Position numbers and translations under genes: made by a program. DNA of 64,000 bases from an uncultured Acidobacteriota bacterium (lineage in GTDB: Bacteria > Acidobacteriota > Thermoanaerobaculia > Gp7-AA8), in the NCBI GenBank assembly GCA_963822445.1, contig CAWGHO010000003.1, forward strand, positions 448,001 to 512,000. The letters are read 5' to 3'. Numbering within the stretch: position 1 is the first letter of the stretch; the number at the start of each line of letters is the position of its first letter. The notes under the pieces are model-generated. The model was not told where the DNA came from, did no database searches, and saw only the letters and a list, made by a program, of their open reading frames with translations. Below are positions 1-64,000 of this stretch, one piece after another.

Positions 1-1645
1 GGTCCACGAGGGGAAGAACTTGTTGGCGTGGGCGGAGAGGCTGTTGTAGTCGCCGAACTGGTTGCCGGAATCGGCACCGGAGATGGTCTCGTCGGTCATG
101 GCCGTCGTGACCTTGATCGGCGCTTCCCAGCTCACGCCGCCGTTGGTGGAGAGCTGGAAGTAGATGTCGACCTTCTTGCGGCCGGCATCGTTGACGGTGT
201 CGTAGTACATCGCGCCGATGTTGCCGTTGGTCTCGTCGATGGCCAGGAACGGGTTGAACTGGTCGTTCAGACCGCTCTGGTTGTTGATCTTCACCCGCGT
301 GCTCCAGGTGGTGCCGCCGTCAGTCGAGCGCGAGAACCAGACCCGGGTCTTGCAGGTCGAGCTCGTGCTCGCACCGGGCTCGTTCGAGGCGGTCGTGCAG
401 CCGGTGTCGCCCGAGAGATCGGCCCACAGTGCGTAGACGTTGTTGGTGGTGCCGTTGCGGTACGTGCCGCCGGAGACGTAGATCAGAATGCGGCGGTTGT
501 TGAAGGCCGGCACGCCGATGTCGTACGAATCGTAGGTCGTGACGATCCGCGTCGGCGTGGAGTAGCTCGCGCCGCCGTTGGTCGACTTCACGACGTAGAT
601 GCCGCGCGACCCGGTGTCGGGCCAGAAGCCGAAGACGTCGCCGGCGGAGTTGGTCTTGACGTCCGCGCCGATCGACGTCCCGGTCGTTTCCGTCAAGCTG
701 ACCTTGATCGGAGTGCCCCAGCCCGCGGACGTGCGGCGGTTCATGTACGCCGGCGCGCCGTTGTGCCAGATCACGTAGTTCTGATCTTTGTACGGCGAGG
801 TTGCGCTGTGGTCGATCCACTGCATCTGCTTGTCGGTGCTGGTCTGAGTGCCCGAGACCGTGCCGTCGAAGATCCAGGTCGCGCCGCCGTTCGACGAGCG
901 GTACGACTGCACCTTCAGCACGCTCCCGTTGATGCCCATCGTGGTGGACCAGGCCGTGCCGTCCGAGCTCCAGTCGACCGTCGGGTCGGAGTGGAAGGAG
1001 TCGCCGCTGGCCAGCGGCAGGTTGGTCTGGCCCCAGGTCACGCCGCCGTCGGTCGACCAGTACATGCCCTGCTGGCCCGAGCCGCCGATGTTGTTCGAGC
1101 CGGCGATGATCTTGTTCGGGTCCCAGTAGTTGATGCGGATGTCGGATTCGCTGCGTCGAGCTGGTCTGCGTTCCCGAGGTGCGGACGTTTGCTCCCGAGG
1201 TGGCGTCGTCGGTACCGATCTTCCGTCCCGGCGCGCGCGAGCTGTGTTCGCCGCTCTCGTCCCGATCCCCGAACTCATATCCCGGCCCCATGTTCGCCTC
1301 GGGATGCCCGGGCTTCAGGTCCTGGTGGCTGACCATCCACTCCAGGATCTCCTTGAGCACGTGCGGATAGCCGCCCATCGGATCGTTCTCGTTGTCGTAA
1401 TTGCCTTCGGGATGGCCCTTGCGCCAGTAAACCTTCAGCCAGGGCGGCACGATCTTGTCGTCCGCGTCCTTGTCTTTGAGTTTCTTGAAGTCCTGGTTTT
1501 CCTTGATGAGCTTCTCCAGCGCGCTGCCCTTCTTGACGTGGGCGGCCTTGAGCTGCTCTTCGAGGGTGGGGAACTTGGGCGCGGCGCTGGCGATCTGCGC
1601 CGCAAAGAGAACGAGGGCGATTAAAAAGAGAGAGGTTTTCTTCAC
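1..1645 (-). CDS. Secreted BNR/Asp-box repeat (sialidase-like beta-propeller) protein; one frameshift near 1156; runs off the window start
   Basis: Signal peptide MKKTSLFLIALVLFAAQIASA. After correcting one base near 1156 the frame reads RSESDIRINYWDPNKIIAGSNN and contains repeated Asp-boxes (STDGGVTW, SSNGGATW, STNGGASY, STDGGTTW, STNGGVSW) and ends near GDYNSL. Confidence 0.8.
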
Positions 1646-1839
1646 GTACGTTTCCCTTCACTGAACGGCTTATTTTTTTAAGGCGGGATGGCGCTCTCCA
1701 TCTCAAGGCGCGTGCCGCGCGAAAAGCGCTTGTTTTTGGCCGATTTCAGCCATTCGGTAGTTTTCCTGACCCGCGAAGAGAGCGAATGGCGGGTCATGCT
1801 TTGAGCATCGCGGCAGGGCGTGACCCACGCGATCAATCC

Positions 1840-1907
1840 TGAACAAGTTCAAAAATCTCCTTGACCGTGGTGAGATCGCGGCTTATCTTTCAATTGAACG
1901 CGTTCAA
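1840..1907 (+). promoter_or_regulatory. Sigma70-type promoter flanked by two palindromic operators, probably for the downstream TetR
   Basis: TTGACC 1861-1866, 17-bp spacer, TATCTT 1884-1889. Palindromes TGAAC-AA-GTTCA (1840-1851) and TTGAAC-GC-GTTCAA (1894-1907). Confidence 0.7.
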
Positions 1908-1932
1908 ATCGCGTTCGGAAAGGCTGAAAGCC

Positions 1933-2289
1933 ATGATTCCGCTCACCACTTATCTCCTCTACCTGGTCCTCAGCATCGGCGTGGCCGCGTTCGTCGCCCA
2001 CACGCTCCACCGGCGGGGGCGGGTGTTTCTGCTGGACACCTTCCGCGGCAACGAGACCCTGGCCGACTCGGTCAATCACCTCCGGCGCATCGGCTTCTAC
2101 CTGATCACCGTCGGCTACGTGGCCATGTCGATGTCGTGGGGAAAGACGCCGGACGATCTCATCGAAGCCACGGAGTTCCTGAGCGCGCGGATCGGCGTGG
2201 TCCTGCTCCTCATCGGATTCATGCACGTTCTCGCCACCAGCCGGCTCACCTGGATGCGCCGGCGGGCGGAGATGGGGAAGGTGGTGTGA
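1933..2289 (+). CDS. Small membrane protein (3 TM), first gene of the TetR-regulated operon
   Basis: ATG at 1933; hydrophobic helices; GRVFLLDTFRGNETLADSVNHL..IGFYL motif. Confidence 0.75.
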   Translation: MIPLTTYLLYLVLSIGVAAFVAHTLHRRGRVFLLDTFRGNETLADSVNHLRRIGFYLITVGYVAMSMSWGKTPDDLIEATEFLSARIGVVLLLIGFMHVLATSRLTWMRRRAEMGKVV

Positions 2290-2291
2290 CC

Positions 2292-3251
2292 ATGAACATC
2301 GTCATTCCCGGCGGCTCCGGTCATCTCGGCACCCTCCTGGCCCGCGCGTTTCACACGAAGGGCTATCGCGTGGTCGTTCTCAGCCGCAATCCGCAGGCAG
2401 CGCCGTGGCGGGTGGTGGAGTGGGACGGGCGCACGGTCGGGCCATGGGCGCGCGAGCTCGAAGCCGCGGACGCGGTGATCAATCTCGCCGGCCGCAGCGT
2501 CGACTGCCGTTACGACGCGCGGCATCGCGAGGAAATCATCCGCTCGCGCGTCGACTCGACGCGTGTCATCGGCGAAGCCATCGCCCGCTGCACGATTCCG
2601 CCGCGAGCGTGGCTGCAGATGAGCACCGCCACGATTTACGCGCACCGCTTCGACAAGGCCAACGACGAGCGCGCGGGAATCCTCGGCGGCGGAGAGCCGG
2701 ACGCGCCTGAGACGTGGCGATTCAGTATCGAGGTCGCCAAGGCCTGGGAGCGCGCGCTGGAGGAAGCGCCGGCGCCGCATACGCGCAAGGTCACGCTGCG
2801 AACGGCGATGGTCATGACGCACGAGCGCGGCGGCACGTTCGACGTCCTCTTCCGTCACGTGCGCCGCGGCCTCGGCCGGTTCGGCGATGGACGGCAGTAC
2901 GTGTCGTGGATTCACGAGCGCGACTTCGTTCGCGCGGTGGAGTGGCTGATCAGGAACGAGAGCATCGAAGGCATCGTGAATCTGGCCGCTCCCAGTCCGC
3001 TGCCGATGCACGAGTTTCTGCGCGAGCTCGCCGGCGCCGCGGGAAGGCGCGTGCTGTTGCCGCTCAAGCCGTGGATGATCGAGCTCGGAACGTTCCTGCT
3101 GCGCACGGAATCGGAGCTGGTGATGAAGAGCCGCCGCGTGATTCCGACGCGGTTGCTGGAGCGCGGATTCGCGTTCGCTTATCCGCGCTGGCCGGCGGCC
3201 GCGCGCGACCTCGTGCAGCAGCGGCGAGGCGGCGCGGGCGCGGTCTGGTGA
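2292..3251 (+). CDS. TIGR01777/YfcH-like NAD-dependent epimerase (DUF1731 C-terminus)
   Basis: MNIVIPGGSGHLG Rossmann motif, VINLAGRSV, SRVDST, GDGRQYVSWIH, SRRVIPTRLLERGFAF. Confidence 0.9.
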   Translation: MNIVIPGGSGHLGTLLARAFHTKGYRVVVLSRNPQAAPWRVVEWDGRTVGPWARELEAADAVINLAGRSVDCRYDARHREEIIRSRVDSTRVIGEAIARCTIPPRAWLQMSTATIYAHRFDKANDERAGILGGGEPDAPETWRFSIEVAKAWERALEEAPAPHTRKVTLRTAMVMTHERGGTFDVLFRHVRRGLGRFGDGRQYVSWIHERDFVRAVEWLIRNESIEGIVNLAAPSPLPMHEFLRELAGAAGRRVLLPLKPWMIELGTFLLRTESELVMKSRRVIPTRLLERGFAFAYPRWPAAARDLVQQRRGGAGAVW

Positions 3252-3946
3252 GCGTGTATCCTGCGCTCGTGCTTCAGCCCAGGGCGCAGACGGCCAAGGC
3301 CGAGGAGACGCGGGCGCGGATTCTGGACACGGCACTGCGCCTCTTCCGCGAGCGCGGCTTCGATCAGACGACGATGCGCGACGTTGCTTCCGAGGCGGGC
3401 GTTGCGACCGGCGCGGCCTACTACTACTTCCGCTCGAAGGAAGAGCTGGTCATGGCGTTCTACCTCCGCACCGCGGAGATGGAACGCGAAGAATTCGCGG
3501 CCGCGCTGGCGTCGACGAAAGACCTGCGCAAACGCATCCGGGCATTGATCGACATCAAGCTTCGCCAGTTCGAAGACCACCGCTCGCTGCTCACGGCCCT
3601 GCTCAAAGCGGGCGTCGATCCGCGCGACCCGCTTTCGCCATTCGGCGAGCAAACCGCGCCGGTCCGCGAACAAAGCCTGGCCTGGTTCGCGCGCGCCGTG
3701 GAAGGCGCGGACATGAAAGTGCCGAAGGACATCGCCCCGCACTTGGCGCGATTGCTCTGGCTCTACCACATGGGCCTGATCTACTTCTGGATCGTCGACA
3801 CATCCCCCAGCCAGCGCCGGACCCAGAAACTGCTCGACGGAACACTAGATCTGATCATGCAGCTCCTGCGCATCGCTTCGCTCCCGCTCATGGGACCGGT
3901 GCGGAAACGCTTGCTGGGCGTGTTGAAGGCGGTGGAGGAGGAGTGA
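3248..3946 (+). CDS. TetR/AcrR family transcriptional regulator
   Basis: TRARILDTALRLFRERGFDQTTMRDVASEAGVATGAAYYYFRSKEEL HTH; GTGA overlap with the upstream gene. Confidence 0.9.
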   Translation: MSVYPALVLQPRAQTAKAEETRARILDTALRLFRERGFDQTTMRDVASEAGVATGAAYYYFRSKEELVMAFYLRTAEMEREEFAAALASTKDLRKRIRALIDIKLRQFEDHRSLLTALLKAGVDPRDPLSPFGEQTAPVREQSLAWFARAVEGADMKVPKDIAPHLARLLWLYHMGLIYFWIVDTSPSQRRTQKLLDGTLDLIMQLLRIASLPLMGPVRKRLLGVLKAVEEE

Positions 3947-3953
3947 GGGGTGG

Positions 3954-4253
3954 TTATTCTGCGAACTCGCCGGCGACCAGTCGTTGCGCGAAGTTCCGAA
4001 CCGTGAGGATTGACACGCGTGATTTCTCGACGCGATAGATGACTCGATACGCTTTTCGGTATACGACTTCGCGAAACTCGGGCAGGCCGATCTCCGGTAC
4101 GACGCGGCCGGACTCCGGGAACCGTTCCAGCCGATCAGTGACTTCGAACAACCCCTCGAGCCATCGCAAAGCGGCTTCCGGTTTGTCACCCGCGATGAAT
4201 GCGGCCGCGTCGTACGCACGCTCGATTGCGAGCGGCGACCAGACGATTTTCAC
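3954..4253 (-). CDS. RelE/ParE family toxin
   Basis: MKIVWSPLA...LERFPESGRVVPE...REVVYRKAYRVIYRV. Confidence 0.9.
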   Translation of the reverse strand: MKIVWSPLAIERAYDAAAFIAGDKPEAALRWLEGLFEVTDRLERFPESGRVVPEIGLPEFREVVYRKAYRVIYRVEKSRVSILTVRNFAQRLVAGEFAE

Positions 4254-4534
4254 TTCTTGAATCGTCTCCGAAGCTCAGCCTTGGCGTCACGGTTCGCAAC
4301 TGCCTGGCCGGTCTCGATCTGCTGGATTGAAGTCCTGACATCGCTGAGGAGCTCGATCTCATCGACCATCCGTTCGTACTCGCCGACGTCGATCAACACG
4401 GCTGCCGAATGGCCGCGTTGAGTGAGAACCAAGGGCCGCCCGCTGTCCTTGACATGTTCAATGAGCTCCGCGGCGTTCGCGCGGAATTCAGAGACCGGCC
4501 TGATGTCGGTGTTGAGCTTTACCCGTCGACCCAT
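4250..4534 (-). CDS. Phd/YefM family antitoxin
   Basis: DIRPVSEFRANAAELIEHVKDSGRPLVLTQRGHSAAVL; GGAGG RBS before ATG 4534; 4-bp overlap with the toxin. Confidence 0.9.
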   Translation of the reverse strand: MGRRVKLNTDIRPVSEFRANAAELIEHVKDSGRPLVLTQRGHSAAVLIDVGEYERMVDEIELLSDVRTSIQQIETGQAVANRDAKAELRRRFKK

Positions 4535-4535
4535 C

Positions 4536-4563
4536 GTACCTCCAGAAGTACGTGCAAGCGTAC
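4536..4563. promoter_or_regulatory. Candidate antitoxin operator: three GTAC palindromic cores at 12-bp period
   Basis: GTAC at 4536, 4548 and 4560, directly upstream of the antitoxin start. Confidence 0.5.
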
Positions 4564-4609
4564 GTGAAGAGATCGCCGGCTGCAAACTGCGTTACCGAAG
4601 TTTGCGTGT

Positions 4610-4825
4610 TCAAACCCCGCGGGGATATTTCGATGTTCCCCGGGTAGGAGGTCGGTCATTCGATTGCGGATGTTGACCAGAACGACTGCGCCGATCAACG
4701 GCCGCTCGTAGCAGGACGCCGTTCCGCAACCCCTTTAACCCTTCGCGGCGAACGACAGCGGGCGCGAACTCCGCGAGGTACGGCTCGATTTGCTCTGGGA
4801 TCGTCTCGTCAATGAGCAACCGCAA
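4610..4825 (-). pseudogene. DUF5615 PIN-like toxin, internally deleted and frameshifted
   Basis: N-terminus MRLLIDETIP...GLKGLRNGVLLRAA is typical. The central segment is missing, and a C-terminal-like IGAVVLVNIRNRMTDLLP lies in another frame. Confidence 0.65.
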
Positions 4826-5033
4826 CGGCCGTTACCGCCTCTCGTGCGATTTCCAACGCAGCGACAGCCTGCTCACGCGACACAGTCGGAAACGCCTCGA
4901 GGAATTCATCCAGTGAGTCCCCAGCCTCGAGGTAATCGAACAGGCTCTGGACGGGGACACGCGTACCGACAAACACGGCCGTTCCACCCATGAGATCCGG
5001 ATCGGAATGAACGACATCGCGTGGGTTGGTCAT
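4809..5033 (-). CDS. DUF433 family antitoxin
   Basis: VVHSDPDLMGGTAVFVGTRVPVQSLFDYLEAGDSLDEFLEAFPTVSREQ. Confidence 0.9.
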   Translation of the reverse strand: MTNPRDVVHSDPDLMGGTAVFVGTRVPVQSLFDYLEAGDSLDEFLEAFPTVSREQAVAALEIAREAVTAVAVAH

Positions 5034-5074
5034 GAGGCTCATCTTACGCCTCACGCCGCGATATCTTCGCCGAC

Positions 5075-5800
5075 GTGAGACCCCTTTTCTTGATCGCGAC
5101 CCTGCTCGCGTCCCTTCCCCTCGCAGCATCCAACCTCTATCTCCGCGGTGTTACGGGCTGGGACCGGAGCGAACCAACCGTCCTTCGCGATCGCGACTGT
5201 TCCAACACCCAACCGCCCGCCCTTTTCGGCTGTGGCTTTGAGGCACGAGGTGAATTTGACGACGCCCAACGGTGGGAGCTCGCCATCGGGACCGAGCTGG
5301 CGCGACGGGCGCGAGTCGAGCTCGCGCTCTCGCATCGCGATCTGGACCTGGCCGCCGACGCGAATTTCACCGGCGTCAGCGGCGCGCAGTCAGTCACTGC
5401 CAGCGGCAACTCCCGATCGGCGCTGGTCATCGGGACGTACGAGCTCGCGCAGAACTGGACGATGCGGCCTTTCGTCACCGCCGGCGCAGGCGTCGCGCGA
5501 AACGAGATCGGCGAGATCACCTTTTCCTTTCCCGGAATCGCGCCGGACGCCGTGACCATCACCCGCGGCGGATCGCACACGACCCTCGCCTGGATAGCAG
5601 GTTTGGGCGTCTCGGTGCCGCTGACCGACTCGCTCCATCTCGATCTCGCCATCCGGCATCAGAACAGCGGCGAAGTCCGCACAGACGCGGGTCCGGCCAC
5701 GATCATCCGTCCTCGCGGAACGCTCGTTCTCGACGTCGCCGCGACCCGCGCAAAGGTCCGATCGACGGGGGCGATGCTCTCCGTGCGTTATCGGCTTTGA
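5075..5800 (+). CDS. Outer-membrane beta-barrel protein (opacity/OmpA-like transmembrane family)
   Basis: Signal peptide; RPFVTAGAGVARN and LAWIAGLGVSVPLTDSLHLDL; C-terminal SVRYRL beta-signal-like end. Confidence 0.8.
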   Translation: MRPLFLIATLLASLPLAASNLYLRGVTGWDRSEPTVLRDRDCSNTQPPALFGCGFEARGEFDDAQRWELAIGTELARRARVELALSHRDLDLAADANFTGVSGAQSVTASGNSRSALVIGTYELAQNWTMRPFVTAGAGVARNEIGEITFSFPGIAPDAVTITRGGSHTTLAWIAGLGVSVPLTDSLHLDLAIRHQNSGEVRTDAGPATIIRPRGTLVLDVAATRAKVRSTGAMLSVRYRL

Positions 5801-5824
5801 CGCCGCGATATCCTTCGCCCCGCA

Positions 5825-6751
5825 ATGGACGTGAAGAAATCCGCTGACGGGGTCGTGCTCGTCGACAAAATCGAGGGCATCACCTCGCACGACGTGGTGG
5901 AGCGTTTCCGCCGCCGCGCAAAGATCAAGAAAGTCGGCCACACCGGCACGCTCGACCCCCTGGCCACGGGTCTGCTCGTGCTCTGCGTCGGCAAGGCCAC
6001 CCGCCTGCAGGCCTATCTCATGGGGATGGAAAAGACGTACGAGGGCACGTTCCAGTTCGGCTGGGCCACCGACTCGTACGACTCGACCGGAACGCCGGTC
6101 GGCGAGGCCGTGGAAGCGAACATCGAAGGCGTCGATCTCGCGCCGCACGTCGCCAAGTTCACCGGCCCGATCGAGCAGATGCCGCCGGCCTTCTCGGCGA
6201 AGAAAGTCGACGGCGTCCGCGCGTACGAGCTCGCCCGCAAAGGCGAGGAAGTGAAGCTCAAGGTCAAGAGCGTCAACGTCTACGAGTTTCAGATCCTCGA
6301 AGTGAAAGGGTCGACGGCGCGCTTTCTCGTCCGGTCCTCGGCCGGCACGTACATGCGCTCGCTCGCCCACGACCTCGGCCAGTCCCTCGGAATCCCCGCG
6401 CATCTGAAAGACCTGCGGCGGACCAAGATCGGCAACTTCCACATCGATCAGGCCATCCACTTCGACAAAATGTCCGAGTCTGGGCCGGATGTGCTGCTGG
6501 CCGCGCCGCACTTTCAATCGCTGTCGGACATCGATCTCCCGCTCGAGAAGCTGCGGATCGACTGGGCCCAGCAGGGCAAGCTGATGCAGGGGCAGGGAGT
6601 GATCATCGTTCCCGCGGTCCCGGTGGCGAAAGGGGATCTGCTGGCGCTGGGCAATCCGCACGATCAACTGGTCGCCATCGCCGAGGTGGTGAACGTGCTT
6701 CGCGAGGGCGGCCCGGTCGAAGTGAAACCGAAAGTCGTTCTGGCAGGGTGA
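5825..6751 (+). CDS. truB: tRNA pseudouridine(55) synthase
   Basis: DKIEGITSHDVV, KVGHTGTLDPLATGLL, QMPPAFSAKKVDG, SAGTYMRSLAHDLG. Confidence 0.97.
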   Translation: MDVKKSADGVVLVDKIEGITSHDVVERFRRRAKIKKVGHTGTLDPLATGLLVLCVGKATRLQAYLMGMEKTYEGTFQFGWATDSYDSTGTPVGEAVEANIEGVDLAPHVAKFTGPIEQMPPAFSAKKVDGVRAYELARKGEEVKLKVKSVNVYEFQILEVKGSTARFLVRSSAGTYMRSLAHDLGQSLGIPAHLKDLRRTKIGNFHIDQAIHFDKMSESGPDVLLAAPHFQSLSDIDLPLEKLRIDWAQQGKLMQGQGVIIVPAVPVAKGDLLALGNPHDQLVAIAEVVNVLREGGPVEVKPKVVLAG

Positions 6752-6762
6752 CGGAGGACGCG

Positions 6763-7266
6763 ATGAGCAAGAGCGCGAAAGAGACCTTCCTCGAAAACTA
6801 CGACCGCGAGCATGAGACGACGATGCGCGTGTTGCGCGCGTATCCCGAGGATCAGCTCGATCTGAAGCCGAGCCCGAAGTCGAATTCGGCGCGCGACCTC
6901 GCCTGGACGCTGCGCCTCGAGCGCTACCTCGGCACCCGCGTCTGGAACGACGAATTCGCGAAGGGCTTCGCCGGCGGCACGCCTCCGAAACGGCCGGATT
7001 CCTGGAGCGAGCAGCTCGAGGAGCTGGAAAAGGCGCACAAAGAGTTCCGCGCCCTGGTCGCGTCCGCCACGGACGAGGAGCTGCAGCAGAAAGTGAAGTT
7101 CTTTACCGCCCCGAAGACGATGGGCGACATCTCCCGTCTGGACTGGATCTGGTTCCTCCTCCACGACCAGATCCACCATCGCGGGCAGTTCTCCGTGTAT
7201 CTGAGGATGGCCGGCGGGAAGGTGCCCTCGATTTACGGGCCGACGGCGGATGAGCCGTGGGTTTAA
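6763..7266 (+). CDS. DinB family protein
   Basis: GGAGG RBS; [13 protein letters not shown]; [27 protein letters not shown]. Confidence 0.88.
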
Positions 7267-7276
7267 CCGCCCGGGA

Positions 7277-7305
7277 TTGTTTTCGTCCCTCCCCCCTGTT
7301 ATGGT
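7277..7305 (+). promoter_or_regulatory. rpsO promoter
   Basis: TTGTTT 7277-7282, 17-bp spacer, extended -10 TGn-TATGGT ending at 7305. Confidence 0.5.
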
Positions 7306-7364
7306 GTCGCGTTCTAAAACTGACGTGTGCCATCAACAACCGTAACTCATTAGGAGAGAGTATT

Positions 7365-7634
7365 TTGTCCACGACTAAGGAACAGAAGTCGGACCTCATC
7401 ACCACGTATCGCGTCCATGACGCAGATACCGGGTCGCCAGAAGTGCAGATCGCACTCCTCTCGAACCGCATTAGCTACCTGACCGAGCATTTCAAGACCC
7501 ACGCGAAGGACCATCACTCGCGCCGCGGTCTTCTCAAGCTGGTCGGCCGTCGCCGCCGTCTGCTGGATTACCTCAAGCAGATCGACGTGGAGCGCTACCG
7601 CTCGATCATCGACAAGCTCGGCATTCGTAAGTAA
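7365..7634 (+). CDS. rpsO: 30S ribosomal protein S15
   Basis: TTG start after AGGAG; 89 aa; [12 protein letters not shown]...[23 protein letters not shown]. Confidence 0.98.
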
Positions 7635-7647
7635 TAGCGATCCTCTC

Positions 7648-7684
7648 GAAGGGCGGGCCGCCGAGGCCCGCCCTTCACGTTTTT
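7648..7684 (+). terminator. Intrinsic terminator/hairpin between rpsO and pnp
   Basis: GAAGGGCGGGCC-GCCGA-GGCCCGCCCTTC followed by ACGTTTTT. Confidence 0.8.
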
Positions 7685-7801
7685 CGGGCCTAAAGCCTGC
7701 ACCCCTAAAAATCCTTCTGGCCGGATCCCATCATTCGGCCCAAGCGACAAAAAATCAGCGCGAGGTGATGAGTGGTCTCGCGCACCATCTGAAGGAAATC
7801 A

Positions 7802-10207
7802 ATGGCTCACAAGAGAGAATTGCAGATCGGCGGGAACGTCCTGTCCATGGAGACAGGTGCGATCGCCAAACAGGCCCATGGCTCGGTAGTCGTGCGCTTC
7901 GGAGACACGGTCGTCCTGGCGACGGCCTGCTACAAAGAGGGCAACGTCCTCGGCGACTTCATGCCGCTGACCGTTGACTACAAGGAATACACCTACGCCG
8001 GCGGACGCATCCCGGGAGGCTTCTTCAAACGCGAAGGACGGCCGACCGAGAAAGAGATCCTCACCTCCCGCCTCATCGACCGGCCCCTGCGCCCGTCGTT
8101 CCAGAAGGGCTACCGGCAGGAGACGCAGATCATCGCCCTCGTGCTGTCGGCTGACGGCGAGAACGATCCCGATGTGCTGGCGATCAACGGTGCCTCCGCG
8201 GCCCTGACCATCTCCGAGATCCCGTTCCACAACCCCATCGGTGCGGTCAGAGTCGGCTATGTCGACGGCCAGATCGTCATCAACCCCACCAATGCCCAGC
8301 GCGACCTTTCCGACCTCGACCTGATCGTGGCCGGAACCAAAGACGCCATCGTGATGGTCGAAGCCGGTGCGCGCGAAGTGAGCGAGTCAGTCATCCTCGA
8401 CGCGTTCGACGCGGCTCACGCCGAGATCAAGCGCATCTGCGAGATGCAGGCGCTGCTCCGCGGCGATGCCGGCAAAGAGAAGCTCAAAGTCGAGTACTCG
8501 CCGAAGTTCACGACCGAGCTGGTCGATGAGCTGATGGGTCAGTTCGGCGATTCGCTTCGCACGGCGATGCTCACCTTCGGCAAGCACGCCCGCTACGCCG
8601 CGCTTCGTGCGGTCAAGGAACAGGTCATCGGTTCCGTTCCGATCGAAGACACCGAGCGCCTCGCGGCCGTTTCCGCGGCCTGGGGCGAGATGGAAGTGCG
8701 GGTCTTCCGCAACGTGATCCTCAACGAGAAGCAGCGCGTCGACGGCCGCAAGTTCGACGAGATCCGCAACATCTCCATCGACCTCGGCGTCCTTCCCCGT
8801 ACCCACGGTTCCGCGATCTTCACCCGCGGCGAAACCCAGGCCCTGGTCACCGTCACCCTCGGTACGCCTCGTGAGGCCCAGAAGATCGAGGATTTCGAAG
8901 GCGAGACCTTCCAGCGCTTCATGCTCCATTACAACTTCCCGCCGTTCTCGGTCGGTGAAGTGAAGTTCCTGCGCGGACCCGCGCGCCGCGAGATCGGCCA
9001 CGGCAATCTCGCCCGCCGCGCGCTCGCGCCGCTCCTGCCGCCGGAAGACGAGTTCGCGTACGCGATCCGCATCGTCTCGGACATCCTCGAGTCGAACGGC
9101 TCTTCGTCGATGGCTTCGGTGTGCGGTGGCTCGCTGGCGATGATGCAGGCCGGCGTTCCGCTGCGCGCGTCGGTCGGTGGCGTGGCCATGGGTCTCGTCT
9201 CGAACGACGACAACTCGCAGTACGCGATCCTCTCCGACATCGCCGGCATGGAAGACCACGAAGGCGACATGGACTTCAAGGTCGCCGGCACGCGCAACGG
9301 CATCACCGCGCTGCAGATGGACATCAAGGTCAGCGGCCTTTCGCGCGACGTGATGGCCCAGGCGCTCGAGCAGGCCAAGGCCGGCCGCATTCACATCCTC
9401 GACAAGATGGATGCCGCGATTGCGACCCCGCGCGCCGAGCTCTCCGAGTTCGCGCCGCGCCTCTACACCATTCACGTTCCGAAGGACCGCATCCGCGACG
9501 TGATCGGCTCGGGTGGCAAGACCATCCGCTGGATCGTCGAGGAGACCGGCACGAAGATCGACGTCGACGACGACGGCAAGGTCACGATCGCCTCGACCGA
9601 TGCGAAATCGGCCGAGCGCGCCATCGACATCATCAAAGGACTCACCGCGACGCCCGACGTCGGCACGAACTACAAAGGCACGGTCAAGCGCATCGAGCCG
9701 TACGGAGCGTTCGTCGAGATCCTCCCGGGTCAGGACGGACTGCTGCACATCAGCGAGATGGCCCACACCCGCGTCGGTCAGGTGACCGATCTCTTCCAGC
9801 TCGGCGACGAGGTGGAAGTGCAGGTCGTGGCGATCGAGCCGGAGACCGGCAAGATCCGTCTGTCGCGCAAACCGCTCCTGCCGCCGCCGACCGAGGAAGA
9901 GCTCGCGGCTGCGCGTTCGGCGCGGGATTCGCGTCCGCCGCGTGAAGGCGGCGAGCGCGGCGATCGCGATCGCGGTCCTCGTCGCGACGGTGGTGGTGGC
10001 GGTGGATACCGCGGCGGTGGTGGCGGTGGTGGAGATCGCGATCGCGGTCCTCGCCGCGATCATGGCGATCGTGGTCCGCGCCGCGAAGGCGGTGGCGACC
10101 GCGGTCCCCGCCGCGACGGCGGCGACCGTCCCCCGCGCCGTGAAGGTGGCGGTGGCGGCGGCGAGAACACCGGCGGCAGCGGCGGTGGCGGCTCGCAGCC
10201 CGAGTAA
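7802..10207 (+). CDS. pnp: Polyribonucleotide nucleotidyltransferase (PNPase) with an Arg/Gly/Asp-rich tail
   Basis: GRIPGGFFKREGRP, RREIGHG, ESNGSSSMASVC, GDMDFKVAG; KH and S1 domains. Confidence 0.98.
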   Translation: MAHKRELQIGGNVLSMETGAIAKQAHGSVVVRFGDTVVLATACYKEGNVLGDFMPLTVDYKEYTYAGGRIPGGFFKREGRPTEKEILTSRLIDRPLRPSFQKGYRQETQIIALVLSADGENDPDVLAINGASAALTISEIPFHNPIGAVRVGYVDGQIVINPTNAQRDLSDLDLIVAGTKDAIVMVEAGAREVSESVILDAFDAAHAEIKRICEMQALLRGDAGKEKLKVEYSPKFTTELVDELMGQFGDSLRTAMLTFGKHARYAALRAVKEQVIGSVPIEDTERLAAVSAAWGEMEVRVFRNVILNEKQRVDGRKFDEIRNISIDLGVLPRTHGSAIFTRGETQALVTVTLGTPREAQKIEDFEGETFQRFMLHYNFPPFSVGEVKFLRGPARREIGHGNLARRALAPLLPPEDEFAYAIRIVSDILESNGSSSMASVCGGSLAMMQAGVPLRASVGGVAMGLVSNDDNSQYAILSDIAGMEDHEGDMDFKVAGTRNGITALQMDIKVSGLSRDVMAQALEQAKAGRIHILDKMDAAIATPRAELSEFAPRLYTIHVPKDRIRDVIGSGGKTIRWIVEETGTKIDVDDDGKVTIASTDAKSAERAIDIIKGLTATPDVGTNYKGTVKRIEPYGAFVEILPGQDGLLHISEMAHTRVGQVTDLFQLGDEVEVQVVAIEPETGKIRLSRKPLLPPPTEEELAAARSARDSRPPREGGERGDRDRGPRRDGGGGGGYRGGGGGGGDRDRGPRRDHGDRGPRREGGGDRGPRRDGGDRPPRREGGGGGGENTGGSGGGGSQPE

Positions 10208-10226
10208 CAGCAGACGCAAGAAAATC

Positions 10227-10260
10227 CGAGGCCGGGCTCATCGCCCGGCCTCGTTGTTTT
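10227..10260. terminator. Intrinsic terminator after pnp, possibly bidirectional
   Basis: CGAGGCCGGGC-TCATC-GCCCGGCCTCG followed by TTGTTTT; A-run on the other side. Confidence 0.8.
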
Positions 10261-10267
10261 GCAGCGG

Positions 10268-11362
10268 TTACGGCGTCTGCTTGCCGATCGCGTCGACCCA
10301 GATCTTGCCGCCGATGTTCTCGACTTTCACGCGCGTGATCGTCGCGCCGTCGAGCCCCACCGTCGATGCCGGGATCTCGATGCGGTTCCAGGTGTCCGAC
10401 GCCGGGATGGTCGTCCCCATGAACACCGCCGAGCTTTCCCCGCCGATCGAGGGAACGCCGACCGTTCCGTAATAGATCGAGCCAACGGTCGATCCGGCGT
10501 ACCAGGTGATCTTCAGCTCCGTGACCGACTTACAGCTCGTCGGCATCAGATACACGATCAGGTTGTCGCCGGAGCTCGTGGCCTCGTTCAGATCGTTGAC
10601 CGAGACCACGGCGGTTGCCGTCTGGCCGAAGTGCGGATACATGAGCGACTGCGTGCCGCTCGCTTCCTGCTCGTTGTCCCAGTAGCCGGTATAGAGGACG
10701 GCGCCGGAAGGAACGCCGTCATCGACCCAGACCGTGTCGCCGTACTCGAACGACGGCGTCGAGGCCACCGGCGGGACGCAACCGGCGCCGTCGGTGCCGA
10801 GGTGATCGAACCAGACGCGCCCGTCGTAGGTTTCGATCTGCAGCCAGTCCAGGGTTTGACCCTGCATGTTGAGAGGGACGTGAATCGGCACTTCCATGCG
10901 CGTCCAGACGCCGGTGGCCGGCAGGTTGCCGCGGCGGAAGTTGACCGGAGTGCCGCTGATCAGGTTCTCGCCCCAGTAAACGCTGGCAGTTCGATAGAGG
11001 CTCGAGTAGGTGACCTTGATCTCGCGCGTCGGCGAGCATTCGTCGATGAGCACGTAGAAGACGGCCTTGCCGCTGCCGAAGTTGTAGTACTGACTGAGGT
11101 CGTCGATGCGGACGGTATTCGTGCCCGCACCGGAGTGGTAGAAGGACTGCGAGCCGGTCGCGTACTGCGAGGTATCCCAATTCACGGAGCCGGTGGAAAC
11201 CGTGGCGCCGGCGGGGAGAGCGTCTTCGATGAGGACGACGTCGCCGCCGGGAGGCGAGGGCTGCGAGGCGAATGCGGTGGTGCACTGTGCGAATGCGGCC
11301 GGTGCCGCGAGGATGGCCACGAAAGACACGACGAGGATGCGGAGCGTGATGCTCAGTTTCAC
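10268..11362 (-). CDS. Secreted protein with two tandem copies of an uncharacterised ~165-aa beta-rich domain
   Basis: AAGGAGG RBS, GTG start, signal peptide ending AFA-Q. Repeat pairs: DVVLIEDALPAGA/DTVWVDDGVPSGA, WTRMEVP/WNRIEIP, GRVWFDHLG/GKIWVDAIG. Confidence 0.75.
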   Translation of the reverse strand: MKLSITLRILVVSFVAILAAPAAFAQCTTAFASQPSPPGGDVVLIEDALPAGATVSTGSVNWDTSQYATGSQSFYHSGAGTNTVRIDDLSQYYNFGSGKAVFYVLIDECSPTREIKVTYSSLYRTASVYWGENLISGTPVNFRRGNLPATGVWTRMEVPIHVPLNMQGQTLDWLQIETYDGRVWFDHLGTDGAGCVPPVASTPSFEYGDTVWVDDGVPSGAVLYTGYWDNEQEASGTQSLMYPHFGQTATAVVSVNDLNEATSSGDNLIVYLMPTSCKSVTELKITWYAGSTVGSIYYGTVGVPSIGGESSAVFMGTTIPASDTWNRIEIPASTVGLDGATITRVKVENIGGKIWVDAIGKQTP

Positions 11363-11463
11363 AAGAGCCTCCTTTTGGTGTTGCCCGTCGGCCGATCGAG
11401 ACGTGCATTCAGGATGCGTCCATCGCCCAAAAGGGACTAGGGACATTTCGTGACTTATGAGAG

Positions 11464-11817
11464 TCAGGAATGCCGGACATTCTTCCGGCGATACTCATCC
11501 GGGGACATCGACGTCCCGCGCCGGAACGCGCGGTACAGCGTGCGCCGCGTCCCGAAGCCGCAGAGGTAGGCGATCCGGGTCGTGGAGAGATCGGATCCGG
11601 ACAGCAGCGCCTGCGCGTGGGCGAGCTGCCGCTGTTTGAGGTACGCCGACAGCTGCACGCGGTATGCGGCGGCGAACGCGCGACTGAGCTTCTCTCGCGA
11701 GATGCCCAGCACCACGGCCAGCTCCGATACACGCGGCGGCTCTTCGGTGGCGAAGCAGCGGTCCAGATACTGCTCCACCGCCTCCCGGAGGTCCGACACG
11801 CAGGAGAAAGAGTACAC
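11464..11817 (-). CDS. Stand-alone AraC-type HTH regulator
   Basis: VSELAVVLGISREKLSRAF...AQALLSGSDLSTTRIAYLCGFGTRRTLYRAFRRGTSMSPDEYR. Confidence 0.85.
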   Translation of the reverse strand: MYSFSCVSDLREAVEQYLDRCFATEEPPRVSELAVVLGISREKLSRAFAAAYRVQLSAYLKQRQLAHAQALLSGSDLSTTRIAYLCGFGTRRTLYRAFRRGTSMSPDEYRRKNVRHS

Positions 11818-11867
11818 GCCTCGCCGTGAGTGGGGGCAAACGCTACTTTGCGTAGAATCGCGGGTTC

Positions 11868-13040
11868 ATGCGACGAGCCGTGCTCACCATCGCCGCGGCC
11901 GTCGTGGCCCTCCTTGCGCTCCGCCATTTCTGGCTTCAGCACGAGCGCGCGGCCGGTCTCGACTTCTACATCTACTTCGTCGCGGGCCAGCTCGCGGCGC
12001 GCGATGACATCGAGAACGTCTACGCCCCTGAGATTCAGGAACGGGTGGGGGAGGAGTATTACGAGCGCGCGCTGAGGAGCGGCTCGGAGATCCGCAAGTA
12101 CGACGCGAATCGCCGGCGCCGCCTCGACAACGTCTCCAGCCCGTTTCTCTACTCGACGATGCGCTGGGTGAGCCGCGATTACGAGCGCGCGCTCCGGCAG
12201 TACCACGTGCTCGTCCTCGTCGCATTCATCGGCGGTGTGCTGATGATCTGCAGGCGCGCAGCTGTGCCCTGGTGGGCCGCGCTGCTGCTCGTCGCGGCGC
12301 TGTTGTTCCTGTATCGAGGGTTCGAAGCCGATCTGCGCGTCGGCAACGTGAACTCGCTGCAGCTCTTCGCGCTGGCGGTGGCGTTCTGGAGTCCGCCGAT
12401 GCTCGCCGGCGCGATTCTGGGGATGCTGCTCTGCTTCAAGCCGAACCTCATCGTCGTCGCGTTATTGCTCGCGATCTCGCACGACCGGAAGCGCCTCACG
12501 CGCGAGACGATCGGCGGTGCGATCGGCGCCGCGATCGCCATCGTCATCGGCGCGATCAGTTACGGACCGCGTGCGTGGATCGACTGGGTCACGGCAGCGA
12601 ATCAGTTCTGGCATCGCCTGCCGACGCGCGCCGAACGCAACGTCACGCCGTTCCTCGAGCTCTTTCTCGAGTACGGCGAATGGCTGAGCTACGTCATCGC
12701 GGCGGTGCTGTTCGCCGCGGTGGTCGCCGTTCTTCGGCGCAGCAAACGGCAGGATGACGTGCTCGTTGCGGGTCTGGGCATCCTCATCTATCTGCTGTCC
12801 GCGACCGTGGTCTGGCTGCACTACATGGTGCTCGTCCTGCCGATTGCGATCGCGTTGATGCGCGATCGACGGACGGCGGTTATTGCCGTGCTCGCGCTGC
12901 TCGCGATCGCCGAGGAGCCGTTCGAGATGCTGTTCCGCGTGCCGGTTTATCCGAATGATGCGAGGTTGATCGGGCCGGCGTTGCTGGCGTTGTTCCTTTG
13001 CGGTTTGTGGACGCTACACCGCCGCCCAGCCACCGTCTGA
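11868..13040 (+). CDS. GT87-like (DUF2029) polytopic membrane glycosyltransferase
   Basis: DFYIYF, SSPFLYS, GNVNSL, FKP and VWLHY motifs; many TM helices. Confidence 0.7.
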   Translation: MRRAVLTIAAAVVALLALRHFWLQHERAAGLDFYIYFVAGQLAARDDIENVYAPEIQERVGEEYYERALRSGSEIRKYDANRRRRLDNVSSPFLYSTMRWVSRDYERALRQYHVLVLVAFIGGVLMICRRAAVPWWAALLLVAALLFLYRGFEADLRVGNVNSLQLFALAVAFWSPPMLAGAILGMLLCFKPNLIVVALLLAISHDRKRLTRETIGGAIGAAIAIVIGAISYGPRAWIDWVTAANQFWHRLPTRAERNVTPFLELFLEYGEWLSYVIAAVLFAAVVAVLRRSKRQDDVLVAGLGILIYLLSATVVWLHYMVLVLPIAIALMRDRRTAVIAVLALLAIAEEPFEMLFRVPVYPNDARLIGPALLALFLCGLWTLHRRPATV

Positions 13041-14057
13041 CGCCGACCGCCGCGCGGCATCGAGCACGCGCTGCTGTATCAACCCATCCTCGAACGTTGC
13101 CGCCGGCGCGAGGGCCGAGCGATCGCCATCGTCGAGCGCGGCTCTCAAAGCTCGGCCCAGGTGGAGGGTGCCGGTGCCGAAGGCTCCGCCGTGGGAGTTG
13201 CCGGGGCGCTTGGCCATTTCATCACCAGCGAAACGGGTGAACGGCGCGCCGCCCTTCGAGATGAGCACTTCTTCCCCGACGAAACGAAGCGCCCCCTCCT
13301 CGCCGTGAATGGTCATCACGCTGCTCTCGTCGGGTCCTCGCGAGACGGCGCTGAACGCCATCGAGACGACCGCGCCGCCGCGCATGCGGAAGTGAACCGA
13401 CGTCCAGTCGTCGACGGTGACTTCCCGCATCGCGCCTTCGAAGGGCCGCTCTTCGATCGTCGTCCGCATCAGCGCTTGTGCGGCCTCGAACTCCATTCCG
13501 AAGTAGCGCAGCGCATCGGCGAAGTGCGATCCGACCGCGCCCCAGATGCCGCCGCCGCGCCTGGCATCGCTCCACCAGTTCCACTCCCTCGACCGATCGC
13601 CGCGCGCCGGACTGGAGTAGCGAACCTCGGCATACCGGATCGGTCCGATCTCGCCCATCCGCTCGCGCGTTTCCCGCCAGGCCGGCAGGAAGCGCAGCTC
13701 GTGATCGATGACGGCGATCTGTTCGGGTCGCGCTTTGGCCGCGGCCATGAGCTCTTTCGCCTCGCCGGCGTTGATCGCGGTCGGCTTCTCGCAGATCACA
13801 TGCTTGCCGGCCTCGAGCGCGGCGAGGGTCATCTCCCGATGCTCGGACGGCGGGGTAGTCACGGAGACGAGGTCGACGTCGCTGGCAATCAGCTCCCGCC
13901 AGTCGTCGTAGGCCGGAAGGCCGAGTCCGGCTGCCAGCTCACGGGTCTTCGCGGTGTGAAACCCAGCAATCGCAACGACTTGCAGGCCGGCCTCGCGAAA
14001 CAGGGGAACCTGGACGCGCGTGCCCCAACCAGTCCCGACGATGCCCACTCTGGCCAT
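13014..14057 (-). CDS. Gfo/Idh/MocA family oxidoreductase
   Basis: VGIVGTGWG, ALEAGKHVICEKP, DHELRFLP, GGGIWGAVGSHFAD. Confidence 0.92.
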   Translation of the reverse strand: MARVGIVGTGWGTRVQVPLFREAGLQVVAIAGFHTAKTRELAAGLGLPAYDDWRELIASDVDLVSVTTPPSEHREMTLAALEAGKHVICEKPTAINAGEAKELMAAAKARPEQIAVIDHELRFLPAWRETRERMGEIGPIRYAEVRYSSPARGDRSREWNWWSDARRGGGIWGAVGSHFADALRYFGMEFEAAQALMRTTIEERPFEGAMREVTVDDWTSVHFRMRGGAVVSMAFSAVSRGPDESSVMTIHGEEGALRFVGEEVLISKGGAPFTRFAGDEMAKRPGNSHGGAFGTGTLHLGRALRAALDDGDRSALAPAATFEDGLIQQRVLDAARRSASDGGWAAV

Positions 14058-14096
14058 TAGTTGGCAGCTCCCTTGAGTAAGAAACGGTTAATAACT

Positions 14097-14603
14097 ATGC
14101 AGATGAGCCGAGGCAGACCCGATCTTATCGTCCCGATCAAGGATCGGAGACAGCACAAGCGCTACCTGACCGTGCGCAACGGCGCCATCGCCTTCGCCGT
14201 GGCGGTGATGCTGTTCCTCGGCATCAGCATCTACTCGGAGATCGGCCCGCGCGGCGGCGATACGTTCGGAAGCCTGCTCGAGCGGGAGATGCCGAAGCAG
14301 CACGAAGCGAAGCCGCCGGAAGTCGTGACGGAAGCCGGCGCGCCGATCGACGATCACTCCGCCCCCGATCCCATGCTCGTCGCCCCCGCGGCGCGCGAGC
14401 AATGGCTCCACGACTCGACCAGCGCCGCCGCATCCGCCGCCGCGACGATCGAGCCGGTCGCCGCGCCCGCGCCCATCACGCTGTCCCGCCGCAGCGCCGC
14501 TGCTGACACAAGCATCGCCATCGTCGGCGGTCCGGAAGGCGTAGTCGTGGTCGAACAGAAGAAGAAGCAGCCGTTGCTCACGGGTGGATTCGGAAGGCAG
14601 TAA
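14097..14603 (+). CDS. Hypothetical single-pass membrane protein
   Basis: One TM (AIAFAVAVMLFLGISIY) followed by a Pro/Ala-rich region. Confidence 0.6.
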   Translation: MQMSRGRPDLIVPIKDRRQHKRYLTVRNGAIAFAVAVMLFLGISIYSEIGPRGGDTFGSLLEREMPKQHEAKPPEVVTEAGAPIDDHSAPDPMLVAPAAREQWLHDSTSAAASAAATIEPVAAPAPITLSRRSAAADTSIAIVGGPEGVVVVEQKKKQPLLTGGFGRQ

Positions 14604-14614
14604 AACCTTCGACG

Positions 14615-16939
14615 CTACCGAACGGCGCGACGACGCGGTGCGTTGACGACGACGTCCTCCGAGTATGGTCCCGGGCCTCCGTCGTTGAACGCTCGGATCC
14701 GGAACGAGGCGCGAGCGCCACGCTCCGAGAGACGCACCTTGACGGAATGCTCACCGCGGTCAAACCAACGCTCGATTTCGTTCCAGGCGCCGTCACCGAT
14801 GCGTGCTTCCACGCGATAGCCGTTCACGGTGTCCGGAGGCGCGCTCCAGGTCAGGACCACCTCGTCCGGTTCAGGAGCGAAAGCGGCGAGCGTTGGACGC
14901 CCTGCCGGTTCGGGAAGGGCATCAACGCTACCGAGGGCCAGCATCAATCGCGCGCCACCGAAAAACGGTGCGTCGTTGTTGACTTGCGTGACGGCGTACC
15001 CGAGGCGAGACCCGATGGGCACCATCTGCAGTCCGTCGCCCGCGACAGGTTCCTCCCGGGCCGCTTCGGTGGTGGTTCCGCCGCTGTCGAGCGTCACGAA
15101 TCGGCGCGAGGAGCGTGGCCATGGCGATTCGGTCCAGCTCACGGCGACCTGGCCTTCGACCGCCGCGGCCCTGACCTCGCGCGGTTCACCGATGAAAGAC
15201 GTCGCGGGGGCAAGATCGATGACGCCGCCGGAGCGGCGTCCGTCGCGAGAAACGCGCGTCGCGTAAACACCGCGGGGCCACGTACTGGCGAAGACGACGA
15301 CGTAATCCTCACCGGTCCAGACCACGTCCGTCACCGCCGGATAATCGATCTCACCAATGCGCCGAGGGCCTTCGTCCAACAGATCGAGGTTCGGTCCGAG
15401 CCGAAATGCATACACGCGCGGGCTCTCCTGCCAGGCCACGAGCGTGTTGCGGCCATCGGAACCGATCCGCGGATAGCCGGCCCAGTAGCTGCTTGTTCTG
15501 TGGATCTGCACGATGACCGGCACCGAAAACGTGGAATCGACGGTGAACGCGGTGATCTGCTGCCCGCGGGTTCCGACGGCGACGTATCGCGAGCCGTTCC
15601 ACGCCACGTCGGTGATGACGTAATCAGGCCCGGTCAGCCTGACGGGCACACCACGCTGGCGGCCATCGGCGAGCAGGCGATGCGCCACCCATCCCCAGCC
15701 GGGACTATTGCCGACCACGATGAACTCGTCGCCGTTACTGGCCGCGACGATTCCGGTCATCCCGTTGGCGATTACCTGCTCGTTCCACGCACCGGCGTGC
15801 GTGCGGACGCCGGAGAAGACCTGGGAGCCTTCCGTCCAGATGAAGAGCGTCCCGCTCTCCGAGGAGGCGACGGCATGGAGGACCTGGTCCGTGGCGCGGT
15901 ATCCGGTCTCGAGCGGGCGTGCTTCCGTGCGCAGTTCTCGAACGGTTGCGGGTCCATCGAGCGCCGCGGTCAGGAGCATGAGCCGTCCGCCAAACGACAG
16001 AAGTCGAATGCGTGTGGTTCCCGGCGCCGACAGCAACTCGGGAGCCGCCATCATGGCTCCCTTCGTCGAGAGATGGCCGAACAGAATTTGCGTTGCCTCG
16101 CTGCGGTAGGCGACTGCGTATCCGTCGCCGATCCAGGCCAGGCCGCCGAGCCACGACCGTCGCGCGCTATCCACCATGACGATCTCGCCGACCGCGCCGT
16201 TTGTCGTGATCGGCACGGCCACGACGTGGCTCGTTTGTTCGTCGCCAACGGCGAGGTAGTCCTCGCCGTCGGAAGCGATCGCCAGATTCGTCACTCTCAG
16301 GTTCACCTGATTACTCGACCTCGACACTCCGTTCCTGTCGAGAGTCTGAATCGAAACGTTGTAGTAGTTCGACGCCACCACTGCGAATCCATCGCCGTTG
16401 CTGGCGATGTCGTGGTCGCTCGGGTATGGCACCGACAAGTGTTCTCTCCCGATCGGGGTGCCTGCCACGTCCAACGTCAGCGCTTCGAGGCTGGCTCCGC
16501 GCACCACGAGGACGCTGACCGAACCGTTGAAGGCGAGCTTCGGCCCAGAGCCCGCGCTGATGAAGAACTGCTTCCTGACAGGGGTGCCGTCCCGTTCCAC
16601 CAGCGTGCCGGCGATCCCGCTTTCACCCGTGGCCACGACCAGGAAGTGAGTGCCGTTCCAGATCACCGCCGGATCGTTGCGGGTGCCTTCGAGCACCACC
16701 CGTGCGGTTCGCGCGGTCTTGCCGTCCGCGACCCGGGCCATGCTGATCGTGCCTCTCGTGCCGAAGAAGACGTAGGCGTCGACGCCATCGGTCGCGAGTA
16801 CGGCGTTCTCCGCCGCGGCGAGTCCGTAACGCGTGTTTCCCAGGGGAAAAAAGCTGCCGTGGACGCCGTCGGCGGCGCTCGCGACGCCGGATAGAGTAAG
16901 GAAGGCAGTCACGAGAAGGACGTGTAATTTCAATCGCAT
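14615..16939 (-). CDS. Secreted beta-propeller-like protein with a C-terminal fibronectin III domain and RRRAVR terminus
   Basis: Signal peptide; repeated WNGTHFLVV/ASNGDGF/ASDGEDY/WNGSRYVAV blades; FN3 LTWSAP..NGYRVE..FRIRAFNDGGPGPYS. Confidence 0.75.
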   Translation of the reverse strand: MRLKLHVLLVTAFLTLSGVASAADGVHGSFFPLGNTRYGLAAAENAVLATDGVDAYVFFGTRGTISMARVADGKTARTARVVLEGTRNDPAVIWNGTHFLVVATGESGIAGTLVERDGTPVRKQFFISAGSGPKLAFNGSVSVLVVRGASLEALTLDVAGTPIGREHLSVPYPSDHDIASNGDGFAVVASNYYNVSIQTLDRNGVSRSSNQVNLRVTNLAIASDGEDYLAVGDEQTSHVVAVPITTNGAVGEIVMVDSARRSWLGGLAWIGDGYAVAYRSEATQILFGHLSTKGAMMAAPELLSAPGTTRIRLLSFGGRLMLLTAALDGPATVRELRTEARPLETGYRATDQVLHAVASSESGTLFIWTEGSQVFSGVRTHAGAWNEQVIANGMTGIVAASNGDEFIVVGNSPGWGWVAHRLLADGRQRGVPVRLTGPDYVITDVAWNGSRYVAVGTRGQQITAFTVDSTFSVPVIVQIHRTSSYWAGYPRIGSDGRNTLVAWQESPRVYAFRLGPNLDLLDEGPRRIGEIDYPAVTDVVWTGEDYVVVFASTWPRGVYATRVSRDGRRSGGVIDLAPATSFIGEPREVRAAAVEGQVAVSWTESPWPRSSRRFVTLDSGGTTTEAAREEPVAGDGLQMVPIGSRLGYAVTQVNNDAPFFGGARLMLALGSVDALPEPAGRPTLAAFAPEPDEVVLTWSAPPDTVNGYRVEARIGDGAWNEIERWFDRGEHSVKVRLSERGARASFRIRAFNDGGPGPYSEDVVVNAPRRRAVR

Positions 16940-17007
16940 GCAGACAACTTATGCGATAACAGCATACGCGGCAACACACGATTTTGGTGGGGCCTACAAT
17001 TCCCCGC

Positions 17008-18459
17008 ATGTCGTATCCCATCTCCTTCGGCACCGACGGCTGGCGCGCCGTCATTGCCGACACTTTTACCTTCGACAACGTGAAGCTGGTCAGCGACGCC
17101 ATCGCCGTCGCGGCGCGGACGCTGAAGCCGCCCGCGGACGTCGACGCGAACGCGCTGATCGTCGGATTCGATCGCCGGTTTCTGTCGCGTGAATTCGCGG
17201 CGCTGGTCGCGGAGTCTCTGCGCGCGGCCGGATATCGCGTTCTGCTCTCCGATCGTCCCACGCCCTCCCAGACCATCTCCTTCACCGCCCGTCATCGCAA
17301 GCTCCTCGGCGGCGTCGTCGTCACGGCCAGTCACAACCCGGCCAACTACAACGGACTCAAATTCAAGGCGTGGTACGGCGGATCGGCGTTGCCCGAGACG
17401 TACGCGGCCATCGCGGCGAGCGTCGGAAAACGCGATGCGCGCGAAGGCGGCTCGATTGCCGAAGAGAACATCCTCGACGACTACCTCGACGCGGTACGCG
17501 CGCAACTCGATCTCGATCTGCTCAAGTCGGCGAAGCTGGCGATTCTGCACGACCCCATCCACGGCGCCGCGGCGACGCTGCCGTCGAAGATCCTCGGCAT
17601 CGATTACGTCGGCTCGCGGCGGATCCTCAATCGCGTCGAGCATCCTTTCGAGACCACCCTCATCGACGGCATTCGCGGAGACGTCAATCCCTCGTTCGGC
17701 GGCGTGAATCCCGAGCCGATTCCTGAGAATCTGGCGGCGTCCCGCAACGTGATGCTCTCCGGCGATTACGACCTGGCCATCTGCAACGACGGCGACGCCG
17801 ACCGGCTGGGCATCCTCGATGAGCGCGGCGAATTCGTCTCACCGCACAAGATCATTTCCCTGCTCGCGCTGTATCTCGTGCGGGAGAAGAAGCGCGAAGG
17901 GGAGATCGTGAAGACGTTCTCCACCACCCGGCTCATCGAGCGCGTCGCGAAATCCCTCGGCGCGACGCTGCACGAGACGCCGATCGGCTTCAAGTACGTC
18001 GCCGATCTGATGCTCGCCCGCAACGTCCTTGTCGGCGGGGAGGAGAGCGGCGGCATCGGCTTCGGCGCGTTCATGCCCGAGCGCGACGGCGTGCTCTCGG
18101 GCCTGCTCGTCGCGGAAGCGGTCGCGCATTACGGACTGCCGCTCTCCGACATCATCGCCAGGATGGAAAAGGAGTTCGGCGCGCTGCATTACGACCGCCG
18201 CGACGTCCGCCGTCCGATGGAACAGTGCGCGCGGCTGATCGAGCGCGTCCGCGCCGGCGAGCTCGATCGCACGTTCGGCGACGGCTTCGAATCCCGCGAG
18301 GAAACCGACGGCGTGAAGATCAACTTCGCCGACGGCTCGTGGATCCTCTTCCGCAAGTCCGGCACCGAGCCGCTCATCCGCATTTACTGCGAGAGCCTCG
18401 AGGCGGCGCGGGTGCAGTCGATGCTGGACCGGGCTGTTGAAGAGCTGGATCGCGTCTGA
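17008..18459 (+). CDS. Phosphoglucomutase/phosphomannomutase family protein
   Basis: FGTDGWRA, TASHNP, DGDADR, GGEESGG, RKSGTEP. Confidence 0.95.
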   Translation: MSYPISFGTDGWRAVIADTFTFDNVKLVSDAIAVAARTLKPPADVDANALIVGFDRRFLSREFAALVAESLRAAGYRVLLSDRPTPSQTISFTARHRKLLGGVVVTASHNPANYNGLKFKAWYGGSALPETYAAIAASVGKRDAREGGSIAEENILDDYLDAVRAQLDLDLLKSAKLAILHDPIHGAAATLPSKILGIDYVGSRRILNRVEHPFETTLIDGIRGDVNPSFGGVNPEPIPENLAASRNVMLSGDYDLAICNDGDADRLGILDERGEFVSPHKIISLLALYLVREKKREGEIVKTFSTTRLIERVAKSLGATLHETPIGFKYVADLMLARNVLVGGEESGGIGFGAFMPERDGVLSGLLVAEAVAHYGLPLSDIIARMEKEFGALHYDRRDVRRPMEQCARLIERVRAGELDRTFGDGFESREETDGVKINFADGSWILFRKSGTEPLIRIYCESLEAARVQSMLDRAVEELDRV

Positions 18460-18475
18460 GGTAGGATTCGGGCCG

Positions 18476-20841
<2,366 letters not shown>

Positions 20842-20842
<1 letters not shown>

Positions 20843-21168
20843 TGCTCGCAAAGACTCCTGATCCGCCCTATTACGCCGTGATCTTCACGTCGCTGCGCAC
20901 GCCGGTCGCGGAGGGTTACGACGACATGTCCGCGAAGATGGTGGAGATGGCCGCGCAGCAGCCCGGCTTCCTCGGCGTGGAAAGCGCTCGCGGCGAAGAT
21001 GGCCTGGGCATCACCGTTTCGTACTGGGAGAGCGAAGAGGCCATTGCCAACTGGCGCGCCAACGCCGAGCATCGCGTCGCGCAGTCGCAGGGTCGCGAGC
21101 AGTGGTACACCGAGTTCGTGACACGCGTGGCCAAGGTCGAGCGCGCGCGGACGTTCGCCGCGGGCTGA
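20842..21168 (+). CDS. Antibiotic biosynthesis monooxygenase (ABM) family protein
   Basis: PPYYAVIFTS...QPGFLGVESAR..GITVSYW...HRVAQ..GREQWY; TAATG coupling to the upstream gene. Confidence 0.9.
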
Positions 21169-21404
21169 GGGGAAACGACCAGGGGCCTCCGGCGGGCCGG
21201 CACGGCCGGCAGCGCTGATGTTGGCGTAAACGCGACCCGCGCTGGCTACCGCGAGCTCGGCAGAAGGCACAATCAACGCTGCCGGCCGTGCCGGCCCGCC
21301 TATAGCTTGTCCGACCGTCTCTCCGCTTCTCCCTCAGCCTTCACAGAAATACCCGTTGCGTGGCGATCAGGAGAACCGAGTTCAGACGGCGCGATACTAA
21401 GAAG

Positions 21405-21555
21405 AAGGGTTCGTCCCGCTACGAATTCCGCCCGTGTTCGGATCGACGAATCCCTCCGGACTTTCGAGCGGGACGAAGTGCTTTGGCCCGAAACGCATTC
21501 TCAGATGCTGTCGGAGCACGACTCGACTATAGGCCTTGCGCGCGGCCAAAGCCAA
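21405..21555 (+). ncRNA. IS110 bridge RNA (target-binding and donor-binding loops); the 5' end probably extends to about 21312
   Basis: Stem 21410-21420/21467-21477 encloses CCGCCCG (6/7 to the target left flank CGGCCCG) and CCTCCGG (reverse complement of core plus right target CCGGAGG). Stem 21480-21488/21544-21552 encloses CTCAGATG (matches the right-end donor) and CTATAGG (reverse complement of core plus left-end CCTATAG). Confidence 0.8.
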
Positions 21556-21572
21556 CCCGAAGGGAGGGTGTG

Positions 21573-22817
21573 ATGAGCGAGTTCGAGTTTGGGGCGTTGG
21601 TGGGACTGGATTGGGGTGACACATCGCACGAGGTGGCTCTTTGGGACGAGCAACAGCAGACGTGCACGAACGAGCGCATCGAGCACACGCCTGCGGCTCT
21701 GCGCGCATGGATCGAAGGCTCGGATGAAACGCCTCACGATACCGGGCTGCACTGCGTGGGTTGATCGGATACAACGTGACGAACGGATAGCCGCTGAGCG
21801 CGTCGAAGACCGCGCCGCGGGACTGCTCGATGGCCACGGCGATCGGTGCCCCGCCGAAGCGCGCCTGCAGCGCTTTCGAAAGACGATCCGACCGACGCGG
21901 CGTCCTTGCTCGACCTGCTCCGTAAGCACCGCAACGAGCTGCGCCCGTTCATCGCCGACGACGCTTCTACGCGTCTGCTGCGGCTTCTGACCGAGGATCG
22001 GCGGGAGCTCGTCGATCAGAGGACGCAACACGTCCAACGCATGACCGATCGGCTCAAGACGTACTACCCGCAGGCGCTCCGGTGGGCCGGCGCGTTGATT
22101 ACGGCGCAGGCCTGTGACTTCCTCGAACGCTGGCCGACGCTCGAGGCCATCCAAAGGGCTCGGCCGTCCGCGATACGGAGGTTCTATGCGGGTCATCATC
22201 ACGCGGCCGCGTGGATCGACCAGAAGCTCGCCGAGATCCGTTCAGAGGTCGCGTTCCACGACGATCAGGTCACCACTGACGCTGCCGTGCTGCTGATCGG
22301 AAGCGAGGTTGCGCAGATCCGGGCCCTCAACGCGAGCATCGCCACGTACGACCAGAAGATCTCGGCGGCGTTCGCCGCCCACCAGGACGCGTCGATCTTC
22401 GCGAGCTTCCCTGGCGCCGGCCAACAGCTCGCGCCGCGGCTCGCCGCCGCCTTCGGGACCGATCGCAAGCGCTTCGGCAGCGCCGTCAACGTCGCCACCC
22501 GAAGCGGCATCGCCCCGGTTCTCCGCCGGAGCGGCAAAACGGCGGTCGTGCACATGCGCTGGGCCTGTCCGAAGTTCCTGCGTCAGACGTTCCATGAGTA
22601 CGCCCGCGTGTCGATCGGTCAGTCCGAATGGGCTCGAGCCTTCTACAAGCAGCAACGCGCGCGCGGACACAGCCACCACGAGGCTATCCGCACGCTCGCT
22701 TACCGCTGGATCCGCGTCCTTTACGCCTGCTGGAACAATCGCACCGTCTACGACGAAGCTCTCTATCTGCGGCAGCTCGCCACGCGAGGCTCAACCCTCG
22801 CCACAGCTGCTGCCTGA
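21573..22817 (+). pseudogene. IS110 DEDD transposase/recombinase disrupted by an internal 157-bp inversion (21717-21873)
   Basis: GLDWG on the + strand, AVAIEQ...YPINP on the - strand, KDDPTDA and APVLRRSGK on the + strand. Flipping 21717-21873 yields a continuous 414-aa ORF. Confidence 0.88.
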
Positions 22818-22818
22818 C

Positions 22819-22841
22819 TTGACAGGAAGGCTCAGATGTCC
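22819..22841 (+). promoter_or_regulatory. -35 half of the IS110 circle-junction promoter
   Basis: TTGACA 22819-22824 plus 17 nt to the element end; circularisation joins it to TATAGC at 21301-21306. Confidence 0.75.
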
Positions 22842-22863
22842 GGAGGCCCCACGGTCGTTCTCT

Positions 22864-23631
22864 CTAGCCCCGCACCCGCTGACCGCCCGTGTACACGTTG
22901 AAGCGCCCGTCGCGCACGAATCCGAGGAGCGTGAGGTTGAATTCGCTCGCGAGCTCGATCGCCAGCGAGGACGGTGCACCGACCGCGGCCAGGACCGCGA
23001 TGCGCGCGACCAGCGCCTTCTGCACGATCTCGAAACTGGTCCGGCCGCTGACGACCATCACCCGATCGGCGATGCTCGCGCCTTCGCGGAAAAACGAGCC
23101 GATCACTTTGTCGACGGCGTTGTGCCGGCCGATGTCCTCACGAATGCGGACGAGCTCACCGGTTGTCGTGAAGATCCCGGCGGCGTGAATCGCACCGGTG
23201 GCGTCGAATGCCTTCTGTGCGGCGCGGAGTGTTTCGGGCAGCGACGAGATGATGGCGGGGGAGACCCGCGCGTTCGATTCGATTGGCGTGAGGTGCACGC
23301 GCAACGCGTCGATCGAGACCTTGCCGCACACACCGCACGACGACGTCGAATAGAAATGGCGTTGCAGGCGCTGCAGATCGAGTTTTTCACGGGCCTCTAC
23401 GCGCACGATGTTCGATGAGCCCCAGTGACGGATCGACACGATTTCCGTGGCTGCTCTGAGAATCGATTCGGTGAACAGGAACCCCGCGGCCAGGTCGAAG
23501 TCCTCGCCGGGCGTTCGCAGGGTTACCGAGACGGGCTTCTCGCCGACACGGATCTCCAGCGGTTCCTCGACGGCGACGATGTCCTCGGCTTCGGTGGGGA
23601 CGCCTGCTTCGTATCGGGTGATGCGCGTCAT
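22864..23631 (-). CDS. fdhD: Formate dehydrogenase accessory sulfurtransferase
   Basis: VEEPLEIRV..TLRTPG..LAAGFLFTE, SSCGVCG, TGAIHAA, REDIGRHNAVDK. Confidence 0.95.
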   Translation of the reverse strand: MTRITRYEAGVPTEAEDIVAVEEPLEIRVGEKPVSVTLRTPGEDFDLAAGFLFTESILRAATEIVSIRHWGSSNIVRVEAREKLDLQRLQRHFYSTSSCGVCGKVSIDALRVHLTPIESNARVSPAIISSLPETLRAAQKAFDATGAIHAAGIFTTTGELVRIREDIGRHNAVDKVIGSFFREGASIADRVMVVSGRTSFEIVQKALVARIAVLAAVGAPSSLAIELASEFNLTLLGFVRDGRFNVYTGGQRVRG

Positions 23632-23672
23632 CGTTCGACATGCTAGTGGAGCACTCCATTAAACTCCCGCCC

Positions 23673-26624
23673 ATGTGGCCGATCCTCCGCCAACTCCTGG
23701 GTGACAAGAACGCCGCAGTCAGCGAACGCACCCGCAACCTGCAGCCGAAAAACGAGAACACCAGCGTCGCGCGATCGGTCTGCCCGTACTGCGCGGTCGG
23801 CTGCGGACAGCTGGTCTTTCACCGCGGCGATCGCGTGGTCAGCATCGAAGGCGATCCCGCATCGCCCATCTCCCGCGGCCACCTCTGTCCCAAAGGCGCC
23901 GCGAGCTACGAGCTGGTCACGCACGCCGGTCGAGCCACGCGAGTGAAATACCGCGCACCGCGATCGCGCAAGTGGACGGAGCTCGATCTCGAGACGGCGG
24001 TGGACATGGTCGCCGACCGCATCTGGGCGACGCGCGAGCGCACCTTCGACGAAAAGCACAACCACACCACCGGCATCGCCCACCTCGGCGGCGCGACGCT
24101 CGACATCGAAGAGAACTACCTCATCAAGAAGCTCTTCACCGCCGGACTGGGGATGGTCTGCCTGAGCAATCAGGCGCGGATATGACACAGCTCCACGGTG
24201 CCCGGTCTGGGTACCACTTACGGCCGCGGCGGCGCCACGACCGCGCAGCAGGACCTCGCCAATTCCGACGCCATTCTGATCATGGGCTCGTCGATGGCCG
24301 AGAACCATCCAGTCGGATTCCAGTGGGTGATCGAAGCGCGCGAAAAGAATCACGCGAAGGTCATCCATGTCGACCCGCGATTCACTCGCACGTCGGCCAT
24401 GGCCGATTACTGGCTCCCACTGCGCGCCGGCAGCGACCTGATCTTCCTCGGCGCGATGATCAACTACGTCATCGCGAACGACCGCTGGTTCCGCGAGTAC
24501 GTCGTGCGCTACACGAATGCGGCGGTGATCGTCCGCGATGATTTCGTCGATACCGAGGATCTCGGTGGCGTTTTTTCGGGTCCGGAGACGTGGTTGTATC
24601 CGGACGCGCCGTCGGGATCGCGCGACACCGGCCATCGCGGCGAAGCACAAGGCGCGCCGCAAACGCCGCCCGATCCACCGCGCGACGAAACGCTGCAGCA
24701 TCCGCGATGCGTGTTCCAGGTGCTGAAGCGCCACTTCGCGCGGTACACGCCGGAGATGGTCGAGCGCTCGTGCGGGATTCCGGCGGCATCGTTTCTCGAG
24801 GTAGCGGACGTCTTCACGAGCGCTTCCGGACCGGAGAAGACCGCGTCGATCTGTTACGCCGTCGGCTGGACGCAGCATTCGAGCGGCGTGCAGACCATCC
24901 GCGCCGCGGCCATCCTTCAATTACTGCTCGGCAACGTCGGCCGTCCCGGCGGAGGAATCATGGCCCTCCGCGGACACGCGTCGATTCAGGGCTCGACGGA
25001 CATCCCCACGCTCTACGACATCCTGCCCGGCTACCTGCCCATGCCCACGTCGAGCGAGCCGTCCCTTGGCGACTACCTGAAGAAACACAAAGCGGCGAAG
25101 GGCTGGTGGTTCAACGTCGACAACTACCTCGTCTCGCTGCTGAAGGCTTACTACGGCGATGAGGCGAAACGCGAAAACGACTTCGGATACGCGTGGCTGC
25201 CGCGGCTCACCGGCGATCACTCCTACTTCGGCTACTGGCTGGACATGGCCGACGGCAAGCTCGAAGGGCTGATGGTCATGGGCCAAAACCCGGCGGTCGG
25301 CTCGCCGAACGCGAAGCTCGAGCGCGACGCGATGAAGAAGCTGAAGTGGATGGTTGTGCGGGAGATGGTCGAGACCGAAACGGCGATGTTCTGGCAGGAC
25401 GGGCCGGATGACGTCGAGACCGAGGTGTTCTTCTTCCCCGCGGCATCCCATGTCGAGAAGGACGGAACGTTCACCAACACCCAGCGCCTGCTGCAGTGGC
25501 GCGAGAAAGCGGTCGAGCCGCCCGGCGACGCCCGGAGTGAGCTGCAATTCATGGTCGCCCTCGGCCGCAAGCTCAAGGCCAAGGCGACGGACGCGCCGCG
25601 CGATGCGGCGCTCCGCGCGTTGACGTGGGATTACGCGGATGAAGATGCGGAGGAAGTGCTGCGGGAGATTCATGGCGGCCCGCGCATCAAGCACTTCGGC
25701 GAATTGAAAAACGACGGCTCGACCTACTGCGGCTGCTGGATCTACTCCGGCGTCTTCGACGGCGAGAACAAAGCAAACAACCGCGCGCCGAAAGGCCGCC
25801 ACGCGCACGGCTGGGGCTACGCGTGGCCGCTCGATCGCCGCATCCTCTACAACCGCGCCTCCGCGCGGCCGGACGGCAGACCATGGAGCGAGCGCAAGGC
25901 CCTGGTCTGGTGGGATGAAGAAAAGCGCGAGTGGGTCGGTCACGACGTGCCCGACTTCACTCGGGGAAAAGCACCCGACTATGTTCCAACCGCGGAGAGC
26001 GGCGGCGATGAAGCGCTGGCCGGCGACGCGCCGTTCATCATGCATCCCGACGGCATGGGCTGGTTGTGGGTTCCATCGGGCCTGAAGGACGGACCGTTGC
26101 CGGCGCATTACGAGCCGCTCGAATCGAACATCCGCAATCCGCTGTACGAACAGCAATCCAATCCCGCGGCTCTCCGTTTCGAGCGACCCGATAATCCGTA
26201 CGCCTCGTCACCCGACGCGCGATTCCCGTTCGTCCTCACCACCTATCGCCTGACTGAGCATCACACCGCCGGTGGCATGTCCCGCACGCTCTCGCATCTC
26301 GCGGAGCTTCAGCCCGAGCTCTTCGCGGAGATCTCGCCGGAGCTCGCGACGCAGGTCGGCGTGTCCAACGGTGAGTTCGTGACGATCTCCACGGCCCGCG
26401 GCGCGATCAATGCGCGTGCGCTCGTGACGACGCGCATGCCCTCGCTGCAGATTGACGGACAGACCGTGCACCAGGTCGGCCTGCCGTATCACTGGGGCGA
26501 TCGCGGTCTGGTGAAAGGGGACGTCGTCAACGATCTCCTGGCGATCTCCGAAGAGCCGAACGTGAAGATCTTCGAGTCGAAGGGGCTGACCTGCAATCTG
26601 ACGCGGAGTGCGTCAGCGGAATAG
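23673..26624 (+). CDS. fdhA: Selenocysteine-containing formate dehydrogenase alpha subunit (FdnG/FdoG-like); UGA-Sec at 24183-24185; alternative start 23640
   Basis: CPYCAVGCG...LCPKG Fe-S motif. NQARI-U-HSSTVPGLG joins two in-frame ORFs. Also AENHPVG, LRGHASIQG, LTTYRLTEH. Confidence 0.93.
24183..24215 (+). promoter_or_regulatory. UGA codon plus bacterial SECIS element
   Basis: TGA, 11 nt, then hairpin GGTGCCC-GGTCT-GGGTACC (24197-24215), matching the fdhF-type geometry and loop. Confidence 0.9.
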
Positions 26625-27146
26625 CCAGTCATACCTCGCGCCGACCGACAAAGCGAAAAGCGCCACCGCCGGAACAGTCACCGCAAGAGTCTTCCATGCG
26701 CGCGCGCGGAACTTCGGCGGAAAGAACGCAGCATCGAGCAACAGGGGCGCTGTCAGCAGCAGGAGAGAACCAAGCCAGGCCAGACTCCAGCCGATGAGGA
26801 AGAAGAGTGTGGCCTCGGCCGACATCGGGCCGGTGTAGGGTCCCGTGAGCAGGAAACCGATTCGCGCGCTGGCGACAATCAATGTTGCTGCTCCTGCCAA
26901 CGCCGCGATGGACGACGCGATCAACTCCGCCATTTGGGACGCGGCACTCTGTGAAGCCTCGCGCCACCAGATCGTGACAGGCAGCGCGGCGCTGATCAGG
27001 AGCACGACCATAAGCCAGGTTGACCGCGCGGTGTCGGTAGGCGAAGCGGCGAGCGTGATGATCAGGAGCGGCACGAAGACCATGAAGGCCTGCGTGAGTC
27101 GCCTGCCTGCCTCGCGTGCCGTTGTAAATGCCGGTCGTGCGTTCAC
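26613..27146 (-). CDS. Hypothetical membrane protein (about 5 TM)
   Basis: Hydrophobic ORF directly downstream of pheA. Confidence 0.55.
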   Translation of the reverse strand: MNARPAFTTAREAGRRLTQAFMVFVPLLIITLAASPTDTARSTWLMVVLLISAALPVTIWWREASQSAASQMAELIASSIAALAGAATLIVASARIGFLLTGPYTGPMSAEATLFFLIGWSLAWLGSLLLLTAPLLLDAAFFPPKFRARAWKTLAVTVPAVALFALSVGARYDWLFR

Positions 27147-27149
27147 GAT

Positions 27150-27998
27150 TTACCAGCGCGTCGGGTACGTTCCGAGGATCGTTACCGCGTCCGCCATCGA
27201 TCGGAGATTGTCCAGCGCCCGCGAAACCGGCTCTTCCGTCGCCTTGCCGATGACGTCGAGGTAGAAGCCGTACTCCCAGGGGCGGCCTTCGATCGGGCGC
27301 GACTCGATCTTCGACAGATCGATGTCCACCAGCGCGAATGCGCCGAGGGCGCGGAAGAGCGAGCCGGGCTTGTTCGCGATCCGCAGAAGAATCGACGTCT
27401 TCCAGCGGCGGGTCAGGGACTCGGCTGACGGTCTGACGTTTGAATCGGGCAGGGCAGCGAGAAAGAAGCGGGTGAAGTTCTGACTGTTGTCCTCGATCCC
27501 GGCCTCGATCACGCTTCCGCCATACAGCTCCGCGGCGCGGACGGACGCGATCGCGGCTTCGTCCTCGAGTCCACGTTCCATCACCAACCGGACCGCGCCG
27601 GCGGTGTCGTGAACGGGCACTGGTTCCAGGTTCGGATGGGCGCGCAGGAAGCGTCCGCACTGCGCGAGTGCGACAGGGTGGGAGTAGACCCGCCGCAGTT
27701 CGCGTGCGTTCGTCGCCGGTGGCGCGATGAGGTTGTGCGCGATGCGCAGGTTCGTTTCACCGCGAACGGTCAGCTGCGACTCGAGCAGCAGGTCGTAGTT
27801 CCGGTGGATCGATCCGGCGAGGCTGTTCTCGATCGGCGCGACGCAGCAATCGGCCGTTCCGAAGCGCACGGCGTCGAACATCTCTTCGAACGATCGAAAG
27901 GAAAGCGCCGTCATCGGCTCGCCGATGAGCCGTTCCGCGGCCGATTCGCTGAATGCGCCTGGTTCCCCCTGGTAAGCAACTCGAACCCGTTCGATCAT
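27150..27998 (-). CDS. pheA: Prephenate dehydratase with ACT domain
   Basis: VAYQGEPGAFSE, PIENSLAGSI, YSHPVALAQC, NFTRF, LSKIESRP. Confidence 0.95.
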   Translation of the reverse strand: MIERVRVAYQGEPGAFSESAAERLIGEPMTALSFRSFEEMFDAVRFGTADCCVAPIENSLAGSIHRNYDLLLESQLTVRGETNLRIAHNLIAPPATNARELRRVYSHPVALAQCGRFLRAHPNLEPVPVHDTAGAVRLVMERGLEDEAAIASVRAAELYGGSVIEAGIEDNSQNFTRFFLAALPDSNVRPSAESLTRRWKTSILLRIANKPGSLFRALGAFALVDIDLSKIESRPIEGRPWEYGFYLDVIGKATEEPVSRALDNLRSMADAVTILGTYPTRW

Positions 27999-28010
27999 CC
28001 GTTCCTCCTG

Positions 28011-28050
28011 AAAAGCAAAAGGCCCGCTCCTGTGTGATCAGGAGCGGGCC
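28011..28050 (-). terminator. Attenuator terminator upstream of pheA
   Basis: Minus strand GGCCCGCTCCTG-ATCACA-CAGGAGCGGGCC followed by TTTTGCTTTT. Confidence 0.85.
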
Positions 28051-28075
28051 GCTGGATCGCGTTGGTGTGCTGGTC

Positions 28076-28162
28076 TTAGCGGGCGATCAAGTGCGCTCCT
28101 GTGCGGCCGAAGCCGAAAAATCGGCCGGCAAACAGAAACAGCGCAAACGATCGATGACGCAT
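28076..28162 (-). CDS. Phe-rich leader peptide (pheL-like), 28 aa
   Basis: MRHRSFALFLFAGRFFGFGRTGAHLIAR*, 6 Phe codons; extended -10 TGcTATTCT 8 nt before the ATG. Confidence 0.8.
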   Translation of the reverse strand: MRHRSFALFLFAGRFFGFGRTGAHLIAR

Positions 28163-28213
28163 GGACGGTGAGAATAGCACGACGTCCGCGCGGCTTGCCC
28201 CGTACTACAGGGC

Positions 28214-30136
28214 GTGCGTGCCCCGGTGCTCCTCGTTGCCCTTCTCCTCGTCTCGTCCATCCACGCTGAGATCCCGATCTCGCGGCCCGACATCGTTCCT
28301 CTCGATCGCGCCGCCTGGTCGGCCGATCCGCCTTCGGTTGCGTCCGGTGACGGCTTCCTCGTCGTCTGGTCCGAGCGGCTGTTCGGCGGCTGGCCCGGGC
28401 CGGTGAAGCTTCGCACGTACGACGACGACGGCACGCCGCGCCAGCCGCTCTCGATCGAGCTCGGCCATGGTCACTCGCCCCACGCATTCTGGAACGGCAG
28501 CGAATACGTGGTCGTCTTCGCGCTGCCGATCTCCCGGTTCGGAAGTCCCACGCCGCTGCCGTCAGTCGTGGCTGTGCGCGTGCGCGCGGACGGGACGATC
28601 GTCGAAGACTCCCGCGTGACGCTACTTTCCTCTCGATCGAGCGCCGGCATCGCCGACGTGGCCTGGGACGGCATGAACGCGCTCGTCGCCATCGCCTATC
28701 CAACTCCTTCGCAACTCCTTCGCCTCGATCGCAACGGAAACCTGCTCGAGCAAACGACGCTCGACGCGCAACCGACGGCGCTCGAGACGAAAGCGGGCGG
28801 AGGGTTTTTCGTGCTGCCCCTGGATCAGGGCGAGGCAGTCGCGCGCGGCGACGATCGATTCGCCGTGCTCGATCATCAGCAGAACGGCGTGACGGAGGTG
28901 ATCCTCCTCGATGCCGCGGGCAGCGAGCTCGAACGGTTCGTGTTGTCGAGCAACGCCGGCTGGCAGAGCGCGATCGTGTGGGATGGTCGCGCGTGGGTCG
29001 CCTCGTACACGCAGAACGGCGCACTCTGCACGGCGCGTTTCACTTCTTCGTCGGACGTCGACCGAACCTGTGACGCGCAGACGAACGCGTACGGCCCGGC
29101 GCTCGCCGTCGGCGGCCGAGGGATCTTCAAGGCCTGGACGAATGACGGTCAGGTGCTGACCGATTCCGGGCTCGCATCGACAGCCTGGTCTTCCGCGGTC
29201 CTGCCCGCGGCGGTCATCGACGAGACGGGCGTGCTCGCGGCCTGGGTCGAGGCCGGTCGGATTCGCATCGGCGGCATTGCCAACGATCGCACGCCGCGGC
29301 CCGAAGAGACTGTCGGCGGCGCTGTGAATTACGACGCGCCCGTTCTGTCGCGAGCGGGCAATCAAACGCTGCTGGCCTGGATCGACGACAAACCGCGGGC
29401 GGTCATCATCGGCTCCGACGGCAAGCCTGTCTCCGATCCGATCGAACTGCCGGAGATGCACTCCGCGCCCGCCATCGCAGCGCGCGGCGACGAATGGGTG
29501 CTGGCCTGGTACACGCCGAACGGCATCCAGTCCTCGCGACTCACGCGCGACCTCGAGCTCGTCGGCTTCGAAGAATTCGGCGGTACCTCGATTCAGGATC
29601 CTCCGCGTATCGCGGCAACCGCGACCGGCTATCTCCTGGCCTGGACGGAACATGAAAACGGACGATCGCGTGTGGTGGTCGAGCCGCTCGATGCGAACGG
29701 CCGGCGGACGGTGGGTGGGATTCACATCGCCGACGACGTCACCGCGCCTTCTTCTCTCGCCGTCGAGTGTGGCCCGGTGACCTGCGTCGTCACGTGGCAG
29801 GCCGGACAAGGCGAACGCTGGTTCGCGCTGGTTCGTCACGACGGCACGCAGGTCTCGGCCAATCGCGTTTTCGAGTCGAAGACGGCGGGGCAGGGCACCG
29901 TCGTCGACGCTCTCCACGACGCCTCCTTCCGCATCTACTTCGGCAACACCGTCATGCCGGTCTCACGAGCCGGCGAGCCCGGACTGGCCATGCCCTGGCA
30001 TTCGGCGCCGGTCGCGATCGGCAGTGTGGTCACCTGGCGCGGGCGCGTCACCGCCGTCTACTCGCGACCGAACGGCGGAACGAGCCAGGTCTTCGCGCGC
30101 GAATTCGTATCGCGCGGCCGCTCCATCCGTCACTGA
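28214..30136 (+). CDS. Secreted beta-propeller-like protein, similar in style to 14615-16939; ends SRGRSIRH
   Basis: Signal peptide; ASGDGFLVVW/WNGSEYVVV/WDGRAWVAS/ATGYLLAW repeats. Confidence 0.7.
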   Translation: MRAPVLLVALLLVSSIHAEIPISRPDIVPLDRAAWSADPPSVASGDGFLVVWSERLFGGWPGPVKLRTYDDDGTPRQPLSIELGHGHSPHAFWNGSEYVVVFALPISRFGSPTPLPSVVAVRVRADGTIVEDSRVTLLSSRSSAGIADVAWDGMNALVAIAYPTPSQLLRLDRNGNLLEQTTLDAQPTALETKAGGGFFVLPLDQGEAVARGDDRFAVLDHQQNGVTEVILLDAAGSELERFVLSSNAGWQSAIVWDGRAWVASYTQNGALCTARFTSSSDVDRTCDAQTNAYGPALAVGGRGIFKAWTNDGQVLTDSGLASTAWSSAVLPAAVIDETGVLAAWVEAGRIRIGGIANDRTPRPEETVGGAVNYDAPVLSRAGNQTLLAWIDDKPRAVIIGSDGKPVSDPIELPEMHSAPAIAARGDEWVLAWYTPNGIQSSRLTRDLELVGFEEFGGTSIQDPPRIAATATGYLLAWTEHENGRSRVVVEPLDANGRRTVGGIHIADDVTAPSSLAVECGPVTCVVTWQAGQGERWFALVRHDGTQVSANRVFESKTAGQGTVVDALHDASFRIYFGNTVMPVSRAGEPGLAMPWHSAPVAIGSVVTWRGRVTAVYSRPNGGTSQVFAREFVSRGRSIRH

Positions 30137-30156
30137 CCGGTGTACTCTTTTCCGCC

Positions 30157-30639
30157 ATGGTGCAGAGCAAAGCGAAAACCGTCGCCGAGTATCTGGATGA
30201 GTTGCCCGAGGACCGCCGCGCTGCGATCTCCAAAGTGCGGTCGGTGGTGAAGAAGAACCTGCCCAAGGGCTACAAAGAGCGGATGGGCTTCGGGATGATC
30301 ACTTACGAGATCCCTCTCGATGAGTATCCCGACACCTACAACGGCCGGCCGCTCTGCTACATCGGTCTCGCTTCGCAGAAGAGCCACATGGCCCTCTACC
30401 TCACCAACGTCTACGCGGATCCGGAGCAGGAGAAGTTCCTCGCCGACGCGTTCAAGCAGGCCGGCAAGAAAATGGACATGGGCAAGTCCTGCCTGCGATT
30501 CAGGAACGTCGAGGACCTGCCGCTCGATGCGATCGGGAAGATCGTTGCCAGCACACCACCCGAAGCGATGATCGCGAAAACGGAAAAGGCGCACTCCACG
30601 AAAAAGACGGCGAAGAAGGCCCCCGCGAAGAAAAAGTGA
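30157..30639 (+). CDS. DUF1801 family protein with a Lys-rich tail
   Basis: MVQSKAKTVAEYLDELPEDRR...LPKGYKE..GMITY..YPDTYNGRPL..LASQK...DMGKSCLRF. Confidence 0.85.
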   Translation: MVQSKAKTVAEYLDELPEDRRAAISKVRSVVKKNLPKGYKERMGFGMITYEIPLDEYPDTYNGRPLCYIGLASQKSHMALYLTNVYADPEQEKFLADAFKQAGKKMDMGKSCLRFRNVEDLPLDAIGKIVASTPPEAMIAKTEKAHSTKKTAKKAPAKKK

Positions 30640-31421
30640 CGGTCACCACCGGCTTCTTCACCGACTCCACCCTTTGCATCGGCTGCAAGGCCTGCGAGGT
30701 CGCGTGCAAGGAGTGGAACGACGTTCCCAGCGACGGGTTCACTTTCTCCGGCAACTCCTACGACAACACCATCGGCCTCGGCCACTCCACCTGGCGCCAT
30801 GTGAAATTCGTGGAGAGCGGCACGACCATCGGCGCGGGCGGTAACAATCCCGATCTGCTGTCGTGGCAGTTCTCCTCCGACGTCTGCAAGCACTGCGAGC
30901 ACGCGGGATGTCTGGAAGCCTGCCCGACGGGCTCGATCATCCGCACCGAGTTCGGCGGCGTCTACATCCAGCCCGACATCTGCAACGGCTGCGGCTATTG
31001 CGTCGTCACCTGTCCGTTCGGAGTGGTCGATCGCAGGCCTGACGACGGCCGTGCCTTCAAATGCACGTTCTGCTACGACCGCCAGAAAGTCGGCGAACAG
31101 CCGGCGTGCGCGAAAGCCTGTCCCACGCAATCGATTCTCTTCGGCGATCTCGAAGAGCTCGAGCGTGCCGCCGACGCGCGCATCGCCAAGTTGCATGACG
31201 CCGGGATGACCGACGCGAACATCTGGAATCCGAAGAACACCTCCGTCGGCGGCACGCACGCGTTCTTTCTCATTCGCGGCGACAGCGAGCAGTACAACCT
31301 GCCGAAGAATCCTGAAGTGCCGACGGTGTTGCTTGGCGCAGCATGGCGTTCGGCGGCCGCGGCGGCGGGGGTGATCGCCGTCGGTGCGTTGCTGAACTTC
31401 GCCTTCACCCGGAGGCGTTGA
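30636..31421 (+). CDS. Formate dehydrogenase iron-sulfur (beta) subunit, 4Fe-4S dicluster
   Basis: CIGCKACEVAC, CKHCEHAGCLEACP, CNGCGYCVVTCPFG, KCTFCYDR..PACAKACP. Confidence 0.93.
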   Translation: MTVTTGFFTDSTLCIGCKACEVACKEWNDVPSDGFTFSGNSYDNTIGLGHSTWRHVKFVESGTTIGAGGNNPDLLSWQFSSDVCKHCEHAGCLEACPTGSIIRTEFGGVYIQPDICNGCGYCVVTCPFGVVDRRPDDGRAFKCTFCYDRQKVGEQPACAKACPTQSILFGDLEELERAADARIAKLHDAGMTDANIWNPKNTSVGGTHAFFLIRGDSEQYNLPKNPEVPTVLLGAAWRSAAAAAGVIAVGALLNFAFTRRR

Positions 31422-31464
31422 TCCGGAGTGCTATCCTTCCGTCACACGTCAGTCGCGTGCCCAC

Positions 31465-34400
31465 ATGGCCCGGCTCTTCATCTCCTACGCAAGAGCAGAC
31501 GGCACGGCCTTCGCCGACCAGCTGCAGCGCGACCTTCAACCACACGAGGTGTGGCTGGACCGGTCGGAGATCAGCGGCGGCGCGCAGTGGGAGGCTGAGC
31601 TCGAGCAGGCGATCGACGGTTGCGACGCCGCCCTTGCCGTTTTGACGCGGGCCTATCCCGCCTCGCGAGTCTCACGCGATGAGCTGCAGCGCACGCGTCG
31701 CAGGAAGAAGCCGATCATTCCGCTCCTCGTGCATGCGGATGCGGAACGGCAGCTGCTGCTCGAAAGCGTGCAGTACATCGATTTCTCGAATCCCGCCACG
31801 CGCGAGACGAGCATGGGCCAGTTGCGCGACCTCATCGCCAATCCCGGCGAGATCCCCCGTCCCGCCGACGCGGCGCCGGAGCTCACCTGGCAAACGATTG
31901 CCGCCCATGCTGGAAAGCAGGCGCGCCGTTTCGTGCAGGATCTCGAAGGAACGGCGAAAGCGCCCGGCACTTTCATCCCCGACGTGTACGTCCGGCGCGA
32001 GACGGCCGAGGATGCGCTGCGCGGGCTCCTGGAGAGCGAGGCCGCGGCGCTGATTGCCGTCGGCGGATCGGGCTCCGGCAAGACCAACCTGTTGTGCCGG
32101 TTCGTGGTGGACCTGCTCGATCAGGGACACGCCGTGCTCGCGTATGACTGCGCCGCGCTTGCTGATGATGAGGTAGGGGAGGAGCTGGTTCGCGACCTGC
32201 CCGTTGCGCGCGGCAGCGATCCGCTGGAGGCGCTGGAGAACATCGACGCCGAAGCGGCGCGCGCCGGGAAGAAGCTGGTGATCGTCTTCGATTCGATCGG
32301 CGACTATCGCGGCGATGAAAGCTCCGGCGTGCAGGTATTGCTGCGACGCATCAACGATCTCGCCAAACGCGCCGGCACGAACGTGAAGTTCGTCCTGACC
32401 TGCAACACCGCGGCGTGGGGCCGGCTGGAGCGGTTGGCGCCGATCCGCCTCGATCGCCGCGTCTACTACCGTTCGCCCGAAGACGAGCCCTTCCTGCGCC
32501 TCGACATCTTCACGCCCGCCGAGGCCGAAGCCGCGTATCGGCGCTACCAGCAGTTCTTCGAGCTCTTCTCGAACTTCGAGGATCTTCCGCCCGAAGTGCG
32601 CGAGCGGCTGCGCGATCCCGTGCTCTTGCGGATGACGGCGGAAGCGGGACGCGGCGAAAAGACGCCGCTGCTCGAGGTCGACTCCGCCCTCGGCGTCTAC
32701 GGCCGCTTTTTCGACGAGCGCGTGCAACTGCCGCGCGAGACGTGGCTCGTCGATAAGCTCGCCGAACAGATGCTGGCGGACAAGAGCAGTACGCTCGCCC
32801 TTTCCGATCTCTCCGGCCACAAAGACCTCGGCCAGGAGATCCTCAACGAAGATCCCACGTCCGTTTACTCGCGGCTCCTCGACAGCGGCGTGCTGCAGGA
32901 GGCGCATGGCGATCAACGCACGGGCCCTGTCGTCCGCTTCGCCCACGCGCGCGTCGCCGCGTACGCACTGGCGAAACATCTGCGCAAACAGCCGGTCGCC
33001 GAAACCACCGCGGGTCTGGTCGCGCAGAACGTGCGGTTCCCGCTCGGCTGGGACGTCGCCCGGACGCTGTTACTGCTGACCCGCGACAACGCCGCGATCG
33101 CGACACTTGCCGGGTCCGATGATGTCGAGCAGCGCGAGCTCGCGGCGGAAGCGCTGGTCGAGCTCCATGCCGAGGATGCGAAAGCCGCGCGTGAGCTGCT
33201 GCAGTCGCTCCTGAAAGACAAGTCCGAAGCGGCGCGCCGGACCGCGCTCAAGGCCGCGTACAACATCGGTCCGCAGACGCGCGACTTTTTCCTGCGCGCC
33301 GCGCTCGACCGCAACCGTTCCGTCCGCGAATCGGTGCGCAACACGCTCTATCTGATCTGGCGCAATGAATCGCCGGCCCGCCGGCGATCGGTCACCGACA
33401 CGCTCTATCTGATCTGGCGCCACTCGCCCGGCTTCACCTACGAGCTGCTGACCAGTCTCGTCGACGAGCTCAAACCGACGGACCTCATCGGTCGCGCGAG
33501 CGCGTTCCGTTTCGTGATCGAGCTGATCGTCACCATCTACATCAATCATTGTGAAGAAGAGGAAGTGATCCAGAAGACGGCGGCGCTGCTGCATCACCTG
33601 GCCGTCGACCGGATGCACCTCAATCTCTTCAAGACGGGCGTCTTTGGCAAGAAAGCGGAGCAGCTCTTCCTGGGCGTCCTCGCGAGCGCGTTTGCGGCGC
33701 CGGTTCTCGACTGGATGCTCTTCACCGATGGTCGTCCGGCGACGGCGTTCTTCAAGCTTCCACAGGAACAGCGCGCGCCGCTCGCCCGGATCGCCGATGT
33801 TTACGATCCGAGCTCCGATCTCGGCGCGGCGTATGACGATCTCGTGTCTTTGCTCGAATCGAAGATGCCGACTTACAGCGGTGCTGCGGCGGTGGCGATC
33901 GCCGTTCACGCCGCGAAGGATTTCGCGAGGACCGAGCCGCTGATTCGCCGTCTCTGGGATGGCGCGACTTCACAGGGGCGCCTCTGGATTCTGATGGCCT
34001 TCTCCGTCCTGATGAAACCGACGCCGCCGGAATGGGTCGAGCTTCTCGAGGATCTGACCCGCCGCTATGTCCGCGACCATCGCGATGCCTTCCTCGGCCC
34101 GGCCAGCCGTCTCGCCGGCGATCTCGATCTCGTATTCGTCCCTCTCGGACTGGCGTACGGCAAGCGGGGCGCGGGCATGCCGCTCTTCGAATCGCTCGTG
34201 CAGGAAGCGCTCGCCGCGAACGACACCGCCCTCCTCGCACGCTGCATCACTGCCCTCGGCCCGGTCGGTTTCTACTATCCGCATGCCGCGCTCGACGTCC
34301 TCGAGCCGGTCATGAAGGAGCTCGAGAAGAGCGATGTTGCGGAGGCGATGGTGGGGACGCTGGCGACCATCCGCATGCTGCACTTCGATGCCGTCAATCA

Positions 34401-34686
34401 GTTTCTCAATCGCACCGCGGCGGCCGAGGGATTGAGAAGGCGCATCGATACGGTCGCGGACGTTGGCCTGGTGCACAACTACATCCTCGTCCTTGGCTAC
34501 TTCAACAACTCCGTGCACTTCACGCTCAACTACCCGCGCATGCGCAAGGCGTTGTCGGCCGGCGCATTGAAGCTGCTGGCGGAAACGCGATCGCCACGGG
34601 AGTTTCTCGGCGCGTACACGGCCACGGCATGGCGGATGTTGCACGCCTCGAAATTCAAGGTGATCGAATGGACGCTGCCGGAGTAA
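31465..34686 (+). CDS. TIR domain + STAND (NACHT-like) P-loop NTPase + HEAT/ARM-like helical repeats
   Basis: LFISYARAD...VWLD..ISGG..W...SRDEL (TIR with putative catalytic Glu); Walker A GGSGSGKT; Walker B LVIVFDSIGD; DPVLLRM; winged helix LLDSGVL...VRFAH. Confidence 0.85.
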   Translation: MARLFISYARADGTAFADQLQRDLQPHEVWLDRSEISGGAQWEAELEQAIDGCDAALAVLTRAYPASRVSRDELQRTRRRKKPIIPLLVHADAERQLLLESVQYIDFSNPATRETSMGQLRDLIANPGEIPRPADAAPELTWQTIAAHAGKQARRFVQDLEGTAKAPGTFIPDVYVRRETAEDALRGLLESEAAALIAVGGSGSGKTNLLCRFVVDLLDQGHAVLAYDCAALADDEVGEELVRDLPVARGSDPLEALENIDAEAARAGKKLVIVFDSIGDYRGDESSGVQVLLRRINDLAKRAGTNVKFVLTCNTAAWGRLERLAPIRLDRRVYYRSPEDEPFLRLDIFTPAEAEAAYRRYQQFFELFSNFEDLPPEVRERLRDPVLLRMTAEAGRGEKTPLLEVDSALGVYGRFFDERVQLPRETWLVDKLAEQMLADKSSTLALSDLSGHKDLGQEILNEDPTSVYSRLLDSGVLQEAHGDQRTGPVVRFAHARVAAYALAKHLRKQPVAETTAGLVAQNVRFPLGWDVARTLLLLTRDNAAIATLAGSDDVEQRELAAEALVELHAEDAKAARELLQSLLKDKSEAARRTALKAAYNIGPQTRDFFLRAALDRNRSVRESVRNTLYLIWRNESPARRRSVTDTLYLIWRHSPGFTYELLTSLVDELKPTDLIGRASAFRFVIELIVTIYINHCEEEEVIQKTAALLHHLAVDRMHLNLFKTGVFGKKAEQLFLGVLASAFAAPVLDWMLFTDGRPATAFFKLPQEQRAPLARIADVYDPSSDLGAAYDDLVSLLESKMPTYSGAAAVAIAVHAAKDFARTEPLIRRLWDGATSQGRLWILMAFSVLMKPTPPEWVELLEDLTRRYVRDHRDAFLGPASRLAGDLDLVFVPLGLAYGKRGAGMPLFESLVQEALAANDTALLARCITALGPVGFYYPHAALDVLEPVMKELEKSDVAEAMVGTLATIRMLHFDAVNQFLNRTAAAEGLRRRIDTVADVGLVHNYILVLGYFNNSVHFTLNYPRMRKALSAGALKLLAETRSPREFLGAYTATAWRMLHASKFKVIEWTLPE

Positions 34687-34721
34687 ACGACGTCCTCGTG
34701 GGCCGCCGCTCCGGTGGGAGT

Positions 34722-36539
34722 GTGTTGCGTCTCCTGATCGAGATCTCGCGGTTCGGCCGTTTGTCGATTCTCAGCTTCTCGTTGCTGCTGCCGTTGCTCG
34801 GTGCGGCGGTCGTCTCGCCGCGGCTGTCGCTCGCGCAACTCGGCGCGCTGTCCGCGGTCGCCGTCGCGTTTCATCTTTTCGGCTACGTCTCGAATGACGT
34901 CTTCGACCTGCCGCTCGACCGCACCCAGCCGCTACGGGCGGGCTCACCGCTCGTTCGCGGTCTGGTATCGCCGCGGGTGGCCATGGCGATTGCGCTCGTG
35001 CCGGTGCCGCTCGCGGCGATCGTTCATTTCTGGGCCGGCGGTCCGCCGGCGGCGAGTGTGGTGCTGATGATCGGCATGGGCTTCGGCCTTCTGTACAACC
35101 GGTTCGGCAAGCGGATCGCCTTTCCGATTGCCAGCGACGCCATTCAGGGCTTGGCGTGGGTGGCGCTGGCGCTTTACGGCGCGCTGGCGAGTGACGGTGG
35201 TCTGACAACGTGCGTGGTGTGGCTGTCGGCGACGGTGCTCGTGTACGTGATGCTCGTCAATGCGCTGCATGGTGGATTGCGGGATCTCGCCAACGACGCG
35301 CGTCATGGCGCGCGGACCACGGCGCTGTATTTCGGAGCGCGAGTCGGGCCGGACGAGGAGCTGATCGTGCCGCGAGGATTTCTTCTGTACGGCACATCAC
35401 TGCAGGCCGCGGCAATGGTGTTCGCGTGCTTGTGCTACGGACGGAATGCATTAGCGATCGCGGCGATCGTCGCGGCGCATCTCGTGCTCTTCGCGCTCGG
35501 ACGCGCTGTCATTCGGTCGACGGGTAACCGTCCGGCGATGATCCGGAAAGGCATGCTCCACCTCTTCCTGTCGATCGGCGTGGTGCTGCTGCCGTTTGCG
35601 TTCTTCACCAATCCGCTGGCGACCTTTCTCATCGTCGCGTCCTACGCCGTGCCGCTGGTGATCCTGTTCGGCTACCTCGCGTGGCATCACGCGCGAACGG
35701 CGATGGCTGTCGCGGTCCTCGTTGCGGTTCCCGCGTTCGCTCAATCCGTTCATGTCGTGCCGCGGGCGGAGCTGGTTGCGGCAATGTCCGCGGAGCGGGC
35801 GAAGGATTACGAGATCTGCGCGACCGCCAACGCCGCGCGATTCAACGCCGCGGTGATCATCGCCGTGGCGCGCGTCGCGCAGGCACGGGGCCACGCGCCG
35901 ATCGTGCTCGATCATCGCGATTACTACGAGGCATTCAACGCGACCGCCGGTTGCGACGCGATTCCGGTCTTCATCGAGAAGGCGCACACGCATCGCGAAG
36001 ACCAGTACGTCGATGCCCGGCGGGAGAAAGTGCTGAAACGGGTGAAGACGCCGAACGCGGAACGGCCGGTCTTCGCGGCCAACGTCGTCGCCGGCTGGAC
36101 CGGCGGGCAGCCGCGCTATTCGTATGAAGATCTCCGCTCCGATCCTCAGTTACGCGTGACGCACGAGCGCATCACCAGCTACCGGCTCCTCACGTTTGGG
36201 ACCAACGACGAGATCCTGCTGTTCGACGACATCCACGGCATTTCCGGCCGCGCACTCTCCGGCGCATTGAGCCTGATCTTCCGTGCCTTCGGCGACGGGA
36301 TCGCCGATCGCGCCTGGATTCACATCGTCGGCCGCGAGCAGGTCACAGTCTCCAAGGGTCACAAATTCTTCATCTACCCGCCGCCGGTGACGGCGACGGT
36401 CGATCGCGACGGCCGTGCGACCGATGAAGTTCCCGAGCACTTGAAGAAATACGCGGCCCGCCTGAAGAAGCCCTTCGACGCCGAGTACGTGCCGATGCGA
36501 AGCGCGGATGTGTTCCGCTGGCAACGCGTTCAGCCGTGA
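34722..36539 (+). CDS. UbiA-family prenyltransferase fused to a ~270-aa soluble C-terminal domain of unknown function
   Basis: Asp-rich motifs NDVFDLPLDR and DLANDARHGART; 8-9 TM; then AVPAFA-QSVH and a soluble domain. Confidence 0.75.
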   Translation: MLRLLIEISRFGRLSILSFSLLLPLLGAAVVSPRLSLAQLGALSAVAVAFHLFGYVSNDVFDLPLDRTQPLRAGSPLVRGLVSPRVAMAIALVPVPLAAIVHFWAGGPPAASVVLMIGMGFGLLYNRFGKRIAFPIASDAIQGLAWVALALYGALASDGGLTTCVVWLSATVLVYVMLVNALHGGLRDLANDARHGARTTALYFGARVGPDEELIVPRGFLLYGTSLQAAAMVFACLCYGRNALAIAAIVAAHLVLFALGRAVIRSTGNRPAMIRKGMLHLFLSIGVVLLPFAFFTNPLATFLIVASYAVPLVILFGYLAWHHARTAMAVAVLVAVPAFAQSVHVVPRAELVAAMSAERAKDYEICATANAARFNAAVIIAVARVAQARGHAPIVLDHRDYYEAFNATAGCDAIPVFIEKAHTHREDQYVDARREKVLKRVKTPNAERPVFAANVVAGWTGGQPRYSYEDLRSDPQLRVTHERITSYRLLTFGTNDEILLFDDIHGISGRALSGALSLIFRAFGDGIADRAWIHIVGREQVTVSKGHKFFIYPPPVTATVDRDGRATDEVPEHLKKYAARLKKPFDAEYVPMRSADVFRWQRVQP

Positions 36540-37360
36540 GCGGTAATCGCCGCGAACAGGCCGATGCATCCGCCGATCAGAAACACCTTCTGCAATTCGA
36601 GATACGCGCGAACGGTAAACCTGGTGATCTTCAACGCCACCACACCCAATGAGACCGCATTGACGATGGCTACGACCACCGCGAACTCGCGGAGATAGGG
36701 GAGAGGCGGAATCGGCCCCGTGCGAGCGAGCACGAACAACGAGACATTGAGCGCGGCCACCAGCGCCAGGCCGATGCGCGGTCCAGCCGCCACGGGAATG
36801 GTTCTGATCCCGGCGGCCGCATCGCCGTCGCGATCGTAAACATCGGCGACGAGCTCCTTCTGCGTCACGAACAGACCGAGGATCGCCGCGCCGGCGAGGA
36901 CGGTGGCGATGCTCGCGCGATCCAGCGACGCGCCCCACGGCAGCATTCCGCACCAGGCGCCGACGAACACATTCTTGAGGCCGATCATCCGTTTCACCGC
37001 GTCCGAATAGAGCACGCCCGACAGGATCAGCAGTGCAACGAAAATGAACGACGCCACGGACAACGTGGCGATTGCGAGCACCACGGCCGCTCCGAATGCG
37101 ACGGCAGTGAATCGCCTGACCTGACGTGTGGTCAACCGCCCAGACACCAGCGGCCGCGCCGGCCGATTGACACGGTCGCAGACCTGGTCGCGCAGGTCGT
37201 TGTACGCATAGCCGCCGGTGACCGCGAACGCGATGGCCATCGTTCCGGCGATCAATTCGAGCGGCGGCACACCCAGAGCGATGCCGATGCCGTACGACAA
37301 CAGCGCCAGCGGGAGAATCGTGTAGAACCGCGACAGAGCGAGGTAGCGCAACGGCGGCAT
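36530..37360 (-). CDS. UbiA-family prenyltransferase (DGGGP synthase-like motifs)
   Basis: NDLRDQVCDRVNRPARPLVSG; KELVADVYDRDGDAAAGIRTIP. Confidence 0.88.
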   Translation of the reverse strand: MPPLRYLALSRFYTILPLALLSYGIGIALGVPPLELIAGTMAIAFAVTGGYAYNDLRDQVCDRVNRPARPLVSGRLTTRQVRRFTAVAFGAAVVLAIATLSVASFIFVALLILSGVLYSDAVKRMIGLKNVFVGAWCGMLPWGASLDRASIATVLAGAAILGLFVTQKELVADVYDRDGDAAAGIRTIPVAAGPRIGLALVAALNVSLFVLARTGPIPPLPYLREFAVVVAIVNAVSLGVVALKITRFTVRAYLELQKVFLIGGCIGLFAAITAHG

Positions 37361-37387
37361 CGTAATCCCAACCTAGAATACGAACGG

Positions 37388-38170
37388 ATGCCCACTTACT
37401 ACGATCTGCCTCTGCTCAAGAAACCTGTCTGGACGTGGGAAGTCCCGACTTACTTTTTCGTCGGCGGCGCGGCAGGTGCGGCGGCGGTGCTGGCGGTCGC
37501 AGCGCAGATCGGGGCGGACAACGAGAAAGTCGTACGCGACGCGCGATGGATTGCCGCGATCGGCGCCGCCGTCTCCGGGCCGCTGCTGATCGCCGACCTC
37601 GGCCGCCCCGAGAGGTTCCTCAACATGCTGCGCGTCTTCAAGCCCCGGTCGCCGATGTCGGTGGGCGCGTGGACCGTGGCCGTGTTCGGCGCGGCGACGA
37701 CTGCGGCAGTCCTCCTCCCCAATCGCACGCTGAAGAACACCGCCGGTGCGGTCGCCGGCGCAACCGGTCTGGTGATGGCCACGTACACGGGCGTGCTGAT
37801 CGGCGCGACGGCGATTCCGGTCTGGAAGCGAAACGTCGCGCTCCTGCCCGTGCTCTTCGGCGCCTCCGCTCTCGGATCGGCGGTCTCGTTGCTCGAGCTT
37901 CGCGGCAACCGCATGACCGCCCTCAACTCCCTGGGGCTCGGCGCGGCGCTCTTCGAGACCGCCGCCGAACACGCCAGCAAAACGACGATCGCCCGCGTCG
38001 CCGGCGTGCTTTCCGGTCCGATTCCCTTCCTCCTCCGCCTCCTCGGAGCGCGCAAGCTCGCCGCGGTCTCGACACTGGCCGGCTCCCTCGCCACACGGAT
38101 CGCCTGGGTCGAAGCAGGCAAGGCGAGCGCGGCCGATGCCGGCGTTGCGCTGAGCGGACGCCGCGCGTAA
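37388..38170 (+). CDS. NrfD/PsrC family membrane subunit, likely partner of the formate dehydrogenase
   Basis: YYDLPLLKKPVWTWEVPTYFFVGG, DLGRPERFLNMLRVFKPRSPMSVGAW, YTGVLIGATAIPVW. Confidence 0.92.
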   Translation: MPTYYDLPLLKKPVWTWEVPTYFFVGGAAGAAAVLAVAAQIGADNEKVVRDARWIAAIGAAVSGPLLIADLGRPERFLNMLRVFKPRSPMSVGAWTVAVFGAATTAAVLLPNRTLKNTAGAVAGATGLVMATYTGVLIGATAIPVWKRNVALLPVLFGASALGSAVSLLELRGNRMTALNSLGLGAALFETAAEHASKTTIARVAGVLSGPIPFLLRLLGARKLAAVSTLAGSLATRIAWVEAGKASAADAGVALSGRRA

Positions 38171-38215
38171 ACTCGCCGGACATCCTTCAAATAATCGGAG
38201 CTCCGGGAGGCCCCA

Positions 38216-41200
38216 ATGTCTTCTCTGCCGCGTGAGGTGCACGAAGTGCTCGAGCACGAGTACGTCTCGATGTACGGACCGCTCGAGTGCGTCGACGTCC
38301 GCTACACGGCGGAGCAGATCGTCGACGTGCAATGGGTCCTCTCGATCCTGCGCGCCTGCGAGCTGGCCGATGACCAGCTGGCCCGCCACGCCGCCCAGGC
38401 CGAGAGCATCGACGCCGCTCGACGCTCGCTCGCCGCAAAGCTCAACGCGATGGTCGCCATCGACCCCGCCCAGAACCCCACCGGCAACCGCGGCGAGGAA
38501 AATCGCCTGCAGGCCGAGCAGCGCTCGATCCTGTGCAACCACCTCATTCACTCCCCGGCGCTCACCAGCATCGGACGCATGCTCATCGAGCAGTACGACG
38601 ATCTCTTCACCGAGACCACGAGCGACGCCAGGCTGCAGGAGATCCACCGCCGCATCGTCGACGAGGCGTTCAGCGGCGCGGTGAAGCCGCTGCGGGACCG
38701 GCGTCTGGCCAAGGTCTACGAGAAGCTGCATGCGCGCGCGAAAGAAGACGACTCGAAGGCCCGCACGGCGCTGTGTATCTCCGGCGGCGGCATCCGCAGC
38801 GCGACCTTTGCCATGGGCGTGATCCAGGGGCTGGCCAGCGCGAAGATCCTCGACAAGTTCGACTTACTCTCCACCGTCTCCGGCGGCGGCTACATCGGAA
38901 GCTGGCTCTCGTCCTGGGCGCGCCGCCATCCGCATGGGATGAGCGGCGTGCAGGAGGATCTCGCGGCATGCGACAGCGCCGCCGGTTGGGTGCGCCCGGC
39001 CGACGACACGACGCACGGGCCGTCACGCCCCAAAGCAAAAGACCAGAAGATCGAGCCGGAGCCGAAGCCGGTCCGCCATCTGCGCGACTACAGCAACTAC
39101 CTCAGCCCGCGTCTGGGCCTCTTCTCCGGCGACGCCTGGACCATGGCCGCGCTCTACGTCCGCAACCTGATGCTGAATCTCCTCGTGCTGATCCCGGTCA
39201 TCGCCCTGGCCCTGGCCGTGCCGCGGTTCTACGCGTTCTTCACCGGCACGACATTCTGGGTGCCGGTCTGGCTGTACCCGTCGACGACGGTGATCTGTCT
39301 CTTCCTGGCCTTCCGCTACATCGGCATGCATCGACCAGTCGATCACGACACGAAAGTCGAGCAGTCGACAGGCAACGCCGACGCGGCGTATTTCCGCGGC
39401 TGCGTCCTTCCGCTCCTCGGCGCCGCGGTGTCGGTCACGCTGTTCTGGGCCGACGTGCACAGTGGCCTCAACGATCTGACCAACCGATATGTGATCGGCG
39501 CCGCGACGCTGACCGCGCTGGCGACCACGTTCTGGCCGTACTTCGTCTACTACCGCCGCTTCCACAAATCGGTGCAGACGTCGTGGCGCAGCAACCTCGC
39601 CGATGCCGATGCCCTTCGCAGCCATCTCAAGCACAAGAAGGTCCGTGAGATCACCGGCACGCTCCTCGGCCTCGTCACCGCGGCGGCGATGGTCTACCTC
39701 CTGGCGACGGAGGTCTTCAACAAGCCGCTGCAGGATTTCAACGACCTGATTCGCATCGCCGAGCGCGCGCCGGCCGATCGCGCCGGCGCGGACCTCACTC
39801 CCTGGGCCACGCTCTACACCTGCTTCGCCGTGCCGGCCATGCTGCTCGTGTTCTACGTGCAGGCCACGATCTTCGTCGGCATCTCCAGCCATCGCAACGA
39901 AGACCACGATCGCGAATGGTGGGGCCGCGGCGGCGCCTGGCTGCTGATCACCGCCGTCGCCTGGGCCGCGCTCTCCGGCATCGCCGTGTTCGGGCCGGTG
40001 GCGCTGTACCACGCGCCGATCATCCTCGGCACGATCGGCGGCGGCGCGGGCATCCTCGCCGCGCTGCTCGGATTCAGCGCGAAGACGCCGGCGAACAAGA
40101 AGGAGAAAGAGGATGCCGGCGCGACCGCGAAAGCCGGCAACGCCGCTCTCGGTCTGGCCACGCCGCTGTTCGCGCTCTTCTTTCTCGCTCTGATCTCCCT
40201 GGCCACGACCTGGCTCACTCATCAGGCCAAGCCGGTCGCTGAATCGGACAAGTGGGAATCGAAGAAGTACGCGCTCGACTCACAGCTGCAGTCGAAGGCC
40301 GTGCGCACCCGGTCCTCGCGGCAGCATGAGAACGTTCAGATCCAGGACGAGTCGCCGCTCGCGTCTCGCGTGTCGCTGCCGGAATTGCGCGCGTTCGCGC
40401 ACTACCGCACCGTTGCCACGACCGAGCATTGGGAGCTGTTGATTCTGCTCGCCGTGGCCGGCCTCGCGTACTGGCTCTCGCGGTCGATCGGCGTGAACAA
40501 GTTCTCGATGCACGCCTTGTATCGGAACCGCCTGATCCGCGCCTACCTCGGCGCCTCCCGTTACGCGCGTAACGCCCATCCCTTCACCGGCTTCGACGAG
40601 AAGGACGACCTGCAGATGTACCGCCTGCGGCCGGAGCTGCTCTGGCCGAACGATCTCGTCAATCCGCTGGCCTTCTTCGATCAGTTGAAAGAAGGCGCGC
40701 GGAAAACGCAGACCGGCCTGGAGGGCAAGCTGCTCGGCAAGCGCAAGCTCGCACAGCATCTCTGGACGCGCTTCTACGCGACGACGCAGAAGCAGATTCT
40801 CGCGGGGAAGGTCAACCGCGATGCGATCGACTCGGTCGTGCACAACATCAACGCCATCCTCGTCGACGACAGCCAGCATCTCGAGGACGTGCCCGACCTC
40901 GGCCTGCCCGCCGATTTCTGGGCTCGGCGCGTCAACGGCTGCATCCCCCATCCGCCGCTCCTGCGCAACCGCGCGGTGCTCGATCATTTCCTCGGCGACG
41001 TGATCTCGCCGATGGCCCGGCCGAAAGATGCGCCGCCCGACGAGACGGCGATGACGCGCGGCGACGAAACGCTGTCGAAGCTCGGCAAAGGCTCGATCAC
41101 CCGCGGTCCGCTGCACATCGTCAACGTGGCTCTGAATCTCGTCGGCGGCGACAAGCTCGCCTGGCAGCAGCGCAAAGCAGCGCCGTTCACCGTTTCGCCG

Positions 41201-42169
41201 TACGACACGGGCGGTCTGTACCTCGGCTACCGCGACTCGCGCCTGTACGGCGGCAAAGACGGGATCTCGCTCGGCACCGCGGTCACGATCTCCGGCGCGG
41301 CGGCCAGTCCGAACATGGGCTATCACTCCTCGCCGGCGATGGGCTTCCTCTTGACGCTCTTCAACGTCCGCCTGGGATGGTGGCTCGGCAATCCGGGCCC
41401 GAACGGTCAGGACGTCTTCCACCGCGAGCATCCCGAGACCAATCTCGGCCCGATCGTCTCGGAAATGATCGGCAAGACCAACGACCGCTACAAATGGGTG
41501 TACCTCTCCGACGGCGGCCACTTCGAGAACCTCGGCCTGTACGAGATGGTCCTCCGCCGCTGCCACTACATCGTGCTCAGCGACGCCGGCGCCGATCCCG
41601 ACTTCGCGTTCGAAGACCTCGGCAACGCCATCCGGAAGATCCGCACCGACCTCGGCGTGCCGATCGACATCGAAGAAATGTCCATGCTGCCGCGCACCGC
41701 GGACGGCCCGATGAACGAAGGCCGCTACGTCGCCACGGCCACGATCCGCTACACCGCCGTCGACGGCGAGGATGCGAAGGACGGCCTGCTGATCTATCTC
41801 AAGCCCGGCATCTATCAGGACGACTACTTCCCCCGCGACGTCTTCAACTACGCGCAGGAGTCGAAGCTCTTCCCGCACGAGCCGACCAGCGACCAGTTCT
41901 TCAGCGAATCGCAGTTCGAGAGCTACCGCGCCCTCGGCCGCCACGCCATCAACGACATCTGCTGCAACTACCCCGATCGCGCATCGACCGCGCGGCCGCG
42001 CATTCCGATCACCAAGCAGTTCCGCAACGTCCCGCACTTTGCCGAGTTCGTCGAGGACAAGGCCCGCGCCGCGCGGCCTACCGCGCCGGAACAGGTGATC
42101 GCCGATGCGATCCGGCAGATGGCGTTACGGGCTGACGCACCGGGTCCCGGAAAGGCGATCGGGGAGTGA
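38216..42169 (+). CDS. Large membrane-embedded patatin/cPLA2-like phospholipase
   Basis: ALCISGGGIRSA oxyanion motif, STVSGGGY nucleophile, LSDGGHFENLG catalytic Asp; about 10 TM helices between them. Confidence 0.85.
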   Translation: MSSLPREVHEVLEHEYVSMYGPLECVDVRYTAEQIVDVQWVLSILRACELADDQLARHAAQAESIDAARRSLAAKLNAMVAIDPAQNPTGNRGEENRLQAEQRSILCNHLIHSPALTSIGRMLIEQYDDLFTETTSDARLQEIHRRIVDEAFSGAVKPLRDRRLAKVYEKLHARAKEDDSKARTALCISGGGIRSATFAMGVIQGLASAKILDKFDLLSTVSGGGYIGSWLSSWARRHPHGMSGVQEDLAACDSAAGWVRPADDTTHGPSRPKAKDQKIEPEPKPVRHLRDYSNYLSPRLGLFSGDAWTMAALYVRNLMLNLLVLIPVIALALAVPRFYAFFTGTTFWVPVWLYPSTTVICLFLAFRYIGMHRPVDHDTKVEQSTGNADAAYFRGCVLPLLGAAVSVTLFWADVHSGLNDLTNRYVIGAATLTALATTFWPYFVYYRRFHKSVQTSWRSNLADADALRSHLKHKKVREITGTLLGLVTAAAMVYLLATEVFNKPLQDFNDLIRIAERAPADRAGADLTPWATLYTCFAVPAMLLVFYVQATIFVGISSHRNEDHDREWWGRGGAWLLITAVAWAALSGIAVFGPVALYHAPIILGTIGGGAGILAALLGFSAKTPANKKEKEDAGATAKAGNAALGLATPLFALFFLALISLATTWLTHQAKPVAESDKWESKKYALDSQLQSKAVRTRSSRQHENVQIQDESPLASRVSLPELRAFAHYRTVATTEHWELLILLAVAGLAYWLSRSIGVNKFSMHALYRNRLIRAYLGASRYARNAHPFTGFDEKDDLQMYRLRPELLWPNDLVNPLAFFDQLKEGARKTQTGLEGKLLGKRKLAQHLWTRFYATTQKQILAGKVNRDAIDSVVHNINAILVDDSQHLEDVPDLGLPADFWARRVNGCIPHPPLLRNRAVLDHFLGDVISPMARPKDAPPDETAMTRGDETLSKLGKGSITRGPLHIVNVALNLVGGDKLAWQQRKAAPFTVSPYDTGGLYLGYRDSRLYGGKDGISLGTAVTISGAAASPNMGYHSSPAMGFLLTLFNVRLGWWLGNPGPNGQDVFHREHPETNLGPIVSEMIGKTNDRYKWVYLSDGGHFENLGLYEMVLRRCHYIVLSDAGADPDFAFEDLGNAIRKIRTDLGVPIDIEEMSMLPRTADGPMNEGRYVATATIRYTAVDGEDAKDGLLIYLKPGIYQDDYFPRDVFNYAQESKLFPHEPTSDQFFSESQFESYRALGRHAINDICCNYPDRASTARPRIPITKQFRNVPHFAEFVEDKARAARPTAPEQVIADAIRQMALRADAPGPGKAIGE

Positions 42170-42595
42170 CAGCCGCGAAGGCAGTGCCGCCAGCATCAAC
42201 CCGATGCCTGCGGTGAACAGCGAGAGGTAGAGCGCTGTCCACCGCAGCGTCGCGGCGCGCAACGACATCGCGCCATGCGCCGCGGCCACGCGTACGTCGA
42301 AGATCGTGCCGCCGATCGTCTTTCCCCAGAGCAGCCACGAACCGACGAAGTAGTAGTACGACATGACCACCACGAAGCCGGCCAGCGCGGCGTAGTGAAT
42401 CCAGGTCGAAGGCTGCGGGAGGAGGGGAGAGAGCGCGAGCGTGAGAGCCGCGAACAGGGAGAGGTCGGCGAGCAGTGCCAGGAGCCGCTTTCCTCGTGGA
42501 GCCGCATCGCCTGTTTCCAGCGGCTCGGGCTCGGGTGCGATCACATCGATCAGCGGTACGGCCTCGAGCTCAATCTCATCGAATCGCATGTCCAC
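42125..42595 (-). CDS. RDD family protein
   Basis: KRLLALLAD...WGKTIGG...SLPDRLSGT. Confidence 0.85.
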   Translation of the reverse strand: MDMRFDEIELEAVPLIDVIAPEPEPLETGDAAPRGKRLLALLADLSLFAALTLALSPLLPQPSTWIHYAALAGFVVVMSYYYFVGSWLLWGKTIGGTIFDVRVAAAHGAMSLRAATLRWTALYLSLFTAGIGLMLAALPSRLSLPDRLSGTRCVSP

Positions 42596-42606
42596 CCTCC
42601 CAGCCC

Positions 42607-42695
42607 AGTGATTAGTGGTTAGTCGTTAGTGATTAGTAGGGCGCAAACGCCGTTCCGCGCTGCTACTAATCACTAATCACTATCCACTAATCACT
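42607..42695. repeat. Inverted array of heptamer tandem repeats forming a long hairpin
   Basis: (AGTGATT)-like x4 + AGTAG at 42607-42639; CTACT + (AATCACT)-like x4 at 42663-42695; 23-nt loop. Confidence 0.9.
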
Positions 42696-42697
42696 TC

Positions 42698-44845
42698 TCA
42701 CGTGCCCTGCCTCAACGGCAGATATTTTACGTAGATCTTGTACAGCAGGTCCTTGTTCTTGCCTTCGTAACGAAGGGCGAGCTCGCGGCTGCGCTTGGCG
42801 ATCTCGTCGTTCGGATCCACTTTCAGCACTTCGTCGAAGGCGCGCACGGCCTCTTCGACCTTCTCTTCCTGCAGCGCGATTGCGCCGAGATTGAAGTAGG
42901 CGTCGTTGATCATCCGGCGGATGTTCTGGTTCTGCGGATCCTCGGCGAGAAGCGGCTGCAGGCTGGCCAGCGCTTCCCCGTACTTGCGCTCCGCGAACAG
43001 CGCCTTGGCCGCGTCGAGCTTCGCCAACTTTTCTGACGCGCGGTCGTAGAGCTCCTGCAGCTCCGGCGTCAGCGGCTTGACGTTGCGGGCTTCATCGAAG
43101 GCCGCCTTCGCTCCCGCGAAGTCATTCGCGGCGATCGCCGCCTGTGCCGCCGCAACTTTCGAGGCGAAGTACTGATCCGGCGACATTCCGGCGATCGTCT
43201 CGCCGGCCTTGGCTTTCTTCTGCTGCAGGTCGGCGATCATCTCCAGCGCCTTGTCGTGCTCCGGATCGTCCGGTTTGATGTCCTGAAGCGCGGCGATGGC
43301 CTGGTCGTACTTGCCCTGCGAAGCGAGCATCGAGGCCCGCGCGAAGATCGACTGCGTCTGGGCCGGATCGGCGGCCGGCTTGTTCATGAACCGGTTCCAG
43401 ACGAAATAACCGCCGCCGCCCAGAACGAGCAGCGCCAGCACCGCGGCAATGGCTCCCATCGGCAGTTTCCTGCCGCCGGTCGAGGCTGCTGCTGCCTTCG
43501 CTTTGGCCGTGGCTGCGGCTGCGGCTTTTTTCCCGGCGGGAGTCGAGACATCCGGTGGGATCAGCGGCGCTTCGACGCCTTCCGGTAACGGCTCTTCGTC
43601 GAAGAAGCCGAGGTCGATCTTGTCCTCCATCGGCGGAGGAACGAAATCGCCGACGGTGCCCCCCGCGCCGCCTTCGACAGGCTCGTTGATCCGCTCCATG
43701 TAGTCCTGCGCCGCGACGTTGTTCGGATCGATGCGCAGCACCTCGGCCAGCTCGACGCGCGCTCGATTCATGTCCTTGCGGTCGTAAGCGGTGATCGCCG
43801 AACCGAGAAGCGTTTCGACCTTGCTCTCGATCTCGCGGCGGCGCGCCTTCGCGCGCTCGATGCGGTCCGAGGCCTGGTCGTTGGTGACGTCGATGAGGAA
43901 GATGCGCGACCAGAGATCGATGGCCTGCTGGTAATCGCCGGCGTCGAAAGCCCGGTCGCCGTCGGTCAGATATTGCTGGATCTTTTGCTGATCGTCGGGG
44001 GTCGATGAGACCGAGGCTGTCGCGAAATCGAAGTCACCTGCCGGTGCTGCGGGTGCGTCGAACGTGAATGCGCCGCCGGACGGTGCCGAGGGTGCAGCGC
44101 CTCCGCCGAACGAGAAGTTCTCGAACGCGTTTTCAGACACCGACTGGGCCGGCGGATCAAACGAAAACCCCGAGAACGATTGGGCGGCAGGTGCCGGCTT
44201 GTCTTCTTCGAAGGTGAAGCCGAAGTCCGATGCGGGTGCGGCAGCGCGGCCGGTGGCCTGCTGCGCGCGATCGTCGACGACGAACGAAGGCGTCGCGGAG
44301 CGCGGTCCTTCGGATTCCTTCACGGCGATCGCTTTGCTGATGCGAATCACTTCCGGGTGCGTCGCGTCGAGCGCGCGTGCCTTTTCGATGTCCGTGCGCG
44401 CGCCGGCGAGATTGCCGCTGGCCAGGTACTGATCGCACTTGCGGACGAACTGGTCGACGAACGGCGCGGCTTCGAGCTTCTCGCGCGCTTCGTCGCCGAG
44501 GATGCGAGCCTCGTCGTTCATCAGATCGTTGGTGAGGACCTCCGTCGTGGCCTGGATGACCCGTTCGAAATCGCGCGCGGCCATGGCCTGGCGGGCCTGA
44601 TCGAGCGGCGACGCGGTCTCGGCGGGAAGGAGTGAATCGACGTCGATCGGCGCCCCGGGATTGCGCACTTTTTCCAGCAGTTTCTTCGCCGGATCGAACA
44701 CCGGATCCATCTGCAGCAGGAGGTTGCAACCGGCGACGACCTCGTCCGGGCGGCCCTGGTGGTAGAGGGCGAGCGTCTGCCGGAACGTCGAGACGACCCG
44801 GTCTTTCACTGGGCCGGCGAGCGAGGGATTTCCTGGATAAGTCAT
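42698..44845 (-). CDS. Tetratricopeptide-repeat protein with one TM helix
   Basis: TPR motifs (GDYQQAIDLWSRIFLID, AFDEVLKVDPND); TM AIAAVLALLVLGGGGYFVW; Phe/Pro/Ala-rich linker. Confidence 0.85.
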   Translation of the reverse strand: MTYPGNPSLAGPVKDRVVSTFRQTLALYHQGRPDEVVAGCNLLLQMDPVFDPAKKLLEKVRNPGAPIDVDSLLPAETASPLDQARQAMAARDFERVIQATTEVLTNDLMNDEARILGDEAREKLEAAPFVDQFVRKCDQYLASGNLAGARTDIEKARALDATHPEVIRISKAIAVKESEGPRSATPSFVVDDRAQQATGRAAAPASDFGFTFEEDKPAPAAQSFSGFSFDPPAQSVSENAFENFSFGGGAAPSAPSGGAFTFDAPAAPAGDFDFATASVSSTPDDQQKIQQYLTDGDRAFDAGDYQQAIDLWSRIFLIDVTNDQASDRIERAKARRREIESKVETLLGSAITAYDRKDMNRARVELAEVLRIDPNNVAAQDYMERINEPVEGGAGGTVGDFVPPPMEDKIDLGFFDEEPLPEGVEAPLIPPDVSTPAGKKAAAAATAKAKAAAASTGGRKLPMGAIAAVLALLVLGGGGYFVWNRFMNKPAADPAQTQSIFARASMLASQGKYDQAIAALQDIKPDDPEHDKALEMIADLQQKKAKAGETIAGMSPDQYFASKVAAAQAAIAANDFAGAKAAFDEARNVKPLTPELQELYDRASEKLAKLDAAKALFAERKYGEALASLQPLLAEDPQNQNIRRMINDAYFNLGAIALQEEKVEEAVRAFDEVLKVDPNDEIAKRSRELALRYEGKNKDLLYKIYVKYLPLRQGT

Positions 44846-44894
44846 GGGTCGCGCGATTATAGCTATACTGCGCCGCCTGAAAGGATTGCCGCGA

Positions 44895-45269
44895 ATGGAC
44901 TTCGTTGCCACAGATTCCGCGCCGAAAGCGATCGGCCCTTACTCACAAGCGGTGAAGGCAAACGGCCTCGTTTACACGTCGGGCCAGATCGCGCTCGATC
45001 CCGCCAGCGGCAACCTCGTGACCGACAGTTTCGAGGCGCAGGTCCGCCGCGTTTTCCAGAATCTCGAAGCGGTGCTGCTCGGCGCGGGGAGCGATTTCAG
45101 CCGCGTCATCAAGGCCACTGTCTACCTCACCGATCTCGCGAACTTTCAGGCGCTGAATACGATCTACGCCGAGGTCTTTGGCGATCACAAGCCGGCGCGA
45201 ACGACGGTCGGCGTGTCGCAGCTGCCGAAGGGCGCGGCCGTCGAGATCGATCTGATCGCGCTGACGTAG
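44895..45269 (+). CDS. ridA: RidA/YjgF family reactive intermediate deaminase
   Basis: APKAIGPYSQAV, SGQIALDP, KPARTTVGVSQLPKGAAVEID. Confidence 0.93.
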   Translation: MDFVATDSAPKAIGPYSQAVKANGLVYTSGQIALDPASGNLVTDSFEAQVRRVFQNLEAVLLGAGSDFSRVIKATVYLTDLANFQALNTIYAEVFGDHKPARTTVGVSQLPKGAAVEIDLIALT

Positions 45270-45272
45270 CTT

Positions 45273-46445
45273 TTGCGCGCGCCGCCGCGTCTCACTCCCG
45301 TGGCCTTCGTTCGGCTCCTCCTGCTCGCTGTCGGACTTCTGAATCTGCGCGGATGCTTCACGCCGTTGTGTGACGCCGTCCGGCGCTATGAGACGAAGGT
45401 CATCGCGACGCGCACGGGCGATCAGTTGCTGCGCGATGCCGCGCGCACGGCCGGCGGCGATCTCCTCCTCGACATGGGAATCGGCTACCTGCCGCCCGAG
45501 TATCACCACACCGTCGTGCGCGCGAACGATGTGTACGGACCGCAGGAACTGGCGAAGTTCAAGCTGACGGACCACTACGGCTCCGGCGTGGTCGCGGCGG
45601 GGGAGTCCTGGTGGTATTCGATCGCCGGACGGCGCGACGGTAAGAGCGAGTCGGGCGTCTTTTTCGCGACTCCCGAGGTGACGTTCGTTGCGGTCGACGA
45701 GATCCACAGCGCCGAGTGGCTGCCGCTCGATGACGAGGAACCGCGCGGACTGCTCGTCGGCCACGACCGCGACGGGTTGCGCGCGGTTGAAGTCACCCGC
45801 GAAGGTGTGCGCCGCCAGTGGCCGCTGCCGATGCAGATCGCCGTGGCTTCGGTCTGGCGCTCGGCCGAACGGCTCGACGGCGGCGCGATCGCCCTCGTGT
45901 ACTTCGACCACGCCGAAAGCAGGATCGTTCTGGAGATGCTCGACGGAGACGAGCCGGTGCGCACCGTGTTGCGAGGGAACCCGTCCTGGTCGCACGTCCG
46001 GCTGACGACCGCGCTGTCGGCTGACGGCATGCTCGCGGTCGTCCTGGAATCGAAATCAGGCGAGCTCGAGGCCGCGGTCTTCGATCCGCGCAATCCGGGC
46101 GAGTTGAAGTGGCAGCGTCTTACGGCGAAGGATGAGTCGGGGCGCTATCCGCGGGTGATCTTTCACGACGGGAAGTTCATCGCCGCCTGGCTGGCCTCGA
46201 CGAAGGAGCTGCGCGCCCGGACGTTTACCGCCGAAGGCACCGGTCCGGCAGGCACCATCGCCCCGTTGGTACAGCGCGGAACCCGAGATCCGGCGATCAC
46301 GATCATCCCCGACGGGGAGGAGCTGCTCTTCCTCTGGCAGGCGGACGAAGTGATGGTCCGAAGGGTGCCCGAGGACTTTGCCGGGCTCTGGTTTGTGGAG
46401 CAGCTTTGCCAGTTATTTGGTGGCACCTCGGTTGCAGCTCGGTGA
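45273..46445 (+). CDS. Hypothetical membrane-anchored or secreted protein
   Basis: 390-aa ORF between ridA and the metalloprotease; N-terminal hydrophobic segment; start uncertain. Confidence 0.6.
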   Translation: MRAPPRLTPVAFVRLLLLAVGLLNLRGCFTPLCDAVRRYETKVIATRTGDQLLRDAARTAGGDLLLDMGIGYLPPEYHHTVVRANDVYGPQELAKFKLTDHYGSGVVAAGESWWYSIAGRRDGKSESGVFFATPEVTFVAVDEIHSAEWLPLDDEEPRGLLVGHDRDGLRAVEVTREGVRRQWPLPMQIAVASVWRSAERLDGGAIALVYFDHAESRIVLEMLDGDEPVRTVLRGNPSWSHVRLTTALSADGMLAVVLESKSGELEAAVFDPRNPGELKWQRLTAKDESGRYPRVIFHDGKFIAAWLASTKELRARTFTAEGTGPAGTIAPLVQRGTRDPAITIIPDGEELLFLWQADEVMVRRVPEDFAGLWFVEQLCQLFGGTSVAAR

Positions 46446-46452
46446 GATCACC

Positions 46453-47730
46453 ATGTCCCTGCGGATCCCGGTGGCCCTTCTCGCGTTACTCCTTACGATT
46501 CCGGCACTTGCGTCGACCCGGCTGACGTACGACATCCAGGGGACGCCGACCGCCCTGGAATGGGCGCCGACGTCGTTCCCGCTGCAGTACGAGATCGACC
46601 AGCGGCTGATTCAATCGCGGGCCAATGCCCAGTCGCTCGTCGACGGCGCGTTTGCCGCCTGGAGCGAGCTCCCCGAGACGAACATCCAGTTCGAGACTCT
46701 CGGCACCACCAACAGCATCTCCGACACGAGCGCCGGCCGGATCGTGGTCTCGCTTGCCGACGATCTCTTCAAAGGTCAGGGCGCGCTGGCCATGACTACC
46801 TACAGCTTCGATCGCACCACCGGGCACTTCACCGACGCCGACATCATGGTCGACCCGTCGCTGCTCACCGGAAACTTCAACTTCCAGATGGCCCTGCAGC
46901 ACGAGATCGGTCACGTCCTCGGCCTCGATCACTCCGGCGTCATCTCCGCGGTCATGTATCCGTTCCTCAGCAGCGGCGACGCGCCGGCGGCGTTCGACAG
47001 CGATGACCGTATCGGCATCGCCATGACCTATCCGAAGAGCGATCCCACGCTGAACGGCGCGACGCTGACGGGGCGGGTGATGGGCGCCACTGGCGCGATT
47101 TTCGGCGCGCAGGTCGTTGCGGTCAGCGATCGCGGCCAGCCGATGGCCACCGCACTGACCAACGCCAACGGCGATTTCACGCTCGCCGGCATTCCTGCGG
47201 GCGCGTATCGCATCTACGCGGAGCCGCTCGACGGTCCCGTCGATCCGAAGTCGCTGCGCGGCACCTGGCGCGGCGCGAGCTCCATCTCCTTCCCGACGCA
47301 GTTCTTCGGTGAGACGCCGCTCGTCGTCGAGAGCGGTCGCGTGTACGGCAACCTCGTCGTCACCGCCGCGGGCGGCATGGGCCTCAATCCGAAATGGATC
47401 GGCGCCGGCGCCTCGACCTCGCACACGATGAGTCTCGGCACCACGCCGGCAACGGTGTATCCCGGCCAGGCGGTGAAGCTCGCCGTCGGCGGCGACGGCT
47501 TCACCAGCGGCATGACCGAGTTCGAAGTGCTCAATCCCGGCTTCCGCCGCGTCGGCAACTTCGAATACGCCTCGAACTACGTGACCGCGCAGTTCGTGAT
47601 CGAGCCCGACGCCACCGCGGGCTCAGCAGTCGTGCTCGTGAAGAGCGGCAACGACGTCGCCACGCTCACGGGTGCGCTGAAAGTGCATCGCGCCGCGGCG
47701 TCGCCAAAAGGGCGAGCCGTCAGGCGCTGA
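46453..47730 (+). CDS. Matrixin (M10)-family metalloprotease + carboxypeptidase-regulatory-like and Ig-like domains; ends KGRAVRR
   Basis: Signal peptide; HEIGHVLGLDHS zinc motif; AVMYP Met-turn. Confidence 0.9.
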   Translation: MSLRIPVALLALLLTIPALASTRLTYDIQGTPTALEWAPTSFPLQYEIDQRLIQSRANAQSLVDGAFAAWSELPETNIQFETLGTTNSISDTSAGRIVVSLADDLFKGQGALAMTTYSFDRTTGHFTDADIMVDPSLLTGNFNFQMALQHEIGHVLGLDHSGVISAVMYPFLSSGDAPAAFDSDDRIGIAMTYPKSDPTLNGATLTGRVMGATGAIFGAQVVAVSDRGQPMATALTNANGDFTLAGIPAGAYRIYAEPLDGPVDPKSLRGTWRGASSISFPTQFFGETPLVVESGRVYGNLVVTAAGGMGLNPKWIGAGASTSHTMSLGTTPATVYPGQAVKLAVGGDGFTSGMTEFEVLNPGFRRVGNFEYASNYVTAQFVIEPDATAGSAVVLVKSGNDVATLTGALKVHRAAASPKGRAVRR

Positions 47731-47861
47731 TCGCCGCCCTCTCCGGTACGGGCATACGGCATTCCTGAAATCTTATGTATCAGGATTGACGGAATTCGTC
47801 TGCGAACGTACGTTTGGAGCGCCCCAGGCGCAGTCCGAACCAGCGACGTGGAGAACCTGTC

Positions 47862-49424
47862 ATGGCGGAGTGGGAGCGCGATCAGCCCCGGATCGATGCG
47901 GCGATGGACGTTCTGTTCAAGATCCCGGGCGTCCATATGGTCTATGTCGGGCGGCGGTACCGCGACGGCCGGCCGACCGAGGAAGCGGCGCTGTGCGTCC
48001 TGGTGCGGCTGAAAAAGTCGATCGATCAGGTTGCGCCGAGCGAGCGCGTCCCTCGCGAAGTGGCCGGCATACCAACCGATGTCATGGAGGCCGATCCGCC
48101 GCGCCAGGTCCAGACCAAGCCCGATACCGATTACCTGCAGCCGAGCCAGGAGGACCTTCCGACCACTGACGACGAGGAGTACGCGCGTCTTCGCGGCGGC
48201 ATCCGCTGCGAAGGCGGCGGCGGCTCGGGGACGCTCGGATGTCTGGCCCGCGCCACCGACGCCCAGAATATGGACAAGCTCGTCCTTCTATCCAACTACC
48301 ACGTTCTGGTGAACAAGGGATCGGGGGAGGGGACGACGGTGTACCAGCCTCGCAGCAGTTGCTGCTGCTGCGGACGGAAGGTCGGCACCGTGCTCCGCTC
48401 GCGGAAAACCAACACCGGCGCGTTCTTCAAGCAGGCGTCGCAGCCCGCGACCATCGACGCCGCCATCGCCCTCATCAATCCCGGGATCGAGTGCCTCGGC
48501 GAGATGCAGACCGGCACGGGCAGCGGCAGTCCGTCGGAGCTCATCACTGGCGTTCGTCCCGATGCCTCGATCACTACCGGGCTGGCCGTCCGGAAACGCG
48601 GCAGCCGCTCCGGTCCGACACCCGGCACCATCGAATCGCGCACCGGCACCTCGCACAGCTCGACCGACACTCCTAAAGACAAAGACCAGGCGTTCCGGCG
48701 CCAACTCGTCATCGATCCGTGGGACCACACCACGATGACGGGCGTCCACCGCTTCACAGCGGGCGGTGATTCCGGCTCCGCGGTCATGACCCAGACCGGA
48801 GGTGAAATCGTCGGCCTGCTCTGGGGCGGCTTCGTGTTCCGGCCGAACGCCGGCACCGACAATCCGGTCGTGGTCAAGGGCATCGTCTCGAACATCCACG
48901 AAGTCACGACCGCCCTCAACATCAGCATCCTCACCGCGACCGCGCTCAACCAGGTCCAGACGAATCCCGCCGCCGACCCGGTCCCTCCCGCCGACGCTTT
49001 CGCTCCCCAGCCGCTGCCGCAACCGATCGGGCGGACGATGCTCGATCAGGCCCGGCTCGACATCGAGCGCACCGTTCACGGCCGCGCGTACGCGGAGCTC
49101 ATCCGCCGCCATCATTCCGAGGTGTGGCGGCTGGTGCGGGAGAACCGCCGCGTCGGCGCGATCTGGAAACGCTACGGCGGACAGACGCTCGTACAGGCGC
49201 TGATCAACGCCGTCGCCCGTCCCGATGAGCCCATCCCTGCGACGATCGGCGCGCGTCCGGTCGACCAGTCCACGGCGCGCATCGCCGCGATGCTCAAGCG
49301 TTACGGCAGCGCCGCGCTCGCGCGCGACGTCGACGCCTACGAACGGGGCATCGTCGGCCTCTGCGGCTGCACTTACAACGATCTGCTGGCGCGACTGCGC
49401 GCCGGCGAGCCGGTGATGAGCTGA
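47862..49424 (+). CDS. Trypsin-like (S1, Nal1-type) serine protease with an N-terminal prodomain and C-terminal helical domain
   Basis: VPREVAGIPTDV prodomain motif, GTLGC, LSNYHVL (His), IDAAIA (Asp), GDSGS (Ser); no signal peptide. Confidence 0.85.
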   Translation: MAEWERDQPRIDAAMDVLFKIPGVHMVYVGRRYRDGRPTEEAALCVLVRLKKSIDQVAPSERVPREVAGIPTDVMEADPPRQVQTKPDTDYLQPSQEDLPTTDDEEYARLRGGIRCEGGGGSGTLGCLARATDAQNMDKLVLLSNYHVLVNKGSGEGTTVYQPRSSCCCCGRKVGTVLRSRKTNTGAFFKQASQPATIDAAIALINPGIECLGEMQTGTGSGSPSELITGVRPDASITTGLAVRKRGSRSGPTPGTIESRTGTSHSSTDTPKDKDQAFRRQLVIDPWDHTTMTGVHRFTAGGDSGSAVMTQTGGEIVGLLWGGFVFRPNAGTDNPVVVKGIVSNIHEVTTALNISILTATALNQVQTNPAADPVPPADAFAPQPLPQPIGRTMLDQARLDIERTVHGRAYAELIRRHHSEVWRLVRENRRVGAIWKRYGGQTLVQALINAVARPDEPIPATIGARPVDQSTARIAAMLKRYGSAALARDVDAYERGIVGLCGCTYNDLLARLRAGEPVMS

Positions 49425-49431
49425 GAACCCC

Positions 49432-52400
49432 GTGCCGACACCAGCAGGAACGCTCGAAGTTCTCTCCGGCGGCATCGCCCGCATCCTCCAGCCGCTGAGC
49501 GAAGAGCTCGACCCGGCAAAGGTGCTCGATTTCTTCGGCCGCCTCGGCGTGCAGTTCCCGCCGGCGCTGCTGACTCCTCCGCTCACCGCGGCGCTGAACA
49601 CCGCCAGCGAATCGGGACGCGGACTCCCGGCGGCCGTCGATCAGCTCAACGCCGCCATCGCCGGCAACGACTCCGACCAGGTTCTCATTGCGACGATCGA
49701 CGTCATCGGCCGCATCGTCGCGTTCACCGCCTCGCTCGTCGCGGTGCAGGATCAGCTGGACAGCATGCCGCCGCCGGCGGGCGTCACGCAGCAGCAGATG
49801 GACGACTTCGTCGCCGAGCTGCCGGGCGCCATTCTCGATTACGCCATCGTCCGCACGGGCGAGGTGTACGTGCCGTCGGTGACGGCTATCCTCGCCCTGG
49901 TCGGCCTCATCGACCGCGTGAGAGTCCCCGGCGATCCCACGAACCCGACGAAGCCCGACTACACCACGCGCCGCATCCGCCTCGACCGACTCGGCAAGTT
50001 CCTCAGCAACCCCCTCGGCTACGCTGAGGATCTGGTGGGTTGGGGGCCGGCGTTCAACGCGAATGCGCTGCTGCAGCGCGTGCAGGATTTCCACAACGAC
50101 ATGGCCATCCCGAGCACGCTCGGGCCGGGCGGCTTCGAATCGTATGCGTTCGACCTCTCCGCCGCAGCGGGATCGCCCCCCGGCGTCGCATTCGAGATCC
50201 ACGTTCCCATCACCGCCGGCATCGATCTCACGATCCCGTGGTGTACGGGATGGGCGTTCCATCTGCTCACCGAAGCTTCGGCCGATACGACGATCGATGG
50301 GAGCGTGAGATATCCCGACCTCGTCGAAGCGAATGCGGCCGCCGACATCAGCGGGCGCGCGCTGATCGGCATCTCCCGCGACGTGGTCCCTCCCGCGACC
50401 GAGATCATCCTCATCGGCCAGCCCGGCGGCAGCCGCATTTCGGTGGCCAGCTTCCGCGCCGACGCGGGAGTGCGCTTCCGCTGGAATTCAGGAAGCGGGG
50501 ACGCCACCGTCGAGCCGGACGTGCAGGGGACGATCGTCGGCGCGAAGGTGATCATCGACACGTCGAACGCGGATGGGTTCATCGGCACGCTGACGAGTGG
50601 GATCAGGGTCGAAGGAGGTTTCGACGCGCAGCTCGGATGGGCGCCGTCGACCGGCATCCGCTTCGAAGGGAGTGCGACGATCGAGATCCAGATCCCGCTT
50701 CACGTCTCCCTCGGACCGATCGACATCTCGTCGCTCTACCTCGTCGGCGGCATCAGCGGCGGCGACTCCGGCATCGCCATTCCGCTCGAGCTCTCGGTCG
50801 GCCTCGGCGCGAAGCTCGGCCCGCTCGAGGCGGCCGTGGAGCGCATCGGCGCGAAGGCGATGGTCACCTTTCCCGAGGAAGGCGGGAATCTGGGGCCGGC
50901 GAACATCAGCTTCGAGTTCAAGCCGCCGAGCGGGGTCGGCCTGGCCGTCGACGCGGGCGTGGTCAAAGGCGGCGGTTACCTCTACATCGACGTCGAGCGC
51001 GGCGAATACGCGGGCGCGCTCGAGCTCACGTTCAGCGGCTTCGTCTCGATCAAGGCCATCGGCATCATCACCACGAAGATGCCCGACGGCTCGCCGGGCT
51101 TCTCGCTGCTGATCATCATGTGGGTCGAGTTCGCGAGCGGCATCCAGCTCGGATTCGGCTTCGCGCTCTTCGCTGTCGGCGGCCTGCTCGGCCTCAACCG
51201 CACGATGAAGCTGCAGGCGCTGATGGAAGGCGTCCGCAGCGGCGCGATCGATCGGATCATGTTCCCGCAGAACATCGTGGCCAACGCGCCGAAGATCATC
51301 AGCGATCTGCGCGCGATCTTCCCGCCGCAGGAGGGGACGTTCCTCATCGGGCCGATGGTCAAGCTCGGATGGGGGACGCCGACGCTGATCAGCGTGACGC
51401 TCGGCATCATCATCGAGATCCCCGGCAACATCGCCATCCTCGGCGTGATCAAGATCGCCGCTGCCGACGGAAGCGGCGGCGCTGGTCGTGCTGCAGGTCA
51501 ACTTCGTCGGCGCGATCGAGTTCGACAAGAAGCGGCTCTGGTTCTTCGCCGCGCTGTTCGAGTCGCGGGTCGCTGTTCCTCACGATCGAGGGCGAGATGG
51601 GACTGCTCGTGGCCTGGGGCGACGACGCGAACTTCGTCGTCAGCGTGGGCGGCTTCCATCCCCGATTCACACCGCCGCCGCTGCCGTTCCCGATCCCGAG
51701 GCGCATCGCCGATCAGCCTGATCAACACGTCGTCGGCGCGCGTGCGCGTCGAGGGCTATTTCGCGGTCACCTCGAACACGCGTGCAGTTCGGCGCGCGCG
51801 TCGAGGTGTTCTTCGGCATCGGCGACGTCTTGAACATCAACGGCCATCTCGCGTTCGACGCGCTGTTCCAGTTCTCGCCGTTCTGCTTCGTCATCGAGAT
51901 CTCCGCGTCGCTCTCGGTGAAGGTGTTCGGCGTCGGCCTGTTCAGCGTCCGCGTCAGCGGCTCGCTCGACGGCCCGACGCCGTGGCGCGTGGCCGGCCAG
52001 GGCTCGATCTCGCTGCTGTTCTTCGACATCAACGTCGACTTCGAAAAGACGTGGGGGGAGACGAACAAGGCCAAGCTGCCGCCGATCGCAGTGCTGCCGA
52101 TCATCCGCGCGGAGCTGGACAAGGCGGAGACCTGGCGCGCCCTGCCGCCGGCGAACAACAACCTGCTGGTCTCGCTGCGCAAGATGCCGGAAGAAGAAGC
52201 GGCGCTGGTGCTGCATCCCGTTGGGGTGCTGCGCGTCTCGCAGCGTGCCCTTCCGCTCGCGATCACGCTCGACAAGGTCGGCGACCAGAAGCCGAGCGAC
52301 GTCAACAAGTTGACCATCGTCGTGGCCGGCGGCGGGCTGGCCCAGAAGGCGGACGCGTTCGAGCGTTCGCGCCGGCGCAGTTCCAGGAGCTCAGCGACGC

Positions 52401-52849
52401 GGACAAGCTGTCGCGGCCCGCGTTCTCGCAGGAGCGCTCGGGATTGGAGCTGTCCGCGGCCGGCGAGGACGTGCGCACCGGCGGCATGATCCGCCGCGTC
52501 GTGCGCTACGAAGAGATCATCATCGACTCGAATTTCAAGCGTTTCGTCGCGCCGCTTCCAGCTTCTCGGCGCGCTCCTGTTCGACTTCTTCCTCGGCGGC
52601 GCGGCGGTGGCCAAATCGGAGCTCTCCCTGGCCACGAAGAAGCAGTGCAGCCGTTCGACGACAAGATCGACGTGAAGGAGGCGACGTACACCGTCGCCCT
52701 GCAGGCGAACAACCACGCCTACTCGGCGGCTGCGGCCACGTTCACGAGCGAGGCGAGCGCGCAGGAGTTCCTCAAGAGTGAAGTGGCGAAGAACCCGAAC
52801 GCTCGCCGAGTCGCTGCACGTGATTCCGAGCTGGGAGCAGGCTGCATGA
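49432..52849 (+). CDS. DUF6603-like large beta-rich protein (about 1140 aa); several frameshifts between about 51460 and 52810
   Basis: GGGYL..YAGALEL..GFGFAL..VGGLLGLNR..GPMVKLGWG, SVGGFHPRF, SLDGPTPWRVAG, FAPAQF motifs (family recognised from memory). True end SLHVIPSWEQAA* at 52849. Confidence 0.75.
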
Positions 52850-55800
52850 GCATCCTCGGCACGTACTCGTTCCTGCCGTGGATGCGGCAGGGGCTCGCGA
52901 ACCAGATCACGTCGCCCGATCCGAATCCGGCCGCGGCGCTGCGGGCCGAGGTGCAGGTGCAGTTGGAGCTGCGCGCAACGGAAGTGGGCGGCGCCGAGCG
53001 TCCGGGCGAGCCGATCGACCGGAACGTCGCCCTCTTCGGCCCGGGAGACATCCAAGGCATCGAGCAGCGCGCCATCGTCCGCACTGATCCGCGCAACTGG
53101 ATCACCAACTTCGAGCCGAACTACCTCCCGTGCATCGAGTTCTACGACGAGGATTTCCCGTGGCGCTACACCCCCGCGGCTCCCGCCGGCGCGCGCCTCC
53201 GGCCGTGGATCATGCTGGTGGTCCTGCAGGAGAACGAGGAGTTCGAGGAAGGGAAGGACATCCGCGACAAGCCCCTGCCCTATATCGAAGTTCCGAACGC
53301 GGACACTGTCTTTCCGCCGCCCGAGCAGCTCTGGGCCTGGGCGCACGTGCACATCAACAAGAGCGTGGCCGCGAATGACACGCAGTTCCGTGCGAATACG
53401 CCGGCCGAGGTCGAGGCGGTTGCGCCGCGCGTGCGCAGCGTGATCGACGCGAACCGCGACAACGCCTACTCGCGCATTCTCTGCCCGCGCAAGCTCGCGC
53501 CGAACACCGCCTACCACGCATTCCTGGTCCCGGTGTTCGAGACTGGACGCCTGGCGGGACTGGGGCTGCCGTTCGATACCGTACCCAGCCCGACCATCTC
53601 GGCGTGGAAAGACGACTACGCGGCCAAAGGGCAGAACGCGCCGACGCAGTTCCCGCACTACTACCGCTGGTACTTCCGCACCGGCGCCACCGGCGACTTC
53701 GAGACTCTGGTGCGCCTGCTCGTGCCGAAGCCGGTCGACAAGCGGGTCGGCACGCGCGACATGGACGTCCTCGACCCCGGACTGAACGTCGATGCGGAGC
53801 CGAAGTTCAGCGGCATTCTCAAGCTCGGCGGCGCGCTCCGCGTGCCGCGCAAGAACTACACGGAAGCGGAGCTGGATCAGGTCGAGGCGCTGGAGAACTG
53901 GGCCACGGACCCGGCGAGCGAGTATCCGCGTCCGATCCAGCAGGACCTCGCCGCTCTCATCAACCTGAGCGACGACTACGCGGAAGCCGCGGCCGACGCC
54001 GCGAACGCGGCCGCCGGCATCATCGATCCGGAGAATCCGACCGAGAACGATCCCGATCCGGTGATCACTCTGCCGCTGTACGGGACGTGGCACGCCCTCA
54101 CCAAGCGGCTGCTGCGCGAGCGCGACAACACCCCCCTCACGCCGAACGACAACTGGATCCACGAGCTGAACCTCGATCCGCGATTCCGCGTCGCTGCCGG
54201 CTTCGGCACGCGCGTCGTGCAGGACCAGCAGGAGAAGCTGATGGACGCGGCGTGGGAGCAGGTCGGCCGCGTGCTCGAGGCCCGCCGGCGCATCCGCTTC
54301 GGCCAGTTCGCGAAGGAAGTCTCCACGATCTGGTACGACCGCCATCTGGTGCCTCTCGTCGGCACGACCGGCACGAACGGCGCGAACCGGCAGAAGGGTC
54401 TGCTGCTGCTCGCGCCGCTCAACAAGCGGGTCATCGCCAACGGGTTCACGGTCCACAACCACCTCGGCGAGAGCTTTCTGCAACCGGCGATGCTCTCCGC
54501 ACCGCTGCGCCGCATCCTCCGCCCGCGCGGACGGCTCATTTCACTGACGCCGTTCACGCCGGAGATCCGGCCGGACAACCTCATCGACCGCGTCAACGAA
54601 GGCACCGTCAACGCCTCGCCTCCGAAAGTGCGGCCGCCCGGCATCCTCACACCCGACGACATCGCTGATGAGGTGCTGCCCGACAACATCCCGCCGGCGC
54701 TCGTCGAGAAACTCCGCCTCTCGCCGTGGCTGCGCTGGCTGCTGCTGCTGATCGCGGCAATCCTGATCATTCTTCTCTTCGCCTTCACACCGACGGGCAT
54801 CGCCGCCACCGTCGGCATCGCCATCCTCGCGCTCGTGATCTGGCTTTTCCTGCTCCTGACGCGATGGAGCAATCAGATCGCGGCCTCCGACACATTGCGC
54901 GAGGACAACCGGGCACCGGAGAGGGTCGATGACTTGCCGCTCAGTCCGAACTTCACGCTCACCGACTTCGGCACCATCCCGAACATCACCATCGGCACGA
55001 CCGACAGCACCGAGGCGGTGCGCTTCAAGTCCGGACTGAAGAACGCCTGGGGGCTCATCACCTCGGGGAAAGAGGCCAGCGTCGTTCCGGCGAAGAAGAA
55101 GCTCGACCTCGGCGCGATCGCTGAAACATTCGTGACCGCGATCAATCCCGCCCTCACCGTGCCGCGGCGCGTCTACGCCGGCATCTTCCTGCCGCCGCGC
55201 ATCGTCCTGGAGATCGGGGAGACCTTCGTCGAGCCGATGGCCTATCCGATCTTCGACACGCCGATGTACGAGCCGCTGACGAAGCCTTCGGCCGAGCTGT
55301 TTCTGCCGAACCTCAATCTGATCGAGCAGAACAGCATCACCCTGCTGGAGACGAACCAGAAGTTCATCGAGTCCTACATGGTCGGGCTCAATCACGAGTT
55401 CGCGCGCGAACTGTTGTGGCGCGAGTACCCGACCGACCAGCGCGGCAGCTACTTCCGGCAGTTCTGGGACGTGCGCAGCTTCTTCAACCCCACGAACATG
55501 AACGACGAGGACTTCAGGGAGTCCTTGCGCGACATCCCGAAGCTGCATCTCTGGTCGAGGCTCTCGAAGCTCGGAGATCACGATCATCGCGAGGAAGGGC
55601 TGGACAACGAACAGGAGCTCGTACTGGTCATCCGCGGCGAGCTGCTCAAGCGCTATCCGAACACCGTCATCTACGCGCACCGCGCGCGCTGGCAGTTGAA
55701 GTCCGACGGCACGATCGACAACACGCTGGAGCGCCGCCTCGTCGATCTCGTCGGCGCCGAAATCGACAAGCCGCCGAAAGACAAAGTCCTGACGCCGCTC

Positions 55801-56244
55801 TACGAGGCGAAGGTCGATCCCGACATCTACTTCTTCGGCTTCGACCTCACCATCGAGGCGGCGGCCGGCGGCACCGGCGCGAACCCGGCCGACGATCCCG
55901 GCTGGTTCTTCGTTCTCAAGGAGCGTCCCGGCGAGCCGCGCTTCGGCCTCGACTTCACCGACCCGCCTCCCAACCCGGCGCGTCCGCTCCACATCTGGGG
56001 CGACCTGGCGTGGTCGGACGTGCAACCCGGTCCGGACGGCTCGTTCATCGAGATCACCAACGCCACGCCGACGCGCGCGTTGACGATCCCTACCGGCCCG
56101 GACTCGGAGAAGCTGCCGCAGCACGACGACGACAAGAACATCCCTTTCAACAAGGACATGAACGCGGCCGATCTGGCCTACGTGCTGTTCCAGGCGCCGG
56201 TGCTCGTCGCCATACACGCCAGCGAGATGCTGCCGAAGAATTGA
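52846..56244 (+). CDS. Conserved hypothetical protein (1132 aa) with an internal TM hairpin
   Basis: ATGA overlap with the upstream gene; motifs EPNYLPCIEF..DFPWRYTP, WAWAHVH, NLDPRFRVAAGFG, NHEFARELLWREYPTDQRGSYFRQFWD, EPRFGLD. Confidence 0.8.
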   Translation: MSILGTYSFLPWMRQGLANQITSPDPNPAAALRAEVQVQLELRATEVGGAERPGEPIDRNVALFGPGDIQGIEQRAIVRTDPRNWITNFEPNYLPCIEFYDEDFPWRYTPAAPAGARLRPWIMLVVLQENEEFEEGKDIRDKPLPYIEVPNADTVFPPPEQLWAWAHVHINKSVAANDTQFRANTPAEVEAVAPRVRSVIDANRDNAYSRILCPRKLAPNTAYHAFLVPVFETGRLAGLGLPFDTVPSPTISAWKDDYAAKGQNAPTQFPHYYRWYFRTGATGDFETLVRLLVPKPVDKRVGTRDMDVLDPGLNVDAEPKFSGILKLGGALRVPRKNYTEAELDQVEALENWATDPASEYPRPIQQDLAALINLSDDYAEAAADAANAAAGIIDPENPTENDPDPVITLPLYGTWHALTKRLLRERDNTPLTPNDNWIHELNLDPRFRVAAGFGTRVVQDQQEKLMDAAWEQVGRVLEARRRIRFGQFAKEVSTIWYDRHLVPLVGTTGTNGANRQKGLLLLAPLNKRVIANGFTVHNHLGESFLQPAMLSAPLRRILRPRGRLISLTPFTPEIRPDNLIDRVNEGTVNASPPKVRPPGILTPDDIADEVLPDNIPPALVEKLRLSPWLRWLLLLIAAILIILLFAFTPTGIAATVGIAILALVIWLFLLLTRWSNQIAASDTLREDNRAPERVDDLPLSPNFTLTDFGTIPNITIGTTDSTEAVRFKSGLKNAWGLITSGKEASVVPAKKKLDLGAIAETFVTAINPALTVPRRVYAGIFLPPRIVLEIGETFVEPMAYPIFDTPMYEPLTKPSAELFLPNLNLIEQNSITLLETNQKFIESYMVGLNHEFARELLWREYPTDQRGSYFRQFWDVRSFFNPTNMNDEDFRESLRDIPKLHLWSRLSKLGDHDHREEGLDNEQELVLVIRGELLKRYPNTVIYAHRARWQLKSDGTIDNTLERRLVDLVGAEIDKPPKDKVLTPLYEAKVDPDIYFFGFDLTIEAAAGGTGANPADDPGWFFVLKERPGEPRFGLDFTDPPPNPARPLHIWGDLAWSDVQPGPDGSFIEITNATPTRALTIPTGPDSEKLPQHDDDKNIPFNKDMNAADLAYVLFQAPVLVAIHASEMLPKN

Positions 56245-56251
56245 TTGACCG

Positions 56252-59200
56252 ATGGCCACATTCGACGAAGTCCGCCAGCAGCTCCGCCAGGCCCGCGTCG
56301 ATGCCGACGCGAAAGGGGAGGCCGCGTTCGCCGCCAGGGAGCGCCTGTGGCGCATCGAGCGCGAGCAGGAAGCACTGCGCCGCCGGTTCGATCCCGAGAA
56401 CGCCGATCACGTGCAGCGTGCGGCGGCGCTCGACGAAGCCCACGCGAAGTTGACGCAGGACATCGCCGATGCGCGCCAGATCCGCAACGACGCCATCGCC
56501 GTCGAGACCGGCCTCCTCGGCCAGTTCGCACAGTTCAGCGACCCCCGCGACGCCATCGAGCAGCTCAACGATCAATATCCGATTCTCCTGCTGCCGGTGC
56601 GGCTCGAGACACGCTTCAAAGGCGACCAGCTCTGGGTGCGGGTCTATCCGGACGACATCTCCGTCGACACGTTCGAGCCGCTGCTTTCGGTCAGCGAAGT
56701 AGCCAGCGCGAAGGAGTACTGGACGGGCATCTGGCAGGGACGCGGCTTCGAAGACCAGGAGCGCGGCGCGTGGCGCGGGCTGGTGGCCAGCCATGGGTCG
56801 GGACGGGCGGCGTGGATCCTCGACGTCCGCCAATACGAGCCGCTGAACCTCGCCGACCTGCAGCCGAAGGCCAGTGCCACCGACGTCGTGCTGACCATTG
56901 CCACCGAGGTGCTGCCGAACCCGGCTGAGAACGCGGCGATCGGCGCGTACTGGATCGCGCTCTGGAAGGCGGACGGCGACGCGCAGCAATCGCAGGACGC
57001 GCTCGACGCGCTCGTCACCGCGCTGGGCGCCGCGCGCGCGGACGAGATCGCGAACGGGCCGCAGCCTTCGAACTTCGCGACCGTGCCGGTTCTGCCGGAT
57101 ACGAAGCAGAGCGTCACCACGACCTTTTCCTGGGTCGTCTTCCCCGACAGCGCAACGCTGGAGCTGAAAGAAAACTCGTGGGCCCGCGCGGCCCGCGCGG
57201 TTCTGCTGCCGGACCGCTTCGTCTTCATCGGCTATCGCACCGGCGCCGCGCCGCGCATCGCCCTCGGAGCCCCGGTGCCGTCGTCGCTCGTCGTTGGTCC
57301 CGATCCTTCCGCCCCCGAGACCGAGCAACTGCGTCGCGACGCCGCCGGCAACCTGATCATCCCGGACGACATGCTGTGGATGGTCGACTTCGACCGCGCC
57401 GTGCAGGTGGGGATGGGCTTCCGTCTCGAGCTCGACGCGTTCGAGGCTGCGAACGGCTTCGATCGCGTCCTCGTCGTCGGCATCCGCGCCGGTGACGACG
57501 AGACGGAGGCCGCGCAGGGGCTGGCCACACTCATCGAGCATCACCGCTTCAGCCGCACCGGCTTCGAGGTCGTGCCGCAGGGAACGCCGACGAACAACAC
57601 CGAGGCGGCGAGCACGCCGTTCGTGCGTGGCGCGGTTGCCGACGCGAGCTTCAACGACCGCAAGACCGGCGACCTGTTCACCCACTCCGATTCATGGCTC
57701 ACCAAAGCGGACGGCCAGTGGCTGGCCGAATGGCTCGGTCTCGACGAAGCGGCGTTCCAGCGCGTACACGGTGCGGGCGGGCGCGACCAGGGCGACGCGC
57801 GGGCGATGAACGTCGCCCTCTGGCCGGCCACGATCGACTACTGGATGGAGTCGCTGATGGACCCGGGCTTCGATACCGAGGAGATCAGCCAGACCCGCGA
57901 CTTCTTCACGACCTATGTCAGCGGCCGCGGCGCGGTGCCCGCCATCCGGGTCGGACGTCAGCCCTACGGCATCCTGCCGGCGACCGCGCTCTCGCGGATG
58001 CAGTGGCTGCAGCCGAAGAACACCGACGGCGCGCTCTTTCGCTCCTACCATTGGCGGCTCTACCAGTTCCTGCTGCGCGTCGATGCGCAGTGGCGTGCCC
58101 TGGTCTCGCTCGTTGCGTACGCCGGCAAGCCAGACGTCGATCCGCACGAGAATCTGCTCCACATCGTTGGCCTCCACTCCGGCGCGGCCAGTTGGGCGTA
58201 CCGCTGGGCGGAAAGCGCGGACCAGTACTGGAACCAGCTCGTCTTCATGTCCTGGAACCAGTTCTCCCTCGACCCCTTCAAGCAAGAGGCCGCGACCGCG
58301 TTACTGAACGATTTCGGCTGGCTGCGCGAGCCGTATCCGAACATCCTCGAGAAGTTCTTCTTCGGCAAACACGATCCGCTCACCGGCCCGATCGTCGACG
58401 ACGTCCCGCTCTCCGAGACCGCGCCGATCCGCAGCTACACGGACGACGATCGCAACTACATCCAGTGGCTGATCGACGCATCGAATGTCTCGCTGCAGAC
58501 GCTCTACGCGCAGGACGGTTTCAAAAGCGACCTTCCACCGAAGGCGCTCCTCTATCTCCTGCTGCGCCACGCGCTACAGCTCGGCTATCACGACGTCGCC
58601 GTGCGCCTGCACTCCGAATTGAACCTGCTCGATCCGGTGAGCGCCCGCGCCGCGAAACGCGACAACCCGTTCATCCACGTGCGCGAGCAGGCGGCGCAGA
58701 GCGAGAGCCGGTATCAGATCCTGTACAAGACCGAGCCGCTGATCAGCGCCACGGAGCCGGTCGGGCAGTACATCGCCGCGCAACTGCAGAAGCCCGACTT
58801 CTTCGCCGGCCGCATGCTGTCCCGGCAGCTCGAGGCGCTCGAGCTGCTGAAGGACGCCTCCACGGCGCGGCTCGAGCGCGCGTTCGCGGAGCACATCGAT
58901 CTGTGCACCTACCGCCTCGACGCCTGGCTCCTCGGCCTGGTGCACCTGCAGCTCGCCAGCATGCGCAACAACGAAGAGACGGTGTCGTCGCCGCCGCGCA
59001 AAGGCGTCCACGTCGGCGCCTACGCCTGGCTCGAGAACCTCCGTCCCGAGAACAAAGTGCTGACGCCGTTCACGCCGGAAGATCCGGAGCTGGCTGCGAT
59101 CTTCGCCGGCTCTCCGCAGCTGGTGAAAGACTCGACGAACTTCGGCTACATCCACGCGCCGTCGCTCAATCACGCCGTCGCCGCGGCCGTACTCCGCAAC

Positions 59201-61757
59201 GGCTACACGTCGAACGCCTCGCCAGCTAACCGGCAGTCGCTGGCCGTGAACCTCAGCTCGGAGCGCGTGCGCACCGCCGTCGCGCTGATCGAGGGCATCC
59301 GCGCCGGCCAGAGCCTCGCCGCGCTCCTCGGCTATCAGTTCGAGCGCGGCATGCACGACCGCAACGCGGCGGTGAACGTCGATCAATACATCTGTGACCT
59401 CCGCCTGGCGTTTCCGCTGGCCGGCAACCGGATCAGCTCCACGGCGCCGCCCGAGGGGACGCCCATCGAGGCGGTGGAGGCGCGGAACGTCATCGACGGC
59501 CTCGCTCTCGTCAATCAGATCAAGACCTCGAACCAGAAGACCTATCCGTTCGGAAAAGCGGGGCTGCCGGCGATCGCTGATGCGAGCGCGCGCGCCATCA
59601 TCAACGATGAAGCGGACCGCCTCGTCGAAAGCCACGACGCCGTCGCCGATCTCGCCCTCGCGGAAGGGGTGTATCAGGCCGTCCTCGGCAACTACGACCG
59701 CGTCGCGTCGACGTACGACGCCTATGCGAAAGGGCGAGTTTCCGCCCGAGCCGCAGGTCGTGCGCACACCTTCGAACGGCGTCGGGCTCACGCACCGCGT
59801 CGCGCTTCATCTCACGCCCGGTCTGCTTCCCACCGACTCGCCCCTCGGCCCCGGCATCCCCATGACCCCGCGCGCGCAGGCGGAGCCGGCTATCAACCGG
59901 TGGCTGTTCGACAGCATGCCGCCCCTCGGCGACGTCGGCTGCATGGTGTCGTTCCGCGACGCGCCCACCAACGCCGACGTCGAGCGCGAAGTCACGCTGC
60001 TCGACCTCGCCGTGCAGCCGGCCGACTTCCTCCGCCTGTTCCGCGATGCGGCGCAGCAGGAGATGGCGGAGCTCGACGATCGCATCGTCCGCCACATCTT
60101 CAACACCGAGACGCCGCGGCCCGACACGCCGGTGACGATCCGCTACATGGACAAGGACACCGCGCCGATCTCCGTCTTCGAGCTCCTGCCGCTGCTGCGT
60201 CAGTTGCGGCGGCTCGCCACCACCTCGCGGCCGCTGCGCTCGAGCGACTCTTCACGCTCGAACGACGCGCAGCAGCAGCAGGACGCGAGCGTGTCGGTGA
60301 ATCCGGCGCGCATCACAGGCGTCCGCGCGTCGCTCCTCATGCTCGCCGTCGATCTGCAGAACTTCATCGACAGCGTGTCGCCCGATCCGCTCGTGCGCAT
60401 CGCCGACTTCGAGAGCTATCTGGCCGACGTCGTGACGCTGCTCCCGCGCGTCGTGGAGTTCGGCATTCCGCAAACCGGCTGGGGCTTCGCGTACGACGCG
60501 AAGCGGCGTCTCTTCCAGGCCGTGATCGAGAAGGTTGCGGCCATCGTCGCGCGGTGGAACGAACGGCTGGCGAAGTTCGACGGATTCATGCTCGCGTACG
60601 ATCCGGCCGCCGACGAGCCGACGAAGCTCGCGCTCCTGGCGCAGGCCGCGCTGCAGATCACGAGCGCTCCGCTGCCGCAGACCGGACTCGCCGACGCCAT
60701 CAAAGTCGATCTCGAGACCACGGCGCGCGACGCGTTCGTCGCCAAACGCGACGAGCTGGTGGCGTTCCTCGGCACCACCGAGACGACGGCGCCGCAGCTT
60801 CTCATCGATGCGAACGCGCTTCTGCCGCTCACCGCCTTCGATGTGGCCGAGGTGTCGTTTGCGGATGAGGAGCAATTGGCGGTGCTCTTTGCCGACGACG
60901 CCGTGAACGTCATGCAGGTCGTGCTCGACGAGGCTGAGCGCCGGCTGGCGGCATCGCTGACGCATCTCGATGCGCACGACGCGGCATCCGAGCCGTCGGC
61001 GCGCGTCGACGCGCTCGACGCGGCCGCGAAAGCGCTCCTCGGCGACGACGTCTTCGTCGTTCCCGAGTTCACGCTCGCCGCGGAGCACGGAAACGAGCTC
61101 GCGAATGCCGTCGACTCCAACACCTCTGGAGCGCTGTTCGCGCATCTCGTCGCGAACGATCCGTTCCCGGTCGACACGTGGCTATACGGCGTGGCTCGCG
61201 TGCGCGACAAGATCCGCGCCCTCGAGCAGGTGATCATGCTCGCCGAAGCATTCGGCATCGCCTCGCCGCCCGAGCTGACGGCGCTGCAGCTGCCGTATAT
61301 CGAGAACGAAGGATGGTTCGCGCTCGAGCTTCCGCCGAGCCCGAAGCTCGACGTCGATCGACTGCTCTACACGGCCGTGCTCTCGACGCCGTTCGACGAG
61401 ACCGCGCCGCAATGCGGCCTGCTGCTCGACGAATGGACGGAAGTCATCCCCACTCCGGAGGTCGAGACCGGCATCGCCTTCCACTACGACCGGCCGAACT
61501 GCGAGGCGCCGCAGAGCCTCCTGCTCGTCACGCCGTCGGACTTCCGCGGCGAATGGCAGTGGAACGATCTCGTCGACGCGCTGAACGAGACGCTCGACTT
61601 CGCGAAGCGCCGCGCCGTCGAGCCGGATCAGATCGACACCACCGCCTACGCGCGATTCCTCCCCGCCACCGTCTCGGCGGTGACGCGGCAGCAGATCACG
61701 ATCTCGGCCATGTACGCGCTCAACAACAACTTCGTCCTGCGGGAAGGTGAGCCATGA
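56252..61757 (+). CDS. Conserved hypothetical protein (about 1834 aa) with an N-terminal coiled coil; one frameshift near 59732
   Basis: LLPVRLETRF, PQGTPTNN, RVGRQPYGILP, YRLDAW, GYIHAPSLNHA, SSERVR, then after the shift EFPPEPQVVRTP...GLLLDEWTEVIP..FHYDRPNCEAPQ. Confidence 0.8.
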
Positions 61758-63604
61758 AATTCGTTCTCGAGGACGTCTCCGCCGCGGTGACGTCGCGGCT
61801 CTTCCCGACCGTGACGCTCTGGAACCGGCTGGAGGGACGTCCACGCGCCGACAAATTCGACCGCGCGCTCAAAGCAGAAGTACGTGACGCGCTCTGGATG
61901 CTGACCAGGCAGTGGCAGCTCGGCGAATTCGCCGGCGACGACGCCGGCTCGCCAATCGAGACGAAGGTGCACCTCACCTCCACGCGCCTGCGGAAGTACC
62001 AGCCGGACACGCACGCCATCGAGCCGTTCGACGACGACACGCCGCTGGAAGCGGACGTGGAGCGGCGGGCGATCTCGTTCGAACAGGGCGGACGTCCGGT
62101 CGCGCTCGACCTTCGTCTGCTCATGGGCAGGCACTGGCTCAAGCTTCTGCGCGCCGCGCTCGGCGTCGACCTGCGCGACGTGTTCGCCGGGAAGTATCCG
62201 ATCCACGAGCCCGATCCAACGCAGCAGCAGGATGCCATCTACTGCGCGCACGCCGAGGTGTGGAGCGTGTTCGACGCGGTGAGCGGACGGGCCGTCGACG
62301 GCGGTGCGCTCTACCAGGACATCGTCGACAATCCGCCGCGTCCCGCCTGGGGCGACATTCCGGAGGTCGCCGCCGATCCTGCGGTCGTCGATGGCGTGGC
62401 CAACGCGTTCCGGGCGTGGTTCGAGAAGCTCTTTTATCAGCCCGAACAGAACGACGCCTGGGTGCCGGAGCGGCTCGAGTACCGCTTCTCGGCCTCCGCA
62501 CCGGTGCAGGCCGACGGCAGCGAGAAGGTCTTCCTCGCCGACGAGTACTACCAGGGCCACCTCGACTGGTACTCCGTCGACATCGATCCCGACCGCGCCA
62601 GCCTCGGCCCGCTCGCGCCCGATCCCGCGCTGCCGAAGCCGGCAACGCTGGCGATGGTGCCGGTGCCGGTCAGCTTCAGCGGCATGCCGAACACGCGCTG
62701 GTGGACGTTCGAGGACGGGAAGACGAACTTCGGCGACGTGAAGCCGGAGACGACCGATCTGGCCAAACTGCTGTTGATCGAGTTCGGCCTCACGTTCGCG
62801 AACGACTGGTTCCTCATCCCGTTCACCGTCCCCGCCGGCTCGGTGGCGAAGGTGCAGGGGATCGCGGTGACGAACGTCTTCGGCGAGCGCACGTGGGTGG
62901 AGGCGGCCGGCCGCGGTCCGGACGACGACTGGCAACGCTGGGCGATGTTCGTCGTCAATACGCGCGGCGAGCAGGGAGAGCAAGCCGATACGTCGCTGTT
63001 GCTGATGCCGACCGCGCCGAAGGTGCAGGAAGGGCCGCGTCTGGAGGAGGTGATGCTCGCGCGGGACGAAGTCGCGAACATGGTCTGGGGCATCGAGCAG
63101 ACCATCCCGCTGCCGAGCGGGGAACCGAAACGGGGGCGGGAGGCGGCGCTCGAGCTGCGGGCCTTCCTCGAGCGCGACGTCACGCCGCAGGATCCGATTC
63201 CGTACGCGGGAGAAGCGCTGATCCGCTATCGCGTGATGAGCAGCGTGCCCGAGAACTGGATTCCGTTCGTGCCGGTGCACATGGACTCCGGCAACCGCGA
63301 GATCCAGCTCCAGCGCGCGGCCATGCCGCGGGTCATCGTCGGCAACCCGCCGCCGCCCATCCGCAAGATCCGCCCGCGCACGTCGCTCCTGCGCCCAGGT
63401 CTCGATGACAGTCCCCAGCAACCGTACTTCCTGCACGAAGAGGAAGTGCTCCGCGCGGGCACCGTCGTCACGCAGAGCTTCCAGCGCACCCGCTGGCGCG
63501 ACGGCCGCGCCTGGGTGTGGCTGGGCGTCCGTAAGAAAACGGGGAGGGGCGAGACGTCGAGCGGCCTGGCGTTCGACAGGATCGTGACGAAGCCGCAACC
63601 GTGA
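61754..63604 (+). CDS. Conserved hypothetical protein (616 aa), last gene of the operon
   Basis: ATGA overlap; WNRLEGRPR, DALWMLTRQWQLGEF.GDDAGSP, GMPNTRWWTFED, NDWFLIP, RDEVANMVWGIE, PENWIPF. Confidence 0.85.
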   Translation: MKFVLEDVSAAVTSRLFPTVTLWNRLEGRPRADKFDRALKAEVRDALWMLTRQWQLGEFAGDDAGSPIETKVHLTSTRLRKYQPDTHAIEPFDDDTPLEADVERRAISFEQGGRPVALDLRLLMGRHWLKLLRAALGVDLRDVFAGKYPIHEPDPTQQQDAIYCAHAEVWSVFDAVSGRAVDGGALYQDIVDNPPRPAWGDIPEVAADPAVVDGVANAFRAWFEKLFYQPEQNDAWVPERLEYRFSASAPVQADGSEKVFLADEYYQGHLDWYSVDIDPDRASLGPLAPDPALPKPATLAMVPVPVSFSGMPNTRWWTFEDGKTNFGDVKPETTDLAKLLLIEFGLTFANDWFLIPFTVPAGSVAKVQGIAVTNVFGERTWVEAAGRGPDDDWQRWAMFVVNTRGEQGEQADTSLLLMPTAPKVQEGPRLEEVMLARDEVANMVWGIEQTIPLPSGEPKRGREAALELRAFLERDVTPQDPIPYAGEALIRYRVMSSVPENWIPFVPVHMDSGNREIQLQRAAMPRVIVGNPPPPIRKIRPRTSLLRPGLDDSPQQPYFLHEEEVLRAGTVVTQSFQRTRWRDGRAWVWLGVRKKTGRGETSSGLAFDRIVTKPQP

Positions 63605-63620
63605 GGGAGCACGGGGCCGA

Positions 63621-63658
63621 GCCCTGTCCCGCTGCGCGTTTGGGCGGGGCGGTTCTTC
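63621..63658 (+). terminator. Possible terminator hairpin after the large operon
   Basis: GCCCTGTCC...GGGCGGGGC stem with G-U pairs, weak U-tract. Confidence 0.35.
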
Positions 63659-64000
63659 ACATCACGCCGGCTGGCTTTGTGGCGCGTGGTAGCCCTTTTT
63701 CCGTGGAACGTTCGCGCCGAAACGTGAACGGGGCGCCTTTCATCGATTCAGATTGGCCGGGCCATCGGACTCGAACCCGCAACGTCCGGGCGTGACGGCG
63801 TGCCCGGCCAGTAAGAGAAAACACCGCGTACATCTGTGGATCGTCCGGGCTTCTGATCGCCTGGCACGCGGAACAATTAGCGATCTGCATGATGCGACCC
63901 CCGGATGGAGCCGGTAGGAGGGCAGAGGGTGGTTTCGTTGATGTGTTGGGGCGACGGAGAAGTCGCGGCTCACCGGCCGGCGCCATACAACTGCATCGCT

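What the first reader, a model, noticed from the sequence alone, without database searches (positions are those of the whole stretch)
21301..22841. IS110 element with a fully readable bridge RNA and a CC (not CT) core
Seen: the empty target is CGGCCCG-CC-GGAGG and the circle junction (donor) is CTCAGATGT-CC-TATAG. The left non-coding end holds two parallel stem-loops. Loop 1 has CCGCCCG (21428-21434, 6/7 to the left target) and CCTCCGG (21453-21459, exact reverse complement of CC-GGAGG). Loop 2 has CTCAGATG (21500-21507, exact donor match) and CTATAGG (21527-21533, exact reverse complement of CC-TATAG). Both loops share a tt-guide-tg...guide-GG-nCT scaffold. Knowledge: IS110 recombinases such as IS621 use a bispecific bridge RNA and a CT core. 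Inference: this is a divergent RNA-guided recombinase with a CC core, in which only the right guides appear to read the core, and it is a candidate programmable tool.
Basis: partly seen in the sequence, partly recalled or inferred. Interest (0 to 1): 0.8.

Follow-up and report, generated by a model that had tools for sequence, protein, structure and literature searches.

The report
IS110 element with CC-core bridge RNA
This is a multi-copy IS110-type insertion sequence whose left end encodes a two-loop "bridge RNA" matching both its REP-like insertion site and its own ends; it is an ordinary member of a recently described class, unusual mainly in recombining at a CC rather than a CT dinucleotide.

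Summary
Window 21301-22841 is a 1541-bp IS110-group element. Its genome holds 10 full copies with identical ends, each inserted in the same orientation into C[C/G]GCCCG-CC-GGAGG, part of a REP-like repeat. Forty exact empty 14-mers remain.

The left end (272 nt) carries two stem-loops with internal loops. Loop 1 matches the target and loop 2 matches the element's joined ends. Across 35 orthologous RNAs the outer stems covary. Across 34 guide families the target guides track their own flanks. Handshake bases and a split TTGACA-17 nt-TATAGC junction promoter are also present.

The CC core is real and is shared by a monophyletic Acidobacteriota clade. Sister clades use CT, AT, GT and other cores, and their right guides change to match.

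"Only the right guides read the core" holds for this element, but sister elements have CC in the left target guide.

The window copy is defective: a 161-bp inversion breaks its recombinase. Nine other copies encode an intact 414-aa protein with DEDD and Ser residues conserved.

No RNA or circle-junction data were available. Verdict: a new member of a known kind, with a natural core variant.

The parts
21281..21295 (+). GC-rich mini-hairpin of the REP-like target repeat (GCCGGC-CGT-GCCGGC), immediately 5' of and overlapping the left target
   Evidence: Read. The same hairpin folds at all 10 occupied sites, and arm variants keep the pairing. It is also visible in the empty sites listed.
21292..21298 (+). 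Left target (LT) CGGCCCG
   Evidence: Seven of 10 occupied sites have CGGCCCG, and 3 of 10 have CCGCCCG, which matches the left target guide exactly.
21299..21300 (.). Left copy of the CC core
   Evidence: CC precedes TATAG in 10 of 10 copies.
21301..22841 (+). IS110-group insertion sequence, 1541 bp, counted with the right CC core copy
   Evidence: 10 full copies at 96-100% identity, with identical ends.
21301..21306 (+). Right donor TATAG(C). It doubles as the -10-like half of the promoter that would form at the circle junction
   Evidence: Read. TATAG-type left-end starts are conserved in orthologues. No + strand promoter is found in the integrated left end.
21308..21397 (+). Predicted 5' stem-loop/leader of the RNA, variable among copies
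   Evidence: Fold. There are 11 differences between the window copy and the majority copy in the first 100 nt.
21408..21478 (+). Target-binding loop (TBL) stem-loop. The outer stem is 21410-21419 paired with 21468-21477, and the inner hairpin is 21437-21450
   Evidence: The outer stem has 13 of 15 pairs with compensatory changes across 35 orthologues.
21428..21436 (+). Left target guide (LTG) CCGCCCG plus UG at the two core positions
   Evidence: The guide covaries with left flanks in sister elements (ACCTCCC, ACCTCGC, ACTTCGC).
21453..21459 (+). Right target guide (RTG) CCTCCGG, the reverse complement of CC-GGAGG
   Evidence: 10 of 10 sites. Cognate guides match 6.40 of 7 bases against 2.99 of 7 for non-cognate pairs.
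21460..21461 (+). Target-loop handshake guide AC, complementary to donor positions 7 and 6 (T, G)
   Evidence: the first base pairs with donor position 7 in 21 of 27 families, and in 6 of 6 CC-core families.
21480..21552 (+). Donor-binding loop (DBL) stem-loop. The outer stem is 21480-21488 paired with 21544-21552, and the inner hairpin is 21510-21522
   Evidence: All 6 of 6 outer pairs show compensatory changes.
21500..21507 (+). Left donor guide (LDG) CTCAGATG, identical to the right-end sequence 22831-22838
   Evidence: an exact 8-mer arises in 60 of 20000 shuffles.
21527..21533 (+). Right donor guide (RDG) CTATAGG, the reverse complement of CC-TATAG
   Evidence: The last two RDG bases match the left core copy in 24 of 27 families.
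21534..21534 (+). Donor-loop handshake base C, complementary to target position 7 (G)
   Evidence: It changes to G in Vicinamibacterales elements, whose target position 7 is C.
21573..21714 (+). Recombinase CDS, codons 1-47, intact up to the inversion
21715..21875 (-). 161-bp segment of the recombinase gene, inverted only in this copy. The breakpoint is ambiguous by 3 bp (AAG/CTT)
   Evidence: Soil-metagenome contigs of relatives show the other orientation.
21876..22817 (+). Remainder of the recombinase CDS, including the Tnp domain with Ser320 and the TGA stop at 22815-22817
22819..22824 (+). TTGACA, the -35 half of the junction promoter, 17 nt from the element end
   Evidence: Read. TTGAC is conserved in the right ends of orthologues.
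22831..22839 (+). Left donor (LD) CTCAGATGT
22840..22841 (.). Right copy of the CC core
22842..22846 (+). Right target (RT) GGAGG
   Evidence: 10 of 10 copies.
21183..21218 (-). Inverted partner copy of the REP-like repeat. It carries an unoccupied target on the minus strand
   Evidence: Read. Its reverse complement equals the reconstructed empty site except for one base.

Best explanation
The element is an IS110-group insertion sequence that moves by bridge-RNA-guided, serine/DEDD-recombinase-catalysed site-specific recombination, in the manner shown experimentally for IS621.

Inferred life cycle:
1. The element excises as a circle.
2. [quoted passage not shown]
3. That promoter transcribes the left end into an RNA with a 5' stem-loop and two internal-loop hairpins.
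4. Loop 1 (TBL) pairs with the genomic target C[C/G]GCCCG-CC-GGAGG. [quoted passage not shown] 5. Loop 2 (DBL) pairs in the same way with the donor junction CTCAGATGT-CC-TATAG.
6. Strands are exchanged at the CC dinucleotide. Two-base and one-base handshake guides stabilise the exchanged top strands.

The target lies on the 3' side of a small GC hairpin in a REP-like repeat present in about 50 copies.

The CC core is a lineage-specific variant. It arose once in an Acidobacteriota clade of these elements, with matched changes in both right guides.

The window copy cannot make recombinase because of the 161-bp inversion. It keeps intact ends and RNA, so it could only move with protein from one of the nine intact copies.

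Shown here: ends, target, copy number, guide complementarity, RNA and guide covariation, and catalytic residues. Inferred: transcription, circle formation, and RNA dependence.
For: - Ten of 10 copies have identical ends and target, in one orientation.
- There are 40 exact empty 14-mers against about 0.9 expected.
- The protein of the intact copies matches PF01548 + PF02371 and NF033542, named 'IS110 family RNA-guided transposase', at 143.2 bits against a cut-off of 140.
- A profile of 20 orthologues hits IS621 and ISCro4 at E 4e-16. D13, E64, D105, D108 and S320 align to IS621 D11, E60, D102, D105 and S241 and are invariant (IS621 residue numbers from passages).
- On 35 orthologous RNAs, 90.1% of cells are paired against 32-50% in slid controls. 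Twenty of 25 pairs show compensatory change. The covariation score is 0.565 against 0.10-0.15 in slid controls, and 0 of 500 shuffles reach it.
- Guide-flank test on 46 insertions in 34 guide families: cognate left guides match 6.87 of 9 against 3.93 of 9 for non-cognate pairs; cognate right guides match 6.40 of 7 against 2.99 of 7.
- Donor guides change together with the ends (CTCAGAT/GG/AC/GT/AG; TATAG/TATGG/TACAG).
- The core-binding bases of the right donor guide match the left core copy in 24 of 27 families.
- Handshake bases: 21 of 27 families on the target loop and 17 of 27 on the donor loop, and 6 of 6 for each in the CC clade, with a C/G swap that tracks target position 7.
- The RNA region (element positions 108-253) has 1 substitution among the 10 copies, while the first 100 nt have 11 or more variable columns.
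- All four guide matches together occurred in 0 of 20000 shuffles.
- The CC clade is monophyletic with 99/98 support.
Against: - There is no RNA or circle-junction evidence. No RNA run holds the stretch, and only short metagenome contigs could be laid.
- Rfam 15 gives no match at E <= 1.
- The whole-left-end folding energy is not unusual: z -1.11, with 27 of 200 shuffles as good.
- The 6/7 left-target-guide match alone is expected by chance in 66% of shuffles.
- The left guides of this element do not Watson-Crick pair with the CC core (UG and CU). IS621 prefers such pairing (passages).
- Inner hairpins were not recovered by the MAFFT/RNAalifold consensus.
- Single-sequence similarity to the solved bridge recombinases is weak: E 1.8e-5 and 3e-4, C-terminal domain only.
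- The window copy's recombinase is broken.
- Some orthologue families match poorly, for example L042 at 3 of 9 on the left, and L038 at 3 of 7 and L054 at 4 of 7 on the right.
Confidence: 0.9

Rival explanations
1. The repeated motifs in the left end act as DNA rather than RNA. They would be subterminal copies of the element ends and of the target, serving as protein-binding sites for the recombinase, and no guide RNA would be involved.
For: The left donor guide is a direct repeat of the right-end tip, and the right donor guide is an inverted repeat of the left-end tip. Many transposases bind subterminal repeats (general knowledge). No transcript was seen here.
Against: The motifs sit in internal loops of hairpins whose stems show compensatory changes across 35 orthologues. 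That pattern constrains RNA or single-strand pairing, not duplex DNA. The loop-1 motifs track host flanks that are not part of the element. The strand logic and the handshake bases match IS621, where RNA dependence was shown experimentally (passages).
Confidence: 0.04
2. The left-end structure is mainly a 5'-UTR or regulatory leader controlling recombinase translation. On this reading the matches to target and donor are by-products of a GC-rich, repeat-derived sequence.
For: The structure ends about 20 nt before the Shine-Dalgarno-like GGGAGGG and the ATG. The left target guide match alone is within chance. The whole-left-end energy z-score is unremarkable.
Against: All four matches together occurred in 0 of 20000 shuffles. 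Guides covary with flanks and with ends in families of very different composition, including AT-rich gammaproteobacterial ones. Leader function and guide function are not mutually exclusive.
Confidence: 0.03
3. The family in this genome is an inactive fossil. On this reading the copies spread long ago, and the CC core reflects decay of a CT system rather than a working specificity.
For: The window copy is broken by an inversion. A rearranged head-to-head partial pair exists on contig C1. The left guides mismatch the core.
Against: Nine of 10 copies keep full 414-aa ORFs, and three are identical at the protein level. The RNA region is nearly invariant. CC occurs at both junctions in 10 of 10 copies. 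It also occurs in every Thermoanaerobaculia and Vicinamibacterales orthologue whose junction could be read, with both right guides reading GG. A change fixed across a clade at 52% protein identity is not decay.
Confidence: 0.05

Closest known systems
IS621 (E. coli), the prototype bridge recombinase (Durrant et al. 2024, PMC11208160; Hiraizumi et al. 2024, PMC11208158; passages read)
   Same: - Same domain pair, with DEDD + Ser residues aligned.
- Long left end and short right end.
- RNA with a 5' stem-loop followed by target-binding and donor-binding loops.
- Left guides are in the sense of the top strand and right guides are antisense.
- 14-bp site with the core at positions 8-9.
- Handshake bases 3' of each right guide.
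- The -35 and -10 boxes are split across the junction.
- REP-type targets.
   Different: - The core is CC rather than CT. The IS621 papers call the second T 'almost invariant' in IS621 and its related orthologues.
- The protein is 414 aa, against about 326 aa for IS621, and only remotely similar: single-sequence E 3e-4, profile E 4e-16.
- The right guides are 7 contiguous nt here. In IS621 the right target guide is 4 nt and the right donor guide is discontinuous.
- The left guides of this element do not pair with the core.
- The leader before the target-binding loop is about 95 nt.
ISCro4 / IS622 bridge recombinases used in human cells (PDB 9t56; Perry et al. preprint 10.1101/2025.05.14.653916, passages read)
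   Same: ISCro4 is the best PDB sequence hit (E 1.8e-5 for the single sequence, 4.1e-16 for the profile). The two-loop RNA logic and the handshake rule are the same, including target and donor positions 7 that differ (here G against T).
   Different: Those systems recombine at CT (GT is tolerated). This one uses CC. No activity data exist for this element.
ISPpu10 of Pseudomonas putida (preprint 10.64898/2026.03.19.712850, abstract only read)
   Same: It is an IS110 element whose repeated intergenic target carries a GC-rich stem-loop 5' of the paired bases. Here a 6-bp GC hairpin (21281-21295) sits at the same side of the target and keeps its pairing through arm variants.
   Different: Whether the hairpin contributes to recognition here is untested. 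The host phylum and the core are different.
IS1111-group elements with a 3' seekRNA/bridge RNA
   Same: Same recombinase family and the same RNA-guided principle.
   Different: In IS1111 the RNA lies in a long right end and there are longer subterminal inverted repeats (passage). Here the right end is 24 nt and the RNA is upstream of the gene.

Membership tests
IS110 family, IS110 group (bridge-RNA-guided insertion sequences) | Recombinase with an N-terminal DEDD RuvC-like domain (PF01548) and a C-terminal Tnp domain (PF02371) | tested here: met
   on the intact sister-copy protein P0001: PF01548 at E 1.6e-28 and PF02371 at E 1.3e-11. In the window copy the first domain is split by the inversion.
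IS110 family, IS110 group (bridge-RNA-guided insertion sequences) | Curated NCBIfam equivalog NF033542 'IS110 family RNA-guided transposase' reached | tested here: met
   143.2 bits against a cut-off of 140, so only just above threshold.
IS110 family, IS110 group (bridge-RNA-guided insertion sequences) | Catalytic D-E-D-D tetrad and serine nucleophile | tested here: met
   D13, E64, D105, D108 and S320 are invariant in 20 orthologues. They align with chain residues 13, 62, 104, 107 and 243 of 8wt6_A, which correspond to IS621 D11, E60, D102, D105 and S241 as named.
IS110 family, IS110 group (bridge-RNA-guided insertion sequences) | No terminal inverted repeats, no target duplication beyond a short shared core, and site- and orientation-specific insertion | tested here: met
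   10 of 10 copies sit in one target and one orientation. Only CC is shared at both junctions. No inverted repeat is evident on reading the two ends.
IS110 family, IS110 group (bridge-RNA-guided insertion sequences) | Long non-coding left end and short right end | tested here: met
   the left end is 272 nt (21301-21572) and the right end is 24 nt (22818-22841).
IS110 family, IS110 group (bridge-RNA-guided insertion sequences) | Left-end RNA with two hairpins bearing internal loops, supported by covariation | tested here: met
   20 of 25 pairs show compensatory change, and 90.1% of cells are paired against at most 49.8% when slid. The inner hairpins are seen per sequence only.
IS110 family, IS110 group (bridge-RNA-guided insertion sequences) | [quoted passage not shown] | tested here: met
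IS110 family, IS110 group (bridge-RNA-guided insertion sequences) | Loop 2 guides complementary to the right-end/left-end donor junction | tested here: met
   The orthologue ends were located with the guides themselves, so that part is partly circular. The window's own ends are fixed independently by the 10 copies.
IS110 family, IS110 group (bridge-RNA-guided insertion sequences) | Handshake guides 3' of each right guide that pair with the partner's position 7 | tested here: met
   21 of 27 and 17 of 27 families overall, and 6 of 6 for each in the CC clade.
IS110 family, IS110 group (bridge-RNA-guided insertion sequences) | Sigma-70-like promoter reconstituted across the circle junction | tested here: inconclusive
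   Sequence only: TTGACA at 22819-22824, then 17 nt, then TATAGC at 21301-21306. No + strand promoter is found in the integrated left end. Function was not tested.
IS110 family, IS110 group (bridge-RNA-guided insertion sequences) | RNA is expressed, is bound by the recombinase, and is required for recombination | not testable with these tools
   No RNA run is listed, and only contigs could be laid.
IS621-like subgroup (IS621, IS622, ISCro4) | CT core dinucleotide with a near-invariant T at position 9 | tested here: not met
   CC at both junctions in 10 of 10 copies, and GG in both right guides.
IS1111 group | Guide RNA in a long right end, with subterminal inverted repeats of 7-17 bp | tested here: not met
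   the right end is 24 nt, and the RNA lies upstream of the gene.

The most novel reading that the evidence does not exclude
The recombinases of this Acidobacteriota clade have naturally switched the second core base from the 'almost invariant' T to C. In this element they work although neither left guide pairs with the core. If so, core identity in bridge systems would be set mainly by the right guides plus a small protein change. A CC-core enzyme would open GC-rich, CCGG-centred sites that CT/GT-core tools cannot address.
Probability: 0.55. Interest if true: 0.5.

Novelty: new member of a known kind. Interest (0 to 1): 0.35.

Why it matters
Bridge recombinases are being developed as programmable genome-rearrangement tools, and the characterised ones (IS621, IS622, ISCro4) need a CT or GT core.

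This element provides a natural, recently active family with a CC core: nine intact near-identical copies and about 40 free targets. CT-, AT-, GT- and AA/GA-core relatives sit on the same tree. Together they form a ready-made comparison set for asking how the core is specified, and whether the left guides must read it.

For genome annotation, it explains a repeat-associated 1.5-kb element in Thermoanaerobaculia-like genomes. It also flags one copy as non-autonomous.

The class itself has already been described and heavily mined: 32,190 predicted bridge RNAs in the preprint read. The gain is therefore incremental.

Tried and rejected
- Rfam 15 at E <= 1 on 20800-23300 returned nothing.
- The whole-left-end fold energy was not distinctive.
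- Sequencing runs: no RNA holder was listed. Twenty rows hold part of the stretch, the best share being 0.24.
- Laying contigs of X1-X4 gave no circle junction and no contig joining across the element. The contigs were short, 90-560 nt on the stretch. They only showed relatives with the non-inverted gene segment and an L021-like left target guide.
- I considered whether the 161-bp inversion was made by the element's own recombinase. I rejected this because the breakpoints share only AAG/CTT, inside an imperfect short inverted repeat (GGATCGAAG against CTTTCGAAAGACGATCC), and there is no CC-centred guide match.
- I considered the alternative left-target-guide register UUCCGCC = GCCCGCC.
- The promoter scan found only a minus-strand site inside the donor-binding loop, at 21555-21526. 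I give it no weight.
- Literature: no paper in the library holds both 'bridge recombinase' and 'CC core'. The search found nothing on Acidobacteriota elements.
The supplementary tables and data of PMC11208160 and of the preprint may list CC-core orthologues, so 'not in print' is not claimed.
- I did not build a covariance model or predict structures. The alignment-based tests seemed sufficient.

Rows dropped:
- Of the 72 loci, I carried 50 with near-full-length matches. The 22 partial or truncated ones were left out by hand.
- L046 had no donor-binding loop.
- L056 and L073 failed the target-binding-loop parse.
- L048 (truncated upstream) and L051 (anchor mis-parse) were dropped.
- Alignment A1 used the window plus 34 of 37 unique RNAs. 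L045, L047 and L087 were left out.
- Alignment A2 used P0001 plus 19 hand-picked loci from the 38 that translate cleanly.
Full report
**Observation**

The element runs from TATAG at 21301 to CTCAGATGT-CC at 22841. The left flank ends CGGCCCG-CC at 21292-21300, and the right flank starts GGAGG at 22842. The recombinase ATG is at 21573, so the non-coding left end is 272 nt and the right end is 24 nt.

**Independent proof of the ends**

The window's genome (about 6.0 Mb, 3 contigs) holds 10 full copies at 96-100% identity, plus a rearranged head-to-head partial pair.
- All 10 copies have the same termini and lie in the same orientation in the same site.
- Seven sites read CGGCCCG-CC|GGAGG. Three read CCGCCCG-CC|GGAGG, which matches the loop-1 left guide 7/7.
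- Unoccupied sites exist as such: 32 and 8 exact 14-mers respectively, where about 0.9 would be expected.
- The empty sites sit in a REP-like repeat. Its 5' part is a 6-bp GC hairpin that keeps its pairing through arm variants.
- The window holds an inverted partner repeat at 21183-21218.

**Chance**

I ran 20000 dinucleotide shuffles of the left end.
- The 6/7 left-target match alone is unremarkable: 13214 shuffles reach it.
- The exact right target guide appears in 1011 shuffles, the exact left donor guide in 60, and the exact right donor guide in 68.
- Two or more of the three exact matches appear in 4 shuffles. All four matches together appear in none.

**Protein**

The window copy is the only one in which element positions 415-575 (window 21715-21875) are inverted. 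The inversion is exact, with a 3-bp AAG/CTT ambiguity, and it breaks the N-terminal domain.
- Contigs of relatives in soil metagenomes show the other orientation.
- The other nine copies encode 414-aa ORFs, three of them identical.
- The intact protein (P0001, read unchanged from L002) matches PF01548 and PF02371. It also matches NCBIfam NF033542 'IS110 family RNA-guided transposase' at 143.2 bits against a cut-off of 140.
- Alone, it finds ISCro4 and IS621 in the PDB only weakly, at E 1.8e-5 and 3e-4.
- A profile of 20 orthologues finds both at E about 4e-16. It aligns invariant D13, E64, D105, D108 and S320 with the IS621 DEDD tetrad and Ser241 (residue names from passages).

**RNA**

Loop 1 (TBL, 21408-21478)
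- Outer stem: 21410-21419 paired with 21468-21477.
- Left guide: CCGCCCG followed by UG, at 21428-21436.
- Inner hairpin: 21437-21450.
- Right guide: CCUCCGG at 21453-21459.
- Next two bases: AC.

Loop 2 (DBL, 21480-21552)
- Outer stem: 21480-21488 paired with 21544-21552.
- Left guide: CUCAGAUG at 21500-21507.
- Inner hairpin: 21510-21522.
- Right guide: CUAUAGG at 21527-21533.
- Next base: C.

- The strand logic is that of IS621. Left guides have the sense of the top strand, and right guides are antisense and include the core (passages).
- The bases after the right guides behave as handshake guides. AC pairs with donor positions 7 and 6 (T, G), and C pairs with target position 7 (G).
- Among the 10 copies the RNA region has one substitution, while the first 100 nt have 11 or more variable columns.
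- Rfam has no match.

**Relatives**

A scan of species-representative genomes gave 72 loci. By record title they include Thermoanaerobaculia (83-89% protein identity), Vicinamibacterales (about 52%), and then Planctomycetota, Gemmatimonadota, other Acidobacteriota and Gammaproteobacteria (38-49%).
- On 35 orthologous RNAs the outer stems of both loops covary. Twenty of 25 pairs show compensatory change. In all, 90.1% of cells are paired, against 32-50% when partners are slid. The covariation score is 0.565 against 0.10-0.15 in slid controls, and 0 of 500 shuffles reach it.
- I parsed guides and flanks for 46 insertions in 34 guide families (dropped rows are listed under Tried and rejected). 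Left guides match their own flank at 6.87 of 9 against 3.93 of 9 for other families' flanks. Right guides match at 6.40 of 7 against 2.99 of 7.
- Within the closest clade the left guide changes base for base with the flank (ACCTCCC, ACCTCGC, ACTTCGC).
- The donor guides change with the element ends.
- Handshake pairing holds in 21 of 27 families on the target loop and 17 of 27 on the donor loop. In the CC clade it holds in 6 of 6 for each, with a C-to-G swap that follows target position 7.

**The core**

CC is found at both junctions in all 10 copies. It is also found in every Thermoanaerobaculia and Vicinamibacterales element whose junction could be read, and both right guides end in GG there.
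- Sister elements have CT (right donor guide CTATAAG), AT, TT, GT or AA/GA. The right donor guide matches the left core copy in 24 of 27 families.
- On a protein tree the six CC rows form one clade with 99/98 support, next to a CT clade. So the T-to-C change at core position 2 arose once and was fixed together with both right guides.
- The IS621 structure paper calls that T 'almost invariant' among IS621 relatives and ascribes it to a main-chain contact (passage). I could not align that loop reliably.
Other clade members have CC or CA in the left target guide and C at the first core position of the left donor guide. In IS621 the left donor guide also stops at the first core base.

**Mechanism**

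The right end carries TTGACA (22819-22824) exactly 17 nt from the element end, and the left end begins TATAGC. A circle would therefore create a sigma-70-like promoter that an integrated copy lacks.

I therefore read the element as working like IS621: excision to a circle, junction-driven transcription of the bridge RNA, dual recognition of a 14-bp target and a 14-bp donor, and exchange at CC. Transcription, circles and RNA dependence are inferred. No RNA run holds the stretch, and the contigs laid were too short to show junctions.

**Novelty**

Bridge RNAs have been predicted in most IS110 elements (85.7% of ISfinder entries, passage). A recent preprint mined 32,190 of them with 86 models (section read). 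NCBI already names the protein family as RNA-guided.
- I found no paper that mentions a CC core with bridge recombinases.
- The experimentally used systems recombine at CT or GT (passages).
- Supplementary tables, which I could not open, may list such orthologues.
- I therefore file it as a new member of a known kind with a natural core variant. It is of moderate interest as a comparison set for core specificity and as a possible CC-core tool.

Noticed in passing
window 21715-21875: An exact 161-bp inversion inside the recombinase gene, found only in this one of 10 copies. It is bounded by an AAG/CTT microhomology within an imperfect short inverted repeat. The copy is therefore non-autonomous, though its ends and RNA are intact. 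An assembly artefact is not excluded.
   Followed up: yes
G000:C1:940357-941431 (locus L011): Two truncated right-end-containing fragments of the element (positions 847-1541 and 1161-1541) are joined head to head. Each ends at a GGAGGCC right flank. This is a palindromic rearrangement of unknown origin.
   Followed up: partly
window 23640-24560 (TGA at 24183-24185): A formate-dehydrogenase-alpha-like ORF with a twin-arginine-like N-terminus continues through an in-frame TGA in the context NQARI-U-HSSTV. This looks like a selenocysteine codon. An FdhD-like gene lies on the minus strand at 22864-23631, directly beside the element.
   Followed up: partly
own genome, about 50 sites; window 21183-21218 and 21276-21300 + 22842-22860: A REP-like repeat family (consensus ..CAGCGC(C)TGCCGGCCCGTGGCCGGCCCGCCGGAGGCC..) has a small GC hairpin whose arms vary in a compensatory way. 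In the window two copies face each other as an inverted pair.
   Followed up: partly
loci L049, L050, L052, L062, L071, L076 (Gammaproteobacteria): In these relatives the dinucleotide at the left junction is CT but the one at the right junction reads GT. Both right guides predict CT. So the first core base differs between the two junction copies, which is unexplained.
   Followed up: no
loci L051, L054, L055, L063, L070: Relatives whose right donor guides end in TT (predicting an AA core) and whose junctions read AA/GA. The second core base is therefore not T in yet another branch of this subfamily.
   Followed up: no
window 21301-21400 versus other copies: The window copy differs from the majority copy at 11 positions in the first 100 nt. 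Its predicted 5' stem-loop is weaker, at -29.1 against -42.7 kcal/mol.
   Followed up: partly
window 18437-20842: The 801-aa ORF listed here alternates between protein-like stretches and Arg/Pro/Ala-rich stretches. This suggests frame changes in a dehydrogenase-E1-like gene, or read-through of wrong frames in GC-rich DNA. Not examined.
   Followed up: no

Follow-up and report, generated by a model that had tools for sequence, protein, structure and literature searches.

The window, a 64,000-nucleotide stretch of the genome of an uncultured soil bacterium, carries an insertion sequence (IS) of the IS110 family whose recombinase gene is interrupted by a small internal inversion. The genome (G000) consists of 3 contigs (C1, C2, and C3) totaling 6.0 Mb at 64 to 65% G+C, and the element's closest named carriers are MAGs of the Thermoanaerobaculia (Acidobacteriota). 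The neighboring genes have housekeeping functions: they encode PNPase, phosphoglucomutase, an E1 dehydrogenase, an ABM protein, FdhD, and formate dehydrogenase. The gene for the formate dehydrogenase alpha subunit (positions 23640 to 26621) has an in-frame TGA at 24183 to 24185, after ...SNQARI, and resumes at 24198; this TGA may be a selenocysteine codon. Farther downstream, a 1,073-amino-acid protein (31465 to 34683) combines an N-terminal TIR domain (PF13676, E = 2.8e-23) with HEAT repeats. The features of the element and its insertion site are compiled in Table 1.

Table 1. Coordinates of the insertion sequence, its insertion site, its predicted RNA structures, and the parts of the rearranged recombinase gene
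Feature	Position in window	Strand	Details
REP-like palindromic element holding the insertion site	21182-21300	.	right arm ends ...GGCCGGCCCGCC at the left end of the IS
IS110-family insertion sequence	21301-22841	+	1541 bp, TATAGC...GATGTCC, CC core at both junctions
Predicted target-binding stem-loop	21410-21477	+	5' loop side TTCCGCCCGTG, 3' loop side CCTCCGG
Predicted donor-binding stem-loop	21485-21535	+	loop sides contain CTCAGATG and CTATAGG
Recombinase codons 1-48 (MSEF...ALRAWIE)	21573-21716	+	ATG 21573
Left microhomology AAG	21715-21717	.	within TCGAAG, 21712-21717
Inverted core, 155 bp, recombinase residues 49-100	21718-21872	-	reverse complement of five sister copies, no differences
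Right microhomology CTT	21873-21875	.	start of 10-bp palindrome CTTTCGAAAG, 21873-21882
Recombinase codons 101-414 and stop	21873-22817	+	LSKDDPTDA..., stop 22815-22817

The termini of the element are TATAGCTTGTCC on the left and GATGTCC on the right. In all copies of this IS in the genome, the start is defined by CC followed by TATAGC and the end by GATGTCC followed by GGAGG. Insertion is thus site specific, with a short core at both junctions and no terminal inverted repeats, as in the IS110 family. The target lies in a REP-like palindromic element, the right arm of which resumes as GGAGGCCCC at 22842 to 22850, beyond the IS. The uninterrupted site, GGCCGGCCCGCC followed by GGAGGCC, occurs 33 times in the genome when up to 3 mismatches are allowed, giving 33 empty target sites (GGCCGGCCCGCCGGAGGCC), and all ten full IS copies occupy the identical position in one arm of this repeated intergenic palindromic element (10/10). 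Members of the REP-like family are roughly 170 bp each and present the IS target on both arms.

Besides the inverted window copy, the genome contains nine other full copies of the IS. Three of these sisters are mutually identical in sequence, from which it follows that the family moved recently. The window copy appears to be a mosaic: comparison of 21301 to 21430 with the most divergent sister (C3c, C3:120304-121873) shows a series of variants common to both over roughly the first 100 bp, and the rest of the window copy follows the main copy group. This pattern suggests gene conversion between copies. We also noted a second rearranged copy (L011, C1:940350-941438) that consists of right-end fragments joined head to head, in which element positions of about 848 to 1556, reversed and 100% identical, abut positions of about 1162 to 1564, forward and at 95% identity, with a one-base overlap at 941051. 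Other relatives in the genome include a second IS110-family element, present in three copies of about 1.48 kb (C1:330071-331554, C3:254275-255740, and C3:745361-746843), and a third, more distant DEDD-domain gene (C1:96099-96509). Altogether, there are 14 DEDD-domain matches in the genome.

Intact sister copies encode the recombinase in one 414-amino-acid frame (...AWIEALQARF...FHPSLSKDDP...). The protein matches the full PF01548 model (DEDD_Tnp_IS110) at residues 10 to 166 (E = 1.6e-28) and PF02371 (Transposase_20) at residues 274 to 359 (E = 1.3e-11), so that the intact sister has the N-terminal DEDD (RuvC-like) domain and the C-terminal Tnp domain with a conserved serine that are typical of the IS110 family. 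Similarity to the solved IS110-family recombinases is weak and restricted to the Tnp domain (ISCro4, E = 1.8e-5; IS621, E = 3e-4). A reading made earlier from the sequence alone had singled out a serine in the motif APVLRRSG, and this motif indeed aligns with the Tnp domain of the solved recombinases, RRSG lying opposite YESG of ISCro4.

The noncoding left end of the element, 5' of the gene, is 272 nucleotides long and is predicted to form two conserved stem-loops. In the first, which would bind the target, one loop side (TTCCGCCCGTG) resembles the left target, and the other (CCTCCGG) is the reverse complement of CC plus GGAGG. In the second, which would bind the donor, CTCAGATG is identical to the right end of the element, and CTATAGG is the reverse complement of CC plus TATAG at the left end. 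Guide-like matches to both halves of the target and of the joined element ends, left and right, comprise CCTCCGG, (C)CGCCCG, CTCAGATG, and CTATAGG. In a distant relative (L041), the 5' loop side (GAGTAACGG) and the flank (GAGTAACGCC) are altered together. The stems are conserved in an alignment of 13 relatives, with compensatory change in only 2 of the 51 predicted pairs, and an Rfam search of positions 20800 to 23200 at E values of up to 1 returned 0 matches. This left end with two stem-loops is the layout of IS110 bridge RNAs as described in PMC11208160, and the RNA itself is a prediction from the DNA. Two 7-mers that adjoin the breakpoints of the inversion described below, GGATCGA (21440 to 21446) and CTTTCGA (21461 to 21467), recur 14 nucleotides apart in the first stem-loop. 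We estimated the chance of both recurring there at about 0.02, a rough figure that overstates the rarity, as the two 7-mers are related and not independent. In the 13-relative alignment they map to apical-hairpin and basal-stem positions, outside the loop sides that bear the guides.

Based on these features, the closest known systems are the bridge-RNA elements of the IS110 group, including IS621 (Durrant et al. 2024, PMC11208160). The window IS shares with them the DEDD RuvC-like domain and the Tnp domain with its serine motif, a long noncoding left end before the gene, two predicted stem-loops with loop sides matching target and element ends, and a core dinucleotide at both junctions. It differs in that the core is CC rather than CT, its protein is only weakly similar to those of IS621 and ISCro4 (Tnp domain only), and its RNA is predicted and has no Rfam match. 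The ten copies at the same REP-like position and the 33 empty sites also resemble the REP-targeting IS110 elements of the ISPpu10 type, as outlined in 10.64898/2026.03.19.712850; host (here an uncultured soil member of the Acidobacteriota) and target sequence differ from those of ISPpu10.

In the window copy, the recombinase frame runs normally through codon 48, continues for 15 foreign codons, and ends at a TGA (21762 to 21764). The minus strand of 21717 to 21873 reads ALQARFGGAPIAVAIEQ...REAFHPS, 52 residues that belong between codons 48 and 101, and the inverted segment is 100% identical to five sister copies, the match covering query positions 416 to 576. Codons 101 to 414 also lie within a 323-amino-acid open reading frame that opens at a GTG at 21846. 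Reinverting 21718 to 21872 in silico yields a 1,541-bp element and a 414-amino-acid frame, lengths equal to those of the sister copies; the sequence-only reading had proposed the restored 414-amino-acid frame. The inversion is balanced, with no base gained and none lost, and the reading frames and the alignment to the sisters bear out the proposal of a clean intragenic event. It had been put at 157 bp; with AAG and CTT flanking the core, every choice of interval between 155 and 161 bp amounts to one and the same inversion, and 157 bp falls within this range. The microhomologies AAG and CTT are where they had been placed, inverted at the two junctions of a balanced product, as expected of a microhomology-mediated (template-switch) inversion.

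The rearrangement breaks the frame and leaves 3 in-frame TGA codons, consistent with the earlier view that this copy is inactivated. The gene is now divided between a stub of 63 codons and the downstream 323-amino-acid frame, in which the first part of the DEDD domain is missing and only model positions 92 to 155 of that domain remain along with the Tnp domain; judged by its reading frames, the window copy therefore produces no active recombinase. Its element ends and bridge-RNA region are intact.

We compared this allele with other copies of the element. The nine other full copies in the genome carry the segment in the opposite orientation (9/9) and have stop-free frames (9/9), which answers the check on other IS copies that had been suggested earlier. 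Copies in related genomes at 65 to 89% nucleotide identity are in the normal orientation and colinear (7/7). We retained 80 metagenome loci out of 358 relatives, and at none of them do the matches fall on both strands (0/80): 79 show a single match that spans residues 40 to 110, and the last has two, both on one strand. At 73 representative-genome loci, one match crosses residues 45 to 105 in 66 and is partial in 7, and again none involves both strands (0/73), these 80 and 73 loci having been picked by best match, a choice biased against finding split genes. Two genomes flagged as unpublished (G002 and G025) are included in the relative and orthologue tallies, and no claim is based on them. 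With 1 of 10 copies flipped in the genome and 0/7, 0/80, and 0/73 elsewhere, the inverted allele is derived and unique among all those examined. After reinversion, the window copy has 4 private variants, which all lie in its first 50 bp; gene and segment carry none. The lack of private variants in the gene indicates that the inverted allele is young.

The sequences flanking the inversion are short. Pairs concentric with it amount to 3 perfect ones, or 6 with a 1-nucleotide bulge (TCGA-AG versus CTTTCGA). An imperfect 8-bp inverted repeat had been reported at the breakpoints; the repeat itself exists (TCGAAGGC / GCTTTCGA, 7/8 pairs), but its register is one base off the inversion axis. In a sample of 200,000 random 155-bp genomic intervals, sliding microhomology of at least 3 bp was seen in 7.1% and flank pairing of 6 bases or more in 0.53%, so the flank match is modestly above chance. 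From this local complementarity, we conclude that the breakpoints were probably guided by it. Within the surrounding 351 bp we counted 24 inverted pairs of 6 nucleotides or more, and the flanking repeat is therefore not distinctive; it is far too short and ordinary to resemble a recombinase site. A perfect 6-bp pair (TCGAAG/CTTCGA, 64 nucleotides apart) lies nearby and was left unused by the inversion, and an 8-bp hairpin (CGAAGCGC/GCGCTTCG) spans the left breakpoint. A stable DNA hairpin joining the breakpoints was considered and rejected, the single-strand DNA fold of the region being no more stable than those of shuffled sequences (z = +1.33).

We also considered, and rejected, cutting and flipping at the TCGA palindromes by way of cohesive CG ends. 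This would have produced GGATCGAAAGG... and ...GCGCTTCGAAAG, whereas the window reads GGATCGAAGG... and ...GCGCTTTCGAAAG. The extra A/T did not move with the fragment, which places the exchange inside AAG/CTT.

Taken together, we consider it probable, with moderate confidence, that a recent, sporadic inversion guided by microhomology, likely through a template switch, inactivated one copy of an active, REP-targeting IS110-family element. Codons 49 to 100 (155 bp) would have been inverted between the AAG/CTT microhomologies within the weak inverted repeat TCGAAG / CTTTCGA, and the likely route would be that a nascent strand switched templates twice at a replication fork. The 3' end of that strand, ...TCGAAG, would have left its own template and paired with CTTTCGA on the opposite template. 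It would then have copied the segment backwards and returned to its own template at the second microhomology.

Polymerase template switching is known to invert the spacer between short, imperfect inverted repeats, as described in PMC8604942. The window copy resembles those cases in its short, nonidentical inverted repeats and in the exact flip of the spacer with nothing gained or lost. It differs from them in its very short arms (3 bp perfect), its long spacer (155 bp), and arms that are not homogenized; for the window copy, moreover, the mechanism is our proposal. A break followed by rejoining, or an off-target recombinase, would give the same product as the template switch. Further points that weigh against this explanation are the better inverted repeats nearby that went unused, a DNA fold that adds no stability over the shuffles, and the insertion-rich patch at 18765 to 20708, which ends about 600 bp before the IS and raises the concern that the assembled copy may rest on few molecules.

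That concern leads to a different explanation, in which the cellular DNA is normal and the flip is an artefact of assembly, polishing, or library preparation, introduced by a chimeric or rearranged molecule or by a single, poorly supported read where coverage is low. We regard this as unlikely, although several observations speak for it. The upstream E1 dehydrogenase gene (18437 to 20842; PF00676 and PF02779) is rich in indels relative to four orthologues: its 801-amino-acid open reading frame stays open, with about ten shifts of coding phase along it. The indels comprise 10 single-base insertions (at 18765, 19036, 19281, 19361, 19685, 19695, 19729, 20514, 20599, and 20708) as well as a 5-base deletion at 19608 and a 1-base deletion at 20459. 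These indels, mostly outside homopolymers, look like consensus error rather than decay. A patch of this kind just upstream means that read support at the IS locus may be thin.

The problem extends beyond one gene. Using a codon-phase model and defining a cluster as at least 6 direct phase switches in 2.5 kb, we counted 61 frame-switch clusters genome-wide with a bias toward insertions, as is typical of an underpolished long-read consensus. These phase-switch regions are often +1 biased, and several lie near contig ends (e.g., C1:2.6-55 kb and C3:1.874-1.882 Mb). At the level of single bases, assembly quality appears patchy. The resolution of ten 1.5-kb repeats in only 3 contigs suggests that long reads were used.

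Independent data also lack the inverted junction, in line with an artefact: the exact 24-mer of the inverted left junction had 0 matches in the metagenome contigs. This null has little power, since the normal left 24-mer is itself found at 0 of the 80 related loci (the normal right-junction 24-mer is found at 1 of 80). Contigs from three soil metagenome sets (containing 0.10, 0.06, and 0.05 of the sampled words), compared with positions 20000 to 24000, covered parts of the IS and did not bridge the inverted junctions. In one X2 contig, opposite strands join at 21717/21843, as would be expected from a relative's normal copy, and it is uninformative on the window allele.

Against an artefact, neither overlap nor graph assembly is, as far as we can judge, known to yield a balanced inversion with two exact junctions and a 100% identical segment, and the flanking repeat of merely 3 to 7 bp does not favor one either. 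The IS has no indel relative to its sisters (1,541 versus 1,541 bp), unlike the error-rich patch upstream. Finally, no other repeat in the genome is flipped: comparison of the genome with itself over 45 repeat intervals (73,625 bp) revealed no small inversion besides that of the window copy. As the sole signature of this kind in those intervals, it indicates that the assembly does not habitually produce flips.

The sequence-only reading had raised the prospect of a reversible switch of transposition, that is, a programmed intragenic inverton in which a site-specific recombinase toggles the recombinase gene on and off. Intragenic invertons are known in other bacteria (10.1101/2023.03.11.532203), and the window flip resembles them in lying wholly within a coding sequence and changing the product. 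The flip is also exact, the frame is restored on reversal, and short inverted sequences flank the segment. We nonetheless judge a programmed switch very improbable. Only 1 of 10 copies is flipped although all share the same flanks, and related copies are flipped in 0/7, 0/80, and 0/73 cases, so that the flip recurs in no sister copy or relative. Its concentric repeat has 3 perfect base pairs, or 6 with a bulge, short of the flanking inverted repeats of about 10 bp or more expected of an inverton and of the 11-position repeat of the thiC inverton described in the same source (10.1101/2023.03.11.532203). The repeat is also not distinctive, given the 24 pairs of at least 6 nucleotides in the same 351 bp.

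Nor is there a candidate enzyme nearby: a Pfam scan of 16 open reading frames between 7802 and 34683 (7.8 to 34.7 kb) detected no recombinase other than the IS gene, so that none lies within about 10 kb. Compared with the published intragenic invertons (10.1101/2023.03.11.532203), the window flip shows no recombinase-grade repeat, no nearby invertase, no second orientation wherever we looked, and no conservation in relatives. Nine intact copies would moreover make such a switch pointless, and the proposal of reversibility was not upheld on any of these counts.

The family to which the element belongs can itself invert DNA. The Piv/MooV invertases are IS110 homologues that invert pilin segments, and the dedicated inversion sites used by Piv lie outside the gene for Piv itself. 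In the window IS, in contrast, dedicated inversion sites are not evident. An IS110 bridge recombinase, encoded by this element or by one of the two further IS110-type elements, might have inverted the segment off target by acting on pseudo-sites on opposite strands, a scenario that we consider highly doubtful. In its favor, IS110 recombinases produce inversions from a donor and a target on opposite strands (PMC11208160), half-matched guides can suffice for recombination (10.64898/2026.08.31.748434), the genome has its 14 DEDD-domain matches, and the breakpoint 7-mers GGATCGA and CTTTCGA recur side by side in the RNA region at the rough chance of about 0.02 given above.

The breakpoints, however, do not look like guided sites, as the sequence-only reading had recognized in noting that they are unlike the CC-core guides of the element. 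They match the natural target or donor at 1 to 6 of 18 flank positions, compared with a mean of 6.1 and a 95th percentile of 9 of 18 for random 20-mers, and no breakpoint site has a CC core, the possible cores being AA, AG, CT, or TT. We thus rejected recombination by the element's own guides. Those of the two other IS110-type elements gave scattered 7-mer matches only and were likewise set aside. The recurring 7-mers fall outside the guide-bearing loop sides in the 13-relative alignment, and the breakpoints offer no two opposite-strand sites that match the guides and share the core. A variant in which the element's own or a sister's RNA-guided recombinase made the flip on half-matching pseudo-sites, silencing individual copies in a manner reversible in principle, seems very remote, and only the paired recurrence of the breakpoint 7-mers in the RNA region hints at it.

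We thus return to the one-time inversion guided by microhomology as the preferred account. Nine intact copies remain in the cell, and the flip accordingly has no regulatory role in transposition there. As it stands, the finding matters little: it concerns one dead copy of a multicopy IS, and either a mutation of a familiar class or a flaw in sequencing accounts for the break. The locus does offer a tidy natural case of an exact inversion flanked by microhomology, for which the nine intact sisters provide an unusually clean comparison of before and after. If the flip were recurrent or reversible, it would imply either a recombinase that acts on very short sites or a bridge recombinase that acts off target on its own gene.

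Follow-up and report, generated by a model that had tools for sequence, protein, structure and literature searches.

Five same-strand, tightly coupled genes, here called g1 to g5, occupy 16 kb (47862-63604, + strand) of the window, that is, of the whole 64,000-nt stretch of DNA analysed, which comes from an uncultured Acidobacteriota bacterium. What could such a set of genes encode? An earlier reading made from the sequence alone (the sequence-only reading) had recognized a serine protease, a DUF6603-like protein and three large proteins dense in Trp/Pro/Gly motifs. It had proposed that they form a stoichiometric complex, matured or triggered by the protease.

Organization and integrity of the operon

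The ends and junctions of all five genes were verified. g1 (47862-49424, +; 520 aa) starts at an ATG preceded by GGAGAA and is separated by a 7-nt gap from the GTG of g2 (49432-52849, +; about 1140 aa). The stop codon of g2 overlaps the start codon of g3 within the ATGA at 52846-52849. g3 (52846-56244, +; 1132 aa) has an intact frame and is followed, after another 7-nt gap, by the ATG of g4 (56252-61757, +; about 1834 aa). Finally, an ATGA at 61754-61757 links the stop of g4 to the start of g5 (61754-63604, +; 616 aa), whose frame is also intact. Ends, gaps and overlaps are all as first described, and the sizes given for g2 and g4 agree once the single-base steps that interrupt them are read through. 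Indeed, neither gene is a single open frame in the present assembly. The segment 49432-56244 is listed as one 2270-aa ORF spanning g2 and g3, but this frame is open merely by chance and its middle is Arg-rich out-of-frame text.

In g2, the family HMM, a profile of intact homologues, followed in successive frames, places steps at about 51460, 51572, 51711 and 51781, and four further steps near 52363, 52556, 52646 and 52800 were located by three-frame translation and a GC3 frame model. In g4, three-frame translation gives a single +1 step near 59735, and tblastn with homologues joins both frames at 59730-59734. It is unlikely that these nine steps are real mutations in a decaying pseudogene cluster. 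Decay is suggested by their density (nine within 6.3 kb of g2 and g4, eight of them clustered in 1.35 kb), by their location outside long homopolymers, and by the existence of remnants elsewhere, such as the lone g5 of a Streptomyces plasmid, which has IS5 copies next to it. However, each step amounts to one base, the family profile runs unbroken and gapless across the steps, the correct frame pieces contain no in-frame stops, deletions or lost conserved residues, and g1, g3 and g5 are intact. A gene of central-metabolism type in the window, resembling that of 2-oxoacid dehydrogenase E1 (18430-20864), carries a similar cluster of steps. The genome is made up of 3 contigs and yet its completeness is only 94.7%, as expected where indel errors break marker genes. 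In contigs from three runs, about 92-94% identical but derived from other strains and therefore unable to show the bases of the source strain, the extra base is missing at 51460 in two of the runs and at 59735 in all three. Over 51027-53045, one contig has 10 gaps and is a net 4 bases shorter, which is what an intact frame needs. Errors of assembly are thus the most likely source of the steps in g2 and g4, and the organism itself probably has an intact operon.

A fixed and mobile module of four large proteins

The genes g2-g3-g4-g5 constitute a fixed, widespread and horizontally mobile module. Among 80 related loci, wherever the contig extends far enough, tblastn retrieves g2 (74 of 74), g4 (64 of 64) and g5 (64 of 64). 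At each of the 64 loci whose contig is long enough, all four genes are present with identical order and strand, so that none breaks the synteny and the arrangement is far beyond chance. The related loci span at least nine phyla, and hundreds of bacteria and a few archaea carry the module in their genomes, which bears out the statement of the sequence-only reading that the DUF6603 protein and the three motif families occur together in diverse bacteria. At most loci each gene is one unbroken ORF that slightly overlaps its neighbour or is separated from it by a small gap (genes are split in L005, L030 and L060), and coupling by 4-nt overlaps is conserved. The conserved part of g2, like g3-g5, is 45-65% identical across phyla.

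The distribution is patchy. Among 301 genomes of the phylum, including the unpublished genome G185, 10 contain g5, all of them among the 13 with DUF6603. In eight of the nine genomes besides that of the window, a single contig holds both g5 and DUF6603, with about 10 kb between them. Of 41 related genomes, 3 contain g5, as do 2 of 24 further species of the genus, with only 48-65% identity there, and the g5 tree requires 23 changes of phylum, compared with a possible minimum of 8. Copies are present on plasmids, and divergent versions occur on haloarchaeal and Streptomyces plasmids. No flanking gene family is common to the 80 loci, and no conserved secretion or lysis gene is found nearby.

The four proteins have few recognizable relatives. 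As anticipated, no signal peptide is seen in the module proteins, judging from the conserved, non-hydrophobic N-termini of the family consensus sequences and a hydropathy scan. No NTPase is recognizable in g2-g5, and searches of Pfam, NCBIfam, PHROGs, PADLOC and PDB sequences gave no match for g3, g4 or g5.

g2 is made of two parts. The first 656 residues match DUF6603 (PF20248) from residue 423 onward with 178 bits (E = 3.7e-52; model positions 1-207), the curated cut-off being 27 bits; in the genome, three pieces above the cut-off together cover model positions 1-485. A Streptomyces homologue scores 395 bits against the same model. Upstream of this conserved part, composed of the DUF6603 domain and a C-terminal region (50698-52849, +), which contains the eight frame steps, lies a variable N-terminal domain of about 420 aa (49432-50697, +), which may be an adaptor swapped together with the upstream enzyme gene. 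Hydropathy reveals only mild Gly-rich segments in g2.

The families of g3, g4 and g5 are unnamed, and the motifs noticed at the outset correspond to many invariant Trp, Pro and Gly columns. g3 has large, strongly conserved N- and C-terminal domains flanking a variable middle, with a mean column identity of 66% across phyla. It has at least 3548 homologues; the 120 matches listed are 54-83% identical, all annotated as hypothetical and without a Pfam domain. As had been expected, the co-occurring families carry no label beyond hypothetical. A subunit with a hydrophobic hairpin had been predicted. g3 has a strong one, a helical hairpin at residues 628-674 (54727-54867, +), with 19-residue Kyte-Doolittle means of 2.7-3.4 in eight of eight homologues scanned. 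It is the sole strongly hydrophobic segment of the whole module. g4 and g5 have no conserved one, and at most a single weak, non-recurring segment (1.75-1.93) is seen in a few of their homologues. The N-terminus of g4 is charged and helical, the motif LPVRLETRF at residue 114 is invariant, and a small segment is duplicated within the protein (about 158-251 vs. 233-326; hhalign probability 94%). Its homologues are single ORFs of 1764-2081 aa, and the family has no Pfam match even at E<=1 (14 members) and no PDB match. g5 is the best marker for the module, its profile retrieving 5106 cluster representatives at E<=1e-3 and 2006 at E<=1e-30, among 1.84 billion.

In a divergent subfamily, a g5-like part is fused behind a g4-like sequence in proteins of 1837-1950 aa. 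A multi-subunit complex is therefore plausible, but the protease does not hold as a constant part of it. Divergent versions carry additional domains. A haloarchaeal g5 bears two lamin-tail domains, a g4 is annotated with a "BGTF surface domain" and a Streptomyces g3 bears an FG-GAP repeat; the Streptomyces and haloarchaeal g3 proteins are devoid of the hairpin. Lamin-tail, FG-GAP and BGTF surface domains, like the PG-binding protein encoded upstream of g2 in one of the divergent versions, are typical of extracellular proteins.

An exchangeable enzyme upstream of g2

By its sequence, g1 is classified as a chymotrypsin-fold (PA clan) serine protease of a NAL1-like family, filling in this genome a slot that holds other enzymes at other loci. 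The catalytic motifs occur in the His-Asp-Ser order (His145 region, NYHVL at 48294, Asp within TIDAAI at 48450, GDSGS at 48765). Across 42 upstream homologues, the His (H147) is present in 41, and D199 and G302-D303-S304-G305 in all 42; the enzyme is active-looking by this conserved triad. The g1 of the window alone has no match in Pfam, NCBIfam or PDB. Nevertheless, phrog_20754 "protease" matches it (PHROGs, E = 8.6e-19), Trypsin_2 matches two of its relatives, and the family profile (A9) finds as its best match the plant NARROW LEAF 1 protease (E = 4e-23, profile positions 34-337), followed by Spl (SplE), alpha-lytic protease, chymotrypsin and HtrA. The likeness to NAL1, the best solved relative, concerns only g1, with a chymotrypsin fold and a His-Asp-Ser triad in common. 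The extra C-terminal domain and the operon setting are particular to g1, and nothing ties NAL1 to DUF6603 proteins.

This C-terminal domain (49077-49346, +; residues about 406-495) comprises about 90 aa and is common to chymotrypsin-type and subtilisin-type proteases encoded upstream of DUF6603 genes. An iterated HMM found it in 54 ORFs from 35 of the 80 loci, in addition to the window. All 54 are on the operon strand and upstream of g2, with the domain near the protein C-terminus and one to four tandem genes per locus; up to five protease-like stretches occur in a single locus (tblastn). Ten carriers were scanned, giving eight Peptidase_S8 and two Trypsin_2 matches, and in these as in g1 no Pfam family covers the domain itself. 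It is presumably a docking module.

The enzyme gene is always located directly upstream of the module and its nature varies. The protease cluster is the commonest occupant, accounting for 37 of the 70 ORFs next upstream when the window is counted. Twenty other upstream proteins comprise five M64-like proteins, three tyrosinases, one PLD enzyme and eleven without a family, and in the haloarchaeal and Streptomyces plasmid versions the slot holds a PhoD-like protein and a PG_binding_1 protein. The non-protease occupants do not carry the 90-aa domain, and three of the upstream proteins (class c4) resemble lipoproteins with their own export signal.

The N-terminal domain of g2 follows these changes. 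Its identity is 0.27-0.43 within a class of upstream gene and 0.18-0.25 between classes, whereas the C part is at about 0.55 for both. When upstream class is mapped on trees, six changes, the minimum, suffice for the g2 N-domain, compared with 18 for the remainder of g2 (shuffled mean 22.3) and 18 for g5 (shuffled mean 19.3). Moreover, well-supported sister operons carry different slot genes, and identity between them is 16-23% in the g2 N-domain vs. 77-79% in the C part. These data point to the enzyme gene and the first 400 or so residues of g2 being swapped as one cassette. Co-inheritance of an upstream gene and the 5' end of g2 is also expected from simple physical linkage; only the position of the break, within g2 and at the border between its domains, turns it into evidence of a functional relationship. 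Chymotrypsin-type and subtilisin-type carriers share one N-domain class, which fits recognition of the shared C-terminal domain, not of the catalytic domain.

The idea of a cognate protease maturing or triggering the complex fares poorly in this comparison. A domain-bearing protease is present in only 35 of the 80 loci, and sister operons have a tyrosinase, an M64-like protein, a PLD enzyme or others instead. Thus, the slot behaves as an exchangeable enzyme or effector position and not as that of a maturation factor.

Possible roles of the machine

We tentatively favour, with rather less than even confidence, an ATPase-less, effector-loading and membrane-inserting delivery or toxin complex. 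The N-domain of g2 would be an adaptor that docks the enzyme, in the case of the proteases via the C-terminal domain that they have in common. The conserved parts (the DUF6603 core, g3 including its hydrophobic hairpin, g4 acting with g5) would assemble into a multi-subunit complex carrying the enzyme to, or through, a membrane without ATP. Its target might be other microbes, grazers or the envelope of the producer itself.

In its logic, such a complex would resemble VgrG/PAAR-effector cassettes and Tc toxins, with no sequence kinship found to either. In type VI secretion, a conserved apparatus works with interchangeable effectors (phospholipases, peptidases, cell-wall enzymes) whose genes adjoin that of the carrier; the variable end of the carrier co-varies with them, just as the g2 N-domain co-varies with the upstream enzyme gene. 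However, the variable domain is here the N-terminus of the DUF6603 protein, and g2-g5 come without a sheath, tube, baseplate, ClpV, VgrG/PAAR match, ATPase or immunity gene; no family of contractile injection systems (T6SS, eCIS, tailocins) matches them in Pfam, NCBIfam or PHROGs. Like Tc (ABC) toxins, the module has several subunits that are very large and include neither a signal peptide nor an ATPase, comprises a membrane-inserting element (predicted here), comes with an enzymatic payload that varies and has been transferred between environmental bacteria. The payload is here a separate gene, whereas in Tc toxins it is the C-terminus of the cocoon subunit, and no RHS, TcA/TcB/TcC or SpvB was found in g2-g5 (Pfam, NCBIfam; PDB sequences by profiles). 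Encapsulins and phage procapsids also offer a parallel, in that unrelated enzymes share a C-terminal module putatively directing them to an assembly encoded nearby. The module is here a folded domain of about 90 aa and not a short peptide, it is missing from the non-protease occupants, and no capsid-like family was detected (Pfam, PHROGs). As for a lipid conduit of the AsmA/TamB/VPS13 type, no AsmA-like or DUF490-type Pfam match was obtained at the sequence level in g2-g5.

Several observations argue against delivery. No immunity-like small gene accompanies the enzymes, as antibacterial effectors usually need (the g1-g2 gap of the window is 7 nt). With neither a signal peptide nor a conserved secretion or lysis gene, exit from the cell is unexplained. 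The g3 hairpin, absent in divergent versions, might simply anchor a cytoplasmic complex in the inner membrane. Injected toxins are not usually tyrosinases or PhoD-like enzymes, and the lipoprotein-like occupants of class c4, with their own export signal, fit cargo loading poorly. Finally, toxins in an arms race are not usually as strongly conserved as this core is, and no hypervariable receptor-binding region was noted.

In an intracellular conflict or anti-phage (abortive infection) system, g2-g5 would be a cytoplasmic, membrane-anchored sensor or scaffold, and a trigger would release or activate the swappable effector (a protease, a PLD enzyme or another), thereby killing or arresting the cell. 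We regard this as rather unlikely, although the closest competitor to delivery. The patchy, transfer-driven distribution and the lack of signal peptides fit it, plasmid copies lie beside toxin-antitoxin and NB-ARC genes, and in the window a TIR-NACHT protein and a patatin-like protein are encoded 6-16 kb upstream. A swappable effector with a co-swapped adaptor is typical of defence systems, among whose common effectors are proteases and PLD enzymes. Tyrosinase, M64-like, PhoD-like and PG-binding proteins, however, are not usual ones, and the lamin-tail, FG-GAP and surface-type domains of divergent versions are of extracellular type. No NTPase or nucleic-acid-binding domain was found (Pfam, NCBIfam), the 80 loci have no common flanking family, and g1-g5 match none of the 5027 models of PADLOC (PADLOC-DB v2.0.0, no family at E<=0.01).

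The sequence-only reading, in which a dedicated upstream protease cleaves one or several members of g2-g5 and thereby assembles or activates a structural or pore complex, the remaining occupants being unrelated neighbours or alternative modifiers, now appears decidedly doubtful. Proteases with an intact triad are the commonest occupants, one C-terminal domain is common to two unrelated protease folds found in this position, and the M64-like proteins are likewise peptidase-like. Protease genes also adjoin pore formers in bacterial gasdermin operons, which resemble this locus in being patchy and mobile, with the protease gene or genes directly upstream of that of a protein with a membrane-active element. 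There is no gasdermin match here (Pfam, PADLOC), however, and the proteases have a docking-type domain instead of sensor repeats and can be replaced by non-protease enzymes. Up to four tandem domain-bearing genes and five protease-like stretches in one locus exceed what maturation needs, near-identical cores are paired with a tyrosinase, a PLD enzyme or a protein without a family, and the g2 N-domain varies with the upstream gene as a docking site does, whereas a cleavage substrate would stay constant.

Least probable of all is a surface or secretion apparatus that exports or displays exoenzymes (proteases, phosphatase, tyrosinase, lipase) to scavenge nutrients and is not a weapon: the slot enzymes belong to usually secreted families yet have no signal peptides, divergent core proteins bear surface-type domains and most of the carriers named in record titles are free-living bacteria of soil and water, but no energy source, outer-membrane component or conserved export partner was found, patchy strain-level occurrence better fits an accessory trait than a nutritional machine, and the same architecture is met across very different envelopes, including those of archaea.

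Whatever the role of the delivery or toxin complex that we tentatively favour, this module of four large proteins with its exchangeable enzyme marks, as far as its sequence and arrangement indicate, an uncharacterised molecular machine.

The operon and its four-gene core

The operon consists of five genes on the + strand, which ORF listing and translation place where the sequence-only reading had put them: a serine protease gene (g1, 47862-49424, 520 aa), a DUF6603 gene (g2, 49432-52849) and three genes of large unnamed families, g3 (52846-56244, 1132 aa), g4 (56252-61757) and g5 (61754-63604, 616 aa). The tight coupling described earlier is also found, with 7-nt gaps at g1/g2 and g3/g4 and ATGA overlaps at g2/g3 and g4/g5. 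A GC3-based frame model puts the coding start of g1 at 47859, which fits the ATG at 47862 and not the upstream TTG at 47814. Scans of the window revealed no sigma-70-like promoter, tRNA gene, flanking repeat or Rfam match, and shuffled sequences had terminator-like sites at least as often.

Comparison with related loci shows that g2-g5 form a fixed four-gene core. With each species represented by a single genome, a pattern scan yielded at least 586 stretches encoding a g3 relative, and the best 80 of these were searched by tblastn with the window proteins. g2 precedes g3 in all 74 loci with room for it, g4 and g5 are each found in 64/64, and the order g2-g3-g4-g5 is identical, on one strand, in 64 of 64. 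As the sequence-only reading held, the DUF6603 gene and the three other families occur together, and they do so in a constant arrangement. In most loci, small overlaps or gaps separate the core genes and intact ORFs encode about 1070-1190 aa for g2, 1069-1258 for g3, 1764-2081 for g4 and 610-650 for g5; genes are split in three loci (L005, L030, L060) and some first-start calls are too long.

The module is common, as judged from these species genomes with a g3 relative and from the g5 profile, which at E<=1e-3 picks 5106 cluster representatives out of 1.84 billion. At least 3548 g3 homologues were found among 8000 candidates scored; among the 120 matches listed, identity is 54-83% and any name given is "hypothetical protein", the only annotation that had been expected. 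Named g3 homologues belong to Acidobacteriota, Myxococcota, Actinomycetota, Pseudomonadota and Bacteroidota, and carriers of the module include cultured, tractable isolates that are not pathogens, from Chitinophaga, Kribbella (K. antiqua), Chelatococcus (C. asaccharovorans), Nitrosomonas (N. oligotropha) and Leptolyngbya. Within an even draw of 301 genomes from the window's phylum (unpublished genome G185 included), DUF6603 occurs in 13 and g5 in 10, all of them within the 13; the two matches share a contig, about 10 kb apart, in 8 of 9 genomes besides the window's own. DUF6603 also occurs in other architectures in 3 genomes, in open frames of 3279, 1294 and 3326 aa with g3-g5 not nearby. Loci of this type outside the module (L094, L096, L097, L099 and L100, from genomes G055, G072, G140 and G281) have frames of 3279, 3326 and 1294-1484 aa, and the stretches fetched for them contain no g3, g4 or g5 relative.

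Among the core proteins, only g2 belongs to a catalogued family. It matches PF20248 from residue 423 (E 3.7e-52), which confirms the DUF6603-like assignment. g3, g4 and g5 have no match in Pfam-A, NCBIfam, PADLOC or PHROGs, in agreement with the earlier view that they resemble no nameable enzyme. Their family profiles, like that of g2, gave nothing credible against all PDB sequences; a search of the ESM Atlas with g3 returned only its own family, and 14 g4 homologues compared with Pfam at E<=1 gave nothing consistent. According to hhalign, no two of g2, g3, g4 and g5 have a domain in common. The sole strongly hydrophobic segment is a 47-residue hairpin in g3 (residues 628-674), so that hydropathy identifies g3 as the subunit for which a hydrophobic hairpin had been noted. 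Family consensus and hydropathy scans show no signal-peptide-like hydrophobic region at the conserved N-termini of g2-g5; these four proteins thus probably lack signal peptides, in line with the sequence-only reading. In a divergent subfamily, g4 and g5 are fused into proteins of 1837-1950 aa. When fused or extended g5 forms were compared with Pfam, every match was of low complexity or below threshold (protein P0121; a weak Laminin_G_3 match in protein P0192). Three of the four core proteins, 600-1800 aa long and 45-65% identical across phyla, are without a solved relative or a named family in Pfam, NCBIfam, PHROGs or PADLOC, and the fourth is a DUF.

The slot and its enzyme-plus-adaptor cassette

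The flanks of related loci are not conserved, except for protease-like genes directly upstream of g2, a position hereafter called the slot. In the window this slot is occupied by g1. Its protein has no Pfam or NCBIfam match and, taken alone, no credible PDB sequence match. It does match phrog_20754, annotated "protease" (E 8.6e-19), and the profile of its family (A9) matches the plant protease NARROW LEAF 1 (NAL1) among PDB sequences (E 4e-23), then Spl, alpha-lytic, chymotrypsin and HtrA proteases. Its catalytic triad is conserved among homologues (His in 41/42, Asp in 42/42 and the Ser of GDSG in 42/42). These data mark g1 as a serine protease, as the sequence-only reading held. The solved structure nearest to the family is that of plant NAL1, bacterial chymotrypsin-fold proteases starting only at E 8e-6; this hints at a common, possibly transferred, protease lineage. 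A literature search on NAL1 yielded nothing relevant.

The last ~90 aa of g1 form a C-terminal domain that an HMM finds in 54 ORFs, at 35 of the 80 loci and in the window. These ORFs always share the strand of the operon and directly precede g2, singly or in tandem arrays of up to four, and tblastn finds up to five protease-like stretches per locus. Ten domain carriers were scanned, of which eight are subtilases (PF00082) and two Trypsin_2 proteins; thus, one C-terminal domain is common to two unrelated protease folds in the slot. Twenty other immediate upstream proteins comprise five M64-like proteins (four above the Pfam cut-off), three tyrosinases, one PLD protein and eleven with no family. 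When 70 immediate upstream ORFs were clustered, 37 (the window's included) fell into a protease cluster, beside many small classes. Two of the unnamed slot families, c1 (e.g. L014:5386-6537) and c3 (e.g. L024:4488-6599), have in common a segment around an invariant Cys (GC-x-x-G; hhalign probability 88%), and each has an invariant His in an SHA-type motif. They have no Pfam match and no PDB sequence match by profile; from these motifs, they could be cysteine hydrolases.

The identity of the slot gene goes together with the sequence of the first ~400 aa of g2, here called its N-domain. At a g2 C-part identity of 0.55-0.60, N-domain identity is 0.29 when the upstream class is the same and 0.195 when it differs; overall, same-class comparisons all give 0.27-0.43 and cross-class comparisons 0.18-0.25. 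Because single-linkage BLAST clustering merged all N-domains into one cluster, trees were used instead. On the N-domain tree (70 rows, 57 labelled, 7 classes), upstream class changes 6 times, which is the minimum, compared with 18 changes on the g2 C-part tree (shuffled mean 22.3) and 18 on the g5 tree (shuffled mean 19.3). Well-supported sister operons with different slots (tyrosinase in L074 vs. subtilase in L075; L053/L060; L047/L052) have g2 proteins with 16-23% N-domain identity and 77-79% identity in the remainder, the switch occurring at about residue 420-480, where PF20248 starts. Together, the class trees and the sister operons show that the slot gene is exchanged together with the first third of g2 as one unit, an enzyme-plus-adaptor cassette, on an otherwise conserved core.

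Physical linkage alone would also favor co-transfer of the slot gene and the 5' end of g2; what speaks for a functional pairing of the slot enzyme with the N-domain is that the break lies within g2, where two domains meet. The presence of both protease folds in one N-domain class fits recognition of their common C-terminal domain. Complex prediction with the N-domain (A6) and the protease C-terminal domain (A5) scored 0.00, gave no verdict and weighs neither way. By hhalign, none of the core proteins contains a copy of this protease domain, so that a homotypic, "death-domain-like" pairing is unsupported. One protein came out of a search for long fusions of g2; DUF6603 is its only family. In genome G258 (L101:1195-7086), the g2 frame is 1964 aa long and has ~1170 aa of unknown nature in place of the ~360-aa N-domain; possibly, slot protein and adaptor are fused here. 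Its 1168-aa N-extension has no credible PDB sequence match.

Several other genes lie upstream in the window. Directly before g1, 46378-47730 (+) encodes a matrixin with Peptidase_M10 and CarboxypepD_reg domains and a clear signal peptide, itself preceded by an unknown 390-aa ORF at 45273-46445 (+). Both were considered as module parts and rejected: found at none of the 80 related loci, they are neighbors. About 13 kb upstream of the operon, 31465-34686 (+) encodes a 1073-aa protein with TIR_2 (E 2.8e-23), HEAT repeats and a weak match to NACHT/STAND NTPases. In PADLOC it weakly matches Avs2 and ThsB-type TIR models, and it is likely a STAND-type immune protein. The 1317-aa ORF at 38216-42169 (+), whose frame is already coding from 37386 in the GC3 model, has a single short match, to patatin-like phospholipase (E 2e-7), and none in PADLOC.

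Frame steps and dissemination

In the ORF listing, 49432-56244 appears as a single 2270-aa frame, of which ~51460-52845 is Arg-rich nonsense. A profile of intact homologues passes gap-free through the successive frames of g2 and locates single extra bases at about 51460, 51572, 51711 and 51781; four further steps lie near 52363, 52556, 52646 and 52800, and g4 has one +1 step near 59735. Related operons are present in three short-read soil-metagenome runs of three studies, to which the habitat information is limited, as contigs ~92-94% identical to the window. The base at 51460 is missing from these contigs in 2/3 runs and that at 59735 in 3/3. Across 51027-53045, one relative's contig shows 10 gaps and, overall, falls 4 bases short of the window's length, as an unbroken g2 would require. 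A further cluster lies at 18430-20864 (+), where about ten single-base steps, mostly +1, split a gene into ~eleven frame segments; read by eye, its TPP and transketolase-like motifs suggest a 2-oxoacid dehydrogenase E1 component, and the phosphoglucomutase-like ORF before it (17019-18429) is intact. That g2 shows the same pattern suggests that the assembly has local errors in this genome, which is in 3 contigs yet only 94.7% complete. The g2 and g4 steps are therefore quite probably local consensus errors. The runs contain just 5-11% of sampled words. As the contigs compared come from related strains, not from the source strain, true decay is a less likely alternative.

The distribution of the module is patchy. 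Of 41 related genomes, three, the window genome among them, were found to have g5; among 24 other species of the genus it was found in just 2, with identities of 48-65%. The tree of g5 (60 rows) requires 23 phylum changes (minimum possible 8) and groups the window g5 with rows from Actinomycetota and Pseudomonadota. Relatives are found in 14 plasmid records, two of which show divergent operon versions. The Salinigranum marinum megaplasmid carries, in order, PhoD-like, DUF6603, g3-like, g4-like (annotated "BGTF surface domain") and g5-like genes, the last with two lamin-tail domains. The Streptomyces longwoodensis plasmid has a PG_binding_1 protein, DUF6603, g3-like with an FG-GAP repeat, g4-like and g5-like. 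Divergent versions thus accrete domains typical of extracellular proteins, and the hydrophobic hairpin is absent from g3 of both plasmids. A literature search on BGTF and lamin-tail domains gave nothing relevant.

A lone g5 homologue (49% identity) on the Streptomyces anthocyanicus plasmid NZ_CP109276.1 (L090), without g2-g4 and with two IS5 transposase genes at a distance of a few kb, is apparently a module remnant. The only "phage" record with a g5 relative, MT835531.1 (L088, "Bacteriophage sp.", UNVERIFIED), was rejected as a sign of phage origin: this 40-kb virome contig of 76% G+C, with g3-g4-g5-like genes in order, looks like cellular DNA rather than phage.

Possible functions and significance

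In logic, the module is nearest to T6SS VgrG/PAAR-effector cassettes, Tc toxins and gasdermin-protease operons, but in sequence searches the defining families of each of the three are absent from it. No mention of DUF6603, PF20248 or IPR046538 was found in the literature searched, and g3-g5 have no searchable names. On the strength of these searches, the module counts as a new kind of system, as yet uncharacterised.

The fixed core, the exchangeable cassette, the active-looking protease of the window genome, the g4-g5 fusion, the single hydrophobic hairpin and the extracellular-type domains of divergent versions are the points from which a mechanism can be proposed. The core proteins g2-g5 would form a multi-subunit complex, the slot enzyme would dock on the N-domain of g2, and the complex would bring the enzyme to or across a membrane; there is no recognisable NTPase in the core. 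The module may then be an ATP-independent effector-delivery or toxin complex, a reading that we infer and hold tentatively. Against it stand the absence of an immunity gene and of an export route, the lipoprotein-like character of three upstream proteins, and the fact that tyrosinase and PhoD would be unusual as toxins. In a broader form, held more tentatively still, g2-g5 might be the core of an unrecognised class of such machines, present in many bacterial phyla and in haloarchaea, that would load serine proteases, metallopeptidase-like proteins, PLD, tyrosinase or phosphatase as interchangeable cargo via the g2 adaptor and insert into a target membrane via the g3 hairpin or an equivalent adhesion module.

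Swappable enzymes could instead serve as the effectors of an intracellular conflict or abortive-infection system, which we regard as rather unlikely. The maturation-protease role put forward by the sequence-only reading has a predicted protease in the window; set beside the tyrosinases and other non-proteases found in the slot elsewhere, it appears improbable. An apparatus for exoenzyme display or export, for which the extracellular-type domains of divergent versions might be quoted, is the least probable.

The cassette gives the delivery reading concrete terms, namely a binding pair, a cargo and a membrane element. A specific hypothesis is now attached to a module that is widespread and present in cultured isolates. 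If true, it would bring to microbial cell biology a new kind of effector-deployment system and, with it, a natural modular scaffold for enzyme loading.
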